Shown piece by piece: positions 1 to 60,390 of a DNA stretch of 60,390 nucleotides; the first letter of the stretch is position 1, and the number at the start of each line of letters is the position of its first letter. Origin of the DNA: an uncultured Bacteroidales bacterium (GTDB lineage: Bacteria > Bacteroidota > Bacteroidia > Bacteroidales > UBA4417); the NCBI GenBank assembly GCA_903913645.1, contig CAIWMA010000231.1, forward strand, positions 1 through 60,390. Reading direction: 5' to 3'. Under the pieces are notes generated by a model. It was not told the origin of the DNA and did no database searches. It saw only the letters and a list, made by a program, of their open reading frames with translations. The translations under genes and the position numbers were made by a program.

Positions 1-12
1 GTTTTGGGGTGG

Positions 13-1422
13 TTACTTTCCGATACAGAACTTTCCAAAAATGTTCCCTAAAATATCTTCTGTTGATACTTCCCCTGTTATCTCGGCCAGGTGATGCAAA
101 GCCGATCGTATATCGGTGGCAATAAGGTCGGTTGGAATATTATCTTCTATGCCTTTTGCTGCTTCATTTAAAGCATTGAGCGTACTGGTGATGGAATGAT
201 AATGCCGCGCATTACTAATGATGGCCTGATCGCCGATATTAGTGGTTTTAGCCGTTTTGACCAGCCGTTCCATAATAAGATTAATGTTTTCTTTCCGCTT
301 AGCTGAAATAAAAATAGTTTCAAGGTCGAACAGTGCGGTTATGTGGTGTGGTGCCTCAATCATGAGGTCTGTTTTGTTGCCGATGAGCAGGAAATGCTTT
401 TCCGGATCATCAATATGATCACGAAACTCAGATTTTAATTCGTCAATTTCATCCTCAGTAATTGTACTGATATCGAAAAGGTACAATATTACAGACGCTT
501 CTTTTATTTTTTCATAGGTACGGCTGATGCCGATTGTTTCAATGGTGTCGGTGGTATGCGACCTGAGACCGGCTGTATCAATAAACCTGAAAGTGATTCC
601 GTGAATGGTAAATGTATCCTCAATGGTGTCGCGGGTTGTGCCCGGAATGTCGCTCACAATTGCTCTTTCTTCGTTGAGAAGAGCATTCAGTAAAGTGGAT
701 TTACCCACATTAGGTTTTCCGATTATGGCAACCGGAATACCTTTCTTTATGACATTGCCGAGCGAAAATGATGAAGCCAGATTTTTCATTTCATCGATAA
801 GGGCATTCATGAGTTCTTTCAGTTTACTGCGATCAGCAAATTCAACATCTTCCTCACCGAAATCGAGTTCCAGTTCAAGTAAGGATGCCAGGTCGAGTAA
901 CTGGCTCCGCATATCTTTTATCTTCTGCGAAAATCCTCCCCGCATCTGCGACAAGGCAAGATCATGAGCAACTTTTGAACGTGATGAAATCAAATCGGCA
1001 ACAGCTTCGGCCTGCGACAAATCGAGTTTGCCATTCAGGAAAGCCCGCAAAGTAAATTCGCCGGCCCTTGCCATGCGCGCCCCGGCATCAATTAATACTT
1101 CTAAAATCCTTTGCTGTACATATTCTGAACCATGGCATGATATCTCCACAATATCATCGCCGGTATAGGAGTGTGGTTTACGAAAAATGGTTATAACAAC
1201 CTCATCAATCACTTCATTTTCGGTAGAAAAATTACCAAAATGCGCGGTGTGGCTTTTAAATTGGGTGACGCTAAAGTTTAGTTTACGTGATTTGAAGAAC
1301 TGACTGCTGATTGAAATAGCCTCAGGACCCGAAAGTCGTATAATTGCTAAAGCACCAATTCCCGGCGGGGTCGAAAGGGCACAAATAGTATCATTCCTGG
1401 AATTAGATGAATAAGGATTCAT
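13..1422 (-). CDS. mnmE: tRNA modification GTPase MnmE (TrmE)
   Basis: N-terminal DTICALSTPPGIGALAIIRLSG, GEFTLRAFLNGKLDLSQAEAV, G1 GKPNVGKS, GTTRD, DTAG, NKTD, C-terminal FCIGK. Confidence 0.97.
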   Translation of the reverse strand: MNPYSSNSRNDTICALSTPPGIGALAIIRLSGPEAISISSQFFKSRKLNFSVTQFKSHTAHFGNFSTENEVIDEVVITIFRKPHSYTGDDIVEISCHGSEYVQQRILEVLIDAGARMARAGEFTLRAFLNGKLDLSQAEAVADLISSRSKVAHDLALSQMRGGFSQKIKDMRSQLLDLASLLELELDFGEEDVEFADRSKLKELMNALIDEMKNLASSFSLGNVIKKGIPVAIIGKPNVGKSTLLNALLNEERAIVSDIPGTTRDTIEDTFTIHGITFRFIDTAGLRSHTTDTIETIGISRTYEKIKEASVILYLFDISTITEDEIDELKSEFRDHIDDPEKHFLLIGNKTDLMIEAPHHITALFDLETIFISAKRKENINLIMERLVKTAKTTNIGDQAIISNARHYHSITSTLNALNEAAKGIEDNIPTDLIATDIRSALHHLAEITGEVSTEDILGNIFGKFCIGK

Positions 1423-1443
1423 AGCAGTCGGGCGTTATTTATA

Positions 1444-1451
1444 CAAAGATA
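1444..1451 (-). promoter_or_regulatory. Bacteroidota sigma-A -7 element (TATCTTTG) upstream of mnmE
   Basis: + strand CAAAGATA is TAnnTTTG on the - strand, about 20 nt before the start codon. Confidence 0.55.
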
Positions 1452-1623
1452 GTGCGACTTCCAGCGAAATCAAATTTTCGAACTACTTTCTTATTGTTAT
1501 AATAATTTTAAAATTCATAATATCAATAGTTTAGGTATGATAAAACTTCCGGAAGTTGTTTGGGTATTCAAAGTTTCAGAAAATTGAAATTTGGTTCTGT
1601 CTTGCCTCTACTATTTTTCTCAA

Positions 1624-1687
1624 TCTCACTGTCCCTCTATCTCTCCGTCTCTTCATCTCTCTGTCTCCCCATCGCTCCATCCCCTTT
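1624..1687. repeat. Degenerate octamer tandem repeat (8 units, TCTCTCnn-like)
   Basis: tctcactg tccctcta tctctccg tctcttca tctctctg tctcccca tcgctcca tccccttt, directly after the serine hydrolase stop codon. Confidence 0.75.
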
Positions 1688-1688
1688 C

Positions 1689-2954
1689 TCAGTCACCCCC
1701 ATCATTAATACTCTCCAATTCAGTGTCCTTGTTTTCTTCCAATATCGACATTACAGATTTAATGTCATAAACACTGTTGTTTTTACGGTTTCCTAAAACT
1801 ATGATTACGATATCCGATTCCATATCCATCCATAGCATGGTGCTGAATCCTGCCCACCAGCCACCGTGATACACATAATTTACCTTTTTCATTTTCTTAG
1901 GATCGGTCATCAGCCTGAACCCCAGTCCATAGTTATGCCTGCTTTTATGTTCGAAACTACGCGGGGTGAAAGCTTCATTAAGCCAGTATTTGCTGAGTAA
2001 ACAGCCTGAATGCAATGCGAAGTACCAGCGTTCCATGTCGCCTACGGATGCGAAAATACCTTTGTCGCCGTATACGCCATCAAAAAACTCACGTTCGCGG
2101 CGCCTGTTTCCTTGGAATCCTGTAGTTCGGTTGCGTAGTAATGATTCTGGTGCGATGGTATCAATAAATGTATGCGTCATTCCGAGTGGTTCAAAAATCC
2201 GGGTGCGTATAAAGTGCTCATAACTCATTCCGCTTATCTTTTCAATAATGGAAGCGAGGATAATGAAATTGCTGTTGTTATAACTAAAGCTTTTTCCAGG
2301 CCGGTTATATGGTTTTGGTAATGAATCGGCTTCGCTGAACCATTTCAGGATGGAGTCGTTGGTAGGAGCGGGGCCATTCTTCCTTCTTTTATCTTCAAAA
2401 CAATACAGGTAATTAGGCAACCCACTGCGGTGACTCAATAAATTTTCGATTGTAATCCCATGATAGGGAAAAGATGGGATGAACCTTTGAATGCTGTCCT
2501 GAAGTTTCAACTTTTTATCCTGGGCCAGCAGTAATACTGCGGTACCGGTAAAAGTCTTGCTGATTGATGCAAGTTGAAATGCGGAATTAATGTTTAGCGA
2601 ATCCTTTGTATTCAGATTTGCATAACCAAAAACATTCTGATACAATATTACACCTTTCTGGGCGATAAGAACAGCCCCGTTAAATCCCTGGCCTTTAGCT
2701 TTTTTCTTAAAAAGAGAATCCAGCGCAAGAGATTTCTCTGCGGCATGAATTTTTTTTCTGATACGGGCTTCTTCCTTTGGCGTAAGCCTGCTGTTGGTAA
2801 TACATTCAATAACCTGAACCGGAGTCTTTGCTGGTTTTTCAGTACAGCCTGGTGTTATAACAACCTGTATTGCAGTTAAAAAGATAATGAAAATATGTCG
2901 GGTAGGAAGTTTCACAGAATTGTATTTTTTGATTTTACAAAAGAAGCCAAACAT
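1689..2954 (-). CDS. Serine hydrolase, beta-lactamase/AmpC-like family, probable lipoprotein
   Basis: SxxK (FQLASISK), LLSHRSGL, YxN (YNNSN), HGG motif, lipobox-like TPGC. The true start may be the GTG near 2915. Confidence 0.88.
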   Translation of the reverse strand: MFGFFCKIKKYNSVKLPTRHIFIIFLTAIQVVITPGCTEKPAKTPVQVIECITNSRLTPKEEARIRKKIHAAEKSLALDSLFKKKAKGQGFNGAVLIAQKGVILYQNVFGYANLNTKDSLNINSAFQLASISKTFTGTAVLLLAQDKKLKLQDSIQRFIPSFPYHGITIENLLSHRSGLPNYLYCFEDKRRKNGPAPTNDSILKWFSEADSLPKPYNRPGKSFSYNNSNFIILASIIEKISGMSYEHFIRTRIFEPLGMTHTFIDTIAPESLLRNRTTGFQGNRRREREFFDGVYGDKGIFASVGDMERWYFALHSGCLLSKYWLNEAFTPRSFEHKSRHNYGLGFRLMTDPKKMKKVNYVYHGGWWAGFSTMLWMDMESDIVIIVLGNRKNNSVYDIKSVMSILEENKDTELESINDGGD

Positions 2955-3222
2955 ACTTTGCGCCCGACATAAATCAGGTAAAGGTTGTTAACAAAAGGAT
3001 GTTCAGAGTAAATTGGTTTTGTATTTACAGCAGGCAGAGAACGCTGAAAATTCAGGTTTCAAAAGATTAACACATATTGCTGCAAAAAGTTATTTCCTTA
3101 ATTAAAATGTAAATTATTCGTTCTTTGTGTATCACTCGGGGTCTTTAATTTTTCTGTTTCCTTATCAAAAAATCATTAAAGCTTATTGTTTAAGATTTAC
3201 GGGCAGTTTCTAAAAATATTTT

Positions 3223-3230
3223 TACCTTTG
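3223..3230 (+). promoter_or_regulatory. -7 promoter element (TACCTTTG) upstream of sucD
   Basis: Exact TAnnTTTG about 22 nt before the ATG at 3253. Confidence 0.55.
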
Positions 3231-3252
3231 GTCGCATAAATAATTTCAGGAA

Positions 3253-4125
3253 ATGAGCATACTTGTTAATAAAGATTCACGAATTATAGTGCAAGGTTTT
3301 ACCGGTAGCGAAGGAACATTTCATGCTACCCAGATGATTGACTACGGAACCAACGTTGTTGGCGGAGTAACCCCAGGCAAAGGTGGTAACGAACATATTG
3401 GTCGCCCTGTTTTTAACACTGTGAAAGAAGCCGTAAAAGCTACCAATGCCAATGTCTCCCTTATTTTTGTACCACCTGCATTTGCTGCGGATGCAATTAT
3501 GGAGGCTGCCGATGCTGGTATTAAAGTGATTGTTTGTATCACCGAAGGTATTCCGGTAAAGGATATGATGGCTGCCAAGGAATATGTTGATGGTCTCAAT
3601 TGTCGTTTAGTCGGACCTAACTGCCCTGGTGTAATCACCCCAGGTGAAGCTAAAGTTGGTATCATGCCAGGATTTATTCACAAGAAAGGTATAATAGGCA
3701 TTGTTTCCCGCTCAGGGACTTTAACATACGAAGCCGTTGATCAGCTTACCAAAGTTGGTTTAGGACAGACAACAGCCTTAGGAATTGGTGGTGATCCTAT
3801 TATTGGAACTACTACCCGCGATGCTATGGAATTGTTTATGGCCGATTCCGAAACCAAAGGAATTGTAATGATTGGTGAAATCGGCGGAAATATGGAAGCG
3901 GATGCGGCTTATTATGTTCGCGATCACGGAACAAAACCAGTTGTTGGATTTATTGCAGGCGCAACGGCTCCGGCTGGTAGGACTATGGGTCATGCAGGTG
4001 CAATAGTTGGTGGTAAATCCGATACTGCTGAAGCTAAAAAAGCTATTATGCGTGAATGTGGAATCACAGTTGTAGATTCGCCGGCCGAAATTGGTGCAGC
4101 GATGTTTAAACTCATAAATAACTAG
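3253..4125 (+). CDS. sucD: Succinyl-CoA synthetase alpha subunit
   Basis: [35 protein letters not shown], phospho-His motif MGHAGA. Confidence 0.97.
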
Positions 4126-4170
4126 AAACCGGCCTAGAAAAAGTACTCTCAAGTTGCTTATTCCGAAATC

Positions 4171-5601
4171 CTATTTCTTTTCAACTCTTTCGTAAGCTCC
4201 CAAATCAGGCGGTCCTGGATTAAGCCTCGATATGCCTTTGCGGTCGAACTTAATATCAGGAATTGTACTGTTAATAATGTCAATGGATGCGGCATTTATC
4301 GCAAAGGATAATGTATCCAGTTGAAAATTATTTAAATAGGGATCCTTAAATTTTGCTTCTTTATTGATGAGACAATTGATAAAATTTGCCTCATACTTAG
4401 TTTCTTTATCCCAGCTTGCAAGGCATTGATCGAATTGGAAATTAAAAGTGGTTCCCGGGAGTTCATAAAAATCGATCTCATTAGCCATACTTCCTGTTAA
4501 AATGCAGTTTCCGAAGTAAGCGCCTGTTAATTCACCCGGAATTTGTTTGTACGACGAATCCAGCGAATAATTGCTGATTGATAATGCCGCATATCCTTTC
4601 CCGTTAAAATAGTTGGCCAGGGTACAATTCCGGAAATCATAGTTTCCACCTTGTTCAATCGAAACCGCATTCCCGCCACAATTTGTAACCTGGCAATTGG
4701 TTGAAACTATATTGGCTTTCGTTGCCCTGATGCCATAGTTTTTCATGTTGTTAATCAAACAATTATGAAGCCTGAGTGGCTCACCTCCTGCATACCCGCT
4801 GCTATCAGCCTGTATACCGACAATGGCATTTGTAATTTCGGCATAGGTAAAGCTAATATTCTTACTTCCGTTTTCGAGCCATATCCCATCCCACAATCCA
4901 GGAATGGTAAGATAATCATCGTCAAGCCTGTCACTGGTAAAAATTACTGGCAACTCAAGCGTTCCTGTAACATTTAGCGAAGCACCCGACCTTATTTCAA
5001 AGCTGCTTCCCTTGTGAAAATATAATTTCGTTCCGGGTAAAATGGTCAGTTTGCAGTTTTTGTCGGCCGTCAGCGTGCCATAAATTACATGTGGCTTGTC
5101 AACGGGCAGAATTACATCGCCGGTTAGTATAACATTGTGGTGGAAATAGGCATCCTGTCCCCAGGCAACAAGTTTTACATCCTGCATATTGCCATTTATT
5201 TCAAATGTAATAGAATCACTCTCAACCAGAGGATTGTTGGCCTTATTTGGATCGATGGTAACTTTTACAAATATATAGGCGCTGTCTTTCGGCCCGATTT
5301 CCAGGTCACGGTAAAGTTCAGTTGCTGTACCATCGATGTTAAGCCTGAACGGTGAAGCGGTGCCACGGGCAAGTGCTACTTTTGAGATATTTATTTTACT
5401 GCTTCCGGTATTTCTGACAACCAGTTGCCGGGTAATGGATCCTATGGTAGTAAAAACGGTATCAAACAGTATGGTATCCGAACTGAAGCCAAGGCGGAAA
5501 CCGGGGTCGGTATTTAATTCATCTTTCCTGCAACCGGTATAAGCCAATACAGTGGATATCAGTATAAATAGTATAATCCTTGCGGATTGTTTGATCGTCA
5601 T
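4171..5601 (-). CDS. Hypothetical lipoprotein with Ig-like N-terminus and right-handed beta-helix repeats
   Basis: Lipobox YTGC, FSSDTILFDTVFTT motif, Asn/Cys-laddered repeats (HNCLINN, TNCQVTNCG, RNCTLAN), C-terminal PDLGAYE. Confidence 0.65.
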   Translation of the reverse strand: MTIKQSARIILFILISTVLAYTGCRKDELNTDPGFRLGFSSDTILFDTVFTTIGSITRQLVVRNTGSSKINISKVALARGTASPFRLNIDGTATELYRDLEIGPKDSAYIFVKVTIDPNKANNPLVESDSITFEINGNMQDVKLVAWGQDAYFHHNVILTGDVILPVDKPHVIYGTLTADKNCKLTILPGTKLYFHKGSSFEIRSGASLNVTGTLELPVIFTSDRLDDDYLTIPGLWDGIWLENGSKNISFTYAEITNAIVGIQADSSGYAGGEPLRLHNCLINNMKNYGIRATKANIVSTNCQVTNCGGNAVSIEQGGNYDFRNCTLANYFNGKGYAALSISNYSLDSSYKQIPGELTGAYFGNCILTGSMANEIDFYELPGTTFNFQFDQCLASWDKETKYEANFINCLINKEAKFKDPYLNNFQLDTLSFAINAASIDIINSTIPDIKFDRKGISRLNPGPPDLGAYERVEKK

Positions 5602-5769
5602 CAGGTATATATTTTAGAGACGGTAAAGATAGTTGAATGTAAATTCTTTTTTTAAACGATTTATTTCTAAAAAAAATATTTTTTCGGTAAAAAAATCTTA
5701 ATTTTAAGGTGTAAAAAAGGCTGAAAGTTAGGATTACATTCAATAGTTGGCTCACATGCAAATATTTCG

Positions 5770-5777
5770 TACCTTTG
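5770..5777 (+). promoter_or_regulatory. -7 promoter element (TACCTTTG) for the glycogen cluster
   Basis: Exact TAnnTTTG followed by CA, about 50 nt before the ATG at 5827. Confidence 0.55.
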
Positions 5778-5826
5778 CAAATTCAAACGTTCGCCAATAT
5801 AATAAGTGCTAAATAGTTGACACACT

Positions 5827-7794
5827 ATGGATTATATTAAATTTGACAAGTCGAAGCTGGTAAATCTTGAGTATTCCCTTACGCGTGAAATGCTCCGATC
5901 CAACAGGGCTGGTTCATATTCATCCACAACCATAATAGGTTGCAATACGCGTAAGTATCATGGTTTACTGGTTACTCATCAGCCTCAGCTCGATGGAGGC
6001 ATGCATGTATTGCTATCCATGCTCGACGAAACCATTATTCAACATGACCAGGAATTCAACCTGGCAATACACAAATACAAAGGCGAGAAATATAATCCTA
6101 AGGGGCATAAATATGTTACCGATTTCAATATTGATACCAACCTGAGAATTACTTACCGGGTGGGAGGTGTATTACTTTCGAAAGAAATGCTTTTTGCCGG
6201 CAATGAAGACAGTATTATAATAAAATACACTCTTCTCGAAGCTCACTCGCCCACTACAATACGTTTCAGGCCTTTTCTCGCTTACCGAAATATACATTCG
6301 TTGAGCAAAGCCAATAATGATGTTGAACGTAAATACGATAGCATTCCCAATGGAATAAAGGTAAGAATGTACCTCGGATATCCACATCTGCATCTTCAGT
6401 TTTCGAAAGAGAACGAATATATTCACACTCCCGACTGGTTTTTCGACTTTGAATACATGCGTGAAAAAGCACGTGGGTACGATTCGCTGGAAGATTTGTA
6501 CACACCGGGATATTTTGAAATGCCTATAATGCAGGGCGAAAGCATCTACTTTATGGCCAGCCTCGATATGGAGGACCCAAAAACATTTGCTCGCATGTAC
6601 AGCCAGGAACTGAAAAAACGTATTGTACGAGACAGTTTCGAGAATTGCCTGTTAAATGCTGCTGAACAGTTTATTGTGAAACGCGGGAAAATGTATGAGA
6701 TTGTTGCTGGATTTCACTGGTTTGGCCGTGTAGCACGCGATACATTTATAGCATTGCCGGGACTTACATTGGTGCAGGGCGATTTTAAAACTTTTAAAGC
6801 AGTACTGGATAATAGTCTTACCGAGATGAAGGGGCCGCTGTTTCCTAATTCCGGAACAGGACTCAAAACCGAATATAAGTCAGTTGATGCGCCTTTATGG
6901 CTATTCTGGACGTTGCAGCAGTACATTAAATACAGCGGCGACAAAACAGTATGGAAACAATATGGTTCCACGCTGAAAATGATATTAAACAGTTTCCGTG
7001 AAGGAGATGCCCCATACAATATCCATATGCTTGACAGCGGTTTGTTGTTTGCCGGTGTTACCGGTTCGGCTGTTACCTGGATGGATGCTGTAATTGATGG
7101 CAAACCTGTAACCCCACGTGTAGGTTTAGCAGTTGAAGTAAATGCACTATGGTATAACGCCATTTGTTTTGCGATTGAACTGGCAGAAAGTGCCGGTGAA
7201 ATGGATTTTGTGGAGCAATGGAAACCCATTGCCAAACAGATTCCTGCCGCATTTGTTGAAGCTTTCTGGTACAAAGAGCTAAACTACCTGTATGATTATG
7301 TGCATGGAGATTTTAAAGATAAATCGGTACGTCCTAACCAGGTTTTTGCAGTATCACTGCCTTATTCACCACTCAACGACGACCAGCGTAAGGGCGTACT
7401 CGACAGAATACAATCTGAATTGCTTACGCCACGTGGATTGCGAACACTTGCACCTAAAAATCCGGCATACAAACCTGAATATACTGGTGGTCCGGCCGAA
7501 CGAGACATGGCTTACCACCAGGGATCAGTTTTTCCATGGTTATTCGGGCATTTTGCCGAAGGATGGCTGAACTTATATGAACAAAGTGGTGTTTCATTCA
7601 TTGAAAAGATTTACTTGGGATTTGAGGAAGTTATGTCCGAACACGGAATTGGAACCATTTCAGAACTTTATGACGGAGATCCGCCATACCGTGCGTCCGG
7701 AGCAATTTCGCAAGCATGGAGTGTTTCAGAACTCCTGCGCGTTAATCAATTGCTCAAGGATATCAAAAGTGTTAAAGTTAAGAAATTGAAATAA
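5827..7794 (+). CDS. Glycogen debranching enzyme (amylo-alpha-1,6-glucosidase; GDE N and C domains)
   Basis: NTRKYHGLL, AGFHWFGRVARDTFIALPGL, TWMDA, VEVNALWYNA, RPNQ, YHQGSVFPWL, QAWSV. Confidence 0.92.
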   Translation: MDYIKFDKSKLVNLEYSLTREMLRSNRAGSYSSTTIIGCNTRKYHGLLVTHQPQLDGGMHVLLSMLDETIIQHDQEFNLAIHKYKGEKYNPKGHKYVTDFNIDTNLRITYRVGGVLLSKEMLFAGNEDSIIIKYTLLEAHSPTTIRFRPFLAYRNIHSLSKANNDVERKYDSIPNGIKVRMYLGYPHLHLQFSKENEYIHTPDWFFDFEYMREKARGYDSLEDLYTPGYFEMPIMQGESIYFMASLDMEDPKTFARMYSQELKKRIVRDSFENCLLNAAEQFIVKRGKMYEIVAGFHWFGRVARDTFIALPGLTLVQGDFKTFKAVLDNSLTEMKGPLFPNSGTGLKTEYKSVDAPLWLFWTLQQYIKYSGDKTVWKQYGSTLKMILNSFREGDAPYNIHMLDSGLLFAGVTGSAVTWMDAVIDGKPVTPRVGLAVEVNALWYNAICFAIELAESAGEMDFVEQWKPIAKQIPAAFVEAFWYKELNYLYDYVHGDFKDKSVRPNQVFAVSLPYSPLNDDQRKGVLDRIQSELLTPRGLRTLAPKNPAYKPEYTGGPAERDMAYHQGSVFPWLFGHFAEGWLNLYEQSGVSFIEKIYLGFEEVMSEHGIGTISELYDGDPPYRASGAISQAWSVSELLRVNQLLKDIKSVKVKKLK

Positions 7795-7819
7795 TTCATT
7801 TATCATTAGATAAGAAGAT

Positions 7820-9100
7820 ATGAAAGTATTAATGTTTGGTTGGGAGTTTCCTCCCCATATCACAGGAGGTCTTGGTACGGCTTGTTTTGGGCTTACCAAA
7901 GGATTGTTGAAACACGGGGTTGACGTTCAGTTTGTTGTACCTAAGGCCTATGGCGACGAAAGCCAGGAAGCCGTACGGCTTATTAACGCCAGTGATGTAA
8001 CCGTTATGATGAACGATCCTGTGTTTCGTGAATATTGGAGCCAGATCACCTATATGGAAATCGGATCAAACCTTATCCCTTATGTTGGTCCTGAAGACTT
8101 CCAGCAAATGGTAAGCGAAAATATTAATACCAAGGTTGAAGAAGGTAGCAGGGTTTTCTCTGAAAAGTTCCAGTTCTCAGGCAAATACGGCCACGACCTC
8201 ATGGAAGAAGTAGCCCGCTATGCTCTTGTCGGTGCTTCAATTGCAGCTAGCAGTGAATTTGATATAATTCATGCTCATGACTGGTTAACATATTCGGCCG
8301 GTGTTGCAGCAAAAAAAATATCGGGCAAGCCGCTTGTAGTTCATATGCATGCCACAGAATTCGATCGTTCAGGAGAGAATTATAACGAAAATGTATATGA
8401 AATTGAACGTAAGGGGATGGCAGAAGCCGACCGCGTAATAACAGTAAGTAACCTTACACGGAATATTGTAATTGAAAGGTATCATATTGATCCTGATAAA
8501 GTTATAACAGTTCATAATGCTGTTGAACCACCCGAGAATACCGAATTGCCTGATGCTGAAAAACATGTGAAGGAAAAAATTGTCACTTTCCTTGGTAGGA
8601 TAACTTTCCAGAAGGGTCCTGAATATTTTATTGAAGCCGCCTGCAAAGTGCTGGAACGTGATAAAAATGTTCGTTTTGTGATGGCTGGTACAGGTGATCT
8701 GATGGAAAAAATGATCAGGCGCGTGGCAAAGCTTAAAATTTCGTCAAATTTCCATTTCACCGGTTTTCTCAAAGGTGAAAATGTAGATCGAATGTTTGCC
8801 ATGAGTGATGTTTACGTAATGCCATCGGTATCTGAGCCTTTCGGAATATCACCTCTTGAAGCTATGCGTTCAAATGTTCCGGTCGTTATTTCAAAACAAT
8901 CGGGTGTTGCCGAAGTACTCGATCATGTGATGAAGGTCGATTTCTGGGATGTTGATGCCATGGCAGATGCCATCTATGGATTATTGCACTATAAATCAAT
9001 GCATAGTATGTTTATCGAGCATGGAACTGAGGAGGTGAATAATCTTAAATGGGAAAATGCAGCACGTAAAGTTGCTGATATTTACGAATCATTGGTTTAA
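7820..9100 (+). CDS. Glycosyltransferase family 4 (glycogen-associated)
   Basis: GWEFPPHITGGLG, HAHDW, GRITFQKG, SEPFGISPLEAM. Confidence 0.9.
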   Translation: MKVLMFGWEFPPHITGGLGTACFGLTKGLLKHGVDVQFVVPKAYGDESQEAVRLINASDVTVMMNDPVFREYWSQITYMEIGSNLIPYVGPEDFQQMVSENINTKVEEGSRVFSEKFQFSGKYGHDLMEEVARYALVGASIAASSEFDIIHAHDWLTYSAGVAAKKISGKPLVVHMHATEFDRSGENYNENVYEIERKGMAEADRVITVSNLTRNIVIERYHIDPDKVITVHNAVEPPENTELPDAEKHVKEKIVTFLGRITFQKGPEYFIEAACKVLERDKNVRFVMAGTGDLMEKMIRRVAKLKISSNFHFTGFLKGENVDRMFAMSDVYVMPSVSEPFGISPLEAMRSNVPVVISKQSGVAEVLDHVMKVDFWDVDAMADAIYGLLHYKSMHSMFIEHGTEEVNNLKWENAARKVADIYESLV

Positions 9101-9147
9101 TACAATGTTGCTACAATAGTTATAATCAAAGTTTAAAACGAAAATAT

Positions 9148-10479
9148 ATGAGGTCAATTTGTCTTTATTTTCAGGTTCATCAGCCATTCCGTCTCAGGAC
9201 TTATCGGTTTTTCGATATAGGCGCCGATCATTATTATTATGATGATTATCAAAACAAACGTATAGCCAGGCGGGTTGCCAATGATTGTTATCTTCCGGCT
9301 AACGAAGTTTTGCTTGGGCTTATAAACGAGTTTGGCTCTGCCTTCAAGGTGACTTTCAGTATTAGCGGCTCGGCTTTGGAACAGTTTAAAAAATATTCTC
9401 CAGAGGTAATTGCCAGTTTTAAACGCCTTGCTAAAACCGGGAATGTCGAATTCCTGGCCGAAACTTATGCACATTCTTTGGCGGGATTAAATGATCCGGC
9501 TGAATTTAAAAGACAAGTTCAGGAACATGCAGCAACTATTAAAGAATTATTCGGTGTAACCCCGACTGCGTTTCGCAATACAGAGTTGGTTTATTCCAAC
9601 AGCATTGCAGGGCAGGTTCTTGATATGGGTTATAAAACAATGCTCACTGAAGGTGCTAAGCAATTGCTGGGGTGGAAAAGCCCTAATTATTTGTATTGTA
9701 GTGCACCACACCAACGATTAAAACTGCTCCTGCGTAATTATCAGCTTAGTGATGATATTACATTCCGGTTCTCGCAAAAGGATTGGAGTGAATGGCCTCT
9801 TACAGCTGAAAAGTATGTATCATGGCTCAATAATGTAGATCCAAAGCAGGAAATTGTTAACCTGTTTATGGATTATGAAACTTTTGGCGAACACCAGAAA
9901 GCCGAATCCGGAATTTTCGGATTCCTCAGAGCGTTCCCTGAACAAGTTTTAAAAACGCGTAAATGGATATTCAGCACACCAAGTGAGTTATCGGAAGACC
10001 TGCAACCAGTTGCCGGTATCGATTGCCCGCATGCTATCTCCTGGGCTGATGAAGAACGCGATCTGACTGCATGGCTTGGCAATGATCTTCAGGATGAGGC
10101 TTTTTCAAGTCTCTATAAAGTATCGGATATAATGCTTCATTGCACCGATGCTGACCTTAACCGTGACTGGAATTATTTACAGGCCAGCGACCATTTTTAT
10201 TACATGTGTACCAAATGGTTCAGCGACGGTGCAGTTCATCATTATTTTAATCCTTATGGTTCTCCTTATGAGGCATTTCTTAATTACATGAATGTGCTTT
10301 CAGATTTCCTGATCCGGGTAAGAGAATATGCTGAAAATGAGCCGATTCCTTTTAGCGCACAAGTAGTGAAAAAAGTAGTTTTACCTAAGGAAAAAGCTGC
10401 TTCTATACCGAAAATTCCTGTTAAAAAGGAATCCAAAACAAAGACTTCTGTTGCTGCAAAGCCGCCTAAAAAAGCTTGA
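9148..10479 (+). CDS. Glycoside hydrolase family 57 (alpha-amylase-like) with Lys/Ala/Pro-rich tail
   Basis: HQP, ETYAHSLA, RNTEL (nucleophile Glu), MDYETFGEH (acid/base Asp), SWADEERD, ASDHFYYM. Confidence 0.92.
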   Translation: MRSICLYFQVHQPFRLRTYRFFDIGADHYYYDDYQNKRIARRVANDCYLPANEVLLGLINEFGSAFKVTFSISGSALEQFKKYSPEVIASFKRLAKTGNVEFLAETYAHSLAGLNDPAEFKRQVQEHAATIKELFGVTPTAFRNTELVYSNSIAGQVLDMGYKTMLTEGAKQLLGWKSPNYLYCSAPHQRLKLLLRNYQLSDDITFRFSQKDWSEWPLTAEKYVSWLNNVDPKQEIVNLFMDYETFGEHQKAESGIFGFLRAFPEQVLKTRKWIFSTPSELSEDLQPVAGIDCPHAISWADEERDLTAWLGNDLQDEAFSSLYKVSDIMLHCTDADLNRDWNYLQASDHFYYMCTKWFSDGAVHHYFNPYGSPYEAFLNYMNVLSDFLIRVREYAENEPIPFSAQVVKKVVLPKEKAASIPKIPVKKESKTKTSVAAKPPKKA

Positions 10480-10570
10480 AGCAAACCGCTTAAGTGATAA
10501 AAACAGGAGAATGTTATTCACATTTTTGACCAAAAGTGAACAACTTAAAAGTCGTTTAATTTAAAATTCG

Positions 10571-10578
10571 TACTTTTG
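10571..10578 (+). promoter_or_regulatory. -7 promoter element (TACTTTTG) upstream of the synthase-phosphorylase fusion
   Basis: Exact TAnnTTTG followed by CA, about 100 nt before the ATG at 10677. Confidence 0.5.
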
Positions 10579-10676
10579 CACACCGCTGAATCAGGTTTTT
10601 TACCTGTCAGAGGTATGATTTTTGTGCAATTTATCTGATATTTCTGCACTGAATTACCTGAATCTGAGTCTGATCT

Positions 10677-13600
10677 ATGAGTGAGAAAAAAATACTGAAA
10701 CCCGATTATCTGTTTGAGGTAAGTTGGGAAGTTTGCAACAAAGTTGGAGGAATTTACACGGTTGTAGCCACCAAGGCTCCCGGGATACAGCAGGAATACG
10801 GTAACAATTACATACTTATCGGTCCTGACGTTTGGAAAGAAACCAGCCAGAATCCGGAATTTACTGAGGATAAGTCGATATTGAGAGTTTGGCGCGAACG
10901 AGCCGAAAACGAAGGCTTGCGTATAAAAATCGGCAGATGGAATATTAAAGGACGGCCTGTAGTTATACTTGTGGATTTTACCCAGTATATTCCTTCAAAA
11001 GACAAAATCCTGGCCGAATTCTGGGAAAAATACAAACTGGATAGTATTACCGGATCATGGGACTATTTTGAGCCGGCACTTTTTGGTTATGCAGCCGGAA
11101 AAGTAATTGAAAGTTTTTATGAATTCAGTTTAACCGCACAGGATAAAATCGTTGCCCAGTTTCATGAATGGATGACAGGCGGAGGTATACTTTACCTCAA
11201 TGACCGTGTACCACAGATTGGAACTGTATTTACAACTCATGCAACTGTAGTTGGAAGATGTATTTCGGGGAATAACCTTCCCTTATATAGCCGCTTCGAT
11301 GATTACCATGGCGATGCTATGGCGCACCGTTTCCAGGTTATGGCAAAACATTCACTGGAATACATTGCAGCAATTGAGAGTGATGCCTTTACAACGGTAA
11401 GCAAACTTACTTCCAATGAATGCAGGCAGTTTCTGGGCCGTGAGCCGGATATGATTACTCCAAACGGATTTGATGATTCCCTGTTCCTTGATGAAGATTC
11501 CCTTGCTTCAAAAAGAATAATAGCTCGTGAGAAACTACTAGCCGTAGCCCAGGCAGTTACAGGTAAGCCCCTTCCTACTGATACGCTTTTCCTTTTGAAT
11601 AGTGGAAGATATGAGTTCAGGAATAAAGGGATTGATCTTTTTCTCGATGCCTTGGCTAATCTGAATAATAATGATAAACTCACTTATCCGGTAGTTGCTT
11701 TTATCACCATTCCTGCTCACCATTCAGGACCTGTGCAGGGCCTGGCCGAAAAAATTGAATCAGGAAATTATGAAAGTGCTGAGGATAAACATTATCTTAC
11801 TCATGGACTTTTTGAGCCTGATTACGATCCTATTTTAAAAAGGCTGAAGGAAAACAGTCTTTTCAATACTTTACAGGACCAGGTAAAAGTAATATTTGTG
11901 CCGAGTTACCTCAATGGAAACGATGGTATTTTTAATCTGAGTTATTACGATCTGTTACCAGGTTTCGACTTGTCTGTATTCCCTTCCTATTATGAGCCTT
12001 GGGGATATACACCTCTCGAAAGCCTAGTTTTTGGTGTTCCTACTGTTACTACCACATTGGCTGGTTTCGGATTATGGGTAAGGAGCATTACCAAAGACAG
12101 TGGTATAACAGTGATCGATCGAAACGACGATAACAACGAGATGGTTGTTAATTCTATAGTTTCGGTTATACTGTCGTTTGAAAAAATGTCGGAAATCAGG
12201 CGTGCGGAACTTTCGGCATCAGCAATCGCTATTGCTCATACAGCATTGTGGAGCAATTTACTCAAATACTATAAACAAGCTTATTCTATTGCTCTCGAGA
12301 AGGTTTCTGACCGTTCCGACTTATTCCGCGACAAGCGGCAGGCCGAGACTGTAATCAGTGTAAATGGCAAAAAACCTTCTTCGCCCGAATGGCGTAAAGT
12401 ACGTGTTCGTCATATGTTTCCCGAGGCACTGACTGGTTTGTTAAAACTTAGCCGAAACTTATATTGGTGCTGGAATAGTGAAGCTACTGATTTGTTCCGG
12501 TTGATAGACCCCAATCGGTGGGAAAATACTGAGCATAATCCAATTGCTTTGCTCGAATCGCTTACTTTCAGCCAATTGCAGGCACTTGAGAAAAATGAGG
12601 ACTTCATGTCACGTCTCAAGGTAGTAATAGAACATTTCGATCAGTATATGGCAAAAAGTGCTGAAAAGAAAGGTCCAAAAATCGCATATTTCAGCATGGA
12701 ATTCGGCTTGCACGAAAGTGTTCAGATCTATTCAGGCGGTTTGGGAGTGCTGGCAGGTGATTATCTTAAAGAAGCTTCCGATTCAAATTCCGATATGATT
12801 GGTATAGGTTTATTATACCGTTACGGATATTTCAAGCAGACATTATCACCTTTCGGGGAACAGGTTCCTCAATATTTTCCTCAGAGATTTAACCATCTGC
12901 CTATAAAACCGGTTCGCTATCCTGACGGAGAATGGATCACAGTTGGCATTTCATTGCCCGGACGTGTTTTGTATGCCAAGGTATGGAAACTCGAAGTGGG
13001 TCGCATTCCTCTTTATTTGCTGGATGCCGATATTGAAGAAAATTCTGAAAACGACAGGTTTGTAACGCACCAATTATACGGCGGCGATCTTGAAGTCCGT
13101 TTTAAACAGGAATTGTTGCTTGGTGTAGGCGGTATTCGTATGATAGAAGCTATAGGTATTGAACCCGACCTTTATCACTGCAATGAAGGCCATGCCGCAT
13201 TCATTGGTATTGAACGTTTACGCGAATATGTACAAAATCACCAATTGTCATTCCTACAGGCAATTGAGCTTGTAAGAGCTTCAACTTTATTTACTACCCA
13301 TACTCCGGTTCCAGCAGGTCACGATGCATTTACGGAAGATCTGTTACGTACATATATCCCACATTATGCAATTCGCCTGAATATATCATGGAATACTTTC
13401 ATGAACCTTGGGCGATATTACGAAAACCACAACGATCAGAAATTCTCAATGAGCGTATTGGCAGCAAAACTTTCGCAGGAAATGAACGGCGTGAGCCGCA
13501 TTCATGGGCAGGTAAGCCGGCAGATGTTCAAGGATATGTATAACGGATTTTATGAAAATGAAATTCATATCGGATATGTGACAAATGGTGTACATCTTCC

Positions 13601-14918
13601 AACCTGGACAAATGCCAAATGGAAGAAACTTTATCTTCAGGAATTCGGACCTGCATATCTCCAGGATCAGTCGAATCCGGAATACTGGAAAAAGATACAC
13701 AACGTACCCGACGAACGGATCTGGCAGATCAGGCAGGACCTGAGAGGCGAATTGGTTAGTTATATCAAAAAACATCTGAAGGATTCGATGGGTACAAGTT
13801 CGGAAAAGCCGAAGCAACTCATCCAGATAATGGAGTCGCTTGATGGTAATGCACTCACCATTGGCTTTGCCCGTAGGTTCGCAACCTATAAACGTGCTCA
13901 CCTGTTGTTTTCCAATATCGAACGGCTGGCACAAATATTAGGTAACGAAAAATTACCTGTGCAGTTTGTTTTTGCTGGAAAAGCTCATCCTGCCGATAAA
14001 GCGGGTGCCGACCTCATAAAACGAATTGTTGAAGTGTCGCGTATGCCACAGTTTGTAAGCAAAATCATCTTCCTTGAGAATTATAATATGGCTATGGCAA
14101 GGAAACTTGTTCAGGGTGTTGATATCTGGCTGAATACGCCGACCCGTCCGCTGGAAGCCAGTGGAACCAGTGGCGAAAAAGCTGTGATGAATGGCGTGGT
14201 AAATTTCAGTGTACTCGATGGATGGTGGGCCGAAGGCTACCGCGAAGATGCAGGCTGGGCGCTGAAAGAAGAACGCACATACGAAAATCAGCAGTTTCAG
14301 GATGAACTCGATGCCGAAACCATCTACAATATCCTTGAAGATGAAATAATTCCTGCATTCTACGATCGTGATAACGATGAGGTTCCACATTCATGGGTTA
14401 AGTATGTGAAAAATACCATTTCAGGTATTGCACCTCATTTTACCATGAAACGTCAGCTTGACGATTATTACGCGAGGTACTATCATAAACTTGCTACCCG
14501 CTCGGCTCTGCTTAAAGATGATGACAATGCCGCAATGCGCAGCCTGGCATCGTGGAAGTTCAGGATGATACGCAACTGGGATGGAATTCAGGTGGTTGAT
14601 GTGATATTACCAAATCCAACCAACGAAGTACTGAATCTTGGCGACCTTTTTGTAGCTGAACTTGTTCTCAATTTGGGTGATATCGCTCCCGATGATATTA
14701 TGATCGAGATGATATTAGGTCAGAAAGTTAATGATAATATGGTTGAACCTCAATCTATTTTCGAATTGCATCTGACTAAAGTTGACGGGAACCTGGCACA
14801 TTTCATCATCGAGGTTGAAACGCCACTAGCGGGAGTTTTCGATTTTGCTTTCCGTATCACACCGAAAAATTCACTGCTTCCTCACCGTATGGACTTTAAT
14901 TTGGTGAAGTGGGCATAA
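10677..14918 (+). CDS. glgP: Fused glycogen synthase (GT3) and alpha-glucan phosphorylase (GT35)
   Basis: N-part: EVSWEVCNKVGGIYTV, HEW, GRYEFRNKG, PSYYEPWGYTP (GT3). C-part: YSGGLGVLAGD, NEGH, TTHTPVPAGHD, ARRFATYKR, PLP motif EASGTSGEK (GT35). Confidence 0.93.
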   Translation: MSEKKILKPDYLFEVSWEVCNKVGGIYTVVATKAPGIQQEYGNNYILIGPDVWKETSQNPEFTEDKSILRVWRERAENEGLRIKIGRWNIKGRPVVILVDFTQYIPSKDKILAEFWEKYKLDSITGSWDYFEPALFGYAAGKVIESFYEFSLTAQDKIVAQFHEWMTGGGILYLNDRVPQIGTVFTTHATVVGRCISGNNLPLYSRFDDYHGDAMAHRFQVMAKHSLEYIAAIESDAFTTVSKLTSNECRQFLGREPDMITPNGFDDSLFLDEDSLASKRIIAREKLLAVAQAVTGKPLPTDTLFLLNSGRYEFRNKGIDLFLDALANLNNNDKLTYPVVAFITIPAHHSGPVQGLAEKIESGNYESAEDKHYLTHGLFEPDYDPILKRLKENSLFNTLQDQVKVIFVPSYLNGNDGIFNLSYYDLLPGFDLSVFPSYYEPWGYTPLESLVFGVPTVTTTLAGFGLWVRSITKDSGITVIDRNDDNNEMVVNSIVSVILSFEKMSEIRRAELSASAIAIAHTALWSNLLKYYKQAYSIALEKVSDRSDLFRDKRQAETVISVNGKKPSSPEWRKVRVRHMFPEALTGLLKLSRNLYWCWNSEATDLFRLIDPNRWENTEHNPIALLESLTFSQLQALEKNEDFMSRLKVVIEHFDQYMAKSAEKKGPKIAYFSMEFGLHESVQIYSGGLGVLAGDYLKEASDSNSDMIGIGLLYRYGYFKQTLSPFGEQVPQYFPQRFNHLPIKPVRYPDGEWITVGISLPGRVLYAKVWKLEVGRIPLYLLDADIEENSENDRFVTHQLYGGDLEVRFKQELLLGVGGIRMIEAIGIEPDLYHCNEGHAAFIGIERLREYVQNHQLSFLQAIELVRASTLFTTHTPVPAGHDAFTEDLLRTYIPHYAIRLNISWNTFMNLGRYYENHNDQKFSMSVLAAKLSQEMNGVSRIHGQVSRQMFKDMYNGFYENEIHIGYVTNGVHLPTWTNAKWKKLYLQEFGPAYLQDQSNPEYWKKIHNVPDERIWQIRQDLRGELVSYIKKHLKDSMGTSSEKPKQLIQIMESLDGNALTIGFARRFATYKRAHLLFSNIERLAQILGNEKLPVQFVFAGKAHPADKAGADLIKRIVEVSRMPQFVSKIIFLENYNMAMARKLVQGVDIWLNTPTRPLEASGTSGEKAVMNGVVNFSVLDGWWAEGYREDAGWALKEERTYENQQFQDELDAETIYNILEDEIIPAFYDRDNDEVPHSWVKYVKNTISGIAPHFTMKRQLDDYYARYYHKLATRSALLKDDDNAAMRSLASWKFRMIRNWDGIQVVDVILPNPTNEVLNLGDLFVAELVLNLGDIAPDDIMIEMILGQKVNDNMVEPQSIFELHLTKVDGNLAHFIIEVETPLAGVFDFAFRITPKNSLLPHRMDFNLVKWA

Positions 14919-14977
14919 GTTTGAGACAAAGAGAGACTTAGAGATACGGAGAATGTTGGATTGGGAAAGATATCTTC

Positions 14978-15005
14978 CCTAAATCCTAATCCCTAAAACC
15001 TAACT
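14978..15005. repeat. Heptamer tandem repeat (CCTAAnn x4), preceded by a GAGA-rich tract at 14921-14952
   Basis: cctaaat cctaatc cctaaaa cctaact between glgP and fabG. Confidence 0.6.
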
Positions 15006-15047
15006 CCTTTCTTCCATTTATTAACGAATTACTAATAAATCCCAAAT

Positions 15048-15794
15048 ATGAAACTACTCGAAGGAAAAGTAGCCTTGATAACCGGAGCTTCCCGTGGAAT
15101 TGGCAAAGCTATAGCAATTGCGTTTGCACAACAAGGTGCTTCGGTTGCATTTACTGATATGCGCCGCGATGAGATAATGGAAGCTACAGAACTTGAAATA
15201 CAAGCTTTTGGCGTTAAAGCTATAGGCTATGCTTCCGATGCCAGCTCTTTTGAAGACAGCGAACGTGTTGTTGATGAAATAGCAAAAGAATTTGGTCGAG
15301 TTGATGTTCTTGTAAACAATGCCGGTATTACCCGCGACAACCTCCTGATGCGAATGACTGAAGCTGACTGGGACCTTGTAATAAAGGTTAACCTGAAATC
15401 CGTATTCAACCTCACCAAAGCTGTTCAGAAATATATGCTCAAACAGCGTTCCGGCTCAATTGTAAATATGAGCTCGGTTGTTGGTGTCAGTGGAAATGGC
15501 GGACAATCAAATTATTCAGCTTCAAAAGCCGGATTAATTGGATTCACCAAATCAATTGCGCAGGAACTTGGATCAAGAAATATCCGTTGCAACGCTATTG
15601 CTCCGGGTTACATAGAAACTGAAATGACAGCCAAGCTCTCCGAAGAAGTGCGTACCCAATGGGCAGCGCAAATTCCTCTTCGCCGTGGCGGAAAACCCGA
15701 AGATGTAGCACAGGCATGTGTTTTCTTTGCGTCCGACCTTTCTGCTTATGTAACCGGCCAGGTGCTGAGCGTTTGCGGTGGAATGAATACCTAG
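15048..15794 (+). CDS. fabG: 3-oxoacyl-ACP reductase FabG
   Basis: TGASRGIG, NNAGITRDNLLMRM, YSASKAG, NAIAPGYIETEMT, YVTGQVL. Confidence 0.93.
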   Translation: MKLLEGKVALITGASRGIGKAIAIAFAQQGASVAFTDMRRDEIMEATELEIQAFGVKAIGYASDASSFEDSERVVDEIAKEFGRVDVLVNNAGITRDNLLMRMTEADWDLVIKVNLKSVFNLTKAVQKYMLKQRSGSIVNMSSVVGVSGNGGQSNYSASKAGLIGFTKSIAQELGSRNIRCNAIAPGYIETEMTAKLSEEVRTQWAAQIPLRRGGKPEDVAQACVFFASDLSAYVTGQVLSVCGGMNT

Positions 15795-15815
15795 AGTAAT
15801 TCAATTTTAAATATT

Positions 15816-15853
15816 AAAAGCGGATTTCCCCGATTGGGAAATCCGCTTTTTTT
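15816..15853 (+). terminator. Intrinsic terminator after fabG
   Basis: AAAAGCGGATTTCCC-CGATT-GGGAAATCCGCTTTTTTT: perfect stem plus U-tract. Confidence 0.9.
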
Positions 15854-16286
15854 CTGTTCAATTTTTAATTACCTGAAAATCATGAATGTCGAGAGTTCAG
15901 GAACAATTCAATCTTGATATCGGAAGTCACTTGAGCATTGAACCATTCATCTGTTAACTCGGAATGAATATGAAGCTTAATCATTTTAGTGATATTCAAA
16001 TGGTGCTATTTAGCAATCTTTTTCACTTTATAATAATATTTTCAACAAAATAGTTGAATTTAAGTACTGATTTTCCGTAATTATATATTTTGCAGCCTGG
16101 TAAACATAATTAAGATATTAGTTGTTAATAAATTTTAAATCCTTTGTTGTGTATTCCTTGTACGATTCGTTTTTAGCTGGATTTTCTTTTTTTTTTACAT
16201 TGCTTTAGCGTAAATATTATTATTACATACTACTTCTATTACTCGCACTTTTTTAACTGGATTATCAAAAAATTAAAATATAAACT

Positions 16287-19200
16287 ATGGCAAAAAAGGA
16301 GCTGAATATAGTGATTGCTGAGAATTTGGCTGAGCAGAATGAAAGTGCATTCACCCGAACCGAATTTCCTGTTGTTTGTATTGGAGCTTCAGCGGGAGGC
16401 CTGGAAGCATTGCAGGAATTTTTTCAGAATATGCCGCCTAATCCTGGGGCGGCTTTTGTAATCATACAACATCTTTCTCCTGATTATAAAAGTCTTATGG
16501 GTGAATTGCTTGCACGCCATACTCCTTTGAATATCCATCGTGTTATTGATGGAATGCCTGTTGAGAAAGATCATCTCTACCTCATACCACCCAGGAAAAA
16601 CATGACCATCTTTCATGGCAAGTTGCTCCTTTCTGATCAAAATCCAGGACGTTCGCTCAATTTGCCTATTGATATTTTTATGCGTTCACTGGCTAAGGAC
16701 CAGGAGAAAAATGCAATTGGAATTATACTTTCAGGGACTGGGAGTGATGGTACACTCGGCATTCGTGCCATTAAAGAATACGGTGGAATGACAATGGTGC
16801 AGGACGACCGGTCTGCCAAATTTGATGGTATGCCCCGTAGTTCCATTTCAACAGGAAAGGTGGATATTATTCGTTCCGCATCACAACTTCCATTAGAGCT
16901 GTTCAACTATATCAATCACCCGCTGATAAGCAAATCCGAAAAAATCGAGCAACAAATCAGTGAAGACGGAAATCAGCTTTCAAAAATGATTTCCATCCTT
17001 CGCGATGAAATGGGTGTTGATTTTTCATGCTACAAGGACAGCACGATAATCCGCCGGCTGGAGAAACGCATTAGTATCAACCGGTTCGCTAACATCGAAG
17101 ATTACGTGAATTTTCTTTCAGGCAACCAGCGTGAAGTTCATGTGCTTTTTAATGATCTTTTGATTGGTGTTACCCGGTTTTTCAGGGATGAAGATGCTTT
17201 CGAGAAAATTAAAAATGAAGTATTGCCGGTTATCCTGAAGCCTAATCTTACCGGGATTCCGCTTCGAATATGGTCGTCGGGTTGCTCTACCGGCGAAGAG
17301 CCATACTCCCTCGCGATGATGATCAAGGAATATCTGAATGAGAATTTTATAAACCGTGAGGTGAAGATATTTGCCACCGACATTGATTCCGATGCACTCG
17401 ACTTTGCAGGAAGCGGCACTTATCCTGAGAGCATAGTTTCGGATGTTTCCCAGGAAAGACTCAGCCGGTTTTTTACGCGTAAGGATGGTGGTTATCAAAT
17501 AACTGACAGCATAAGGAGTATGGTGATTTTTGCGAAACATAACATTTTGCGCGATCCTCCATTTTCAAAAATAGACCTGATTTCATGCCGGAATATGCTC
17601 ATTTATCTCAATGCCGATGTTCAGCAGAAAATACTTTCGATGTTTTACATGTCGTTAAAGGAAAACAGCTTTATGTTCCTCGGTAGCAGCGAGTCGATAG
17701 GTGGACTCTCGGATGGCTTTTTTACAATTGATAGTAAACATAAAATTTATAAACAGAAACCAGGTTTCCGGCCTGCCATGATGGAACCGTTCACGGTTTC
17801 TCCAATTCAGAATAAACGAAATGAATTGAAGAGCGTAGGGAGTTACCTAAGCAGGTCGAAAGTAAAAATTTCGCGCATTGATAGTATCTTCGACGAATTA
17901 CTGGGCGAATATGTTCCCCCTTCGGTGATTATCGATGATTCATACGAAATCATTCATACCATTCATAATGTAGGTGGTTTTATCTCCCTTCCTATAGGTC
18001 AGATCAGCCTCAATTTGCTGAAAATGCTCCCAAAGGAGCTTTCTGTACTCGTAAGTAGTTTGTTGCGTAAAGCTAGCAACAGCGACCAGATCGTAGTTTT
18101 CGAAAATATTCTTTTACCGAAGTTTCCTGAAAAAACAATTGACATTTCAGGCCGTAGGCTAACTGATAATAAAACAGGAGAACGGTATTTTATCATTTCT
18201 TTTCTCGAAAAGGATGCTTCTGTTAAAAAACCGAAAAGTAAAGCCCGCATTGGAAAACTCGAAGTTAATAATCAGTACCAGGATCGGATTGCTGAACTGG
18301 AACGAGAGTTGCAATTTAAAAGCGAAAGCCTACAGGCCACTGTCGAAGAGCTTGAAACTTCCAACGAAGAATTGCAATCATCAAATGAAGAATTGATTGC
18401 TTCGAACGAAGAACTGCAAAGTACAAATGAGGAACTTCAATCGGTAAATGAAGAATTATATACAGTAAATGCCGAACACCAGAATAAAATAGAAGAACTC
18501 ACCGAGTTGAATGCCGATATGGATAACCTGTTGAAAAACACTAAAATAGGAACTTTGTTTCTTGACAGGAGTTTGACAATTCGTAAAATTAATGATGTTG
18601 CAGCGAGGCTTACAAATATCCGGATTACCGATATTGGCCGGCCAATCCATCATATTTCGTTCGATAATCTGTACAGCGATTTCATGAATGATTTACAAAA
18701 TGTGCTGGAAACGCTTCAATCAAAAGAAACTGAAATCCATGATAAAAACAAAGATTCGTACCTGGTAAGGATTATCCCCTACCGCACTGCCGAATATGCT
18801 GTAGATGGTATCATTGTGACTTTTATTGATATCAACAGCCTTAAAAAGTCGGAGGAGCATATCAGCCAGTTAAATAACCGACTTGAGATGGCAATGAACC
18901 TGGGGGGGCTGTCGTGGTGGGAATGGGATTATTCAAAGAATATTCTTAAAACCGGCAGTCTGAAAGCAACCCTTCTTGGGTTTACTCCGGAAGAAATTGG
19001 TTCAGGTTATGAGGCGTGGTCCGCCCTTGTTCATCCTGATGATATCGGGTTAAAAACTAGTACTATGCTCGATCATTTGCAGGGGAAAACACCTATGTAT
19101 GAATGTGAATACCGTATCAGAACCAAAGCTGGTCGTTATCTTTGGTATATGGATCGGGGAGGAGTGGCACTGCGCGACAAGAATGGGAATCCTTCAAGCG

Positions 19201-19661
19201 TATCGGGTATTGTAATGGATATTACACATCACAAGGAGACTGACCTTGCATTGCAGGATAGCGAATTAAAATACAGCCGGTTGTTTGAAACTATGATTCA
19301 GGGAGTTGTTTATCAGAACGCTGACGGAATTATTTTAACAGCAAATCCTGCCGCTCAGCAAATATTGGGACTTACTCTGGATCAGATGCAGGGCCGGCAA
19401 TCTATTGACCCTGAATGGAAATCGATTCATACCGATGGATCGCAATTTCCTGGCATTGAACATCCGGCGATGGTGGCATTGCAAACAGGCAAGGAAGTTC
19501 ATGACGTAATAATGGGAGTTTATAATCCTATAAAAAAAATAAATACCTGGATAAGCATCAATGCGATCCCATTATTCAGAGATTCGGAGACAACCCCATA
19601 CCTTGTTTATTCAACATTTGAAGATATTTCAAGCAAAATAAAATCGTTGGCTCATATTTAG
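16287..19661 (+). CDS. CheB methylesterase-CheR methyltransferase fusion with coiled coil and PAS domains (no kinase domain)
   Basis: CheB motifs [17 protein letters not shown]; CheR motifs [33 protein letters not shown]; (NEELQS)n heptads; C-terminal PAS/PAC domains. Confidence 0.92.
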
Positions 19662-19824
19662 GAAACGCTCCAATGTGTATCAAAATTTTATGACAATTAT
19701 TTTATTTTTCACTGAAGAAGTGGTAGGAAACTAAAATGAAGTAAATATAAATTGCCCGTACCCGGCATCATAATGTATAAAATCAGTAGTTCTGCATCTT
19801 TTTTCACCTAGATAAATCGTTATT

Positions 19825-22290
19825 ATGGCAATCGGAAATCACAACTTCTCCAAACTGCGTGAAAAAGCAGACAAAATACTACTCAATGGTGGTGGGCCCG
19901 ATAAATCTCTTTATACCAAGGATTTAGAGACTCTGGTCCAGGAGCTGAATATTTACCAGATAGAGCTCGAACAGCAAAATGAAGAATTGATGCACACTCA
20001 GCTAGAATTGGAAAAAAGTCGTCAGCGTTTTTCTGATCTGTTTGATAATGCACCTTTTAGCTACTTTTTAATATATGATGATTATCAAATAATTAATCTC
20101 AATGCAACGGCTTGTAAGTTTCTGGGTGGAGATAAAGGGAATTTTATAAATCAGAAAATATCGAAGTTTATTCATCCGGCATCGCAGGATACTTTTCTTT
20201 TTCACTTACGTGATGTGAAAGCTTCGAACAGGTCGTTGACCTGTGATATTAAACTGGTTTCAAGGCTAAAAGAAGAATTCTTTGTGCGCTTGCTCAGTAA
20301 AGCTGAAACTGACGAAGAACATGGTGGGCGTAGTGTTATACGTGTATCAGTGTCGGATCATACAAGCGAAATAGAAGCTGAAATTGCCAGGAAGGAAAGT
20401 GAGGAGAAATTCAGGCAACTGGCTGAAAATTCACCGGTAATTATTTATCGTACAAGTCTGCAGCCCTCATTCCGGTTTGATTACATAAGTCCTGCCGTTT
20501 TTACCATTACCGGATATTCTCCCGAAGAGTTTTATAAAGATCAATCCATACGCTTAAAACTTGTTCATCCTGCTGACATAAAACTATTTGAAGATTCGGA
20601 AAAATTTGTTAATGGAGAGTCCTGTATTTTCCGTTGGGTTCGAAAAAATGGTACCATAATCTGGATCGAACAACGAAATATCCTGATTTCAGATAATGCA
20701 GGACAACCTTTGGTAATTGAAGGAACAGTGCGAGATATCACCGAACAAAAAAATGCCGAGATAGCCCTTCGGGCAAGCGAAGAGAAATACCGTACCATTT
20801 TTGAAGGTGCCCCGCTAGGCATTTTCCGTTCAACAAAGGAAGGTAAGTTTATTGAAGTTAACCATGCTTTGGCTAAAATGTTTGGCTATCAGAATCCGGA
20901 GGAAGTAGTACGCGAAATTTATAATATTTCGAAACAAATGTATGTTGATACACTGAAACGAAGCGAAATTCTGGAAAATACAGCCAGGGACAAAGTTTCA
21001 AAGTTCGAGAACCTGTATAAACGAAAGAATGGCGAGATCTTTTATGCTAATTTGTATCAAAGAGAAATCTCCGATGATAAAGGGAATATTCTTCTTGAAG
21101 GAATGGTAGAGGATATTACCGATTCGAAAAATTATGAAAAAATCCTTAAATCCGCGATATCGAAAGCCGAGGAAGGTGATCGTCTTAAAATGTCTTTTCT
21201 GCAAAATATGTCGCACGAAATCAGGACTCCTATGAATGCTATATGTGGATTTTCGGACTTGCTTTTAGACGAAACAGACGAAAATTCGATACGGTCATTT
21301 ACCAATATTATCCACAACAGTTCACAGCAGTTGCTAAGCCTTATTGATGATATTATTTTGTATTCTAAACTTCAGACTAAAATTATCCCCGTCAAATTAT
21401 CCGGATTTAAAGTGTTTAGCCTCATCAAGGACGTTTATGATTCATTTAGTGTTCAGGATATCCCCGAAAATATAACTCTGAAGTATGAAATTGATTCCAA
21501 TTGTAAAGATATTATTATCAGGGGGGATTATGATAAATTGCGACAGGTGATGACTAACCTGTTTTCGAACGCCATTAAATACACCAACCGGGGCGAAATT
21601 GTTATAAGTTGTGCAGTTATCGGTGATAGAATAGAGTTTTCTGTCAGGGATACCGGGATAGGTATTCCGGCAGCAGAACAATCAACTGTTTTTAACCGTT
21701 TTTACAGGGGACAGCAGGTTGAAAAGACAGCCATTCGTGGAACCGGTTTAGGACTGAGTATTGTTAAAGAGATGGTTGATTTGCTCGAAGGAAATGTGAA
21801 CGTAGAATCAGAGCCCGATAAGGGTTCAAGATTCTTTTTCTCAATTCCTCTGGTTTTAGGTATTCCGATAGAAATTAAGAAAACAACCGGAGATTCATCG
21901 GAGACAATTATGAATGAACTTTCGGTGTTGATAGTTGAAGACGAAATTTATAATTTTCTTTATTTGCATGCCGTACTGGAAAAACTGGTAAAAGATATTG
22001 ATAATGCTTTTGATGGAAAAGAGGCTTTGGATATGGTTAAAACAAAAAAATACGACTTGGTTTTTATGGATTTAAAAATGCCTGTTATGGACGGGCATGA
22101 AGCCACCAGGCAAATCAAAGAGCTGTTTCCTGATATTCCCATTATTGCTCAAACCGCGTATTCACACTCTGAAGAGAAAAAACTGGCCTTTGAATCAGGA
22201 TGTGATGGATACCTTACCAAACCAATCAGTAAAGAAGACGTAATTAGTGCTATAAATGCAGTTTTTTCGAAAAACAGAAAGCCGTTGTAA
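19825..22290 (+). CDS. Cytoplasmic PAS-domain hybrid histidine kinase/response regulator
   Basis: ELNIYQIELEQQNEEL coil, three PAS domains, H-box NMSHEIRTPMN, N-box NLFSNAIKYT, DTGIGI, GTGLGL, receiver LVFMDLKMPVMDG...KP. Confidence 0.93.
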   Translation: MAIGNHNFSKLREKADKILLNGGGPDKSLYTKDLETLVQELNIYQIELEQQNEELMHTQLELEKSRQRFSDLFDNAPFSYFLIYDDYQIINLNATACKFLGGDKGNFINQKISKFIHPASQDTFLFHLRDVKASNRSLTCDIKLVSRLKEEFFVRLLSKAETDEEHGGRSVIRVSVSDHTSEIEAEIARKESEEKFRQLAENSPVIIYRTSLQPSFRFDYISPAVFTITGYSPEEFYKDQSIRLKLVHPADIKLFEDSEKFVNGESCIFRWVRKNGTIIWIEQRNILISDNAGQPLVIEGTVRDITEQKNAEIALRASEEKYRTIFEGAPLGIFRSTKEGKFIEVNHALAKMFGYQNPEEVVREIYNISKQMYVDTLKRSEILENTARDKVSKFENLYKRKNGEIFYANLYQREISDDKGNILLEGMVEDITDSKNYEKILKSAISKAEEGDRLKMSFLQNMSHEIRTPMNAICGFSDLLLDETDENSIRSFTNIIHNSSQQLLSLIDDIILYSKLQTKIIPVKLSGFKVFSLIKDVYDSFSVQDIPENITLKYEIDSNCKDIIIRGDYDKLRQVMTNLFSNAIKYTNRGEIVISCAVIGDRIEFSVRDTGIGIPAAEQSTVFNRFYRGQQVEKTAIRGTGLGLSIVKEMVDLLEGNVNVESEPDKGSRFFFSIPLVLGIPIEIKKTTGDSSETIMNELSVLIVEDEIYNFLYLHAVLEKLVKDIDNAFDGKEALDMVKTKKYDLVFMDLKMPVMDGHEATRQIKELFPDIPIIAQTAYSHSEEKKLAFESGCDGYLTKPISKEDVISAINAVFSKNRKPL

Positions 22291-22427
22291 TCCAATTTGA
22301 ACAATGCTGCAATTGGGCAGGGTTGCATTTTGAATTGATATGAGCGAGATAAGTGTACCGGTGATTTTTTTTTGCTGGTACTTGCTTAGAATAATAATGC
22401 AAACTCAGGTATAACCATACTAAAATG

Positions 22428-22470
22428 AAAAAAGCAGGAATCGATTTGAGTCGAATTCCTGCTTTTTTTT
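22428..22470. terminator. Bidirectional intrinsic terminator between the convergent kinase and SDR genes
   Basis: AAAAAAGCAGGAATCGA-TTTGAG-TCGAATTCCTGCTTTTTTTT, with A and T tracts on the two sides. Confidence 0.85.
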
Positions 22471-22484
22471 GGAATAGCCGGAAA

Positions 22485-23291
22485 TTATTTTATCCCGTAA
22501 TGCGGTGCCAGTATTTTCATAAACCAGGATGAAGGCAGAATATTTTTCAGAACCACTGCCAGTTTTTGCTCAACACTCGCAATAACATACCGTTGGCATG
22601 GATTCTTTGATTCAATAATTTTCACAAGTTTTTTGGCAAGAACTTCGGGCGCCCAGCCTCCATTTTCATCCTTCTCAATAATAGCCAATGATTTCGCGAA
22701 TTGCTCAGCATAAGGATCATTAGCTGCTTTGGTCAGAAAGTTTCGGCGGTTGGCAGTATTATTGGTGTGGAAATCACCAGGATTGATAAGAACAACCTTT
22801 ATATTGAATTGCTTTACTTCCATGCGCAATGCTTCGCTTATTCCTTCAATGGCAAATTTGCTGGCCGAATAGAATCCCTGGAAAGGCAAGCCCATCAGTC
22901 CGCCGATGGAACTAAAATTAATAATTGTTCCTTCCTTTTGTTTTCGCATGGCAGGTAATACTTCCTTAAGCATGTATACCAATCCCATGACGTTAGTATC
23001 CATCTGTAGCCGGATATTCTCAACAGGTGCAGATTCAATAGCTCCACCTGTATGTACTCCGGCATTGTTTATCAGGACATCTATTTTGCCTTCTTTTTGT
23101 AAAACTGATCCTACAGCCAGTTTAATTGATTCAGGATCAGTGAGGTCCATTTTCAGAACATTAACATTTGCTATGGTTTCGGCCTCTTTACGAACTGTAC
23201 CGTAAACGATATGCCCTTTTGCAGCAAGCAATTCAGCTGTCTTTTTTCCAAATCCTGATGAAATACCGGTTATAAATACAACTTTTTGCAT
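22485..23291 (-). CDS. SDR oxidoreductase, candidate 3-ketosphinganine (3-ketodihydrosphingosine) reductase
   Basis: TGISSGFG, NNAG, YSASK; begins 32 nt after the spt stop codon in the same orientation. Confidence 0.8.
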   Translation of the reverse strand: MQKVVFITGISSGFGKKTAELLAAKGHIVYGTVRKEAETIANVNVLKMDLTDPESIKLAVGSVLQKEGKIDVLINNAGVHTGGAIESAPVENIRLQMDTNVMGLVYMLKEVLPAMRKQKEGTIINFSSIGGLMGLPFQGFYSASKFAIEGISEALRMEVKQFNIKVVLINPGDFHTNNTANRRNFLTKAANDPYAEQFAKSLAIIEKDENGGWAPEVLAKKLVKIIESKNPCQRYVIASVEQKLAVVLKNILPSSWFMKILAPHYGIK

Positions 23292-23323
23292 GAGGATTTT
23301 TTAAATCTAAAGTGAATGAGTAA

Positions 23324-24529
<1,206 letters not shown>

Positions 24530-24558
24530 TTACTCTAAGAAGTTACGATTTATTGACA

Positions 24559-24566
24559 CAAAAGTA
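24559..24566 (-). promoter_or_regulatory. -7 promoter element (TACTTTTG) upstream of spt
   Basis: + strand CAAAAGTA about 30 nt before the spt start. Confidence 0.5.
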
Positions 24567-24787
24567 ATGAAAAATTAATTGCGGATTAGATCGAATTACA
24601 GGAATTTATGAATTTTAACAGGATCAAGCAATTGTCAGTCTATTTAAAAACCTTAAAATCCACGATATCCTTACGCCGGGAAATAGTGCTTTATATTTGT
24701 AATTACAAATATAAAAACATGTAAATGAATTGATTAGTGAAATTATATAGATAGGAAAACTGCTTTTTAGTTCTCGGAATAAAGTTA

Positions 24788-25681
24788 TTAATCTTCGTCC
24801 GACTTTTTAAGTTTCCATCTGCGGTGAGTCCAGAGCCAGTATTGAGGTGCTTTGTGTATGTCTTTTTCCAGCATACGCAAATGGCTTTCCGTGATTTCGC
24901 CTGGTTTTGTCTTCGATGCATCCTCACAAATCAATTGGGTACGAAAAATATATTTTCCTCTTTTTACCCGTTCGAGGCTGCCATAAAGTACTGCCATCTG
25001 GAGTTTTTGTGCAATTTTTTCGGAACCGGTGGATACAGCTGTTTCCTGGTTCAGGAATTGTGCCCAGTAAGCACCTTTGCGCCTTGGCGCCTGGTCACTC
25101 AGAAAGGCAGTCATGTTTAACTCATTTCGATTTTCTAACATTCCTTTTAAGGTTCCAGCCATGGTATACAATTTACAACTGGTGCTGGTTCGCAGGTGCG
25201 AAAACAACCGATCGAAATACGGATTGCTTAAAGGATGATAAATGACATAAGTCTGAAATTCAGTTTGTAAAGGTAATCCGGAAGGGCAATATTCCCAGTT
25301 GCCATAATGACCGATTACTACAATTGCACTCCTTCCTCTGTCATGTAAGCCCTTGAATTGAGCAAGAGTCTCCGTATCCATTTTACAACGTTCAAGTTTC
25401 TGCTTTTTGCTCATGGTAAGGAGTTTCATCATTTCGAAAAGCATATCCGTAAAATACCTGTAAAATTTACATTCGATAAATTTTAGTTCTGCTTGAGATT
25501 TTTCAGGAAACGAATTGGCAAGGTTCATTCTGACAATTCTACGCCTGTATCCGAATACATAATAAATCAGCAGGAAAAACAAATCCGAAAATATGAAAAC
25601 TACAGCCCATGGCAGAACCGAAAAAAAATACATTAAGGGTAGAGCAATGTAATATGCTAATGCGTTACTGAACTTTTTCAT
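24788..25681 (-). CDS. LpxL/HtrB-family lysophospholipid (lipid A) acyltransferase
   Basis: N-terminal membrane anchor, YRRRIVRMNL..SFPE, HYGNWE (HxxxxE), SDQAP, PQYWLWTHRRWK. Confidence 0.88.
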   Translation of the reverse strand: MKKFSNALAYYIALPLMYFFSVLPWAVVFIFSDLFFLLIYYVFGYRRRIVRMNLANSFPEKSQAELKFIECKFYRYFTDMLFEMMKLLTMSKKQKLERCKMDTETLAQFKGLHDRGRSAIVVIGHYGNWEYCPSGLPLQTEFQTYVIYHPLSNPYFDRLFSHLRTSTSCKLYTMAGTLKGMLENRNELNMTAFLSDQAPRRKGAYWAQFLNQETAVSTGSEKIAQKLQMAVLYGSLERVKRGKYIFRTQLICEDASKTKPGEITESHLRMLEKDIHKAPQYWLWTHRRWKLKKSDED

Positions 25682-25813
25682 ATTATCAATGCCGGTTGAA
25701 ATGCAAAATCCAGATCAGAAACTGCTGCATCTGTTTGATGTAAAACTAGCAAATTTAAGGAGTTCATGTGAATTATCCCAAAATCACACTAATATGATTT
25801 CAGGATAATCATT

Positions 25814-26092
25814 TCAAACTACCTTACAGAAGTAGGTATGGATTTCGGAATCAGATACTGATTCCACATAAGCCGAAAAGCCTATTTCTCTAATTTTTTC
25901 GATCAGCGGCATAGGTTTAAAAGGTGTAATAAGTTCAAATACCTGGCCAGGTTTCATACCGGAAGTTATTTTAACTGCTTCAGCCAAAGGATGTTGTCCC
26001 GCTTGCAGCATTTCGCGAGCATCCAGTGATTTACTAACTAAAGCGCCATTGAACCAGCCTGGTTTTTCGTTTAAGTTGTTGTTAGTGTTCAT
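25814..26092 (-). CDS. Small DUF2249/SirA-like domain protein
   Basis: LDAREMLQAGQHP, LITPFKPMPLI motifs; follows the DUF438 gene. Confidence 0.6.
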   Translation of the reverse strand: MNTNNNLNEKPGWFNGALVSKSLDAREMLQAGQHPLAEAVKITSGMKPGQVFELITPFKPMPLIEKIREIGFSAYVESVSDSEIHTYFCKVV

Positions 26093-26180
26093 GTTTTCGT
26101 TGGTTTGATTTTGTGCTGCAGCTATGCACAGCGATTTCCTATTTTATTTTATACTATTTTCTATTAACCATTAACCATTT

Positions 26181-27434
26181 TTACTTTGATCCGTACGAAA
26201 GCAATCTCTGCTCACCTTTCAGGGCTCGCAGTTCAGTCAAATCCTGTGAGAATTCAATAGTTCCCAAATAGTTGCCATCTTTATCGCGAAGCGGGAAATA
26301 ATTGATATAAATGAATTTTCCCTGCATCTGAATCCAGAAAGGCGCAGCAGTTTCTTTCCCGCTTTTAAAATCTTTCAGAATCTGATCTACAATATGCATG
26401 CTATGAGGTGGATGACACATACGAACATCGCGACCAAGTATGGCCCTGTTCCGGTCAAAAATGCGATGATTCCCCTGTGTGAAGAATTTTACCTTATCAT
26501 CCTTATCCACAAAAGTAACATCAATTGGCAACGTATTCAGCAGAATAGTTAATTCATCAATAGTGAAACTACCACTTGGCAGGAGAACTTTCTCTCGGGC
26601 AAATTCGTTGTGTAAATCAGGCGATATGTTTTCCACCGATACCGGTAACCATTCTTCTGTTGGATCAAATAAGCAATAACCAATTTCATTGGTTTGCTTT
26701 AAAACCTCATACCATTCCTGGTCTGTGAGTTCGTCCATGGCTATAGGAAAAAGAATTTCATCTTCCTTCATGATCATGTCAGTAATTGATTTGGATGCAG
26801 GAGCTAGAACAATCGCAATAATATCAGTTAATTCAACTACTGTTGCTCCCATCGAATTTTGCAGGACTTCTATTGCATTTTTCAGCGAAGCCCGGGTTTC
26901 GTCGTGCTTGCCCCACATAACGGTTGGCGGCCCGGTGATCCCTTTTGCTTCCAGGAATGGGAAAAGCAGGTTTTCTTTGCGCCTGTAATGTTTGTCAACA
27001 TCCGTTAATGCATTAAAAATGGAAAGCATTTGAATCACCATTTCGTCGTTAATTTCAGTACTATTGATTTCAGCAGCTTTTTTAATTCGTTCAAACAAAG
27101 CAGTGAGTTGAAGCCCCCGTTTTTCGAGCTCACGGTTCTCTTTTTTGAAAGTATCAACCGGGTGGCCTGCCGGAATAGTTTTGGCCGCCGAATGATCAAT
27201 GTTGCCGTCGAGAACCATGGAGTGGATATCGCAAAGTTTCAAAACTTCCTCTACAGGAAGTCCTTCTTTAATAAGTTCCTGCTCAACTTCAACCACTTCA
27301 TCATAAGGTATGCCTTTAAGCAGATTGGTAAGCTGCATCTTAATTGCTTCGGGAGCTTCGCCTTTGTGCAATTGAAGTATCATGTGTTTCAGGAGTTCTT
27401 TCCTGTTTTCCGAATTATTTATTAACTCGCTCAT
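26181..27434 (-). CDS. DUF438 + hemerythrin-like + PAS domain protein
   Basis: EQEL..EG.P..EV.KLCDIH, GHPVDTFKKEN, HYRRKENLLFP, PPTVMWGKHDE, PAS_10 motif TFVDKDDKV..CHPPHS. Confidence 0.88.
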   Translation of the reverse strand: MSELINNSENRKELLKHMILQLHKGEAPEAIKMQLTNLLKGIPYDEVVEVEQELIKEGLPVEEVLKLCDIHSMVLDGNIDHSAAKTIPAGHPVDTFKKENRELEKRGLQLTALFERIKKAAEINSTEINDEMVIQMLSIFNALTDVDKHYRRKENLLFPFLEAKGITGPPTVMWGKHDETRASLKNAIEVLQNSMGATVVELTDIIAIVLAPASKSITDMIMKEDEILFPIAMDELTDQEWYEVLKQTNEIGYCLFDPTEEWLPVSVENISPDLHNEFAREKVLLPSGSFTIDELTILLNTLPIDVTFVDKDDKVKFFTQGNHRIFDRNRAILGRDVRMCHPPHSMHIVDQILKDFKSGKETAAPFWIQMQGKFIYINYFPLRDKDGNYLGTIEFSQDLTELRALKGEQRLLSYGSK

Positions 27435-27511
27435 ATTTAAAAATATATGGGATTAATTTGGTGCGTTTTTAATTATACGATACACTTTCTGTTCTCTGAA
27501 ATATTACTATG

Positions 27512-27519
27512 CAAAGATA
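27512..27519 (-). promoter_or_regulatory. -7 promoter element (TATCTTTG) upstream of the DUF438 gene
   Basis: + strand CAAAGATA in the divergent intergenic region. Confidence 0.45.
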
Positions 27520-27705
27520 TATAATAATTTAAGTACAATAATACCTAAATAAAATATTTATATTAAATTCCTGGGAAAAGTAAGAAAGGTGTTTAAATAA
27601 GCTTTAACTAACATAGCAGTTATTCTAAAAGTCAACACATCTTGTATTTATAGATTCAATATTTTTTTATAAGTTTGTTATAACAAATCCTCAAAAACCA
27701 TTTAT

Positions 27706-28398
27706 ATGAAAAACTTTAAAATAGTATTCGTTAGTATACTGGCAGTAGGGCTGAAAGGTGCTGTTATGGCTCAGGATTGCAGCTATTATTCCCTTTCGGA
27801 GGGTATGGTTGCAGCCTATCAAAACCAGGATGCCAAAGGGAAAGTGACCAGTACTAACCGGTCCACCTGTTTGAATGTCAGTAAGGTTGGTAATGCGACG
27901 ATTTACCAAATGAAGAGTGATTATACGGATGCTAAAAATAAAAACCAGACATCGAGAGAATATAAAATGCGATGTGAGGGTGGTGAGTTTTATGTAGATA
28001 TGCAAAGTATGTTGGATCCAAAATCGATGGAAGCTTTTAAAGGGATTGAGGTTAGCGTTGATAGTAAGGATTTGATTTTCCCTTCAGGGTTAGCAGCCGG
28101 CCAAGTGCTTCCGGATGCCAGTATAACTATTTCCGCTGCCTCAGGTGGTGTGAGTCTTTTGAACCTGGTTATAAATATAACCAACCGGCAGGTGGTAGGC
28201 ACCGAAACAGTAACCGTTCCAGCGGGAACATTTGAATGTGTCAAAATTACTTATGATGTAGAAACTAAAATGATGTTCAAAATATACGCTACTGTTACTG
28301 AATATGTTAATATGGGTGTAGGAAATGTGAAAACAGAAACTTTTGATAAAAAAGGGAACCTGTCGGGCACAACGTTGCTTGTTGAGTTGAAACAATAA
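27706..28398 (+). CDS. Secreted hypothetical protein (TapB/DUF3108-like)
   Basis: Signal peptide ending VMA|Q; ETVTVPAGTFECVKI motif; GVGNVKTE. Confidence 0.65.
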   Translation: MKNFKIVFVSILAVGLKGAVMAQDCSYYSLSEGMVAAYQNQDAKGKVTSTNRSTCLNVSKVGNATIYQMKSDYTDAKNKNQTSREYKMRCEGGEFYVDMQSMLDPKSMEAFKGIEVSVDSKDLIFPSGLAAGQVLPDASITISAASGGVSLLNLVINITNRQVVGTETVTVPAGTFECVKITYDVETKMMFKIYATVTEYVNMGVGNVKTETFDKKGNLSGTTLLVELKQ

Positions 28399-28493
28399 TC
28401 CTGGATTATACGTAGTTCAGCCCTTTTGAAATATTCCTGAATGAGCGAAAATTTTGCGACCTTTGTGAAATTATTCTAAAACCCTTACCGATA

Positions 28494-30581
28494 GTGGGAT
28501 TTTCGCTTATTACTTCATACCCAGCATGGTTTTTGTCATTGTGCATCCTGGCAGGTTCGGCTTATGCCAGCTTGCTTTATTTTCGTAATAAAAGCAATGA
28601 TTTCAGCCTCCTAACAACCCGGATACTGGCAATACTACGAGGTGTTTCCGTGACATCGATCGCATTTTTACTGCTTTCGCCATTATTAAAAAGTACTTCA
28701 CGGTATACTGAGAAACCGATTGTTCTTCTTGCTCTCGACAATTCCGGTTCAGTTATCCTTGGCAGGGATTCTGCATATTATAAAAATGAGTTTGTAACTA
28801 AATACCTGCAACTGGCTGACGAGTTGTCGAAAAAATATGAAGTACAAACGTATACATTTGGCGATAAAATTACCCATGGTTCGGATGCCACTTTCACTGA
28901 AAAGCAAACCAATATGGAGGACCTTTTCAAAGAAATACGTGACAGGTATTCAAACCGTAACCTGGGTGCGCTGATCCTTGCCAGTGATGGAATATACAAC
29001 CAGGGTACCGATCCGTTGTATGTTTCGGATAATGCGCCTTACAGCATATATACCATTGCAATGGGAGATACATTGCAGCAGAAGGATATAAAAATTTCGA
29101 GAGTAAATTACAACAGGATAGCCTTCCTTGGAAATGATTTCCCTGTTGAAATAACGGTAACAGCCTTTAAATGTGTCGGTTCTAAAAGTGAATTAAGTGT
29201 TTCTTCTGGTGAACAGCAGTTTTACAAGGAGAACTTCCAGGTCGGGCAGCCAATGTTTACACATACTTTCACAACCAAACTTACGGCCACAAAAACAGGC
29301 ATCCAACGTTACCGTATTGCCGTTCCATCAATTCCGGGCGAAATAAGTAAAGCCAACAATTACCAGGAAATAGTTGTAGAAGTACTGGATAGCCGACAAA
29401 AAATACTTTTACTGCAGGCTGCTCCGCACCCTGATGTTGCTGCTCTGAAACAGGCTATTGAGAAAAACCGCAACTATTCGGTCGATAATTTCATGCTGAG
29501 CGATTTTAATGGATCTATTGCGTCCTACAGCATGGTGATTTTACACCAGGTGCCTTCGGTGAATGATGTCGGATTCCAGGTTACAAACCAATTGAAGACT
29601 ATACCGGTCCCTGTGCTTTATATTATTGGAAGTCAATCAAATATTCCGGCTTATAACAGCTTGATGACTGGTTTACAGATTCCTCAGTCATTGAGTTCAT
29701 TTAATGATGCCACAGGGGTTAAGAATCCTGATTTCAGTCTTTTTTCTCTGGGATCTGAAGTAGAGCATATAATTCCGGAATTTCCGCCGCTTACTGTTCC
29801 TTTCAGCCAATATAAGACTGGTACTGCTGCCCAGGTGCTGTTGTATCAGAAAATAGGTGCCGTGAACACCCGTATTCCATTAATTCTTTTTAACCAGGGC
29901 GTTGACCGCAAATCAGCAACCATTACCGGCGAAGGAATCTGGCGTTGGCGGCTGGCGAATTATGCAAAAGCGGGTAATCAGCAGGCTTTTGATGAACTTT
30001 TTTCCAGAATCATTCAATACCTGGCGGTGAAAGAAGATAAAAGCCAGTTCAGGGTATTGTTAAAGAATAGTTTTTTGGAAACTGAAGTTGTTGAAATTGA
30101 TGCCGAATTATACAATGACAGCTATCAGCTTGTAAATGAACCTGATGTGAATATTGCTATTACGGATCAGAATAAAAAGATGTTCCCATATGCTTTCACC
30201 CGAACATCCAATGCGTATTATCTGAATGCCGGGAGCCTTCCTCCGGGTACATATTCGTATAAAGCAACTACATCTTTTGCTGGTAAAACATTCCAAAAAA
30301 CAGGAATGTTTACAGTTATGTCATTGAATGTTGAATCGATGAATACTGTTGCTAATCACGTTCTGCTCAACAATATGGCAAACCGGCATAAAGGGAAAAT
30401 GGTTTACCCTGCACAAATGGATGAAATTGTGAAATTGCTTGCAGCCCGCGACGATCTAAAGACCATTTCCTACACACAGAAGCGGTATACCGACCTGGTA
30501 AGCTTTTTCCCACTTTTACTGCTTCTTCTAGCGTTACTTTCTGCTGAATGGTTTATCCGCAAGCGGAATGGAAGTTATTGA
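28494..30581 (+). CDS. Membrane-anchored vWA-domain protein (GTG start)
   Basis: Two N-terminal TM helices, MIDAS-like DNSGS...SDG, WRWR motif, C-terminal TM ending EWFIRKRNG. Confidence 0.75.
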   Translation: MGFSLITSYPAWFLSLCILAGSAYASLLYFRNKSNDFSLLTTRILAILRGVSVTSIAFLLLSPLLKSTSRYTEKPIVLLALDNSGSVILGRDSAYYKNEFVTKYLQLADELSKKYEVQTYTFGDKITHGSDATFTEKQTNMEDLFKEIRDRYSNRNLGALILASDGIYNQGTDPLYVSDNAPYSIYTIAMGDTLQQKDIKISRVNYNRIAFLGNDFPVEITVTAFKCVGSKSELSVSSGEQQFYKENFQVGQPMFTHTFTTKLTATKTGIQRYRIAVPSIPGEISKANNYQEIVVEVLDSRQKILLLQAAPHPDVAALKQAIEKNRNYSVDNFMLSDFNGSIASYSMVILHQVPSVNDVGFQVTNQLKTIPVPVLYIIGSQSNIPAYNSLMTGLQIPQSLSSFNDATGVKNPDFSLFSLGSEVEHIIPEFPPLTVPFSQYKTGTAAQVLLYQKIGAVNTRIPLILFNQGVDRKSATITGEGIWRWRLANYAKAGNQQAFDELFSRIIQYLAVKEDKSQFRVLLKNSFLETEVVEIDAELYNDSYQLVNEPDVNIAITDQNKKMFPYAFTRTSNAYYLNAGSLPPGTYSYKATTSFAGKTFQKTGMFTVMSLNVESMNTVANHVLLNNMANRHKGKMVYPAQMDEIVKLLAARDDLKTISYTQKRYTDLVSFFPLLLLLLALLSAEWFIRKRNGSY

Positions 30582-30590
30582 TAGGTTGGG

Positions 30591-30618
30591 AGATAAGAGA
30601 TGAGCTATAAGATATGAG
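30591..30618. repeat. Heptamer tandem repeat (4 units)
   Basis: agataag agatgag ctataag atatgag just after the stop codon. Confidence 0.55.
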
Positions 30619-30674
30619 ATCATAAGGATGTTTTATATGATAAAGTAGAAAGTTTAAACTAAACACCAGTTGAA

Positions 30675-31049
30675 ATGATTACTGAAAAGTCAAAAAATGT
30701 TGACGATTATATTGCCAGCTTTCCTCAAAGCACTCAGGAGATTCTGGAACAATGCCGACAGGCAATAAAAATCTGCGCTCCTCAGGCAATTGAAGTAATC
30801 AGTTATGGCATGCCGGCATTTAAGCTTAACGGAATACTTGTTTGGTTTGCAGGCTATTCAAAACACATTGGCTTTTATCCAAAAGCTTCAGGGATTGAAG
30901 TTTTTAAAGAAAAACTCTCAATCTATAAAAGTGCAAAAGGTTCGGTACAGTTTCCGCTCGATAAACCTCTGCCTATCGAACTGATAACCGAAATCGTAAA
31001 ATACAGAATCACGGAAAACACGCAAAATTCAAAGTTGAAAAAGAAATAA
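30675..31049 (+). CDS. DUF1801/YdhG-like (frataxin-fold) protein
   Basis: VDDYIASFP, EVISYGMPAF, HIGFYP, KGSVQFPLDKPLP. Confidence 0.85.
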   Translation: MITEKSKNVDDYIASFPQSTQEILEQCRQAIKICAPQAIEVISYGMPAFKLNGILVWFAGYSKHIGFYPKASGIEVFKEKLSIYKSAKGSVQFPLDKPLPIELITEIVKYRITENTQNSKLKKK

Positions 31050-31104
31050 ATTCCAAACTCCAAATTCCACACATCACACTCATAACTTACAATCATAATT
31101 CATA
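31048..31104. repeat. Two adjacent heptamer tracts (AAATTCC-like and CATAACT-like)
   Basis: aaattcc aaactcc aaattcc, then tcacact cataact ... cataatt up to the next start codon. Confidence 0.55.
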
Positions 31105-32349
31105 ATGACTCCCCAAGTTCTTTACTACATCATCATTACAATAATCCTGGCTGGCTTTGGCTTCGATCAATGGATCAGTTATTTGAACACTACAACACGG
31201 AGTAACGTTTTACCCGATGTTCTAAAAGGTTTTTATGATGAAGAAACCTATAGCAGGCAGCAGGATTATGATCGTGATAATTACAGGTTTGGCTTAATTT
31301 CTGATATTCTTTCACTATTGGCTATTTTAGGAATGCTTGTTTTTGGCGGTTTCGCCTGGATTGACGGTTTCGTTAGGCTTTATACTGATTCCGGGATTTT
31401 AATGGCAATATTCTTTTTTGGAATAATAGCATTTGCCTCTGATCTGCTCAGTATTCCGATTGAAATATATCACACCTTCGTGATTGAGGAACGGTTTGGA
31501 TTTAATAAAACTACACCTAAAACCTTCGTGATCGATAAGGTGAAAGGCTGGCTTCTGACAGCAGTTATTGGCGGTGGAATTTTGTCATTGATTATTTTTA
31601 TATACGAAAAATCAGGGTCATGGTTCTGGATCCTGGCATGGATATGCATATCTGTTTTTACTTTATTTATCAGTTATTTTTATACCACACTCCTGGTTCC
31701 CATTTTTAATAAACTCACGCCTCTTCCAGCTGGCGAACTTCGCGATGCTATTGAACTGGTTGCAGCACGGGCTGATTTTAACCTGAAAGATATCAGCATC
31801 ATGGATGGATCCAAAAGGAGTACTCGTGGAAATGCCTATTTCAGTGGATTTGGAAGTAAAAAGAGCATTGTGCTTTTCGATACTTTGGTTAATGAACATA
31901 GTGTGGATGAACTTGCAGCTGTGCTTGCGCACGAAATCGGGCATTATAAAAAGAAGCATGTGCTCAAAGGCTTAATATCCGGCATTTTACAAACAGGCGT
32001 ATTGCTTTTTCTATTGTCGCTTTTACTAAAAAGTTCATTGCCAGCTTTAGCTTTGGGTGCTTCAACTGCGTCTTTTCATATTTCGGTAATTGCGTTCGGA
32101 ATTTTATATAGCCCTGTCTCAATGGTATTAGGCATCTTTTTCAATTCCATTTCCCGAAAGCATGAATATGAAGCCGACCGTTTTGCTGTAAGTCTTTCGC
32201 AGCCCGGAGCACTTCAGAAAGCGTTGAAACAACTATCGGTTAAAAACCTGAGTAATCTTACTCCGCATCCCTGGTACGTTTTTATACATTATTCGCATCC
32301 AGCTCTTTTACAGCGTCTTGCGGCTATTGATAGAGCTGAATTGTCGTAA
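31105..32349 (+). CDS. M48 family Ste24/HtpX-like zinc metalloprotease
   Basis: Multiple TM helices, IEERFGFNK, GNAYFSG, HEIGH (HExxH), EYEAD, YSHP. Confidence 0.92.
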   Translation: MTPQVLYYIIITIILAGFGFDQWISYLNTTTRSNVLPDVLKGFYDEETYSRQQDYDRDNYRFGLISDILSLLAILGMLVFGGFAWIDGFVRLYTDSGILMAIFFFGIIAFASDLLSIPIEIYHTFVIEERFGFNKTTPKTFVIDKVKGWLLTAVIGGGILSLIIFIYEKSGSWFWILAWICISVFTLFISYFYTTLLVPIFNKLTPLPAGELRDAIELVAARADFNLKDISIMDGSKRSTRGNAYFSGFGSKKSIVLFDTLVNEHSVDELAAVLAHEIGHYKKKHVLKGLISGILQTGVLLFLLSLLLKSSLPALALGASTASFHISVIAFGILYSPVSMVLGIFFNSISRKHEYEADRFAVSLSQPGALQKALKQLSVKNLSNLTPHPWYVFIHYSHPALLQRLAAIDRAELS

Positions 32350-32436
32350 TGTGGATACGAAAAAGGCAGATTCGAGGAAATGAATTAAAAATGAAGTATT
32401 TTTGTTGCTTAACTTAAAGGAAATTACAACAAACAG

Positions 32437-34806
32437 ATGAAGGACAGTAACCTCAAAAGCAAGGTCGGCGTCCTCGGTGAGCGAGCACTGAGATTTTATT
32501 ACAGGATTAAATTCATTATTAAGGACTGGATCAGGATACCCCGTCAGGCCCCATTGTGGATGAAAGCGTTATTGGTTGGTATTTATGGCCTGGCATTCAT
32601 ACTTGTTCTCACTCTTGCTATTGATATCAATCTCTTTTGGTTATTTGGACGTTCACCGAATATCAGCGAACTTAAAAATCCCAATATCAGCCTGACTTCA
32701 GAAATTTTTTCGGCCGATGGAAAACAGATTGGAACCTTATTTACCGAAAATAGAACGCCAGCAGTATATGCGGATTTGCCCCTAAATCTTGTTAATACAC
32801 TGATAGCAACTGAAGATGTTCGATTTTATAAACATCATGGAATAGATATTAAAGCAACTCTTGCAGCCATGTGGTCGGTGATGCAAGGCGACAGGCGAGG
32901 CGGAAGCACCATCACACAGCAACTTGTCAAAAATCTGTTCAAAACACGTAAAGATTATTCTACCGGGCTTCTTGGATCCATTCCCGGGATATCAACACTG
33001 ATTAGTAAGGCTAAAGAATGGATTAATGCTTTTAAAATTGAGATGTATTATTCGAAGGATGATATTATAATGATGTATTTTAATACGGTTGATTTTGGAA
33101 GTCATGCATATGGAATTAATTCTGCAGCGTCTACTTTTTTCAGCAAAAAGCCAATTGAACTTACTTATAATGAATCAGCAGTGCTTGTTGGTTTGCTGAA
33201 AGCTCCTTCATCTTACAGTCCTGTCGCTAATCCTGAACGTTCAACATCAAGGCGTAACCAGGTAATTGGTCAGCTTGAAAAATATGGGTATATCAGCCAG
33301 TCTGAAAAAGATTCTCTCGTGGCGCTCCCGTTAAAATTGCATTTCCAGCGCAAGAGTTTTTCGAAAGGCAATATGACATACCTGCGCGATGCTATTGTCC
33401 GCGATTTGCAAGCCTGGAGTAAGGAAACCGGTAACGACGTGTGGACCGACGGACTAAAGATATATACAACTATTGATTCGAGAATGCAGAAATATGCCGA
33501 AGAAGCAGTAGCAGAGCATATGAGAAACTTGCAGCGTGTTTTCAACAAGGCCGGCGGTGATGCGGTAGTTCCATGGAAAGATGAAAACGGCAAAGATGTT
33601 CCTGGATATTTTATGAAGAAAGCTTCTGACTTGCCTCAGTACAAATTACTTGTAAAGCAATACGGCGATGGCAGCAATAGCATTCGTTTAGCATTGAGCG
33701 AAAAACATAAAATGAAAGTTTTTACTTTCTCCGGCGAACGCGATACTACTATATCAACACTTGATTCATTGAAATATTACCAGAAGTTTTTTCAGACAGG
33801 TTTTATGGCAATGGAGCCTAATACAGGTTTCGTGAAAGCATGGGTAGGCGGTATCAATTATAATTACTTCAAATTCGATCATGTTAACCAGTCCAAACGT
33901 CAGCCTGGATCACTTTTCAAAGCTTTTGTTTATGCTGCCGCATTCGACCAGGGTTATGGGCCTTGCGATATGATTACAGATCAGCCTGTTTCGATAAAAT
34001 ACACTGAAAATGGCGAAGAGAAGGAGTGGAGCCCTAAAAACGTCGACCGCAGTCATGCCGGAAGTATGACCCTGAAACACGCTTTTGCCCGGTCGGTAAA
34101 CTCTGTAGCTGTTCAGCTGGCACAAAAAATTGGATGGCAAAAAGTAATTGAATATGCTCATAAACTCGGAGTTGAATCGGAGTTGGCACAAGTTCCTTCT
34201 ATTTGCTTGGGCTCAAGCGACGTAAACCTGGAAGAAATGATTAATGCCTACTGTACCTTTGTGAATGATGGAAATCTGGTGAAACCGATTTTGGTTACAC
34301 GGATTGAAGACCGCAATGGAAAAGTTATATTTGAGTCCAAGCCGGAAAAGAAACAGGTTCTTCCGCCGGAAACGGCTTTCCTGATGAGCATTATGCTGAG
34401 GGCCGGACTTACCGAACCTGGAGGAACTACACAAGGGTTGTTTGAATATGACCTTTTCAGATATGGAACTGATTTTGGAGGTAAAACAGGAACCTCATCC
34501 GATTACACCGATGGCTGGTTTATTGGTGTTACACCAGGCCTGGTGGCGGGTTGCTGGGTTGGAAACGACGATCGCTCTATTCATTTCAAAACATCACATA
34601 TAGGTGAAGGCCTGCGCACGGCACAACCTGTTTATGGCAGGTTTATGGCAAAAGTGCTCAAAGACGAAACCTTGAAAGAATATAGGCAAAAATTTCCTAA
34701 GCCAACGATTAAAATTGTTAAAGATTATTCCTGCCAGACCCCTTATCCTAAGGCAGATTCACTTGCTGTTTCTGCTGATTCGACGGCAGTGGAAATTAGT
34801 GAATAG
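32437..34806 (+). CDS. Class A penicillin-binding protein (PBP1A; transglycosylase + transpeptidase)
   Basis: TEDVRFYKHHG, GGSTITQQLVKN, SxxK (QPGSLFK), SVN, KTGT. Confidence 0.93.
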   Translation: MKDSNLKSKVGVLGERALRFYYRIKFIIKDWIRIPRQAPLWMKALLVGIYGLAFILVLTLAIDINLFWLFGRSPNISELKNPNISLTSEIFSADGKQIGTLFTENRTPAVYADLPLNLVNTLIATEDVRFYKHHGIDIKATLAAMWSVMQGDRRGGSTITQQLVKNLFKTRKDYSTGLLGSIPGISTLISKAKEWINAFKIEMYYSKDDIIMMYFNTVDFGSHAYGINSAASTFFSKKPIELTYNESAVLVGLLKAPSSYSPVANPERSTSRRNQVIGQLEKYGYISQSEKDSLVALPLKLHFQRKSFSKGNMTYLRDAIVRDLQAWSKETGNDVWTDGLKIYTTIDSRMQKYAEEAVAEHMRNLQRVFNKAGGDAVVPWKDENGKDVPGYFMKKASDLPQYKLLVKQYGDGSNSIRLALSEKHKMKVFTFSGERDTTISTLDSLKYYQKFFQTGFMAMEPNTGFVKAWVGGINYNYFKFDHVNQSKRQPGSLFKAFVYAAAFDQGYGPCDMITDQPVSIKYTENGEEKEWSPKNVDRSHAGSMTLKHAFARSVNSVAVQLAQKIGWQKVIEYAHKLGVESELAQVPSICLGSSDVNLEEMINAYCTFVNDGNLVKPILVTRIEDRNGKVIFESKPEKKQVLPPETAFLMSIMLRAGLTEPGGTTQGLFEYDLFRYGTDFGGKTGTSSDYTDGWFIGVTPGLVAGCWVGNDDRSIHFKTSHIGEGLRTAQPVYGRFMAKVLKDETLKEYRQKFPKPTIKIVKDYSCQTPYPKADSLAVSADSTAVEISE

Positions 34807-34831
34807 TGAAAAGTGAATGGTGATAGTGAAG
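34798..34831. repeat. Heptamer tandem repeat (AGTGAAT-like, 5 units) overlapping the PBP stop codon
   Basis: agtgaat agtgaaa agtgaat ggtgat agtgaag. Confidence 0.6.
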
Positions 34832-34971
34832 ATTCCTGGATTTGCCCTTCACTTTTTAATCACTCAATTTTTACGATTTTAGGTGATGTAGAAAATAAAT
34901 TTAAGTAATGAATGAAACTATAAATATTTATAATTGTTAAAATTAATCCTTAATCATTAAAATCAGTACGA

Positions 34972-35478
34972 ATGCAAATCACAAAAAACACAGTAGTTTC
35001 TCTTAGTTATATACTGAAACGCGACGACGCGAAAGGTGAGATTATTGAAGAAACCAGGGTTGGCGATCCATTGGTATTCCTTTTCGGAAACGGCCAGATG
35101 CTCCCAAAATTTGAAGAACACCTTAGCACGCTTAAAACCGGAGACGATTTTGAGTTTACTCTTGCCAGCGACGATGCATACGGCGAAATGGACCAGGATG
35201 CTATTATAGACCTTGATAAGAGCATTTTTGAAGTTGACGGTAATATCGACCTTGAAATGCTTGCTATCGGCAATGTAATCCCTATGCGCGACGACCAGGG
35301 ACATATGATGCAAGGCACAGTTGTAAGTGTTGGCGATGCTCTTGTGCGCATGGATTTCAATCATCCAATGGCAGGTAATGTTCTGCATTTTAAAGGAAAT
35401 GTAATCGAAGTACGCGATGCTTCCGCTGAAGAACTCAGCCACGGTCACGTTCACGGCGCCGGCGGACATCATCATTGA
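34972..35478 (+). CDS. slyD: FKBP-type peptidyl-prolyl isomerase SlyD
   Basis: VVSLSY, FLFGNGQMLPKFE, AYGE, DFNHPMAG..LHF, His-rich tail HGHVHGAGGHHH. Confidence 0.9.
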   Translation: MQITKNTVVSLSYILKRDDAKGEIIEETRVGDPLVFLFGNGQMLPKFEEHLSTLKTGDDFEFTLASDDAYGEMDQDAIIDLDKSIFEVDGNIDLEMLAIGNVIPMRDDQGHMMQGTVVSVGDALVRMDFNHPMAGNVLHFKGNVIEVRDASAEELSHGHVHGAGGHHH

Positions 35479-35537
35479 TAAATAACACGCTCAGGATTTA
35501 ATATATCAGATTTCTGAGTTATTTTCACGGCTCAATT

Positions 35538-35591
35538 TCCCGGTTTGTAATATGGTAGCTTGAACTGCCAAAGGTACAGACCGGGATTTTT
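35538..35591 (+). terminator. Long hairpin with U-tract after slyD
   Basis: TCCCGGTTTGTA...TACAGACCGGGA-TTTTT enclosing an inner TGGTAG/CTGCCA stem. Confidence 0.6.
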
Positions 35592-35621
35592 CATTCAAAT
35601 TTTTATGATAATATTGATAAC

Positions 35622-35653
35622 AAAAAAAGAGGGTTACTTATGCGTAACCCTCT
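35622..35653 (-). terminator. Intrinsic terminator of the T9SS cargo gene
   Basis: - strand AGAGGGTTAC-GCATAA-GTAACCCTCT-TTTTTT. Confidence 0.85.
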
Positions 35654-35683
35654 CCAATAATTTCCATTTAGTTGTCCGACCAA

Positions 35684-38600
35684 CTATTGTTTAATAAACT
35701 TTTGAGTCTTTATCCCGCTTTTGCTGGCAATTCTAATGGTATAAATTCCATTTCGCAAACTTCCGATGTTGACATCTGAAGTATTAACCTGCTTATTAAC
35801 AACCATTTTCCCTTTTGAATCATATATATAAATCAGCGCATCCTGAACTTCTGAATTTAAGTATAAAGAATTAGTTGCCGGATTTGGGTAAACCAGGTTT
35901 TGATTCTTTTTCATATCTTTAATTCCGGTTGTATTGGCATCCTGAATAATTGTTAGTGTGATGGATGGGGCTTTTGTGTTCAGAAATGTGATCGTTACAA
36001 TGGCCGTTCTTGCTTCACCAGTAGTGTTTTCAGAAGCTGTAAACGTTAATAATCCATCGCCGGTACCAGAATTACTGCTTATTGTTAACCATTGCTGATT
36101 ACTTGTAGCTATCCAGTTGCTGTTTGAAATAAAGCTGAAAGTTGTTTTGCTTCCGTCTGATGCATCAACAAATAATGTGTTGGGTGAAGATTCCAGCACT
36201 CCAAGTGTTGCTATTATAGCTGTCAGATAGCCTTTGTATGGTGGATCAAAGTTTTGAAGTGTTAAAGCTGTTGCCCAGTTTACTGAAATACTTAATATAT
36301 CATCATCGAATACACTTAATGAACCCGTATTATCTCCCTGGTTATTGGGCAATGTTTTCAACCACTGAATCGCACCATCATTATTGTACTTGGTTACAAA
36401 TATATCGTATTGACCCACAGATTGATGCGCAATCCCTTGGATGACATAGTTGCCATTAATATATCCCCCTGCATAAATATTTCCTTTCTTATCCAAATCT
36501 AACCAGTCACCATAGTTGTACGAAAATGTATTTTTATACACCGCATCAGCCCATACTACTCCACCGTCTGAATTAATTTTAGTTAAATAGAACGAAAAGG
36601 CATTTCCGATTGGGTTTGTCAAGGTAGTACTTCCGAATGTGGCATTATTCTTGCATGAACCATAAAGATAGGAATTTCCCGCCGAATCGGTTTTTATATC
36701 TACTGGCCATCCATCGGCAATACTGCTGTTACCTGCCACACCGCCGTAAGTGAAAGCCCAAAGCGGAGTGCCATCCGGATTTATTTTTACCAGGACAGTT
36801 CCCGCGTCATTATTGGTTTGGGCTGCAGTAGCAGTGCCAAATACGAGTTGACTTGTTGTAGAGTTATACATTTCCCCGGCAAGATAAATATTATCTTCGG
36901 CATCGGTTGATACCATGGCACTATATACTACGTCAGCAACAGGATAGCCACTGGCCCACAAACAGTTTCCTGCAGCATCGAGTTTTATTATAAATACGCC
37001 ATCACTCGTTCCGGCATCGATAGTTTTATTGCCAACAGATAACAGATTTTTAAATTCTCCTGAAACAATTACATTGCCTGTTTTATCTGTAGCAATGCCA
37101 TAAATACAATGATTTCCTTCGGTTGCCAATTGTATTGCCCAAAGCACTTCGCCAGTTGAACTGTATTTTACTATATAACTGTCGTCAAATGTATCAGAAT
37201 TTGTGAAATCCTGTAAGCCAACTTTAACTGTCGTATTAAATCGGCCTGAAGTCAGCAGGTTATTGCCCTTGTCAAGGGTAAATTTTGGGCCATATATTAC
37301 AGCATTAGGCAACAAATCATTAATTTGATCAACCCACAATGTATTTCCCGATTTATCCAGTTTAAAATTGACTGTAGACCCCTGGTTGCTGTTAATTACG
37401 GTTCCGAAAAAATTGCTGAAACCTTGTACATAAGCCTGAACATAGGTGTTTCCAAGGTTATCGTGCTTCACATAGTTAATGTAATTATTACCAGCCTGGT
37501 GATTCGATGAACCTATATCCCAATCAGCACTTAAATTGTTATTATACTGAATTAATTTAAAATTACCTGTCTGGGCTATTTCATCCTGAAGAACAGGTAG
37601 AGTTGCAATAATTTTTCCGTTTGGAGTAACAACTGTGCGATTAACAGATGTGTATTGAAATCCATAGCCATTTACGGCTACTCCATTTTCATCGAATTTA
37701 AAAAGAAATTGAGATTGTTGCGGTACCGATATAGATCCAAAATTGAAAGTAGTTGCACCATAGTTAGAAATACCATATTCATAAATATTATTTGAATTGT
37801 CCTGAAACAAACGGTAAGCGTACATTTCTCTAGTTAAGGCTATGGCATCACTCGATTTAACCCATGCAAAGACAAAATTACTGTCGCATTTTGCAATATA
37901 TGTATAATGAGAAGCGCTTGGATTCGTGGTAGTTATAGTGTCCAATTTGAGAACTTTTGTGTAAGCGCCGGTAACCAAAATAGTTCCGGCGTTGTCAATT
38001 GCAAAATCGGCTATCGAAGAACCATCTCCCGCATTATAAGTTGATGATTGTGTTAACACTTCAGAAATTAATCTTGTGCCTGTTCCAACCGTATATGAAT
38101 AATTTAAGGTAAATGCTTTGGTAACGGGGTCATACTTATTAACTCCACTTTGTGTTACCGGATAAGTACTATAAGCACCAGAAATGGAGACTGTATTATC
38201 AGGATTAATTGATAAAATCAGTGTCCCAGAAGTGGCGGATAAATCTCCAACTGAAGTTGATAGTACATTTTCTTCTGTCCCGGTAACTGTTTTAGTTAGG
38301 TCAAATGTCCTGGTTCCTGTTGTTGGATGGATAAGTGTACCAACTGCATGGTAACTTCCTTCTTTAGTTGAGTTTGAATTTCCTGCAATTAATGTATTAT
38401 TATATATACCATCCAGGTCGGCTCTTGCCATAAATCCAGTGTTATATGCGTTTGCGCATGCTAAGTCGAATTTGCCGAAAGTTGTGGTTCCAGACTGCAA
38501 AGCCCCTCCTATAAATAAGTGAGGACCAAAAACACCTATTGCGTGCAAAGTCCTGTCAGGGTAGTTTTGCTCCCATTCTTTGACGCCTGAACTATTAAAC

Positions 38601-39151
38601 TTTAACAATGCTTTACTTTTGTTGTTCAGGTAACTATTGCCACTGTCATCAAACACTATTTTGCTGCTTCCTGTGCCTGAAGCGGCATAGGCAGAGAGCC
38701 AGAGCACATTGCCATCAGCATCCAATTTGGCAATAAATGCATTGTTTGTTGCATCAGATGCTATTGAGCTGCTACCCGACGAAATTGTGCCTGCAAAAGC
38801 GCCAACAACATAAATATTATGATTGGCATCCACTTGCATAGCTTCTGGTTTTACGTTTCCGTGTTCCATTCCATCAATCTGTTTTACCCATGCAACTGTA
38901 CCGGAACTGCTTAATTTAGTAAGGAATAAATCGGTTTGCCCGATACTGTTGTAAATAGTGTTATTAAACGTAATAGGTCCGCTGAAATAAGCTGCCAAAT
39001 ATACATTGTCGCCATCGGCGGCAACAACCCTTCCGGCTGGGAAGGCGTATGAGGTAGCTTGTAATACCCGCGTCCAGTCAGGTTCGGTTTGTGCGTTTAC
39101 CGTAATACCCGTAATTGTGAATGCAATAAGAAGTAGAAATAAATTTCTCAT
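35684..39151 (-). CDS. T9SS type A sorting-domain protein with SBBP-like beta-propeller repeats and a BACON domain
   Basis: Signal peptide VNA|Q; repeated D..GN.Y..G / F..K.D..G...W blades; BACON-like SNSNWIATSNQQWLTIS...NTTGEARTA; CTD VYPNPA...GIYTIRI...QKFIKQ. Confidence 0.88.
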   Translation of the reverse strand: MRNLFLLLIAFTITGITVNAQTEPDWTRVLQATSYAFPAGRVVAADGDNVYLAAYFSGPITFNNTIYNSIGQTDLFLTKLSSSGTVAWVKQIDGMEHGNVKPEAMQVDANHNIYVVGAFAGTISSGSSSIASDATNNAFIAKLDADGNVLWLSAYAASGTGSSKIVFDDSGNSYLNNKSKALLKFNSSGVKEWEQNYPDRTLHAIGVFGPHLFIGGALQSGTTTFGKFDLACANAYNTGFMARADLDGIYNNTLIAGNSNSTKEGSYHAVGTLIHPTTGTRTFDLTKTVTGTEENVLSTSVGDLSATSGTLILSINPDNTVSISGAYSTYPVTQSGVNKYDPVTKAFTLNYSYTVGTGTRLISEVLTQSSTYNAGDGSSIADFAIDNAGTILVTGAYTKVLKLDTITTTNPSASHYTYIAKCDSNFVFAWVKSSDAIALTREMYAYRLFQDNSNNIYEYGISNYGATTFNFGSISVPQQSQFLFKFDENGVAVNGYGFQYTSVNRTVVTPNGKIIATLPVLQDEIAQTGNFKLIQYNNNLSADWDIGSSNHQAGNNYINYVKHDNLGNTYVQAYVQGFSNFFGTVINSNQGSTVNFKLDKSGNTLWVDQINDLLPNAVIYGPKFTLDKGNNLLTSGRFNTTVKVGLQDFTNSDTFDDSYIVKYSSTGEVLWAIQLATEGNHCIYGIATDKTGNVIVSGEFKNLLSVGNKTIDAGTSDGVFIIKLDAAGNCLWASGYPVADVVYSAMVSTDAEDNIYLAGEMYNSTTSQLVFGTATAAQTNNDAGTVLVKINPDGTPLWAFTYGGVAGNSSIADGWPVDIKTDSAGNSYLYGSCKNNATFGSTTLTNPIGNAFSFYLTKINSDGGVVWADAVYKNTFSYNYGDWLDLDKKGNIYAGGYINGNYVIQGIAHQSVGQYDIFVTKYNNDGAIQWLKTLPNNQGDNTGSLSVFDDDILSISVNWATALTLQNFDPPYKGYLTAIIATLGVLESSPNTLFVDASDGSKTTFSFISNSNWIATSNQQWLTISSNSGTGDGLLTFTASENTTGEARTAIVTITFLNTKAPSITLTIIQDANTTGIKDMKKNQNLVYPNPATNSLYLNSEVQDALIYIYDSKGKMVVNKQVNTSDVNIGSLRNGIYTIRIASKSGIKTQKFIKQ

Positions 39152-39457
39152 TTTGAATAAATTATTTGTTTAACATGAATTGGATTAAATGTTAGCAAAC
39201 TATTCCCTAAGATTATCTTTTAGTTCGATACATGCTAACGTTTGAATAAACTCAGCAATTGAGGTATTCCTAGCTTTAAAAATGAAAAATGGAGCAGTAA
39301 TTTATAGCTGCATGAAATATACAAAAATTATAAATAAATAGATATGACTTTTGAAAATTATTATTCTCATCAGGTTTAAAGGTAATTTTCTTTTCTCAAT
39401 GTAGCCTTACATAAAGTTACTTTGACACTTGATTTGAATTTTGATTTGTAATACAAA

Positions 39458-40168
39458 CTAACCGTTTCCCAGCAAAAACACCGCTGGCCTTTTATGTAAT
39501 TCCGGTTTCTGCCTTTTCCATTCATTAATAGGCATACTTCTTATCCATTCGGTTTCGAGTGTAAGATCGGCTGCAATACAGAGTGTTAAAGATGAATTAC
39601 AGGTTTTTACTATACTTTCCAGCATTTGCAAATTGCGATACGGTGTTTCGATAAAAATCTGAGTTTGATTTCCTTTTAACACGGCATGTTCCAGTTCCCG
39701 AAGTGCTTTTATCCGTTCGTCAGGTTTTACGGGCAGGTAACCGTGAAAAACAAAATTCTGTCCATTTAATCCGGAGGCCATTAAAGCAAGCATTATTGAG
39801 GAAGGACCGGTAAGCGGAATCACCCTTAAGCCTTTACCATGAGCCAGCCGGACAGCAATGTTTCCGGGATCGGCAATACAAGGCAAACCGGCTTCGCTTA
39901 ATAGTCCAACATCCTGGCCGTTCATTGCATTTATAAGCATGCCGGCGGCTTCTTCATCAGGCGTATGCTCATTTAACATATAAAAGGTAACAGTTTCAAA
40001 ATCTTTCAGATAGCCTGCTTTCCGCAAAAACCTTCGGGCTGTGCGAAGTTCCTCCACAATGAAAGTATCGATTTTCTGAAGAACCTGCAGATTATAGGCT
40101 GGCAAGGCAGCGTCGAAACCGGTTTCTCCGAGCGGTGTTGGAATAAGGTAGAGGTTTCCTTTGTTCAT
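39458..40168 (-). CDS. SAM-dependent tetrapyrrole-methylase-family methyltransferase (RsmI-like)
   Basis: LYLIPTPLG, ARRFL, SEAGLPCIADPG, GPSSI, FHGYLP, FIETPYRN. Confidence 0.85.
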   Translation of the reverse strand: MNKGNLYLIPTPLGETGFDAALPAYNLQVLQKIDTFIVEELRTARRFLRKAGYLKDFETVTFYMLNEHTPDEEAAGMLINAMNGQDVGLLSEAGLPCIADPGNIAVRLAHGKGLRVIPLTGPSSIMLALMASGLNGQNFVFHGYLPVKPDERIKALRELEHAVLKGNQTQIFIETPYRNLQMLESIVKTCNSSLTLCIAADLTLETEWIRSMPINEWKRQKPELHKRPAVFLLGNG

Positions 40169-40248
40169 GGTTTGTATAGAGTAAAAGCGGAATTTTTGGT
40201 TTTTGAATATGAATATGAATTTTGATTTGGTTCCCCAACCCCCAACCC

Positions 40249-41205
40249 CTATTTCCAGGGAAGATGCATCAGATCCACATTTCCGCCCGAAATAATAATG
40301 CCGATCCGTTGCCCATCAAATCGTTGTTTGTGTTTCAAAACAATGGCTAAAGCTACAGCGGATGAAGGCTCAATTATTATCTTCATTCGTTCCCAAACCA
40401 GTTTCATTGCTTCGATAGTATCCTGGTCATTTACAGTTAAAATGTCGCTGACTAATCGCTGGATAATCGGGAAAGTTAGGCTGCCAAGTGAAGTCCGCAG
40501 TCCATCGGCAATAGTATCAGGATTAACTGACGGGATAAACTTTTTTTGATAAAACGATTGGTATGCATCGTCGGCACCCGAAGGTTCTGCTGCAATCACT
40601 TTAATTGAAGGTGAAAAATAGTGTGCCGACAGTGCGGTTCCACTAAGCAGGCCGCCTCCGCCTACAGGAGCAATAATTGTGTCAAGATCAGAAATATCTT
40701 CTATAAGTTCAAGAGCAGCAGTTGCCTGGCCTGTAATTACAGCGTAATTATTGTAAGGATGTATTTCGAAAGCATTGGTTTCGTTGAGTACTTCGTTCAG
40801 TTTTTCTTCGCGGGCTTCGAGGGTTGGTATACAGAATGTAATTTGCCCACCGTATGTTTTTACAGCAGCTACTTTAACTTTCGATGAGTTTTCGGGCATA
40901 ACAATGTAAGCCGGAATATTCTTAAGCTGGGCAGCCCGGGCAAGTGCTGCGGCATGATTGCCTGATGAATGTGTAGCCACACCTTGATTAATATCGAGCT
41001 GGTTAATACTGAATACGGCATTTAAAGCCCCACGCGATTTAAAGGCCCCTGCTTTTTGTAAATTTTCGCATTTGAAGAAAATTTTGGCTCCGGCAATTTC
41101 ATCTATCGCTCTGCTGGTTAATACCGGAGTATGATGGATATAAGGCTGTATGCGTTTGGCTGACTCTAAAATATCTTCTTTCCTAGGTTCGTGGTTGGTA
41201 TCCAT
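40249..41205 (-). CDS. PLP-dependent serine/threonine dehydratase or serine racemase family protein
   Basis: KCENLQKAGAFKSRGA, HSSGNHA, GGGGLLSG, EPSSA, SGGN; its start abuts the stop of the upstream phosphatase. Confidence 0.9.
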   Translation of the reverse strand: MDTNHEPRKEDILESAKRIQPYIHHTPVLTSRAIDEIAGAKIFFKCENLQKAGAFKSRGALNAVFSINQLDINQGVATHSSGNHAAALARAAQLKNIPAYIVMPENSSKVKVAAVKTYGGQITFCIPTLEAREEKLNEVLNETNAFEIHPYNNYAVITGQATAALELIEDISDLDTIIAPVGGGGLLSGTALSAHYFSPSIKVIAAEPSGADDAYQSFYQKKFIPSVNPDTIADGLRTSLGSLTFPIIQRLVSDILTVNDQDTIEAMKLVWERMKIIIEPSSAVALAIVLKHKQRFDGQRIGIIISGGNVDLMHLPWK

Positions 41206-41685
41206 TTATTTTCCTCCATTCCTTAATTGCAGCGCGATCAGTTCAATGGCACTATCAAGCAATTGGTAGGTTCGTTCAAATCCCTGCTCGCCTCCATAAT
41301 AGGGATCAGGAACTGGTTTGTTGCTGCCAGGATATGAAATATTTAATATGTAATCCACCTTCTTTAAGTATGTACTGTTTATAGCTGCGGATTTCACATC
41401 ATTAAAGTTGCCATTGTCCATTACATATATTCTATCGAATTCTTCAAAATCTGATTCTCTGAAAAGCCGTGAACGTTGGCTTGAAATATCAATTCCATGT
41501 TGTTTCATTGTTCTTGCAGCCCTGAAATCTGGAGCATCACCTGTATGAAATGGTTCGAATCCGGCCGAATCGACTTCCGCATGAAGTTTGTATTTTTCAA
41601 TTTTTGCCAGCAATATTCCTTCAGCCATTGGCGAACGGCAAATATTGCCAAGGCATACCATCAGTATTTTCACTGGCTGCGCCAT
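41206..41685 (-). CDS. Low-molecular-weight protein-tyrosine phosphatase
   Basis: P-loop VCLGNICRS, DSAG, VPDPYYG. Confidence 0.95.
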   Translation of the reverse strand: MAQPVKILMVCLGNICRSPMAEGILLAKIEKYKLHAEVDSAGFEPFHTGDAPDFRAARTMKQHGIDISSQRSRLFRESDFEEFDRIYVMDNGNFNDVKSAAINSTYLKKVDYILNISYPGSNKPVPDPYYGGEQGFERTYQLLDSAIELIALQLRNGGK

Positions 41686-41724
41686 ATTTTAATAGTCTAG
41701 ATTTGATGTTTAAGAACCGTAACG

Positions 41725-41732
41725 CAAAAATA
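41725..41732 (-). promoter_or_regulatory. -7 promoter element (TATTTTTG) upstream of the LMW-PTP gene
   Basis: + strand CAAAAATA about 40 nt before the start codon. Confidence 0.45.
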
Positions 41733-41813
41733 AGATTAAGTGTTCAATAAAATAGGAATATCTGAAGCCTTGAAAAGTAATTCCCTGTCAACCGCTAGTA
41801 GTATACTTAAACC

Positions 41814-41847
41814 AAAAAGGAAGCTATGATACCACAACCTCCTTTTT
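41814..41847 (-). terminator. Intrinsic terminator after dnaA
   Basis: - strand GGAGGTTGTG-GTAT-CATAGCTTCC-TTTTT, pairing with G-U wobbles. Confidence 0.75.
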
Positions 41848-41873
41848 GTATTTTAAATTGATTCTTCTAATGC

Positions 41874-43331
41874 CTAGAATTTGATGCGTTTTTCAATTTC
41901 TTCCACATAGGTACGGAATTGCTTGTCGGTCTCAATAAGGTTATTGACGGTGCGGCAGGCATGAAGTACTGTTGCATGGTCCTTGTTGCCACAATGCAGA
42001 CCGATAGTCGCCAGCGAAGCCTTAGTGTGCTTCTTAGAGTAATACATAGCTAGCTGACGGGCCTGAACAATATCGCGCTTGCGGGTTTTGGAGTTTATGG
42101 CATCAACAGGAATGTCGAAGTAATCGCAAACAATCTTCTGGATAAAATCAATTGATATTTCGCGTGCAGTGTTTTTTACGAATTTATCAATCATTTGCCT
42201 TGCCAGGTCGATAGTGATGGCTTTCTTATTTAATGACGACTGTGCCATTAATGATATAAGCGCTCCTTCCAGCTCGCGTACATTGGTTGTAATGCTGTAA
42301 GCAAGGTATTCGAGAACCTCGTAAGGCATATCAATTCCGTCCTTATACAATCTCTTTTTCAGAATGGCAATACGTGTTTCCAGATCTGGCACCTGTAAAT
42401 CGGCTGCCAGTCCCCATTTGAACCTTGACAATAACCTTGGCTCCAAGCCCTTTAATTCAACAGGCGCTTTATCGCTGGTGAGAATAAGTTGTTTGCCTTT
42501 TTGATGCAGGTGGTTGAAAATATGAAAGAAAACATCCTGCGTTTTTTCTTTCCCCGAAAGGAAATGAATATCGTCAATGATCAGTACATCGATCATCTGG
42601 TAAAAGTGAACAAAATCATTCTGGTTATTACTACGAACTGAATCTATAAATTGTTGCGTAAACTGCTCAGTTGCAACATATAAAACAGTTTTCTCAGGGA
42701 AATTATTCTTTACCTGCAAACCTATGGCCTGGGCAAGGTGAGTTTTGCCTAAACCAACCGGGCTGTATAGAAATAAAGGGTTAAATGCTGTTTTGCCAGG
42801 GTTACATGCAACTGCATAACCAGCTGAACGGGCTAACCTGTTGCAGTCACCTTCAATAAAATTATCGAAAGAGTAAGATTCGTTCAGTTGCGATTGAACC
42901 TGGATCTTTTTCAGACCGGGAATTACAAAAGGATTAGGTATTTCTTTCGATTTCCCTGCATTTAAATCAATCGGCATTTGCACTGATGGATTTGTGGTAG
43001 CTTTCCGGTTACTTGTTGGAATTTTGATAGTGTATGGATCGGAAGTATAAGCACCTTCCATTACAATGCTGTATTCTAGCCTTCCGTTTGGACCCAGTTC
43101 GTTGCGAATGGTTTTCTTCAGAAGTGTAATGTAATGTTCTTCCAGCCATTCATAAAAAAACTGGCTCGGAACCTGGATGGTGAGAATATTGTTATCCAGT
43201 TTAATTGCTTTAATAGGAGAAAACCAGGTTTTGAAGCTTTGATAGTTGAGGTTGTCGCGGATTACTTTAAGGCAATTTTCCCAAACTTCCTGATGAAGTT
43301 CTTTAATTCCTTCAATTTCGTTGTATTGCAT
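41874..43331 (-). CDS. dnaA: Chromosomal replication initiator DnaA
   Basis: FDNFIEGDCN, FNPLFLY..VGLGKTHL, LIIDDIHFL, RLLSRF, NVRELEGAL, domain IV RQLAMY...DHATVLHA. Confidence 0.98.
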   Translation of the reverse strand: MQYNEIEGIKELHQEVWENCLKVIRDNLNYQSFKTWFSPIKAIKLDNNILTIQVPSQFFYEWLEEHYITLLKKTIRNELGPNGRLEYSIVMEGAYTSDPYTIKIPTSNRKATTNPSVQMPIDLNAGKSKEIPNPFVIPGLKKIQVQSQLNESYSFDNFIEGDCNRLARSAGYAVACNPGKTAFNPLFLYSPVGLGKTHLAQAIGLQVKNNFPEKTVLYVATEQFTQQFIDSVRSNNQNDFVHFYQMIDVLIIDDIHFLSGKEKTQDVFFHIFNHLHQKGKQLILTSDKAPVELKGLEPRLLSRFKWGLAADLQVPDLETRIAILKKRLYKDGIDMPYEVLEYLAYSITTNVRELEGALISLMAQSSLNKKAITIDLARQMIDKFVKNTAREISIDFIQKIVCDYFDIPVDAINSKTRKRDIVQARQLAMYYSKKHTKASLATIGLHCGNKDHATVLHACRTVNNLIETDKQFRTYVEEIEKRIKF

Positions 43332-43539
43332 GTTTACTCTTGGTTATTTTGGTCTTTAAATCAGCATCTTATCAGCTTAATAGCTAAAAACATCAATGAA
43401 AAATTGTGGTCAGTCATAAAAGTGTTCAAAAATCATCATAACAAAGTTCAAAAAAAAATTTTAATGATATTTGATTTTTAATATTTTAGTCGTATATGGC
43501 AAACTGCATTAAAAATTAGCCGGATTCCAGCTTAAAATG

Positions 43540-44154
43540 TTAAGAAATTGATAAGTATTTAATAATTAATTGGTTTACCTTCGAAAATTTGCCTACCACC
43601 CGCTCCGAATTGCTATGCCGGATTGCCAGCCGGATAACACATTTCATGCCAAACTCATTGTTAATAACTTCTAATATTTCATCTTTGATAATTTTCATCA
43701 CATCATTCATTACCTCATAGGGATACATAATTTCATAAGTTTCCTTTACAATTTTGGTCAAAATAGTTGAATTGCTTAATGCATCAAGTGCAGCTGTTTT
43801 ATATGCATTTATTAAACCCGGTACTCCGAGATTTGTTCCGCCATAATACCTCACAACTACAATCAGAGTATTGGTTAGGTCAGCCGAAAGCAGTTGCCCG
43901 TAAATCGGACGCCCTGCTGTTCCGGATGGTTCACCATCGTCATTTACGCGGTAAGCCGATTTATCGAATCCCAGAATGTAGGCATAACAATGGTGTGTTG
44001 CATCATAGTATTGCTTCCGTAACGCATCGAGTTGTTGCTTCACTTCCTGCTCGCTGGAGACCGGAATAGCAAATGCCAGAAATTTGCTCCCCTTTTTGCG
44101 GTAGGATCCCTGCGATGATTTTTCTATTGTTTTATATTCGTCGCTGAAAAGCAT
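43540..44154 (-). CDS. yigZ: YigZ/IMPACT family protein
   Basis: KGSKFLA, ATHHCYAY, DDGEPSGTAG.PI, VVVRYYGG..LG..GLINAY. Confidence 0.92.
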   Translation of the reverse strand: MLFSDEYKTIEKSSQGSYRKKGSKFLAFAIPVSSEQEVKQQLDALRKQYYDATHHCYAYILGFDKSAYRVNDDGEPSGTAGRPIYGQLLSADLTNTLIVVVRYYGGTNLGVPGLINAYKTAALDALSNSTILTKIVKETYEIMYPYEVMNDVMKIIKDEILEVINNEFGMKCVIRLAIRHSNSERVVGKFSKVNQLIIKYLSIS

Positions 44155-44318
44155 CCGCTACTGAAAGTTCTGAAAATTGGATTGATTTTACCGATTCCGG
44201 TTTTTGCAAAGATAGGCAGACCGGAAGGTATTTCTGAATGTTTTGCCATATATTTTTCCAGCATCAGCATTACATCGATCATTTGTCTAATTTTGACCTC
44301 TTTATTATAATAAGGTAT

Positions 44319-45239
44319 ATGACATCACACCTGGGCGAATTTGCTGCTTTACTTACAACTCTATTCTGGACTATTACGGCTTTAGCATTTGAATCTGCCA
44401 GCAAACGGATTGGTTCCATGCATGTTAACCTGCTCAGGCTTGGTCTGGCAGCTATATTTCTCTCGGTGTTTTCCTATTTCTACAGGGGGCTTTTGCTGCC
44501 TTTAGATGCTGATCTCCATACCTGGACTTGGCTTGCAATTTCGGGCATTGTAGGTTTTATCATCGGAGATTATTGCCTGTTTAAAGCTTATGTTATAACA
44601 GGAGCAAGGGTTGCCATGCTGATGATGACACTTGCACCGGTTTTTGCAGCGTTCACTGCCTGGATCATGTTAGGCGAGGTAATGAGTGGGAAAAGCATGC
44701 TTGCAATGATTATTACCTTGGGCGGTATTGCCCTAGTAATTTTTACCCGTACAGAAAATTCTGAACCGAGCCTATCAAAGAGTAAAAGACGGTACTCAAT
44801 GTCCTATCCTGTAAAAGGTGTTATTCTGGGTATTATTGCTGCTGCCGGGCAAGGCATAGGGTTGGTGTTTAGTAAATATGGTATGAGGAATTATGATCCA
44901 TTTGCTGCATCACATATCAGGGTTATAACTGGTTTTATCGGCTTTGCTATTTTGTTTTTTGTTTTAGGGAAATGGAAAGAATTACCCACATCCTTCAGGA
45001 ATACCAAAGCCATGAAATGGCTTGTAGTCGGGTCCATATTTGGCCCATTTCTTGGTGTTTCATTTTCGCTGATGGCCGTTCAGCATACCAATGCCGGAAT
45101 TGCTCAGACTATAATGTCGCTTACGCCTGTATTTATTATTCCTCCTGCAGTTATATTTAATAAGGAGCGGGTTACTGTGCGCGAAATCATTGGGGCAGTT
45201 ATTGCGGTGTGTGGCGGTGTGCTGTTTTTTATCTGGTAA
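44319..45239 (+). CDS. DMT/EamA family transporter
   Basis: About ten hydrophobic helices in two EamA-like halves. Start moved to the ATG at 44319 because a TAATTTTG -7 box lies at 44288-44295. Confidence 0.85.
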   Translation: MTSHLGEFAALLTTLFWTITALAFESASKRIGSMHVNLLRLGLAAIFLSVFSYFYRGLLLPLDADLHTWTWLAISGIVGFIIGDYCLFKAYVITGARVAMLMMTLAPVFAAFTAWIMLGEVMSGKSMLAMIITLGGIALVIFTRTENSEPSLSKSKRRYSMSYPVKGVILGIIAAAGQGIGLVFSKYGMRNYDPFAASHIRVITGFIGFAILFFVLGKWKELPTSFRNTKAMKWLVVGSIFGPFLGVSFSLMAVQHTNAGIAQTIMSLTPVFIIPPAVIFNKERVTVREIIGAVIAVCGGVLFFIW

Positions 45240-45323
45240 ATCTCACCTTTTGAAGTTCTTAACCTGAGACTTTTCTCAGATACTTTACACATAATTAAAA
45301 TCATGTGTAAAAAGTCTCATAGC

Positions 45324-45407
45324 CCCTTTTCAAAGATTTTGTACATGTTACTTAAATATCATGTTTTCCCATGATGTTTGATGTATCATTATAGTTAGAT
45401 ATTTGCA
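45324..45407 (+). promoter_or_regulatory. Upstream element copy 1: ATCATG-N6-CATGAT palindrome (45358-45375) plus GATATTTGCA -7-like box (45398-45407)
   Basis: 47 of 55 nt identical, ungapped, to 47720-47774; 22-nt gap between palindrome and box in both copies. Confidence 0.7.
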
Positions 45408-45470
45408 TACTACAATGCCTTAAACCAAAACTGAATGAACTAATTTTTTAACAATTAAAAACTCAGCATT

Positions 45471-47444
45471 ATGAGAAAGATAATTACGCTTATAACAGCC
45501 ATTTTTGTTTCTGTTTTTGTTTCCGCCCAGGCACCTCAGAAAATGAGTTACCAGGCTGTAATCAGGGATGCCGGAAATACACTTGTAGTAAATCGTTCTG
45601 TTGGAATGAGGATAAGCATATTGCAGGGGACCTCGGCTATTTATGTTGAAACACAAACAGCAACAACCAATGCCAATGGATTGGTGACTATTGAAATTGG
45701 TGGTGGAACTGTAGTTTCTGGCAATTTTTCGACAATAAATTGGGCAAGTGGAGCCTATTCCATTAAAACCGAAACTGATCCGGTTGGAGGAACCAACTAC
45801 AGTATTACCGGAACGAGTAAATTGCTAAGTGTTCCTTATGCATTATTCTCGGCAAATGGCCCTCAAGGTATTCAAGGTCCGGCAGGGCCACAAGGTTTAA
45901 CAGGTCCTATCGGACCAATTGGTCCTACCGGATTGACTGGTCCAGCCGGTGCCAAAGGTTCAACAGGTGCAACAGGCCCAACAGGTGCAACTGGCCCAAC
46001 AGGTATTTCAGGTCCGGCTGGCCCAGCAGGAGTTTCAGGCCCGGCAGGTCCTGCGGGAGCTAAAGGATCAACAGGTGCAACTGGATTAACAGGGCCTACA
46101 GGTCCAATTGGCCCGACAGGCGCCACTGGCTCGGTGGGTCAAACAGGCGCAACTGGTGCAGCAGGGTCAACAGGTCCTGCAGGCATTTTAACATCCGGAT
46201 CTGCCGCAGGCAATACTCCATACTGGAACGGAACAGCCTGGATTACAAACAGTAGTAATATTTTTAATAATGGCGGTGCTGTTGGCATTGGCACTGCAAC
46301 ACCAGGTTTCCCATTAAACTTTTCCAACGCATTGGGCGATAAAATTTCGCTTTATGGGAACACAGGCGGCCATTATGGTTTTGGCGTGCAAGGTGCATTG
46401 CTGCAAATACACAGCGATGCATCAGCAGCAAATATTGCATTCGGGTATGGGTCAAGTGCAAGTTTTACCGAACGGATGCGAATCATCAATGCAGGTGGTG
46501 ACGGATTGTCATTGAATGGCCGCATGACCTTACGCAACGGCACCGTCCCATTAGACATTAACTATGGCAGCGGTATTTGGATGTACAAAGCTGACAACTC
46601 TGCAGCTCTTGGTTTTATGGGTGTGCAAAACAATCAAAACCTGGGTTTTTATGGCGGGCCAGGTGGTTGGGGGTTTACTTATGATGCACTGAACAGTCGC
46701 GTGGGAATCGGCAATAACAATCCCAACGCACCGCTTGCATTTGCAGCATCCCTGGGAAAAAAAATAACCTTATATCCCGGTACCACTGGTGATGTTGGCT
46801 TTGGTGTTGCTGGTAACCGCTTGCAGATTTACGCTGATAATCCAAATGCAGATGTGGCTATTGGTTATGATGCAGCAGGAACATTTAATGAACGCTTTGC
46901 AGTAAAGGCTAATGGTGCACTTGCTGTAAATAGTAATACAGGAACTGCAGGGCAAGTATTGCAGAGCAATGGGGGAGCAAGTGCTGCCAAATGGGGATAT
47001 ACTCCATCTGTTGTTTTTTTTACTACCCAAGGTAGCATCACGTTAAATGGCACAGATTTATGTACCGATATTACAGGCATAAATGGAAATGTTTTTACTA
47101 TTGCTGCAGCATCAATGATTACATATTCCTATTCTATTCCACTTTTTGGTATTAGTGGTCCATTGTCGTCAACAGGATTTGTGATTATTCAAATATTAGA
47201 TGCTAATGGAAACCAGGTTTCAGCAACTAACTCGGTTTTTACAGTCGAAAGCTATATAGCTCGAACTATTAACCTAACAGGTGTAGGCGATCTTGCTGCT
47301 GGTACCTATACGATAATTGCAAAATTAGCGCGGATATCAGTTGGAGAAGGAGATACTAAAAACCTGGTTGCTAGTTTTAATCTTTGTTCAGAATTTGTGG
47401 GAGTTTACCCCGGTCAATTGATCATATCTATTTTCCCAAAATAA
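45471..47444 (+). CDS. Secreted collagen-like / tail-fibre-like protein
   Basis: Signal peptide VSA|Q, Bacteroidota N-domain (SYQAVIRD...LLSVPYAL), 37 consecutive Gly-X-Y triplets, two VGIG-initiated fibre-shaft repeats, beta-rich C-terminal head. Confidence 0.85.
45858..46190 (+). repeat. Collagen Gly-X-Y repeat (37 triplets, Thr/Pro/Ala-rich)
   Basis: GPQ GIQ GPA ... GST GPA GIL, uninterrupted. Confidence 0.95.
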
Positions 47445-47719
47445 AAACAAGTTCAAATTTCAATACAAAACGGGCACTGTGCCTAAAAACAGTTCTTTCG
47501 ATTAAGATAGCGGATTCAGGCTTGTCACTTTTGGCTCAGGTACTTGTAATTTTGAATTGACAGCGCAACAAGATTCGGAAGGGTATTTTGGTGTTTATCC
47601 TGAAACAAACCCTTGGTGAAAATTTATACCATTTGCAGTAAACCTGGCAAGGTGTAAATCTTATCTGGGCAACGTATTCTTATGCCTTTTTAAGAACACC
47701 AATAATCCTGTTCTTATCT

Positions 47720-47803
47720 CCTTTTTCAATGATTTCGAACATATTACATAAATATCATGTTTTTACATGATGTTAAACCTTTTATTTTGAAACGATATTT
47801 GCA
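47720..47803 (+). promoter_or_regulatory. Upstream element copy 2: ATCATG-N6-CATGAT palindrome (47754-47771) plus GATATTTGCA (47794-47803)
   Basis: Near-identical to 45324-45407; lies about 22 nt before the probable start at 47826. Confidence 0.7.
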
Positions 47804-47825
47804 AATCAGCATTAACAGAATGATT

Positions 47826-49940
47826 ATGAAAAGAAATATTCTTGCTTTTGTTTTTTTAGTAACAGTTGGTTTCTCGTTTGCGCAAACAAAAACCAAACCG
47901 GTAGAAAAGCCTCCCACTCAAAAGGAGATGGAGGAAATGATGAAAGAGGTGCAGCAGGGAATGGACAGTATTAGCCCGGAAGATAAAAAGGCAATGGAGG
48001 ACATGGGTGTTAAATTGCCTTCAATGAATGGTATGCCTCAATTGACCGACCAACAAATGCAGGATGCAAGTGCTGCGAACGAAAGGATTGTACCGGAAAA
48101 AGATATTGCCAGGATTGCAAGTATTTCTAAAGTTCCGCTGACGAATAGTTCTCTGCCATCATTCTTATCCGCAACCCATGCCAATGTTGTGGCTTTGCTA
48201 AAACCATTATCACAATCAAAAGGGGAGGAGCTTTACCAGTTATTAAAAACCGAACATAATTCCATTGCTGAAATCGGCAATACAGCAGCAGGTTTATGGA
48301 TGATGGGCCGCGCAGAAATTGCTCTTTATTTGACTGGCAAAGCATGCATTGCAGATCAGGCAAATACAGATAACCTGAGCAATTATGCATCCATGTTATC
48401 CATGTCTGGTGCTGAACAATTGGCAATTCCCATTCTGGATAATTTAAACAAACGCTTTCCGGATAACAGCACAATACTCAACAATATCGGCCAGGCCTGG
48501 TTTGGCCTGGGCGATATGGATGAAGCAAATAAATATTTAGACAAAACAATTCGTATTTGTGCCGCTCATCCACAAGCAAATTTTACGAAATCTTTTATAC
48601 TGGAAAGCAAAGGTAACATGCGAGGCGCAGTTGAAGCAGCTGTTGCCAGCACTAAAGCCGGCTATAGCCAGGAGAAGGAAAACCGGCTGAGTAAATTAGG
48701 ATATGATCTGAAAAGTGATGATGTACAATGGGATAAGCCAATGCCGCAGGATCCGCTGGGCCTTGAAAAGTTCAGGTGGCCTGCTTTCCCAATGTCAGTG
48801 GAAACCAGTAAAGGGTTGGAGAATGAATGGGATGCTTTCAGGGAGTCATGTGCTGAAGAACTGGAAAAATTACAAAGCCAGGAGGCTGAATTGATAGAAG
48901 TCGCAAATTCTGTCAGCGATATGCGCAATAAGCAGTTACTCGGAGCCGGCTCCAAAGGGCAGGCTGCTTCACTTTTCCCGCCCCTGGCATATAAGGCTTT
49001 TGTAAAGTTAAAATACCTGGTTGATGATAAGGACGGGCATATAGCATTTTCATCCGCAAAAAAAACAGAAGCTATAGTGCAGGCAAATACTGATCTGGAC
49101 ATTCTTTATAATGCCTATTCCGATCAAATTAAAGCTTTAAATGAGATGTATGGAAAAAAATTTGGCGAAGGCAAGGAAAATCCTTTCAAGGAGGCATGCA
49201 ATGATTTTAATGGTGCAACAAGTAATTATTTAAGCGCAGCCAATTCTCTATTGGAGCGAACACAAATTGATTACCTGAATTTCCTGCGTCGTCGGCTCAA
49301 TGACCAGATTTATTACGACCAGTACACCAAATGGCCCGAACAATTTGAAGTTGAAAAAGTTCTTGCAAAAGAAAAATGGCTGGCATCGATATCAGGTATG
49401 ACAGTTAAGTTTATGAACATAAGCAATTATTGCTTTCAAAATGAGGAAGTTAAACCAGGTAAGTTTTTGCTATCCGAATTTGATGATGTACATTGTGAAT
49501 ACCATAGCGAGTATAAATCACCGGTTGGCAGTATAAATATTGACTGCAGCAGAATGACAACCAAACTGGACCTGAAAGCTATAAAACTTGGATTAAAGCA
49601 GGATATGAATAAGGAAACTTTTGGCGACCAGTTTATGTCATGCTCAGTTGAGGTGGGAGCTAGTGCCAGTGCCGGTGTTAATTTAGGACCGCTAAAAGCT
49701 GAAGCCTCTGCCGGTGTTGCTTTAGGAGTTGAAATTGACCGCACCGGAGTAACAGATGTTATTGTAAAAGGATCGGCAGGTGTAAGCGCCGGTTCTGACA
49801 TTATAAGTGGCGGAAGTAAGGCTGGAGTAGGCGTGAGTGATGTTTCAGTAGAGGCAGGAGTAGAAGGACAGGTAAGCATAATGAGTGGAAAATCCTCTGT
49901 TGGAGGCACCGGGGTTCTATCAGGAGCATTTAAACATTAA
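47826..49940 (+). CDS. Secreted TPR-containing protein with helical middle and Gly/Ala/Val-rich C-terminal region
   Basis: Signal peptide MKRNILAFVFLVTVGFSFA|Q (start moved from 47757, whose ATG lies inside the palindrome); TPR-like ILNNIGQAWFGLGDMDEANKYL; C-terminal SVEVGASASAGV...AEASAGV. Confidence 0.75.
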   Translation: MKRNILAFVFLVTVGFSFAQTKTKPVEKPPTQKEMEEMMKEVQQGMDSISPEDKKAMEDMGVKLPSMNGMPQLTDQQMQDASAANERIVPEKDIARIASISKVPLTNSSLPSFLSATHANVVALLKPLSQSKGEELYQLLKTEHNSIAEIGNTAAGLWMMGRAEIALYLTGKACIADQANTDNLSNYASMLSMSGAEQLAIPILDNLNKRFPDNSTILNNIGQAWFGLGDMDEANKYLDKTIRICAAHPQANFTKSFILESKGNMRGAVEAAVASTKAGYSQEKENRLSKLGYDLKSDDVQWDKPMPQDPLGLEKFRWPAFPMSVETSKGLENEWDAFRESCAEELEKLQSQEAELIEVANSVSDMRNKQLLGAGSKGQAASLFPPLAYKAFVKLKYLVDDKDGHIAFSSAKKTEAIVQANTDLDILYNAYSDQIKALNEMYGKKFGEGKENPFKEACNDFNGATSNYLSAANSLLERTQIDYLNFLRRRLNDQIYYDQYTKWPEQFEVEKVLAKEKWLASISGMTVKFMNISNYCFQNEEVKPGKFLLSEFDDVHCEYHSEYKSPVGSINIDCSRMTTKLDLKAIKLGLKQDMNKETFGDQFMSCSVEVGASASAGVNLGPLKAEASAGVALGVEIDRTGVTDVIVKGSAGVSAGSDIISGGSKAGVGVSDVSVEAGVEGQVSIMSGKSSVGGTGVLSGAFKH

Positions 49941-49944
49941 AACG

Positions 49945-50937
49945 ATGATTAAGAAAACCATTATTCTAATTGCATTTGTGCTTACAGCACTGAGTTCAGT
50001 TGCGCAGGATTGCTCGCAGGAAGATTTGGCTCAAAAACCCGGCACCTGGAAAGCTGGTCAGCAAGGTTCAATTCATAATGTCACAGCAGCTGACCTGGCA
50101 AAAGAAAAGGCAGTATTATCCGGTATTCATAAAATGGTTTCATCGAATTACTCTCCTACAGGATGCCAGATTTCATACAGCACCGTTTTTGGGAAAGTCC
50201 CAATGGAAGGTCAAATATTTAAAGCAGATCCTTACTATTATTCTATGTACATTCTACGGTACCTATGTGATCAAAACAGCGCGGATAAGTCGAAATATTA
50301 TGTAGATATTTCAACCCCTACAACAGTTGATATTGTAGCTAATCAAATCGACTGCCTGAATACATTGTACGCCGCCAATCTTGCTGATGATGATTTCAGG
50401 GGTTATCTAAAACTCAAACAACGGCCACAAAAAAAAGATGGAGTTTGGTTTATGGGTGATGAAGTAGTAGGTGATTCTGGTACAGCATATGAAATAAAAG
50501 AATCCACCTGGCTGATTACCTTTAGTGACACACTTCCATTTATATATGTCACCCGTAAAGAATATCTTTTGATTGAAAGGAAAAGACTGGAGAAATCAGT
50601 AAAAGACAGCCCTGGTGAGAAGGAATATTTCCAAAAATTCCTCGATAATATCAGTGAGTATTTAACCAAGCCAGAGAGCGAATTAAGCCAGCCCGCCATC
50701 TGTTTGTGGAATGACGAAGAAAGGTTTACCGGTTTTGTTGATGAAGGCACCCTGGGCTCTTTTTTTGCAATAAAGCCAAATCTTTCATACTACAAGAAAA
50801 ACCTACCGAAGTCATCGCCACAATTTTTTACTGTTGTCTATACATTATCACTCGGAGATCCGGTGTTTGAGGCAAATATAGCAGCAATAAAAGAAGCCGT
50901 TGATTTTGCCAAGCTGAAAAGCATGCTTGGGAAATAG
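49945..50937 (+). CDS. Secreted hypothetical protein
   Basis: Signal peptide MIKKTIILIAFVLTALSSVA|Q; ATG 4 nt after the previous stop; no recognised family. Confidence 0.7.
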   Translation: MIKKTIILIAFVLTALSSVAQDCSQEDLAQKPGTWKAGQQGSIHNVTAADLAKEKAVLSGIHKMVSSNYSPTGCQISYSTVFGKVPMEGQIFKADPYYYSMYILRYLCDQNSADKSKYYVDISTPTTVDIVANQIDCLNTLYAANLADDDFRGYLKLKQRPQKKDGVWFMGDEVVGDSGTAYEIKESTWLITFSDTLPFIYVTRKEYLLIERKRLEKSVKDSPGEKEYFQKFLDNISEYLTKPESELSQPAICLWNDEERFTGFVDEGTLGSFFAIKPNLSYYKKNLPKSSPQFFTVVYTLSLGDPVFEANIAAIKEAVDFAKLKSMLGK

Positions 50938-51039
50938 GAATAAATCCTTATGAATTACTGCGTATAAAGCATTTTTGAATACGCCTGTTATTAAAGATTA
51001 CCGGAGATTTCAACCAATATTAATAATCAATTAAGTGTC

Positions 51040-52659
51040 ATGAAAAAAGTTTTTATACTAATCGTTTTTGCAGCCTTATTGGCCAGTTCAGAAGCACAAA
51101 CACCTGTGAAATCCGTAGCTAAACCAGCAACCGGCAGTTCACTTTTAAGTGGAATTTACTTTGCTCCATCCGGAAGTTCAATTATTCTGCAGAATAATGC
51201 TAAAAACGACCTTACTATTACTGCGAAAAAGGAAGTTGGCCTGGTGTATAGCAAAAATGCTTTCAGTTTTGCGACACCTTTTCCTAATGGAATCAAATAC
51301 AAAGTCTCCGTTAAAAAAGCACCTGCCGGGCAAACCTGTATCATTAACACGGGAAGTGAAGGAACAATGCCACAAAGTACAAACTCACTCCGGATTTGCA
51401 GCGATTATACATACGACAATGTAAGCCGGAGCTCTGATGATAAGACTTTCAGCACTTTTTACGAAAGCTCTGATCCGGATGTGGGTGGGGCATCAGGCGA
51501 AGACGGACGCTATGTTGTTTTTGTTTCCTCGGCAACTTTTGCAGGTTCTACTGGTAAACACCGGCAGATATTCTGGCGCGACCGCAACACAGGTACAACT
51601 AAACTGGTAAGTGCTTCCGCCAGCGGTCAGGAAGGCGATGGAGATAGTTATTATCCCGCCATTTCTGGCGATGGTAAAACAGTCGCCTTCGAATCGTATT
51701 CAACCAACCTGGTTGATGGTGATAAAAATGGGTACAGGGATATTTTTGTCTGGCATTCCGCTACCGGCAAAATACAAACGGTAAGCATTGGCAAAAATGG
51801 CGCTTCTGCTGATGCCGAGAGTTATGAAGCTACGGTTTCAGGTGATGGAAACCTGATAGCATTTACTTCAGCTGCCAGCAATATTTCAGAAATAGAAAAA
51901 GGCGTTTCCAATAACAATGTTTTTATTCGGGATATGTCGGCTGGCATTACCACAATGATCAGTGTTGATCCCAGAGCGAAAAAAGGCGGCGGCGGTTCCA
52001 AACCTTCCATTTCCTACGATGGCAGTAGGGTAGCGTTTTACTCTCATACTGAAACCCTGGTTCCTAACGACAACAACGGACTTTGGGATATCTTTTTATG
52101 GGAGAAAGGTGTTAATGCGCTTAAACGGATAAGCCTTACCTCGGATCATAAGGAGCGCAACCAGGGCAACGAAAGTGCCAATAGGGTAGTAGCTCCGGCT
52201 ATTTCAGGAAATGGTCGCTACATTGCTTATGCAACTACTGCCACCAACATGGTTCCTAACGATAACAATAATTTCCAGGATGTTTTTCTTTACGACAGCA
52301 ATACCGACAGTACAATAATGGTTAGCAACGCCAACGATGGCAAACAAGGAAATTCGGACAGTCCAATAGGGCAGGGAGAAAAAATTGCCATTACGTTTGA
52401 CGGAAGCTGGTTAGCTTTTTCGACCAACGCTACCAACCTGGGCGTGCCAGCAGCAAACGTAGTAATGCATAACAGAGCCACTGGGCAAAACAAGGCGGTT
52501 TCAACAGTGGTTGGGAGTAGTGTAGGCCGTGCAACCTTTTCGCAGCAAGGCGGCTATGTTGTATTTGGAATAGGAGGCAAAATTGACAGCAGATTTCAGT
52601 CATCGGGAATTTTTGCAAACTTTACCGGCGTTGGCCCATGCCGGTTTTGTCCGGAATAA
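51040..52659 (+). CDS. Secreted protein with Ig-like N-domain and TolB/PD40-like beta-propeller
   Basis: Signal peptide SEA|Q; LQNN...FSF.T...G..Y.V.V...P.GQTC module; repeated P.ISGDG..VAF.S..TNLV..D.N...DIF blades; C-terminal CRFCP. Confidence 0.8.
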   Translation: MKKVFILIVFAALLASSEAQTPVKSVAKPATGSSLLSGIYFAPSGSSIILQNNAKNDLTITAKKEVGLVYSKNAFSFATPFPNGIKYKVSVKKAPAGQTCIINTGSEGTMPQSTNSLRICSDYTYDNVSRSSDDKTFSTFYESSDPDVGGASGEDGRYVVFVSSATFAGSTGKHRQIFWRDRNTGTTKLVSASASGQEGDGDSYYPAISGDGKTVAFESYSTNLVDGDKNGYRDIFVWHSATGKIQTVSIGKNGASADAESYEATVSGDGNLIAFTSAASNISEIEKGVSNNNVFIRDMSAGITTMISVDPRAKKGGGGSKPSISYDGSRVAFYSHTETLVPNDNNGLWDIFLWEKGVNALKRISLTSDHKERNQGNESANRVVAPAISGNGRYIAYATTATNMVPNDNNNFQDVFLYDSNTDSTIMVSNANDGKQGNSDSPIGQGEKIAITFDGSWLAFSTNATNLGVPAANVVMHNRATGQNKAVSTVVGSSVGRATFSQQGGYVVFGIGGKIDSRFQSSGIFANFTGVGPCRFCPE

Positions 52660-52722
52660 TCAGATTTGCTTAACCAGTACTGAATATTAAACAATAATCA
52701 TTCACAATCTAAATCAATTCTT

Positions 52723-53241
52723 ATGAAAGCAATCATTTTAATCCTGTTACTGTCTCCGATTTTTGTATTTTCACAAAAATCCAATATTTTTATTAAACTC
52801 ACCGATGCCCATGGTCAGCAAATTAAAGGTGACGCAACAGAGAAGGGCTATGAAAGGTGGCTGGGGTCTTCCACTGTTCATTCTTCGGGGAAAAACAATA
52901 CATCCTTCAGTTTCATGATGACTATTTCAGGAGCTTCAGCTGATTTGAAAAGAGCAATGACCAACGGCGAATTACTTATTGACGGGCAAGTTGTTGTTAC
53001 AGCATTGGATCCAATGGGATCAGGCAGGATGATTACGAGTTACACTATTAAGATGGAAAGTATTTCTGTTTTAACGTGCGAAGAATCTGTGGGTTGCAAT
53101 GGTGTGATGAATACATCTGTGACCTTGCAGGCAACCCGGATTGGATGGACATATTACCAGACTGGCAAAACCGGCTCGCCAGTTGTATCAAAAAAATATG
53201 GATGGGATGCAGGAAATGATAAGGAATGGACTAATTTTTAA
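52723..53241 (+). CDS. Hcp (T6SS tube, Hcp1-type)-like protein with N-terminal Sec signal peptide
   Basis: Signal peptide MKAIILILLLSPIFVFS|Q, then IFIKL...IKGD, FSF...S..L..A...G, YTIKME...V, SVTL...IGWTY, KYGWD, matching the Hcp1 motif order as I recall it. Confidence 0.7.
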   Translation: MKAIILILLLSPIFVFSQKSNIFIKLTDAHGQQIKGDATEKGYERWLGSSTVHSSGKNNTSFSFMMTISGASADLKRAMTNGELLIDGQVVVTALDPMGSGRMITSYTIKMESISVLTCEESVGCNGVMNTSVTLQATRIGWTYYQTGKTGSPVVSKKYGWDAGNDKEWTNF

Positions 53242-53339
53242 GTTAGCCGGACACGTTGTATAATCATGTCTTGTTCTATTCGTCAGCTGTATTTGCATTC
53301 AGAATAGAAAAAAGATTTTAAAACCTAATTACCGGGGCT

Positions 53340-54925
53340 ATGAAAAAAATATGCTTTGTTTTCCTTTTCAGTATGTTACTGGGGAATTTATTTGCCAGAA
53401 GGAAACTTTCGATTTGTTTGCCTATTTACCACCAGCAGGGTGGAAAAAGGAAGTTACTGAAAACATTATCAGTTACACCGGTTTTAATAATAAAACTAAA
53501 GCCTGGTGCCGGATTGGTATCGTGAAAAGCACAACCAGTAAAGGGAACGTAGAAGCTGATTTTGAAAGCGAATGGCAGGATCTGGTTGTAAGAAACTATA
53601 ATCCCACAGAAGCTCCCGTTCTGAATGAAGTGCGTGAAACTGACGGATGGAAAGTTAAAGATGGGGTTGTGAAATTTAGATTTAACAATGCGGATGCCCA
53701 GGCTATGCTTACAACCATAAGCGGATTCGACCGTTGCGCAAGCATTGTCGTCACACTCAATAACCAGGAGTATTTAGAAAATATTGACGCATTTCTAAAG
53801 TCTGTTGAATTCAAAAAGATAGAAACATCTGCTCTCCCGGTTTCTGTAAACTATTCAGACGATACTTCCATTGTTGGTACCTGGGGAAATTCCATGACTT
53901 ACAATCAGCAGTCCGGGGATCTTGTTGTTCATGTTATGGGCTATGGTTACACAGCTAATCAATATACTTTCAATAGCAATAACACGTACTATTTTGTATC
54001 AAAAACTTTTTTGGCTTCTGATAACAAGATGCTATTGGTAAAAGAAAATGGTAATTACCAGATTAGCGGAAATAATATCACTATAGAACCATTAAATAGT
54101 GTAACAGAGTCCTGGAGCAAGAAGGATAGTCTTGATTCTCAAGGTCGGCAGGCCGGAGTAGACAAATGGGGCAAAGTTTTGTCAAGCCAAAAACGAGCAC
54201 TGGAAAAAGTAAATTATACGTTGACCAAACATTATTTTTCCGGTATTCAACAATGGAATCTGGTATTTCAATCTAATACTGCAACTCAAAGAGATGGTCC
54301 TTTCAGTAGCAATACTACTTTCAGTAATGCATGGTATTACAGTCCCATTTCATCCAACAATCCTGTTATAGAATTACCATATGGGCAAAAAATAACAGCA
54401 GATAACACAAAACCAGAACAACCTACTTCAATTACCGAAAACACAACACTTCTTGGCACATGGTGCATAAGTGCAAGCGACCAGTTAAATTACCGGGTTA
54501 AAAATGGTGTTGTGAGTACAATCTTTCGTCAATATACATTTAAAGCAAATGGCACTTACAATTGTAACATTAAAACGTTCGATCCGCTTTTAAATTCCAA
54601 TCTTTTGGGAAGAGAAAGCGGAAATTATAAAATCACAGGAACCAATCTAACCATCGATCCCCTAAAAAGTGTATTAGAAGAATGGAGCAAAATAAATGGC
54701 GCAGATCAATGGGGCCTGCTTTTAAAAACACAAAATGTTATCCTTGAAAAGGTGACATATAGTTTTAGCAAAATTTATGTTCCCGAATCAAGTGAATGGC
54801 AGCTTATTTTGAAAACCGCCAATCAAACAAAGAGAGATGGCCCTTTTAATAATTATGAGGGCAATGCATGGATATATATCATCACTTCACCATCCCATCC
54901 TTTAATTAAGTTACCTGGTGAATAA
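53340..54925 (+). pseudogene. Secreted protein with two tandem lipocalin-like domains, split by a 1-nt frameshift at about 53396 (pseudogene or sequence error)
   Basis: The frame starting at 53340 gives signal peptide MKKICFVFLFSMLLGNLFA; the -1 frame continues QKETFDL. GCC and CAG share the C at 53396, so one extra C restores FA|QKET. Confidence 0.75.
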
Positions 54926-55066
54926 TAATTAACTCAAGTTGCTAGTTTTTCAAATAAGTTTATCAAAGGTATAAACAACGATAAAAAGCAGCAATTTTAG
55001 CAGGAATCCTTCTTGTGTGACAGCATGAATTGATTTATCTATAGCCGATTTGATTCTGAAATACTT

Positions 55067-55567
55067 TCAATCAATTCTTTTACTTGTTATTGATTCACAG
55101 GCTAATTTAAGCTTTGCAGTAATTTCATTATACTCATCATCATTCAGTCGGGCGCGGTTTTCACTATCCAGAATGCCATTCTCGCTAGGTTGAATTTTAC
55201 TGTACCATTCATTGCTTTCCGGTAAATCGAGTGGCTTACGGGGAACAATATGCAAATGAAGATGTGGAACTGTTTGACCTGCCGAAACTCCATCCTGTAT
55301 TGTCCAGTCGAAGCCGTCACAGTTGAAAACAGTTTTTAAAACCGAAGTGATTTTTCGCGCAAACACCATCATTTCACTCTGTTCATCCTCCGATAATTCG
55401 AAAAGTGATTCGTAATGCTTATTGGGGATAATAAGCGAATGACCCGGTAGTATTGGGGCAATATTGTAATATGCACTGAATCTTGATGTCCTGCAAAAAG
55501 ATGATTCAATAAATTCATTTCGGCAAAAAACACAAGTCTGATCAGTTGGATTGGTTGTTTGAAGCAT
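55067..55567 (-). CDS. HIT family nucleotide hydrolase (Fhit-like)
   Basis: CVFC, PILPGHSLIIP, QDG..AGQTVPHLHLHIVP histidine triad. Confidence 0.93.
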   Translation of the reverse strand: MLQTTNPTDQTCVFCRNEFIESSFCRTSRFSAYYNIAPILPGHSLIIPNKHYESLFELSEDEQSEMMVFARKITSVLKTVFNCDGFDWTIQDGVSAGQTVPHLHLHIVPRKPLDLPESNEWYSKIQPSENGILDSENRARLNDDEYNEITAKLKLACESITSKRID

Positions 55568-55588
55568 TATTTGAGTTTAAAAGAGAAT

Positions 55589-56041
55589 CTATTTCGGATA
55601 ATTCCCTGTAATTTTTGAAAAAAACTTGTGAATCCCATGGAACGATCCTACCGGTTCAGCAAACATCATAATACAACGATCGGACACATAGTTAATATCT
55701 TTCCCTTCAAGATACTTAATCACCTCATCATTGCTCGATCCCTGCTGCAGCCAGAGGTGCTGTATCCCTTTCTTATAGGAACTATCCACAATTTTGATGG
55801 TTGACTCCGGCGGAGTATTTATAAATAGTGCTTTAACATCAGGCGGAAGCGTTTCAATGCTGCTGAAACATTTATCTCCTTCGAAATGAGTTAAATGAGG
55901 ATTAACCGGAAGTACTTTAAGACCCTTTTTTTTTAAAGTCTGATAAACAGCATTCCCGAATTTGTTTTTATTCCGCGATACTCCAACTACTGCAATCTGA
56001 GGTTGTTGCAGAAACAGGTTAATTGATTCGCTTGTTTTCAT
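55589..56041 (-). CDS. CoA-binding protein (CoA_binding_2/YccU-like)
   Basis: IAVVGVSR...KFG, PVNP, WLQQG, CIMMF. Confidence 0.88.
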   Translation of the reverse strand: MKTSESINLFLQQPQIAVVGVSRNKNKFGNAVYQTLKKKGLKVLPVNPHLTHFEGDKCFSSIETLPPDVKALFINTPPESTIKIVDSSYKKGIQHLWLQQGSSNDEVIKYLEGKDINYVSDRCIMMFAEPVGSFHGIHKFFSKITGNYPK

Positions 56042-56150
56042 ATGGCATATTTATTTTGATTATATACATAAATTGGTCGGAAGAACTAAGCCGGAAGCTT
56101 GTATTTGTTGCAGAATAACCCTAATCCTGACGAATTTTATTGATTTCTCA

Positions 56151-56199
56151 TTTCTGACTTCCGACTTCCGTCTTCTGACTTCCGTCTTCTGTCTTCCGA
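56151..56199. repeat. Heptamer tandem repeat CTTC(C/T)G(A/T), 7 units
   Basis: tttctga cttccga cttccgt cttctga cttccgt cttctgt cttccga, followed by ctcatta ctcctta; downstream of the OmpA-family gene. Confidence 0.85.
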
Positions 56200-56228
56200 C
56201 TCATTACTCCTTATTCCTTTTTTTTCCT

Positions 56229-58655
56229 TTATTCAAAAACAATCTTCATCTCTACCCGCCTGTTTTTTTGCCGGCCTTCGGGAGTTGTATTTTCCGCAAT
56301 AGGTTTAGTTTGTCCAAACCATTCTGCTTTTATGCGATCGGGTTCAATACCATTTTTTACAAGGTAATCCTTTACAGCCAAAGTTCGGTTTTTCGACAAA
56401 GTCAGATTTGATTCCGGCTTGCCAACATTGTCGGTATGCCCGGAAAGTGACAATTTGAATTCGCTGCGTTTTTTCATCACATTAGCAAGTCCGTCGAGCG
56501 ATCCTAAAGAAGCTTTTTTAATGACCGATTTGCCAGTTTCAAATTCAAGATTATCAAATGCTTTTTGAAGAATTTCCTGCTCTTCTTTTTTTATTTCCGG
56601 GCAGCCATTATTTTGAGCAATCCCCGGTATGGTAGGGCAAAGATCGTATTTATCCGAAATTCCGTCACCATCTGTATCCGGACAACCTTTAAAGACCGCC
56701 GTACCTCGGATGCTTGGGCAATCATCGTCTTTATCGGGAATGCTGTCGTTATCACTATCCAGGTAAGGACATCCCTGGTTTTCAATTGGGCCTTTTATTC
56801 CAGGGCATTTATCGGATTCATCAATAATTCCGTCACCATCGCTGTCAATAAAAGGGCAGCCTTTGTTCTCACGCGTACCGGCAACGGTAGGGCAGTTGTC
56901 ATCTTTATCAGCTATACCATCACCATCCTGGTCCGGGCAACCTTTCATCTTAACTGAACCGGCATTGTAAGGGCATTCATCATTCTCGTCGATGATGCTA
57001 TCGCCATCGCTGTCAGGGCAACCATTAAACGCAGCAATGCCTTTCACATTAGGGCACAGGTCATTTTGGTCAATTATTCCATCGCCATCGGTATCAGGAC
57101 ATCCATTAAATTCTTTCAACCCTGCTACATCAGGACATCTGTCTTTTTCATCGGTTATACCATCCTCATCCGCATCCGGGCAGCCATCAAGTGCGAACAC
57201 ACCCGGAACCTTGGGGCATAAGTCTTTTTTGTCTGATACTTTATCATTGTCGCGGTCGTGCGGACTTCCGTACATTATTGGAATTTTTAATACAGCTGAA
57301 GCAGATGTGCCGTACCTGTTTTTAGAAGATGCAAGTAAGGAGAAAATATCGTTTGAACCAATCCAGAGCGGTCCGATCCGCATCCCAAATCCCACGTTCC
57401 ATTGTTTAAAGGAATTATATTGTACAGGTACCGAAACCCCAAACCATTTTTTATCGTAACGGGGAACCAGGTTATAGGTTGAAATATAGTGTACTTTATT
57501 TACAATATTATTCCCACGATTAAGAGCAATAAAGGGAGTGAAATTAACATATAAACCTTCAGCAACCCTAACATCGGCCTGCATACTAAGGCTTGTCGGT
57601 AGTCGCTGTGTGAATTTATCGGAAGGACTGGCAAGATCAAATGAATCGGCAATAAATTTGTTGAAATCATCAATAGACTGTATTCCTAAATCGCCTACAA
57701 CCAGGTTCTGAATATCCGCAGTAAAATCGCGGCTGTCAGGATTTCTGCGGTAACGAACACTTCCAAGGTCTGAGGCTGTAAATCCAATCCTGAACAGGTA
57801 TTTGTCCTGGTCCCTGCGCCACAAATTGGTTTTACCATCCATATCGTATTTGTATTTCATCCAGTCAGGACGATATTCGTAGACAATTCCAAAATCGAAA
57901 GATATGGAAGGATTGGTGTTGAAGCGGTAGGTGAAATCCTGGGTCAGATTATCGGAGGTTCCATAGTTTGTGTAAGTATTAAAAATAGAAACTGCACTGG
58001 AATCCTTAACCTCATAATTAAGATTTTTCATGAAAACATAAGCAGAACCTAAGCCCTGGTTTATTTTTATTGTAGTTCCGGCTTTCAGAAAGTGCTTTTC
58101 CCTGTCCATAAGTACACGTGCATAGGTAAAGCCATACTCCACCCACGAATTTACCTGTGTATTTAAATTCTCATTCTTAAGTTTGATGTTCCAGAGATCG
58201 GTTTCCTCATTGAGTCCGTCGAGCAGCATGGCAAGGGATTCGGTCATGTTATCGATATTAATAATCGATCGCACCGATGGCGTAAATGCAATAGCACTCT
58301 TGTCGGAAAGCGTGACCATAAAAGAGAAAATATCCTGTTTCTCACTGATTATCCCGGTTTTATCAGATCCGTTCATGGTTCGTGAAACATATGGTCCCTG
58401 AAAGTCAAGGCTTTTCAGTAATTTCGGATGAGTTAGAATGTATGGATCAAAGCTGTAGAAGGTATTATAAAAATTAACATCCGTTGAGAATAGAGCCATG
58501 TCGAACTTATACCGACTATCGGCGATTGAAGCAGGCTGCAATTGAACGCCCGTAATTCCTGCATAATTGCTGGTTGCAAATGGCAGGAAACTTTGTGATT
58601 TCGTTTGTAAACTTAAAAGTATTGTAAATATGGGGAGGAAGAGTAGCTTTTTCAT
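56229..58655 (-). CDS. Outer-membrane protein: DUF5723-like beta-barrel + 8 thrombospondin type-3 repeats + OmpA-like peptidoglycan-binding domain
   Basis: Signal peptide TKS|Q; SNYAG...QPASIADSR; eight D.D.DG..D..D.CP...GCP units (56598-57257); GHTDNVG, LSKNR, NRRVE. Confidence 0.88.
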   Translation of the reverse strand: MKKLLFLPIFTILLSLQTKSQSFLPFATSNYAGITGVQLQPASIADSRYKFDMALFSTDVNFYNTFYSFDPYILTHPKLLKSLDFQGPYVSRTMNGSDKTGIISEKQDIFSFMVTLSDKSAIAFTPSVRSIINIDNMTESLAMLLDGLNEETDLWNIKLKNENLNTQVNSWVEYGFTYARVLMDREKHFLKAGTTIKINQGLGSAYVFMKNLNYEVKDSSAVSIFNTYTNYGTSDNLTQDFTYRFNTNPSISFDFGIVYEYRPDWMKYKYDMDGKTNLWRRDQDKYLFRIGFTASDLGSVRYRRNPDSRDFTADIQNLVVGDLGIQSIDDFNKFIADSFDLASPSDKFTQRLPTSLSMQADVRVAEGLYVNFTPFIALNRGNNIVNKVHYISTYNLVPRYDKKWFGVSVPVQYNSFKQWNVGFGMRIGPLWIGSNDIFSLLASSKNRYGTSASAVLKIPIMYGSPHDRDNDKVSDKKDLCPKVPGVFALDGCPDADEDGITDEKDRCPDVAGLKEFNGCPDTDGDGIIDQNDLCPNVKGIAAFNGCPDSDGDSIIDENDECPYNAGSVKMKGCPDQDGDGIADKDDNCPTVAGTRENKGCPFIDSDGDGIIDESDKCPGIKGPIENQGCPYLDSDNDSIPDKDDDCPSIRGTAVFKGCPDTDGDGISDKYDLCPTIPGIAQNNGCPEIKKEEQEILQKAFDNLEFETGKSVIKKASLGSLDGLANVMKKRSEFKLSLSGHTDNVGKPESNLTLSKNRTLAVKDYLVKNGIEPDRIKAEWFGQTKPIAENTTPEGRQKNRRVEMKIVFE

Positions 58656-58792
58656 AGTTAAAGTACCTTAAAACAAATTTTATCAAAAATAGTGAATTTG
58701 TAACTGAATTGAAACCTTAGGGAGGTAAAAAAGTGGTGAATATTTTCAAATAGGAATATCTTTGTCTTCTCAAAAGTGTAACCAGGTTGGCA

Positions 58793-59659
58793 ATGTCATA
58801 TTCAATTAATGATTTTTATAAAAGTATTGTTCTGAAGTTGCAAGCATTGTATTCTGCTGAAGAAGCTCATGCTATGGCAGACAGGCTGTTTGAGCATTAT
58901 TTTCAGCTTACACCCACCCGAAGAGTACTCGCTGCAGATTCCCCGGTAAACAGTGCAAAAATGCTACTGGCAGAAGAATCCGTTATAAAATTATTGAGTA
59001 ACATACCTTTACAGTACGTACTTGGTATAGCATATTTCATGGAAATGGAGTTTGTTGTAAATCCATCGGTGCTGATTCCCCGGCCCGAAACAGAAGAACT
59101 TGTAAGCCTGATAGTGAAACAGTATTCCGGATGGAAATCTACCCACCAATTAAGCATTCTGGATATTGGAACCGGAAGCGGATGCATCCCTGTAGCATTA
59201 AAACGATATATTCCCGGATCAATAGTTTCAGCAATTGATATTTCGCAGGAAGCGCTCGAAGTAGCAACTGAAAATGCGGCACTTAACAAAGTGGAAATAA
59301 ATTTTAGCAAAACTGATATACTTAACCATGCTCAAAGTAAGCTGCTGACTGAGTTCGATCTCATTGTAAGTAATCCGCCCTATGTGACAATGGCCGAGAA
59401 AAAGTATATGCAGCCCAACGTTTTTGATAATGAACCGCATACGGCCTTGTTTGTTCCCAATGATGATCCGCTTGTTTTTTACCGCGAGATTTTTATCCTG
59501 TCGAAAACTAAACTTCTTGATGGGGGAAGCCTTTGGTTCGAAATAAACGAAATGTATGGTATTGAGTTAAGAGATATGGCTTTACACCATGGTTTTAAGG
59601 AAGCAAATATTTTCTTTGATATTCGGGGAAAAAGTCGATTTTTGCAATGTTTTATATAA
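58793..59659 (+). CDS. prmC: Peptide chain release factor N5-glutamine methyltransferase
   Basis: PLQYVLG, VLIPRPETEEL, DIGTGSGCI, SNPPY, EPHTALF; TATCTTTG -7 box at 58757-58764. Confidence 0.95.
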   Translation: MSYSINDFYKSIVLKLQALYSAEEAHAMADRLFEHYFQLTPTRRVLAADSPVNSAKMLLAEESVIKLLSNIPLQYVLGIAYFMEMEFVVNPSVLIPRPETEELVSLIVKQYSGWKSTHQLSILDIGTGSGCIPVALKRYIPGSIVSAIDISQEALEVATENAALNKVEINFSKTDILNHAQSKLLTEFDLIVSNPPYVTMAEKKYMQPNVFDNEPHTALFVPNDDPLVFYREIFILSKTKLLDGGSLWFEINEMYGIELRDMALHHGFKEANIFFDIRGKSRFLQCFI

Positions 59660-59698
59660 AATTACACTCATCATAAATCATACAAATTAAACTTAAAC

Positions 59699-60390
59699 AT
59701 GACCGAAGCCATCAGACACACATTACGGGACTCGAAAGCAGCCCGTTGGACAGCCTTGTTAATTGTATCTTTTACCATGTTTGCCGGATATTATATGGCA
59801 GATGTATTAGCTCCTTTACAGGGATTATTGGAAAATAAACTGGGTTGGAGTAGCGCGGAATACGGGATAGTAACAAGTGCTTATGGCTGGTTCAATGTAT
59901 TTCTTGGCTTTCTGATATTAGGAGGTATTATTCTTGATAAAATGGGAGTGCGCTTTACAGGCTTGAGTTCGGCAGCAGTAATGGTTGCAGGAGCTGCAAT
60001 AAAATATTGGGCTGTTTCAACACATTCTTTAGATGGTGTAAACTGGCATGTATTATTCTGGGATGCGAAAGCCCAGGTTATGATAGCTGCACTTGGATAT
60101 GCCATATTTGGTGTTGGAGTAGAAGTTGCAGGTATTACTGTTTCAAAAATCATAGTAAAATGGTTTAAAGGCCACGAAATGGCACTGGCCATGGGACTCC
60201 AGATATCTATTGCCAGGCTTGGAACTGCCCTTGCAATATCAACTTCACTGCCAGTAGCTTATCGTTTTAATGTTTCTACTCCAATTTTGTTTTGTTTGAT
60301 CATGCTTTGCATAGGTTTCCTGGCATTTATAATGTACACTTTCAATGACAAAAAACTGGATGCTAGTGTAGCCGCTGATAACGAAAAGCA
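59699..60390 (+). CDS. MFS transporter (partial, runs off the window end)
   Basis: Not in the ORF track. Reading from the ATG at 59699 gives MTEAIRHTLRDSKAARWTALLIVSFTMF..., MFS motif A GGIILDKMGVR, and IVKWFKGHEMALAMG. Confidence 0.85.
   Translation, partial: MTEAIRHTLRDSKAARWTALLIVSFTMFAGYYMADVLAPLQGLLENKLGWSSAEYGIVTSAYGWFNVFLGFLILGGIILDKMGVRFTGLSSAAVMVAGAAIKYWAVSTHSLDGVNWHVLFWDAKAQVMIAALGYAIFGVGVEVAGITVSKIIVKWFKGHEMALAMGLQISIARLGTALAISTSLPVAYRFNVSTPILFCLIMLCIGFLAFIMYTFNDKKLDASVAADNEK

Follow-up and report, generated by a model that had tools for sequence, protein, structure and literature searches.

The window, a stretch of 60,390 nucleotides from an uncultured Bacteroidales bacterium, carries six plus-strand open reading frames (ORFs), g1 to g6, flanked by EamA (44238-45239) and HIT (55067-55567, minus strand) genes. 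An earlier note, made from the sequence of this locus, had described six co-oriented genes between these neighbors, and its observations were confirmed as a whole with one deviation, in g6. A family scan of the other 34 window ORFs identified no T6SS, eCIS or phage structural family, in agreement with the reported lack of sheath, VgrG and baseplate-type genes in the window. The window belongs to a 5.7-Mb genome assembled in 593 contigs and 93% complete. For comparison, 73 loci seeded with the Hcp homologue g5 and 80 metagenome loci seeded with g2 (the best 80 of 265 matches) were surveyed; both sets are biased by retrieval, which used two peptide patterns each.

The first gene, g1 (45471-47444, plus strand), encodes a collagen-like and tail-fibre-like protein of 657 residues. 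It contains collagen repeats (PF01391, E 5.8e-15), which mostly drive its matches to tail-fibre PHROGs. The N-terminus of g1 matches the NCBIfam model Bdello_MAT_N at 31 bits, under the cut-off of 60, and the domain scan found no Peptidase_S74 match in g1 itself. The earlier note had placed such a fibre at the hub of the system. Fibre genes of the g1 type occurred in just 3/73 Hcp-seeded and 3/80 g2-seeded loci (best 80 of 265), which does not favor this role; a positional link between the collagen fibre and the module is rare. In a few loci, g1-type genes with an endosialidase-chaperone (Peptidase_S74) domain precede g2.

Both g1 and g2 are preceded by a copy of an 84-nt direct repeat (45324-45407 and 47720-47803, both plus strand; 76% identical), as the note had observed. 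Copy 1 contains box 1 (CCCCTTTTCAAAGATTTT), the palindrome ATCATG-N6-CATGAT and a promoter-like end (TATTTGCA). In copy 2, box 1 and the palindrome are located 106 and 72 nt before the g2 ATG, respectively, similar to their positions at other loci, where the element aligns with a conserved region upstream of g2. Of 94 g2-upstream regions, 15 contained box 1, versus none of 1880 shuffles. The palindrome core occurs exactly three times in the 5.7-Mb genome, and a control pattern not at all. The three sites lie before g1, before g2, and on another contig (C313) beside a gene pair for a TPR-HisKA_3 kinase and a LuxR regulator. This third site has the kinase on one side and a T9SS-CTD gene on the other, and beyond the latter come two g1 paralogues, adjoining the two-component system. 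The two-component system was outside the window available to the earlier reader. Upstream of the operon, a TPR histidine kinase and a LuxR regulator are usually encoded divergently, with a kinase at most 4 kb upstream of g2 in 19/29 g2-seeded loci (from the best 80 of 265). Judged from the repeat, the palindrome count and the alignment with other loci, the duplicated element appears to be the control region of the operon family. The predicted operator common to g1 and g2 agrees with the co-regulation proposed before and suggests g1 as a fibre gene of the same regulon as the g2-g6 operon. The palindrome half-sites vary between genomes, and co-variation of half-sites would likewise be compatible with a hairpin in RNA or DNA instead of a protein-binding site.

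The g2 gene (47826-49940, plus strand) encodes 704 residues from its likely start, and g3 (49945-50937, plus strand; 330 residues) begins 4 nt past the g2 stop. The g2 protein consists of a signal peptide, a Met/Lys/Glu-rich segment, TPRs with weak matches, long helices and C-terminal Gly/Ala/Ser-rich beta-hairpins. In the AF2 model (pLDDT 79), the TPRs span about residues 110-290, the helices 325-523 and the strands 560-696, the C-terminal half being modelled at middling confidence (pLDDT about 50-75). Comparison with solved structures returned matches to the TPR part and none to the rest. Cys-458 and Cys-557 are invariant, and Cys-536 and Cys-574 nearly so. Alternating small and hydrophobic residues in the modelled hairpins led us to speculate that they might insert into a membrane. 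The g3 protein had no match in Pfam, NCBIfam or the PDB and has a conserved cysteine pair (Cys-23/Cys-108). At several loci g2 and g3 stand alone, without other family members. The g2 family was detected by tblastn in 28/73 Hcp-seeded loci. Among the 58 g2-seeded loci whose downstream sequence reached 1 kb or more (from the best 80 of 265), g2 was directly followed by g3 (34 loci), family B (14), a different module family (9) or an unknown gene (1); five proteins are natural g3-g2 fusions with g3 at the N-terminus. Thus, the core of the operon is g2 followed by g3 or family B.

The genes behind the core are more variable. The accessory gene g4 (51040-52659, plus strand; 539 residues) encodes a PD40 (TolB-like) beta-propeller protein (PF07676, E 9.9e-13) with a weak match to the propeller part of Dpp5; its family (family 12) was present in 10 Hcp-seeded and several g2-seeded loci. 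The product of g6 (53341-54925, plus strand), also accessory, comprises a signal peptide, an N-domain and two lipocalin-like domains. Lipocalin_4 matched it in two stretches, and residues 17-180 matched a shared N-domain profile at E 5e-65; this N-domain was found in 127/1799 ORFs of the surveyed loci, always immediately behind the signal peptide. At some other loci OmpA-domain members (family 1.3) follow g2, module members elsewhere bear astacin-like and M19 peptidase domains, and in Chitinophagaceae M48 peptidase genes adjoin Hcp. The survey shows that the genes behind the core are interchangeable, including N-domain/lipocalin-like proteins, the PD40 propeller, OmpA or peptidase members and, in a minority, Hcp. 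The window and two other loci (L014 and L025) have the HIT/CoA/OmpA flank in common and differ in cassette content.

All six products are shown by their sequences to have an SPI-type signal peptide followed by Gln at +1, predicting export. The motifs VSA/Q (g1), SFA/Q (g2), SVA/Q (g3), SEA/Q (g4) and VFS/Q (g5), with the slash before the +1 residue, were all found in frame in the translations, the true starts of g2 and g3 being 47826 and 49945. Such a Gln behind the signal peptide (the Q-rule of Bacteroidetes) is documented in PMC5837995 and PMC10653852. None of the six had Cys at +1 (lipobox) or matched PF18962 or another T9SS CTD, as the note had stated. Conserved cysteine pairs or positions in g5, g2 and g3 were counted as further support for export. 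The sixth motif noted earlier, LFA/Q of g6, bridges a one-base frameshift in the window: translation of the signal peptide (MKKICFVFLFSMLLGNLFA) begins at ATG 53341, out of frame with the main ORF (53351-54925). Homologues of g6 read continuously through ...FAQKETFD... in a single frame. An extra C after 53394, which unites the two frames, was present in the contigs of all three other sequencing runs covering the site (X2, X3 and X5, from three studies; run X4 lacks coverage there). The shift thus reflects either an assembly error or strain variation, and the g6 product in its earlier, joined reading exists in the population.

The g5 gene (52723-53241, plus strand; 172 residues) was assigned to PF05638 (T6SS_HCP) at 28.1 bits versus a cut-off of 23.5. 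Its AF2 model (pLDDT 85) had only Hcp structures as top Foldseek matches (4w64, 4tv4 and 7fcf; TM 0.7-0.86, E down to 2e-11). The Hcp-like fold, failure of which the earlier note had named as a possible refutation, is confirmed. In 335 homologues of about 171 residues with the N-terminus covered, Cys-119 and Cys-125 are invariant. A g5-family profile retrieved 200 matches at E<=1e-3 among 1.84 billion representatives; with so few, the bulk of canonical Hcp must be outside its reach. By a crude test, a signal-peptide-like N-terminus was present in 81/88 full-length members among the 150 of 200 matches listed. PGAP labels family members "type VI secretion system tube protein Hcp". TssC (PF05943) was not found in the window's own genome (93% complete), in five other carrier genomes (two titled as whole chromosomes) or in 101 genomes of the order, and the same search matched just 4/201 genomes of the phylum, so that the model may be insensitive to the Bacteroidota T6SS type. 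As far as these searches (0/1 own genome, 0/5 carriers) reach, they bear out the proposal that g5 is exported and independent of a T6SS.

Neighborhood analysis argues for a module in which Hcp is not central. An Hcp ORF was called in 71 Hcp-seeded loci. Among the 61 Hcp-seeded loci with at least 1.5 kb upstream, the gene next upstream of Hcp was on the same strand and of a module family in 51, family A accounting for 34 of these. With at least 8 kb upstream (n=43), g2 was found in 24 loci, a kinase or regulator in 27 and some module family in 37. Conversely, 25 g2-seeded loci (from the best 80 of 265) had 8 kb or more of downstream sequence, and just 5-6 of these contained Hcp. The Hcp gene is accessory, nearly always in such an operon (37/43), and most of these operons lack it; the system is hence not built around an Hcp ring, as had been proposed, and has g2 plus g3 or family B as its core. 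Homologues of g2, g3, g4, g5 and g6 occur together on one strand in many Bacteroidota genomes with different flanks (EamA in 0/73 and HIT in 2/73 Hcp-seeded loci), and the co-occurrence therefore indicates a conserved module rather than a chance set of secreted genes. No conserved transporter (SusC/D, TonB-dependent or ABC) and no polysaccharide synthase genes accompanied the module in the surveyed loci, and PADLOC, whose library covers only phage defence, returned 0 matches for eight module proteins.

Several known systems resemble parts of the module. Tubes of the T6SS and of eCIS are built in the cytoplasm, and their subunits have no signal peptide. The g5 protein has the beta-barrel fold of T6SS Hcp/TssD, and distant family members keep an N-terminal "FLKIDGIEGES"-like motif behind the signal peptide. 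In contrast to Hcp/TssD, g5 has a Sec signal peptide predicted to be cleaved before a Gln (+1), carries an invariant cysteine pair, and is encoded among exported proteins in an operon instead of alongside sheath, baseplate or VgrG genes; its own and five other carrier genomes also yielded no TssC. The periplasmic part of Tol-Pal includes TolB (a PD40 propeller), CpoB/YbgF (coiled coil plus TPR) and Pal (OmpA-like). The module may be analogous in its kinds of domain, with PD40 in g4, TPR and long helices in g2 and OmpA-domain members elsewhere; however, TolQ/R/A-like genes are not conserved with it, sequence similarity is confined to generic domains, and g2 has the TPR first and the helices after. 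PgaA, BcsC and PelB are TPR-plus-beta-barrel exopolysaccharide exporters, and g2 could similarly place a periplasmic TPR before a C-terminal, possibly membrane-inserted beta-rich part. The modelled beta part of g2 is nevertheless short (about 140 residues, with some nine predicted strands) and separated from the TPR by a long helical bundle, and the module lacks accompanying polysaccharide synthase genes in the surveyed loci. The g1 protein shares its signal peptide, G-X-Y repeats (PF01391) and repeated fibre-like domains with phage tail fibres and the mosaic adhesive trimer (MAT) fibres of Bdellovibrio, the latter treated in PMC10769870; the sub-threshold Bdello_MAT_N match is a further likeness, whereas the host of g1 is not a known predator. 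Genes related to g1 elsewhere end in the Peptidase_S74 chaperone domain like collagen-like trimeric fibres, a domain without a match in g1, and g1 differs from these fibres in its predicted tie to a two-component regulon.

Differing cassette content at one site in relatives, the fragmented and 93% complete genome and the PGAP label would suit unrelated secreted genes collected at an insertion hotspot or, alternatively, an orphan hcp that serves a T6SS elsewhere. This explanation is already disfavoured and highly improbable: gene order and strand are kept across orders of Bacteroidota with different flanks, g3-g2 fusions occur naturally, g1 and g2 have a common operator, the signal peptide and cysteine pair are conserved throughout the Hcp family, and the five other carriers, two titled as whole chromosomes, lack TssC matches. 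The earlier note had favored a non-contractile periplasmic or surface assembly of phage-tail-derived parts, with an Hcp ring as hub, a fibre, a propeller and a membrane-inserting protein, for adhesion, antagonism or cargo delivery. The confirmed Hcp fold, the tail-fibre PHROG matches and predicted co-regulation of g1, the chaperone-bearing fibre genes before g2 in a few loci and the modelled beta-hairpin C-terminus of g2 are consistent with it. We nevertheless regard it as quite unlikely given the scarcity of Hcp and g1-type genes among the loci and the dependence of the PHROG matches on collagen repeats; the PD40 and lipocalin-like domains represent folds of general extracytoplasmic use, not tail parts, and the window scan revealed no further tail-like family. 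The note's interpretation thus holds for a real co-regulated module, and fails for the Hcp ring or fibre as its center.

An unlikely but somewhat better alternative is extracytoplasmic scavenging or processing, in which two-component-induced binding proteins (lipocalin-like, lectin-like and PD40) and peptidases capture and trim a peptide, lipid or glycan and Hcp is only one more binding protein. The Lipocalin_4 domains of g6, the Dpp5 match of g4 and the astacin-like, M19 and M48 peptidases at other loci speak for this idea; but the module had no conserved transporter in the surveyed loci, neither core protein (g2 or g3) showed an enzyme or binding family, and the window operon contains no peptidase. 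Envelope defence, in which a periplasmic Hcp homologue captures incoming T6SS effectors, the variable proteins are immunity or neutralising factors and the sensor detects envelope damage, seems very unlikely. It would accommodate a periplasm-directed Hcp homologue with no sheath gene of its own found, the fast content turnover at one chromosomal site among close relatives (the window, L014 and L025) and the predicted induction through a two-component system. The idea is purely inferential, however; the variable proteins (340-660 residues) are larger than typical immunity proteins, PADLOC with its phage-defence library matched none of the eight module proteins, and the vicinity showed no genes for toxins or effectors.

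We give about even odds (roughly 0.5) to the reading that g2-g6 is a member of a widespread, cassette-like Bacteroidota operon family encoding Sec-exported envelope proteins under a dedicated two-component system, with g1 in the same regulon. In this operon family, the regulator would bind the palindrome and jointly activate the operon and the fibre genes. Once exported, g2 could use its amphipathic hairpins to sit at or within the outer membrane as a scaffold that binds g3; the "complex" may be only g2 plus g3. The variable proteins would be accessory subunits binding ligands or partners, and the Hcp homologue outside the cytoplasm, by analogy with Hcp, might serve as a ring-shaped holder or carrier for a neighboring protein rather than as a T6SS tube. 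For the peptidase-bearing members elsewhere (astacin-like, M19 and neighboring M48), a degradative or scavenging role would fit as well. The output would be a changed cell envelope or surface, for adhesion or for protection in contacts with other cells. Together, the analyses point to a Sec-exported Hcp as an optional member of a widespread sensor-controlled operon, and to an undescribed envelope machine.

Six genes occupy the + strand at 45324..54925, flanked upstream by genes for DnaA, UPF0029 and EamA and downstream, on the opposite strand, by genes for HIT, a CoA-binding protein and an OmpA/DUF5723 protein. In Pfam, g1 (45471-47444) matches collagen repeats, g2 (ORF from 47757, likely start 47826) has a weak TPR match, g3 (ORF from 49885, likely start 49945) has none, g4 (51040-52659) carries PD40, g5 (52723-53241) matches PF05638 T6SS_HCP with 28.1 bits (cut-off 23.5), and g6 (53351-54925, with a signal peptide from 53341 in the other frame) contains two Lipocalin_4 stretches. 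Only 4 nt separate g2 from g3, followed by gaps of 102, 63 and 99 nt through to g6; because of these short gaps, and because the gene after g6 is convergent with it, g2-g6 look like a single operon. The fibre gene g1 is separated from g2 by 381 nt and has its own copy of a repeated element. The dnaA gene itself lies at 41877-43331, 2 kb upstream, and the locus may therefore be near the replication origin. Three unusual genes stand away from the module: the 1413-aa product of 10677-14915 joins glycogen synthase to phosphorylase domains, 16287-19658 encodes a 1124-aa CheB-CheR-PAS fusion, and 35687-39151 encodes a BACON protein of 1155 aa that carries a T9SS CTD.

The earlier note had read all six products as Sec-exported proteins with Gln at +1. 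For g1-g5 this is seen directly in the window, and g6 fits the same rule once one extra nucleotide is counted. Gln as the first residue of the mature protein is a rule for Bacteroidetes signal peptidase I substrates, according to PMC5837995 and PMC10653852. A lipobox is indeed absent: the cleavage sites are Ala-Gln or Ser-Gln in 6/6 proteins with no Cys at +1, and the Cys of g3 sits at +3. Nor do the T9SS type A CTD models PF18962 and TIGR04183 match any of the six at E<=0.01; CTD detection works in this genome, with matches in the BACON protein and in a 167-aa protein on another contig, C313. As for g6, its signal peptide (ATG 53341) and main ORF (ATG 53351) occupy different frames in the window, and its homologues run ...FAQKETFD... 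in one frame. We compared contigs of four other public sequencing runs over 52600-54100; one (X4) does not cover the site, and the three that do (X2, X3 and X5, from three studies) all have an extra C after 53394. The shift is thus an assembly error or a strain variant, and the gene is intact in the population.

The Hcp fold proposed for g5 was confirmed by the PF05638 match above the gathering score, an AF2 model and Foldseek. The model, built from 19 sequences, has a mean pLDDT of 85, and its top matches in the PDB are all T6SS Hcp proteins (4w64, 4tv4, 4hkh and 7fcf; E down to 2e-11, probability 1.00, target-normalised TM up to 0.86). A predicted complex of three copies of mature g5 scored 0.23 (mark 0.42) and is neutral on ring formation. 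T6SS Hcp/TssD is cytoplasmic and made without a signal peptide, whereas the g5 family has a predicted Sec signal peptide, which in g5 reads MKAIILILLLSPIFVFS with QK following the cleavage site and is kept in all 18 aligned full-length homologues. At E<=1e-3 the close family has 335 homologues, of which 120 were listed; almost every one of these is ~171 aa long and 119 have a precomputed PF05638 match, and C119 and C125 are conserved across the family. Run against 1.84 billion representatives, a profile matched 200 proteins at E<=1e-3 (85 at E<=1e-10). Full-length proteins (150-230 aa) make up 88 of the 150 listed, and 81 of these 88 pass a crude signal-peptide test; most of the seven failures resemble mis-called starts. 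In distant members the familiar Hcp N-terminal motif comes immediately after the signal peptide. The same search retrieved giant proteins in which the domain is repeated in tandem 4 to 25 times, and the two groups together indicate that the Hcp fold has more than one use beyond the cytoplasm. Six of the giants (P0136, P0164, P0172, P0197, P0210 and P0213) are 1142 to 4963 aa long, with 5 to 25 copies each; P0164 ends, by eye, in RTX-like Gly/Asp repeats, and several giants carry 5 or 6 Hcp-like copies, the subunit number of one Hcp ring.

NCBI names members of the g5 family 'type VI secretion system tube protein Hcp'. The sheath gene TssC (PF05943) was found in neither our own genome (0/1, 93% complete) nor the other carriers (0/5), and in 0/101 genomes of the order. 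The search was positive in 4/201 genomes of the phylum and so can detect the gene, with uncertain sensitivity for the Bacteroidota subtype; within that sensitivity, the Hcp homologue stands apart from T6SS loci in our genome and the five other carriers, as the earlier note had supposed. Pfam searches of the six genes and the other 34 window ORFs likewise bore out the absence of sheath, baseplate or spike families, which are also missing from the conserved gene clusters of the 73 Hcp-seeded loci described below. A genome-wide PF05638 search of our own genome missed g5 itself and thus cannot count weak Hcp relatives. The g5 family is rare, occurring in 2/401 genomes sampled from the class, our own included; this made random sampling of the class useless, and co-occurrence was therefore assessed in seeded loci. 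Cultured carriers, as titled in the database, are Terrimonas pollutisoli (H1YJ31), Terrimonas sp. R1, Mariniflexile maritimum (M5A1M) and Flavihumibacter sp. ZG627.

The Hcp-seeded set comprised 73 loci, one genome per species, all labelled Bacteroidota and mostly Chitinophagales, together with Cytophagales, Flavobacteriales and MAGs of Bacteroidales or Sphingobacteriales. Searched by tblastn with the window proteins, these loci contained g2 in 28, g3 in 22, g4 in 9, a g6-like protein in most and a weak collagen-type g1 match in 4; the flanking EamA and HIT genes were found in 0 and 2. Matches lay almost always on the Hcp strand. ORF clustering placed on that strand the g2 family, g3, two further families, B (~624 aa) and A (~462 aa, often multi-copy within one locus), g6 and other lipocalin-bearing types, PD40 proteins and a few small proteins; on the opposite strand upstream it found a TPR-HisKA_3 histidine kinase and a LuxR-type response regulator. 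An Hcp ORF was called in 71 loci. Where at least 1.5 kb of upstream sequence was available, a same-strand module family directly preceded Hcp in 51/61 loci (family A in 34), and with at least 8 kb, the g2 family was present in 24/43, the kinase or regulator in 27/43 and any module family in 37/43. Among loci L002-L074, those of Chitinophagaceae often have, downstream of Hcp, a 96-aa ORF, two genes for SET-domain proteins, one for an M48 peptidase and one for a 163-aa protein of family c8; this last family also occurs upstream of g2 in other loci.

Seeding on g2 gave 265 matches, and the 80 best of these, all metagenome loci, formed a complementary set, in 69 of which the g2-family protein was full length. 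For 58 loci, 1 kb or more of sequence was available behind g2: here the gene that came next was g3 in 34 and a family B member in 14, while 9 had some other module family in that place and 1 an unknown gene. A kinase lay within 4 kb upstream in 19/29 loci. Hcp was present in 5/25 loci with at least 8 kb downstream, or 6/25 with a broader profile of Sec-exported Hcp. Hcp thus depends on the module, and the module is independent of Hcp. Fibre genes of the g1 type were near the module in 3/73 Hcp-seeded and 3/80 g2-seeded loci. Five natural proteins fuse a complete g3 profile to a g2 profile; gene fusions are a classic sign of two proteins working together. A shared N-domain of ~160 aa, placed right after the signal peptide, was found in 127/1799 ORFs, including family A, g6 and several other types, joined to C-terminal parts that vary; it had no PDB match at E<=10 and no consistent Pfam match. 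Two close relatives sharing the HIT/CoA/OmpA flank (L014 and L025) carry different cassettes at the same site, and locus L081 has the order g2-g3-PD40-lipocalin without Hcp, from which it follows that the variable part of the module turns over quickly. Across the two seeded sets, then, homologues of g2-g6 do co-occur in Bacteroidota, and the conserved, probably co-regulated module of exported proteins is real. The earlier note was right on this point and wrong about the centre: the core is g2 plus g3 or family B, and the Hcp, PD40 and lipocalin types and the fibre are add-ons.

The AF2 model of g2 (pLDDT 79) has a TPR region (residues ~110-290), then four long helices (325-523) and finally a C-terminal sheet of long hairpins (560-696), which is rich in alternating Gly, Ala, Ser and Val and of lower model confidence. 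Structural relatives found by Foldseek (pdb and pdb_via_wide) and by a PDB profile search cover the TPR part only, and a search of the ESM Atlas led back only to Bacteroidota clusters of the protein itself, or, for the C-terminal half by itself, to nothing above 0.76. Because these searches reach only the TPR or the protein's own clusters, the predicted fold of residues 320-704 is unclassified, which does not imply novelty. Within the family C458 and C557 are invariant and C536 and C574 nearly so. The g3 family conserves one Cys pair and the motif KPNP..YY.KKLP.S.PQFF, and its profile had no PDB match below E 0.49. Pfam and NCBIfam contain no curated family for g3, the N-domain or the non-TPR part of g2. 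Just behind the g2 signal peptide lies a segment rich in Met, Lys and Glu (PPTQKEMEEMMKE...EDKKMM...), conserved family-wide in alignment A2; it corresponds to window 47880-48010 or residues ~20-65, and is absent from the g3-g2 fusions. The idea that the g2 TPR is a copy of the kinase sensor TPR was rejected (BLASTP E 0.25).

The duplicated element noticed upstream of g1 and g2 (45324-45407 and 47720-47803) aligns with a region conserved upstream of g2 elsewhere. This region consists of box 1 (CCCCTTTTTCCATGATTTT), a spacer of ~15 nt and a palindrome with a T-rich centre. Box 1 occurs in 15/94 g2-upstream regions versus 0/1880 shuffles. The palindrome half-sites vary by genome yet remain complementary, being ATCCTG/CAGGAT at many loci and ATCATG/CATGAT in the window. 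Allowing at most one mismatch, the palindrome core AAATATCATGTTTTNNCANGAT has exactly three sites in the 5.7-Mb genome, and a control pattern has none. No kinase or regulator adjoins the module in the window. The sole close orthologue of the regulator in our genome (69% identity) is on contig C313 with its kinase, as a HisKA_3 kinase and Response_reg/GerE regulator pair. In this region (locus L161, 5808-12906), the gene for the 167-aa T9SS-CTD protein is transcribed away from the pair, as are two paralogues of g1 (429 and 551 aa), one with collagen repeats; the divergent sets are separated by a stretch that contains the third control element. The three palindrome sites, one of them beside the kinase/regulator pair, support a putative single regulon of the fibre genes and the g2-g6 operon, with presumed binding by the regulator. 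A second g2 paralogue, 44% identical, is found at the edge of contig C469 (384-2477; L160) with no module gene downstream. We also considered box 1 as the start-codon region of a kinase and discarded this, as it is in frame in only one locus and the kinases begin farther upstream, each with a signal or membrane segment of its own. Bacteroidota promoters differ from the sigma-70 consensus; a scan for sigma-70 promoters and terminators was uninformative.

We infer every step of the mechanism after export. Most likely, g2 and g3 would scaffold an inducible envelope or surface complex, in which the Sec-exported Hcp homologue may hold or carry a neighbouring protein in the manner of a ring. A bolder reading, to which we give about a one-in-four chance, is that g5 forms a disulfide-bonded, T6SS-independent ring, periplasmic or on the cell surface, that is added to a sensor-controlled g2/g3 envelope machine and either holds or passes on modular neighbours (family A or the g6 type) or soaks up Hcp-adapted effectors that rivals inject.

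Other, less likely readings compete with the scaffolded complex. The assembly of phage-tail-derived parts proposed in the earlier note would draw on the Hcp fold of g5 and on g1, whose further matches in NCBIfam and PHROGs are all of collagen or tail-fibre type, apart from a sub-threshold Bdello_MAT_N match (the N-terminal domain NF053851 of the Bdellovibrio MAT fibre family, 31.3 bits and under the cut-off of 60, a lead only); against it stands the add-on status of both proteins. A scavenging set might account for the lipocalin-bearing types. An anti-attack set is a further candidate; PADLOC returned 0 matches for 8 module proteins. Chance clustering, or an orphan T6SS gene, would suit the varying cassettes at one site and the T6SS names given to the family; against it stand the module families found around Hcp, the signal peptide kept in its homologues and the TssC result.

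Titles and summaries in the literature gave no relevant account of a Sec-exported or T6SS-independent Hcp. From this, and from the lack of curated families for g3, the N-domain and g2 past the TPR, we would place the module outside the known kinds of system. Hcp is generally taken as a T6SS marker, and a signal-peptide Hcp in genomes without a detectable sheath means that such annotations would over-call T6SS in Bacteroidota; the signal-peptide family would represent a tail-tube fold co-opted for a non-cytoplasmic job. The operon family is widespread in soil and freshwater Bacteroidota and consists almost entirely of proteins that lack relatives in Pfam, NCBIfam or the PDB (g2 past the TPR, g3 and the shared N-domain). 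Its own sensor and recognisable operator offer a direct experimental handle. If the bolder reading is true, an operon family with a dedicated kinase/regulator and a co-varying operator would constitute an undescribed kind of envelope system.

What the first reader, a model, noticed from the sequence alone, without database searches (positions are those of the whole stretch)
52723..53241. Hcp-like tube protein with a Sec signal peptide, a shortened stacking loop and no T6SS context
Seen: a 17-aa signal peptide followed by a ~155-aa domain with Hcp1 motifs in order (FIK..KG[D/E], FSF..S..L..A..G, Y.I.[L/M]E..V, VTL...I.W.Y, KYGW). The Gly-rich loop between the second and third strands looks roughly 15 aa shorter than in P. 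aeruginosa Hcp1 as I recall it, and a close Cys pair (TCEESVGC) is present. Established: Hcp forms hexameric rings that stack into the T6SS tube and chaperone effectors, lacks signal peptides, and Bacteroidota T6SS-iii uses a divergent TssD family. Inference: a domesticated, exported Hcp acting as a periplasmic or extracellular ring (chaperone, pore adaptor or fibre hub), perhaps disulfide-stabilised and unable to polymerise like canonical Hcp.
Basis: partly seen in the sequence, partly recalled or inferred. Interest (0 to 1): 0.85.

Follow-up and report, generated by a model that had tools for sequence, protein, structure and literature searches.

The report
Sec-exported Hcp-like protein outside T6SS
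This gene encodes a protein with the fold of the type VI secretion tube subunit Hcp, but it carries a conserved export signal and sits in an operon of exported envelope proteins in bacteria with no detectable type VI system, so the tube protein appears to have been put to another, still unknown use outside the cytoplasm.

Summary
The ORF 52723-53241 (+) is real. It encodes a 17-residue Sec signal peptide followed by an Hcp fold: Pfam T6SS_HCP scores 28.1 bits against a cut-off of 23.5, and the AF2 model aligns to solved Hcp1 structures at Z about 19. Mature residue 19 aligns with Hcp residue 2, so the leader is an add-on placed in front of the fold. A hydrophobic leader is present in 118 of 120 close homologues and in 88 of 92 full-length distant representatives. 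A Cx5C pair is present in 118 of 120 close homologues. The region up to the third strand is 10-13 residues shorter than in Hcp1. No host genome passed the Bacteroidota TssD cut-off (0 of 11). The window's genome does carry an unlinked eCIS with its own tube proteins. The gene is usually the last in a same-strand operon of exported proteins: a TPR protein, an unknown ~620-aa protein, and one to five paralogues with a shared PsbP-like N-domain. A TPR histidine kinase and a LuxR regulator often lie beside the operon. A four-copy model gives a head-to-tail interface (ipSAE 0.42, best control 0.01). Export and independence from T6SS are well supported. Ring formation is supported only by modelling. 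The function is inferred. Databases label the family "T6SS tube protein Hcp". Six literature searches found no description of it.

The parts
52723..52773 (+). Signal peptide, residues 1-17 (MKAIILILLLSPIFVFS). The predicted SPase I cut is before Q18, which fits the Bacteroidetes Q-rule.
   Evidence: Sequence. P12 and Q18 are invariant in A1. A hydrophobic leader is present in 118 of 120 close homologues and 88 of 92 full-length representatives. This segment has pLDDT below 50 in the model. The Q-rule is described in PMC5837995 (abstract seen in the listing).
52774..53238 (+). Mature Hcp-fold domain, residues 18-172. The stop codon is at 53239-53241.
   Evidence: Pfam PF05638 at 28.1 bits against a 23.5 cut-off. 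AF2 mean pLDDT 85.7. Foldseek top hits are Hcp1 at E 1.5e-11. VIA-align gives Z 19.4-18.9, rmsd 1.7-2.5 over 135-150 residues, to Hcp1 of E. coli, Salmonella, Acinetobacter and P. aeruginosa.
52885..52902 (+). Short turn (residues 55-60, SGKNNT) where canonical Hcp1 has its long Gly-rich loop.
   Evidence: Strands E47-54 and E61-67 in the model. Two 8-residue insertions in the 9qpe Hcp relative to the family profile, and the offset against 1y12. Long-loop relatives are visible in alignment A2.
53077..53097 (+). Cys119...Cys125 (Cx5C) at the tip of the hairpin between strands E103-123 and E129-147. This is a putative disulfide.
   Evidence: C125 is invariant and C119 is at least 90% conserved in A1. 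Cx5C occurs in 118 of 120 close homologues. Residues 118-125 lie in the modelled subunit interface. The S-S distance was not measured.
47826..49940 (+). Exported TPR protein (cluster 3). The likely start is the internal ATG that gives MKRNILAFVFLVTVGFSFA|QTK; the longest ORF starts at 47757.
   Evidence: Relatives lie in 24 of 64 loci by BLAST and 26 of 64 by clustering, on the same strand upstream of the Hcp-like gene.
49945..50937 (+). Exported protein of unknown family (p350), with leader MIKKTIILIAFVLTALSSVA|QD.
   Evidence: No Pfam or NCBIfam hit. Relatives lie in 19 of 64 loci.
51040..52659 (+). Exported PD40 (TolB-like) beta-propeller protein, with leader ending SSEA|QT.
   Evidence: Pfam PD40 at E 9.9e-13. 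Relatives lie in 8 of 64 loci.
53340..54925 (+). Exported protein with a PsbP-like N-domain and two lipocalin-like repeats (cluster 1). In the window its signal peptide (frame of 53340) and its body (frame of 53351) are out of frame.
   Evidence: Lipocalin_4. N-domain model at pLDDT 92.9 with PsbP as top hit. Contigs of 4 of 4 other runs (3 studies) carry one more C at 53394, which joins the two frames. Relatives lie in 42 of 64 loci.
45471..47444 (+). Exported collagen-repeat protein upstream on the same strand. Whether it belongs to the operon is uncertain (312-nt gap).
   Evidence: Pfam Collagen at E 5.8e-15. Leader VSA|QAP. Relatives lie in only 2 of 64 loci.

Best explanation
The gene encodes an Hcp-fold protein that has been moved out of the cytoplasm. 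The Sec translocon exports it and signal peptidase I cuts before Gln18. By the Bacteroidetes Q-rule that Gln would become a pyroglutamate N-terminus. The protein has no lipobox and no type IX C-terminal domain, so its default location is the periplasm or cell envelope. There it most likely assembles head-to-tail into Hcp-like rings. The subunit interface in the model includes the hairpin with the conserved Cys119/Cys125 pair, which is probably a disulfide in the oxidising compartment. It is not a T6SS or eCIS tube subunit. It is an accessory, usually terminal, gene of an operon that encodes only exported proteins: a TPR protein, an unknown ~620-aa protein, paralogues with a shared PsbP-like N-domain and varied C-terminal domains, and sometimes PD40 or OmpA-domain proteins. 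In many relatives a divergent TPR-histidine kinase/LuxR pair lies beside the operon. My proposed role is a ring-shaped scaffold or holder for co-encoded envelope proteins, which would be a periplasmic counterpart of Hcp's chaperone role. What is shown: the fold, the conserved leader, the Cys pair, the operon context, and the lack of T6SS markers. What is modelled: self-association. What is inferred: the location, the disulfide, the ring stoichiometry, and the scaffold or holder role.
For: Fold. Pfam T6SS_HCP is above its cut-off, and 70 of 80 members of the wider alignment A2 match it at E <= 0.001. VIA-align gives Z 19.4 to Hcp1, with model residue 19 aligned to Hcp residue 2. Export. The leader is conserved in 118 of 120 close homologues and 88 of 92 full-length representatives (listing). 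Of the 4 exceptions among the 92, three show a leader just under my threshold and one is a fragment. Q18 is invariant in A1, which fits the Q-rule (PMC5837995 and PMC10653852, abstracts seen). Cysteines. Cx5C occurs in 118 of 120 close homologues. Long-loop relatives instead carry a Cys pair flanking the loop. Two different Cys pairs in one family fit an oxidising compartment. Not T6SS. TssD (PF17642) is over its cut-off in 0 of 11 host genomes, while it is found in 5 of 151 genomes of a phylum sample. VipB is found in 0 of 10 hosts and TssF in 0 of 1. Operon. Across 64 loci, cluster 1 lies in 56, cluster 2 in 30, the TPR protein in 26, the kinase in 23 and the regulator in 19. The order is consistently kinase/regulator (minus strand), then TPR, the ~620-aa protein, the paralogues and the Hcp-like gene on the plus strand, and nearly all of these proteins have leaders. 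All six consecutive plus-strand ORFs in the window have leaders ending in A/S-Q (with for the last). Self-association. Four copies of the mature protein give a median ipSAE of 0.42 against a best control of 0.01. That mark was reached by 20 of 30 solved same-chain pairs and 1 of 23 single chains in the tool's calibration. The runs agree in at least 94% of contacts and partner pLDDT is at least 81. One copy uses surface A (residues 19-22, 49-57, 92-94, 106-107, 142-146, 156-161, 168) on one neighbour and surface B (68-80, 118-129) on another.
Against: No experiment bears on location, cleavage, disulfide or oligomer. The complex model may pass from memory of solved Hcp hexamers, and it held four copies rather than six. 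The tool's calibration was made with two copies and with its own alignments. The partner idea is weakened by phyletic data. PsbP-like N-domain proteins occur in 19 of 45 genomes of the genus, while the Hcp-like gene occurs in 5 of 45. That leaves 15 genomes with the N-domain proteins but no Hcp-like gene, and one Hcp-like genome (66% complete) without them. Distant homologues L051 and L052 lack the upstream operon. The window has no adjacent kinase/regulator pair. Absence of T6SS rests on Pfam markers in incomplete or unscored assemblies, and VipB proved insensitive in this class. One genome (G106) has both TssD and this family, about 142 kb apart. The window's genome has an eCIS.
Confidence: 0.55

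Rival explanations
1. It is an ordinary contractile-system tube subunit (T6SS or the genome's eCIS), and the hydrophobic N-terminus is a start-codon artefact or a tolerated extension.
For: Databases name the family 'type VI secretion system tube protein Hcp'. The genome holds VgrG-like, PAAR, gp25 and tube genes on contigs C564 and C552.
Against: No alternative start lies between M1 and M65. The leader is conserved at the protein level down to about 25% identity. The eCIS has its own CIS_tube gene and two gp19-type tube genes. In the single-contig genome G036 the eCIS is 1.7 Mb from the Hcp-like gene. The eCIS occurs in 24 of 45 genomes of the genus, and in 3 of the 5 that carry the Hcp-like gene, so there is no association. 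TssD is over its cut-off in 0 of 11 hosts.
Confidence: 0.03
2. It is exported but does not form rings. It works as a monomeric or dimeric beta-barrel binding module or structural filler of the envelope, with the Hcp fold reused only as a stable scaffold.
For: The long loop of canonical Hcp is missing. The gene is dispensable for the operon in 15 of 19 genomes of the genus that carry the N-domain proteins. A pass in the complex model can come from memory.
Against: The modelled contacts are head-to-tail and use two different faces, which is the geometry of a cyclic or open-ended oligomer and not of a closed dimer. The conserved C-terminal tail and the Cys hairpin lie in those faces.
Confidence: 0.2
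3. It is a periplasmic defence element. An Hcp-like ring would act as a decoy or sponge for effectors delivered by attackers' T6SS, within an island of exported immunity-like paralogues.
For: Hcp rings hold effectors in their lumen (established knowledge, for example the abstract of PMC8262886 seen). The neighbouring paralogues are numerous and varied (153 members in 56 loci). Their N-domain fold also matches the T6SS immunity protein Tsi3 and Eag/SciW chaperones, though weakly (E about 1e-3, TMq 0.47-0.54). The distribution within the genus is patchy (5 of 45).
Against: The best fold matches of the N-domain are PsbP and BT_1490, not immunity proteins. No toxin or immunity Pfam family was found in the neighbours tested. 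PADLOC was not searched. The loci show no mobile-element features (not systematically tested).
Confidence: 0.08
4. It leaves the cell, in vesicles or by an unknown route, and acts outside as a surface or matrix ring, adhesin hub or fibre component.
For: A collagen-repeat exported protein and OmpA/TSP3 proteins are nearby in the window. Disulfides and a pyroGlu N-terminus stabilise extracytoplasmic proteins (PMC10653852, abstract seen).
Against: There is no type IX C-terminal domain and no lipobox. The whole mature chain is taken up by the Hcp fold. The collagen-like neighbour is found in only 2 of 64 loci.
Confidence: 0.1

Closest known systems
T6SS-i Hcp1 (Pfam PF05638; e.g. PDB 1y12, 4hkh, 4w64, 5xhh)
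   Same: It has the same beta-barrel fold over the whole mature chain (Z 18.9-19.4, rmsd 1.7-2.5). The Pfam match is above the cut-off. The modelled lateral packing is head-to-tail.
   Different: It has a cleavable Sec leader. The region up to the third strand is 10-13 residues shorter. It has a conserved Cx5C pair and a conserved C-terminal ..EW..F tail. It has no T6SS genes nearby or, by the markers used, in the host. Sequence identity to solved Hcp1 structures is 13-20%.
Bacteroidota T6SS-iii TssD/Hcp (Pfam PF17642; PDB 6bdc, 7yw0)
   Same: It comes from the same phylum and has the same general tube-protein fold.
   Different: No PF17642 hit at E <= 1. The structural match is weaker (Z 12.4-12.9 over 107-108 residues) than the match to proteobacterial-type Hcp1. 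TssD proteins have no leader; matches begin at profile position 1 of ORFs of about 132 aa.
eCIS, phage and pyocin tube proteins (PF06841, PF19266)
   Same: They share a distant fold (Z 8-11). The host genome encodes such a system.
   Different: They belong to different Pfam families. They are assembled in the cytoplasm. They are unlinked to this gene.
PF05638 proteins with a PEP-CTERM sorting signal
   Same: They are another set of Hcp-domain proteins expected to be exported. A large survey of Hcp domains removed them (PMC8262886, passage in the methods section 'Phylogenetic tree construction').
   Different: None of the 92 full-length representatives here has a PEP motif in its last 45 residues. 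This family is from Bacteroidota and its members end at the Hcp fold. I saw only that one sentence, and no description of such proteins.

Membership tests
Pfam T6SS_HCP (PF05638), sequence family | Profile match above the gathering score | tested here: met
   28.1 bits against 23.5, E 2.8e-6, residues 39-144 on profile positions 25-129. 70 of 80 members of A2 match at E <= 0.001.
Hcp structural family | Hcp beta-barrel fold over the whole domain | tested here: met
   AF2 pLDDT 85.7. Foldseek E 1.5e-11. VIA Z 19.4, rmsd 1.9, 135 residues aligned.
Hcp structural family | Hexameric ring | tested here: inconclusive
   Only four copies could be modelled. ipSAE was 0.42 against a control of 0.01, with a head-to-tail interface. 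Stoichiometry is not shown, and the result may come from memory of solved Hcp rings.
T6SS tube protein (functional class TssD/Hcp) | Made without a signal peptide and assembled in the cytoplasm inside the sheath | tested here: not met
   A conserved Sec/SPI leader is present in 118 of 120 and 88 of 92 sequences. Canonical Hcp genes of the same phylum start directly at the first strand (L076, L077).
T6SS tube protein (functional class TssD/Hcp) | Host encodes the T6SS core (sheath, baseplate, spike) | tested here: not met
   TssD is over its cut-off in 0 of 11 hosts, VipB in 0 of 10 and TssF in 0 of 1. Caveats: assemblies are incomplete, and VipB is insensitive for T6SS-iii here. The VgrG-like, PAAR and gp25 genes in the own genome belong to an eCIS.
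T6SS tube protein (functional class TssD/Hcp) | Ring-on-ring stacking into a tube | not testable with these tools
   This needs a 12-chain model or EM.
Bacteroidota TssD (PF17642) | Profile match | tested here: not met
   No PF17642 hit at E <= 1.
Bacteroidetes Sec/SPI substrates obeying the Q-rule | n-h-c leader followed by Gln at +1 | tested here: met
   ..VFS|QK; Q18 is invariant in A1. A small residue, then A/S, then Q occurs within the first 45 residues in 111 of 120 close homologues.
Bacteroidetes Sec/SPI substrates obeying the Q-rule | Cleavage and pyroglutamate formation | not testable with these tools
   This needs N-terminal mass spectrometry.

The most novel reading that the evidence does not exclude
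A phage-tail/T6SS tube protein has been domesticated twice over in Bacteroidota. Freed from any contractile machine and sent through Sec, it forms disulfide-stapled rings in the periplasm. These rings serve as the hub of an undescribed envelope system controlled by a two-component pair. The rings would hold the shared PsbP-like N-domains of a polymorphic set of exported proteins, as a periplasmic version of Hcp's effector chaperoning, or alternatively soak up effectors injected by rivals' T6SS.
Probability: 0.2. Interest if true: 0.85.

Novelty: new variant of a known kind. Interest (0 to 1): 0.62.

Why it matters
Hcp is treated as a marker of T6SS, and genome pipelines name this family "T6SS tube protein Hcp". 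If these proteins are exported and work without a T6SS, such annotations mislead surveys that count Hcp genes. It would also mean the tube fold has a second life as an extracytoplasmic ring. That would give a simple case for studying how a self-assembling ring is re-targeted, and a first handle on a widespread but uncharacterised operon of Chitinophagaceae-type bacteria from soil and fresh water. Cultured carriers exist for experiments: Terrimonas pollutisoli, Terrimonas sp. R1 and Ferruginibacter sp. SUN106.

Tried and rejected
- NCBIfam gave no hit for the protein.
- A single-sequence search of PDB sequences gave only chance hits, E 0.45. The profile search reached Hcp1 at E 5.8e-4.
- The genome search with PF05638 did not recover the window's own gene at E <= 1, so that route is too insensitive for this family. 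The family alignment did recover it.
- VipB (PF05943) was rejected as a T6SS marker for this class. It was found in only 4 of 151 genomes, none of them in the same class, and it missed the TssD-positive genomes G070, G094, G106 and G170.
Four copies were run instead.
- No RNA holder was listed for the stretch, so nothing can be said on expression.
- The promoter/terminator scan gave 35 promoter-like sites against 24.6 expected and 5 terminators against 8.8 expected, which is not informative. No plus-strand terminator lies between the operon genes.
- The PsbP-like N-domain profile had no PDB sequence hit at E <= 1.
- The ESM Atlas returned only 'hypothetical protein' clusters for the ~620-aa neighbour and Hcp-named clusters for the query.
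- p350 and the lipocalin-like protein are not detectably similar to each other, although single-linkage clustering put them in one cluster.
- Six literature searches and passages read in two papers gave no description of a signal-peptide Hcp family. Supplements were closed and were not seen.
- Earlier findings of the scan were not open.

Full report
**The observation.** The ORF 52723..53241 (+) encodes 172 residues. No in-frame ATG, GTG or TTG lies between M1 and M65/M66. The first strand of the predicted fold begins at residue 21. Translation must therefore start at M1 to make the domain. The first 17 residues (MKAIILILLLSPIFVFS) form a classical leader and are followed by Q18.

Pfam T6SS_HCP matches residues 39-144 at 28.1 bits against a gathering score of 23.5. 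NCBIfam has no model for the protein.

An AF2 model built on 22 homologues has a mean pLDDT of 85.7. Only residues 8-17, inside the leader, fall below 50. Foldseek against the PDB returns Hcp1 proteins first (4w64 at E 1.5e-11; 64 matches at E <= 0.001).

VIA-align gives these matches:
- Z 19.4, rmsd 1.9, 135 residues aligned, to E. coli Hcp1.
- Z 18.9, rmsd 2.3, 142 residues aligned, to P. aeruginosa Hcp1.
- Z 12.4-12.9 to the Bacteroidota T6SS-iii Hcp structures 6bdc and 7yw0.
- Z about 8-11 to pyocin, eCIS and phage tubes.

Model residue 19 aligns with residue 2 of the solved Hcps. The leader is therefore an addition placed exactly in front of a complete Hcp fold.

The loop where Hcp1 has its long Gly-rich stretch is short here. 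HMM position 55 aligns with residue 51 of 1y12, which makes the mature protein 13 residues shorter up to that point. Model residues 19..169 span residues 2..162 of 1y12, a difference of 10.

**The family.** The word-indexed search found 335 proteins at E <= 0.001 among 373 candidates. Of the 120 listed, 119 carry a precomputed PF05638 hit. Several are named Hcp by JGI or NCBI, from Terrimonas pollutisoli, Ferruginibacter sp. and Cyclobacteriaceae.

A profile search of 1.84 billion cluster representatives found only 204 at E <= 0.001, of which 86 are at E <= 1e-10 and 26 at E <= 1e-30. This is a small, distinct family and not the bulk of Hcp proteins.

By a simple hydropathy test (mean Kyte-Doolittle >= 2.0 over 10 residues within the first 45), 118 of 120 close homologues have the leader. 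The two exceptions are one N-terminally truncated record and one with an over-long called start whose leader lies further in. Of the 92 representatives of 140-260 aa, 88 pass. Of the other four, three show a visible leader just under my threshold and one is a fragment. This is my own crude test, not SignalP.

In A1, P12 and Q18 are invariant. A Gln after the cut site is the Bacteroidetes Q-rule for SPase I substrates, where the Gln is cyclised to pyroglutamate (PMC5837995 and PMC10653852; I saw only the abstracts in the listing).

The Cys pair C119/C125 is found as Cx5C in 118 of 120 close homologues, and 112 of 120 have exactly two Cys in the mature part. More distant members keep a long loop and instead carry a Cys pair that flanks that loop. 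Two different conserved Cys pairs in one family fit an oxidising, extracytoplasmic location. This is an inference, and I could not measure the S-S distance in the model.

The protein has no lipobox Cys. It has no room for a type IX C-terminal domain, because the mature chain is entirely the Hcp fold.

**No T6SS, but an eCIS.** In the window's genome (593 contigs, 93% complete) the searches found no VipB, TssD or TssF.

VipB turned out to be a poor marker. In a sample of 151 genomes of the phylum it was found in only 4, all outside the class. It missed G070, G094, G106 and G170, which do have TssD. I therefore rely on TssD (PF17642), which was found in 5 of 151.

TssD is over its cut-off in 0 of 11 genomes that carry the family. 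These are the own genome, four of the same genus, G182, and five reached through named loci, including Terrimonas and Ferruginibacter. One shows a sub-threshold 18.7-bit match inside an 808-aa ORF. VipB was found in 0 of 10.

One genome, G106, has both TssD and two members of this family, the nearer about 142 kb from TssD. Co-occurrence is therefore possible, but the genes are unlinked.

Against a simple "no contractile system" reading, the own genome has eCIS genes. CIS_tube, a VgrG-like protein, PAAR and gp25 lie on the 3970-bp contig C564, and two gp19-type tube genes lie on C552. This eCIS has its own tube proteins. CIS_tube occurs in 24 of 45 genomes of the genus, and in 3 of the 5 that carry the Hcp-like gene. 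In the single-contig genome G036 it lies 1.7 Mb away from the Hcp-like gene. I see no link between the two.

**Distribution.** The close family (A1) is found in 5 of 45 genomes of the genus and in 3 of 301 genomes sampled across the phylum. With the wider profile A2, 15 of 301 match. The matches that begin at profile position 1 are the own genome and four genomes of one family of the same class. Most of the others begin at positions 16-25, that is, without the leader. Those of G056, G079 and G083 lie about 0.5-1 kb from VipB genes. Two such genes read (L076, L077) start directly at the first strand.

**Context.** I took 64 loci from species-representative genomes, called ORFs mechanically, and clustered them by BLAST with single linkage at E 1e-8 and at least 50% coverage. 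The clusters are therefore loose.

| Cluster | What it is | Loci (of 64) |
|---|---|---|
| 0 | The Hcp-like gene | 61 |
| 1 | Proteins of about 460 aa, 153 members | 56 |
| 2 | Proteins of about 620 aa, no Pfam family | 30 |
| 3 | TPR protein of about 720 aa | 26 |
| 4 | TPR + HisKA_3 + HATPase kinase | 23 |
| 6 | Response_reg + GerE regulator | 19 |
| 5 | M48 peptidase | 23 |

The recurring layout is kinase and regulator on the minus strand. On the plus strand follow the TPR protein, the ~620-aa protein, one to five cluster-1 paralogues, and then the Hcp-like gene. Housekeeping genes come after it (M48 peptidase, two SET-domain genes, fmt). Nearly all operon products have leaders. Some cluster-2 relatives carry an OmpA peptidoglycan-binding domain.

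In the window the order is as follows:
- A collagen-repeat protein, whose membership in the operon is uncertain.
- The TPR protein.
- p350.
- A PD40 propeller protein.
- The Hcp-like gene.
- A protein with lipocalin-like repeats.

The gaps between the genes from the TPR protein onward are 4 nt (between the TPR stop at 49940 and the p350 start at 49945), 102 nt, 63 nt and 98 nt. One search printed 13 for the first of these because I used 49954 as the p350 start there. There is no adjacent kinase or regulator.

The last gene looks frameshifted in the window, but contigs of 4 of 4 other runs (3 studies) have one more C at 53394. That extra base joins its leader to ..A|QKETF... The same contigs show no difference within the covered parts of the Hcp-like ORF.

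**The neighbours' shared domain.** 63 proteins in 40 of 64 loci share a domain of about 150 residues directly after the leader, with varied C-terminal parts. Its model (pLDDT 92.9) matches PsbP best (E 2.7e-5, TMq 0.61). BT_1490, Apa/MTC28, Mog1 and DcrB follow. Matches to Tsi3 and to Eag/SciW chaperones are weaker. This is the PsbP/Mog1-like fold, common in extracytoplasmic binding proteins.

The domain is found in 19 of 45 genomes of the genus, including 4 of the 5 with the Hcp-like gene. That leaves 15 genomes that have the domain without the Hcp-like gene. The Hcp-like protein is therefore an accessory of this operon and not a necessary partner.

**Self-association.** Four copies of the mature protein (alignment of 80 rows) scored ipSAE 0.37, 0.45 and 0.42, against a best control of 0.01. 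In the tool's calibration, 20 of 30 solved same-chain pairs and 1 of 23 single chains reached that mark. The runs agree in at least 94% of contacts, and partner pLDDT is at least 81.

The scored copy touches one neighbour with the face made of residues 19-22, 49-57, 92-94, 106-107, 142-146, 156-161 and 168. It touches another neighbour with the helix 68-80 and the Cys hairpin 118-129. This is a head-to-tail chain, as in a ring.

Hcp hexamers are solved, so the pass may be memory. It shows likeness, not that this protein binds itself. Stoichiometry and stacking were not tested.

**Reading.** The core reading is firm: an Hcp fold behind a conserved Sec leader, in an operon of exported proteins, without T6SS.

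I propose that the protein forms rings in the periplasm or envelope and serves as a scaffold or holder for co-encoded proteins. This part is inference, and the phyletic data weaken it. Rival readings are given separately.

Six searches of the paper library found no description of such a family. The nearest mention is one sentence in the methods of PMC8262886 saying that PF05638 genes with a PEP-CTERM signal were removed from a survey. None of the representatives here has such a signal.

Noticed in passing
Not in the window: proteins P0160, P0167, P0191, P0205, P0210: These are single polypeptides of 1142-1591 aa with six tandem T6SS_HCP domains. Pfam finds 6 stretches in each of the 3 tested, P0167, P0191 and P0210. 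They have no leader. Ig-like, cadherin or RTX domains follow in some. They would be a covalent pseudo-hexameric Hcp ring fused to a cargo. One search ('tandem Hcp' / 'Hcp domains') showed no description among the 12 papers listed of 56.
   Followed up: partly
window 53340-53400: The gene after the Hcp-like one has its signal peptide in one frame and its body in another. Contigs of 4 of 4 other runs (3 studies) carry one more C at 53394 and read through. The frameshift is therefore most likely an error or a rare variant of this assembly.
   Followed up: yes
G000 contigs C564 (1-3970) and C552: An eCIS-type contractile injection system lies in the same genome: CIS_tube, a VgrG-like protein (Phage_base_V/GPD), PAAR and gp25 in a row, plus two gp19-type tube genes. 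CIS_tube occurs in 24 of 45 genomes of the genus.
   Followed up: partly
Alignment A2, e.g. P0169, P0183, P0197, P0242, P0254: Distant signal-peptide Hcp-like proteins keep the long loop and carry a Cys pair at its two ends, instead of the Cx5C hairpin pair of the window's subfamily.
   Followed up: partly
Loci L001, L018, L025, L031, L051, L052 and others: An M48 peptidase gene with a hydrophobic N-terminal leader lies in 23 of 64 loci. It directly follows the Hcp-like gene in six of them, including L051 and L052, which lack the upstream operon. This may be conserved synteny or a functional link.
   Followed up: no
window 56229-58655 (-): An 808-aa exported protein with DUF5723, thrombospondin type 3 repeats and a C-terminal OmpA domain. 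It is 80-82% identical to genes in L013 and L023, which look like close relatives of the window's organism.
   Followed up: no
The genome search: PF05943 (VipB) gave no match in four same-class or same-order genomes that have PF17642 TssD genes. VipB alone therefore under-counts T6SS-iii with this tool.
   Followed up: partly
window 41874-43331 (-): dnaA lies about 9 kb upstream of the operon (Bac_DnaA, E 1.5e-62), so the locus may be near the replication origin.
   Followed up: no
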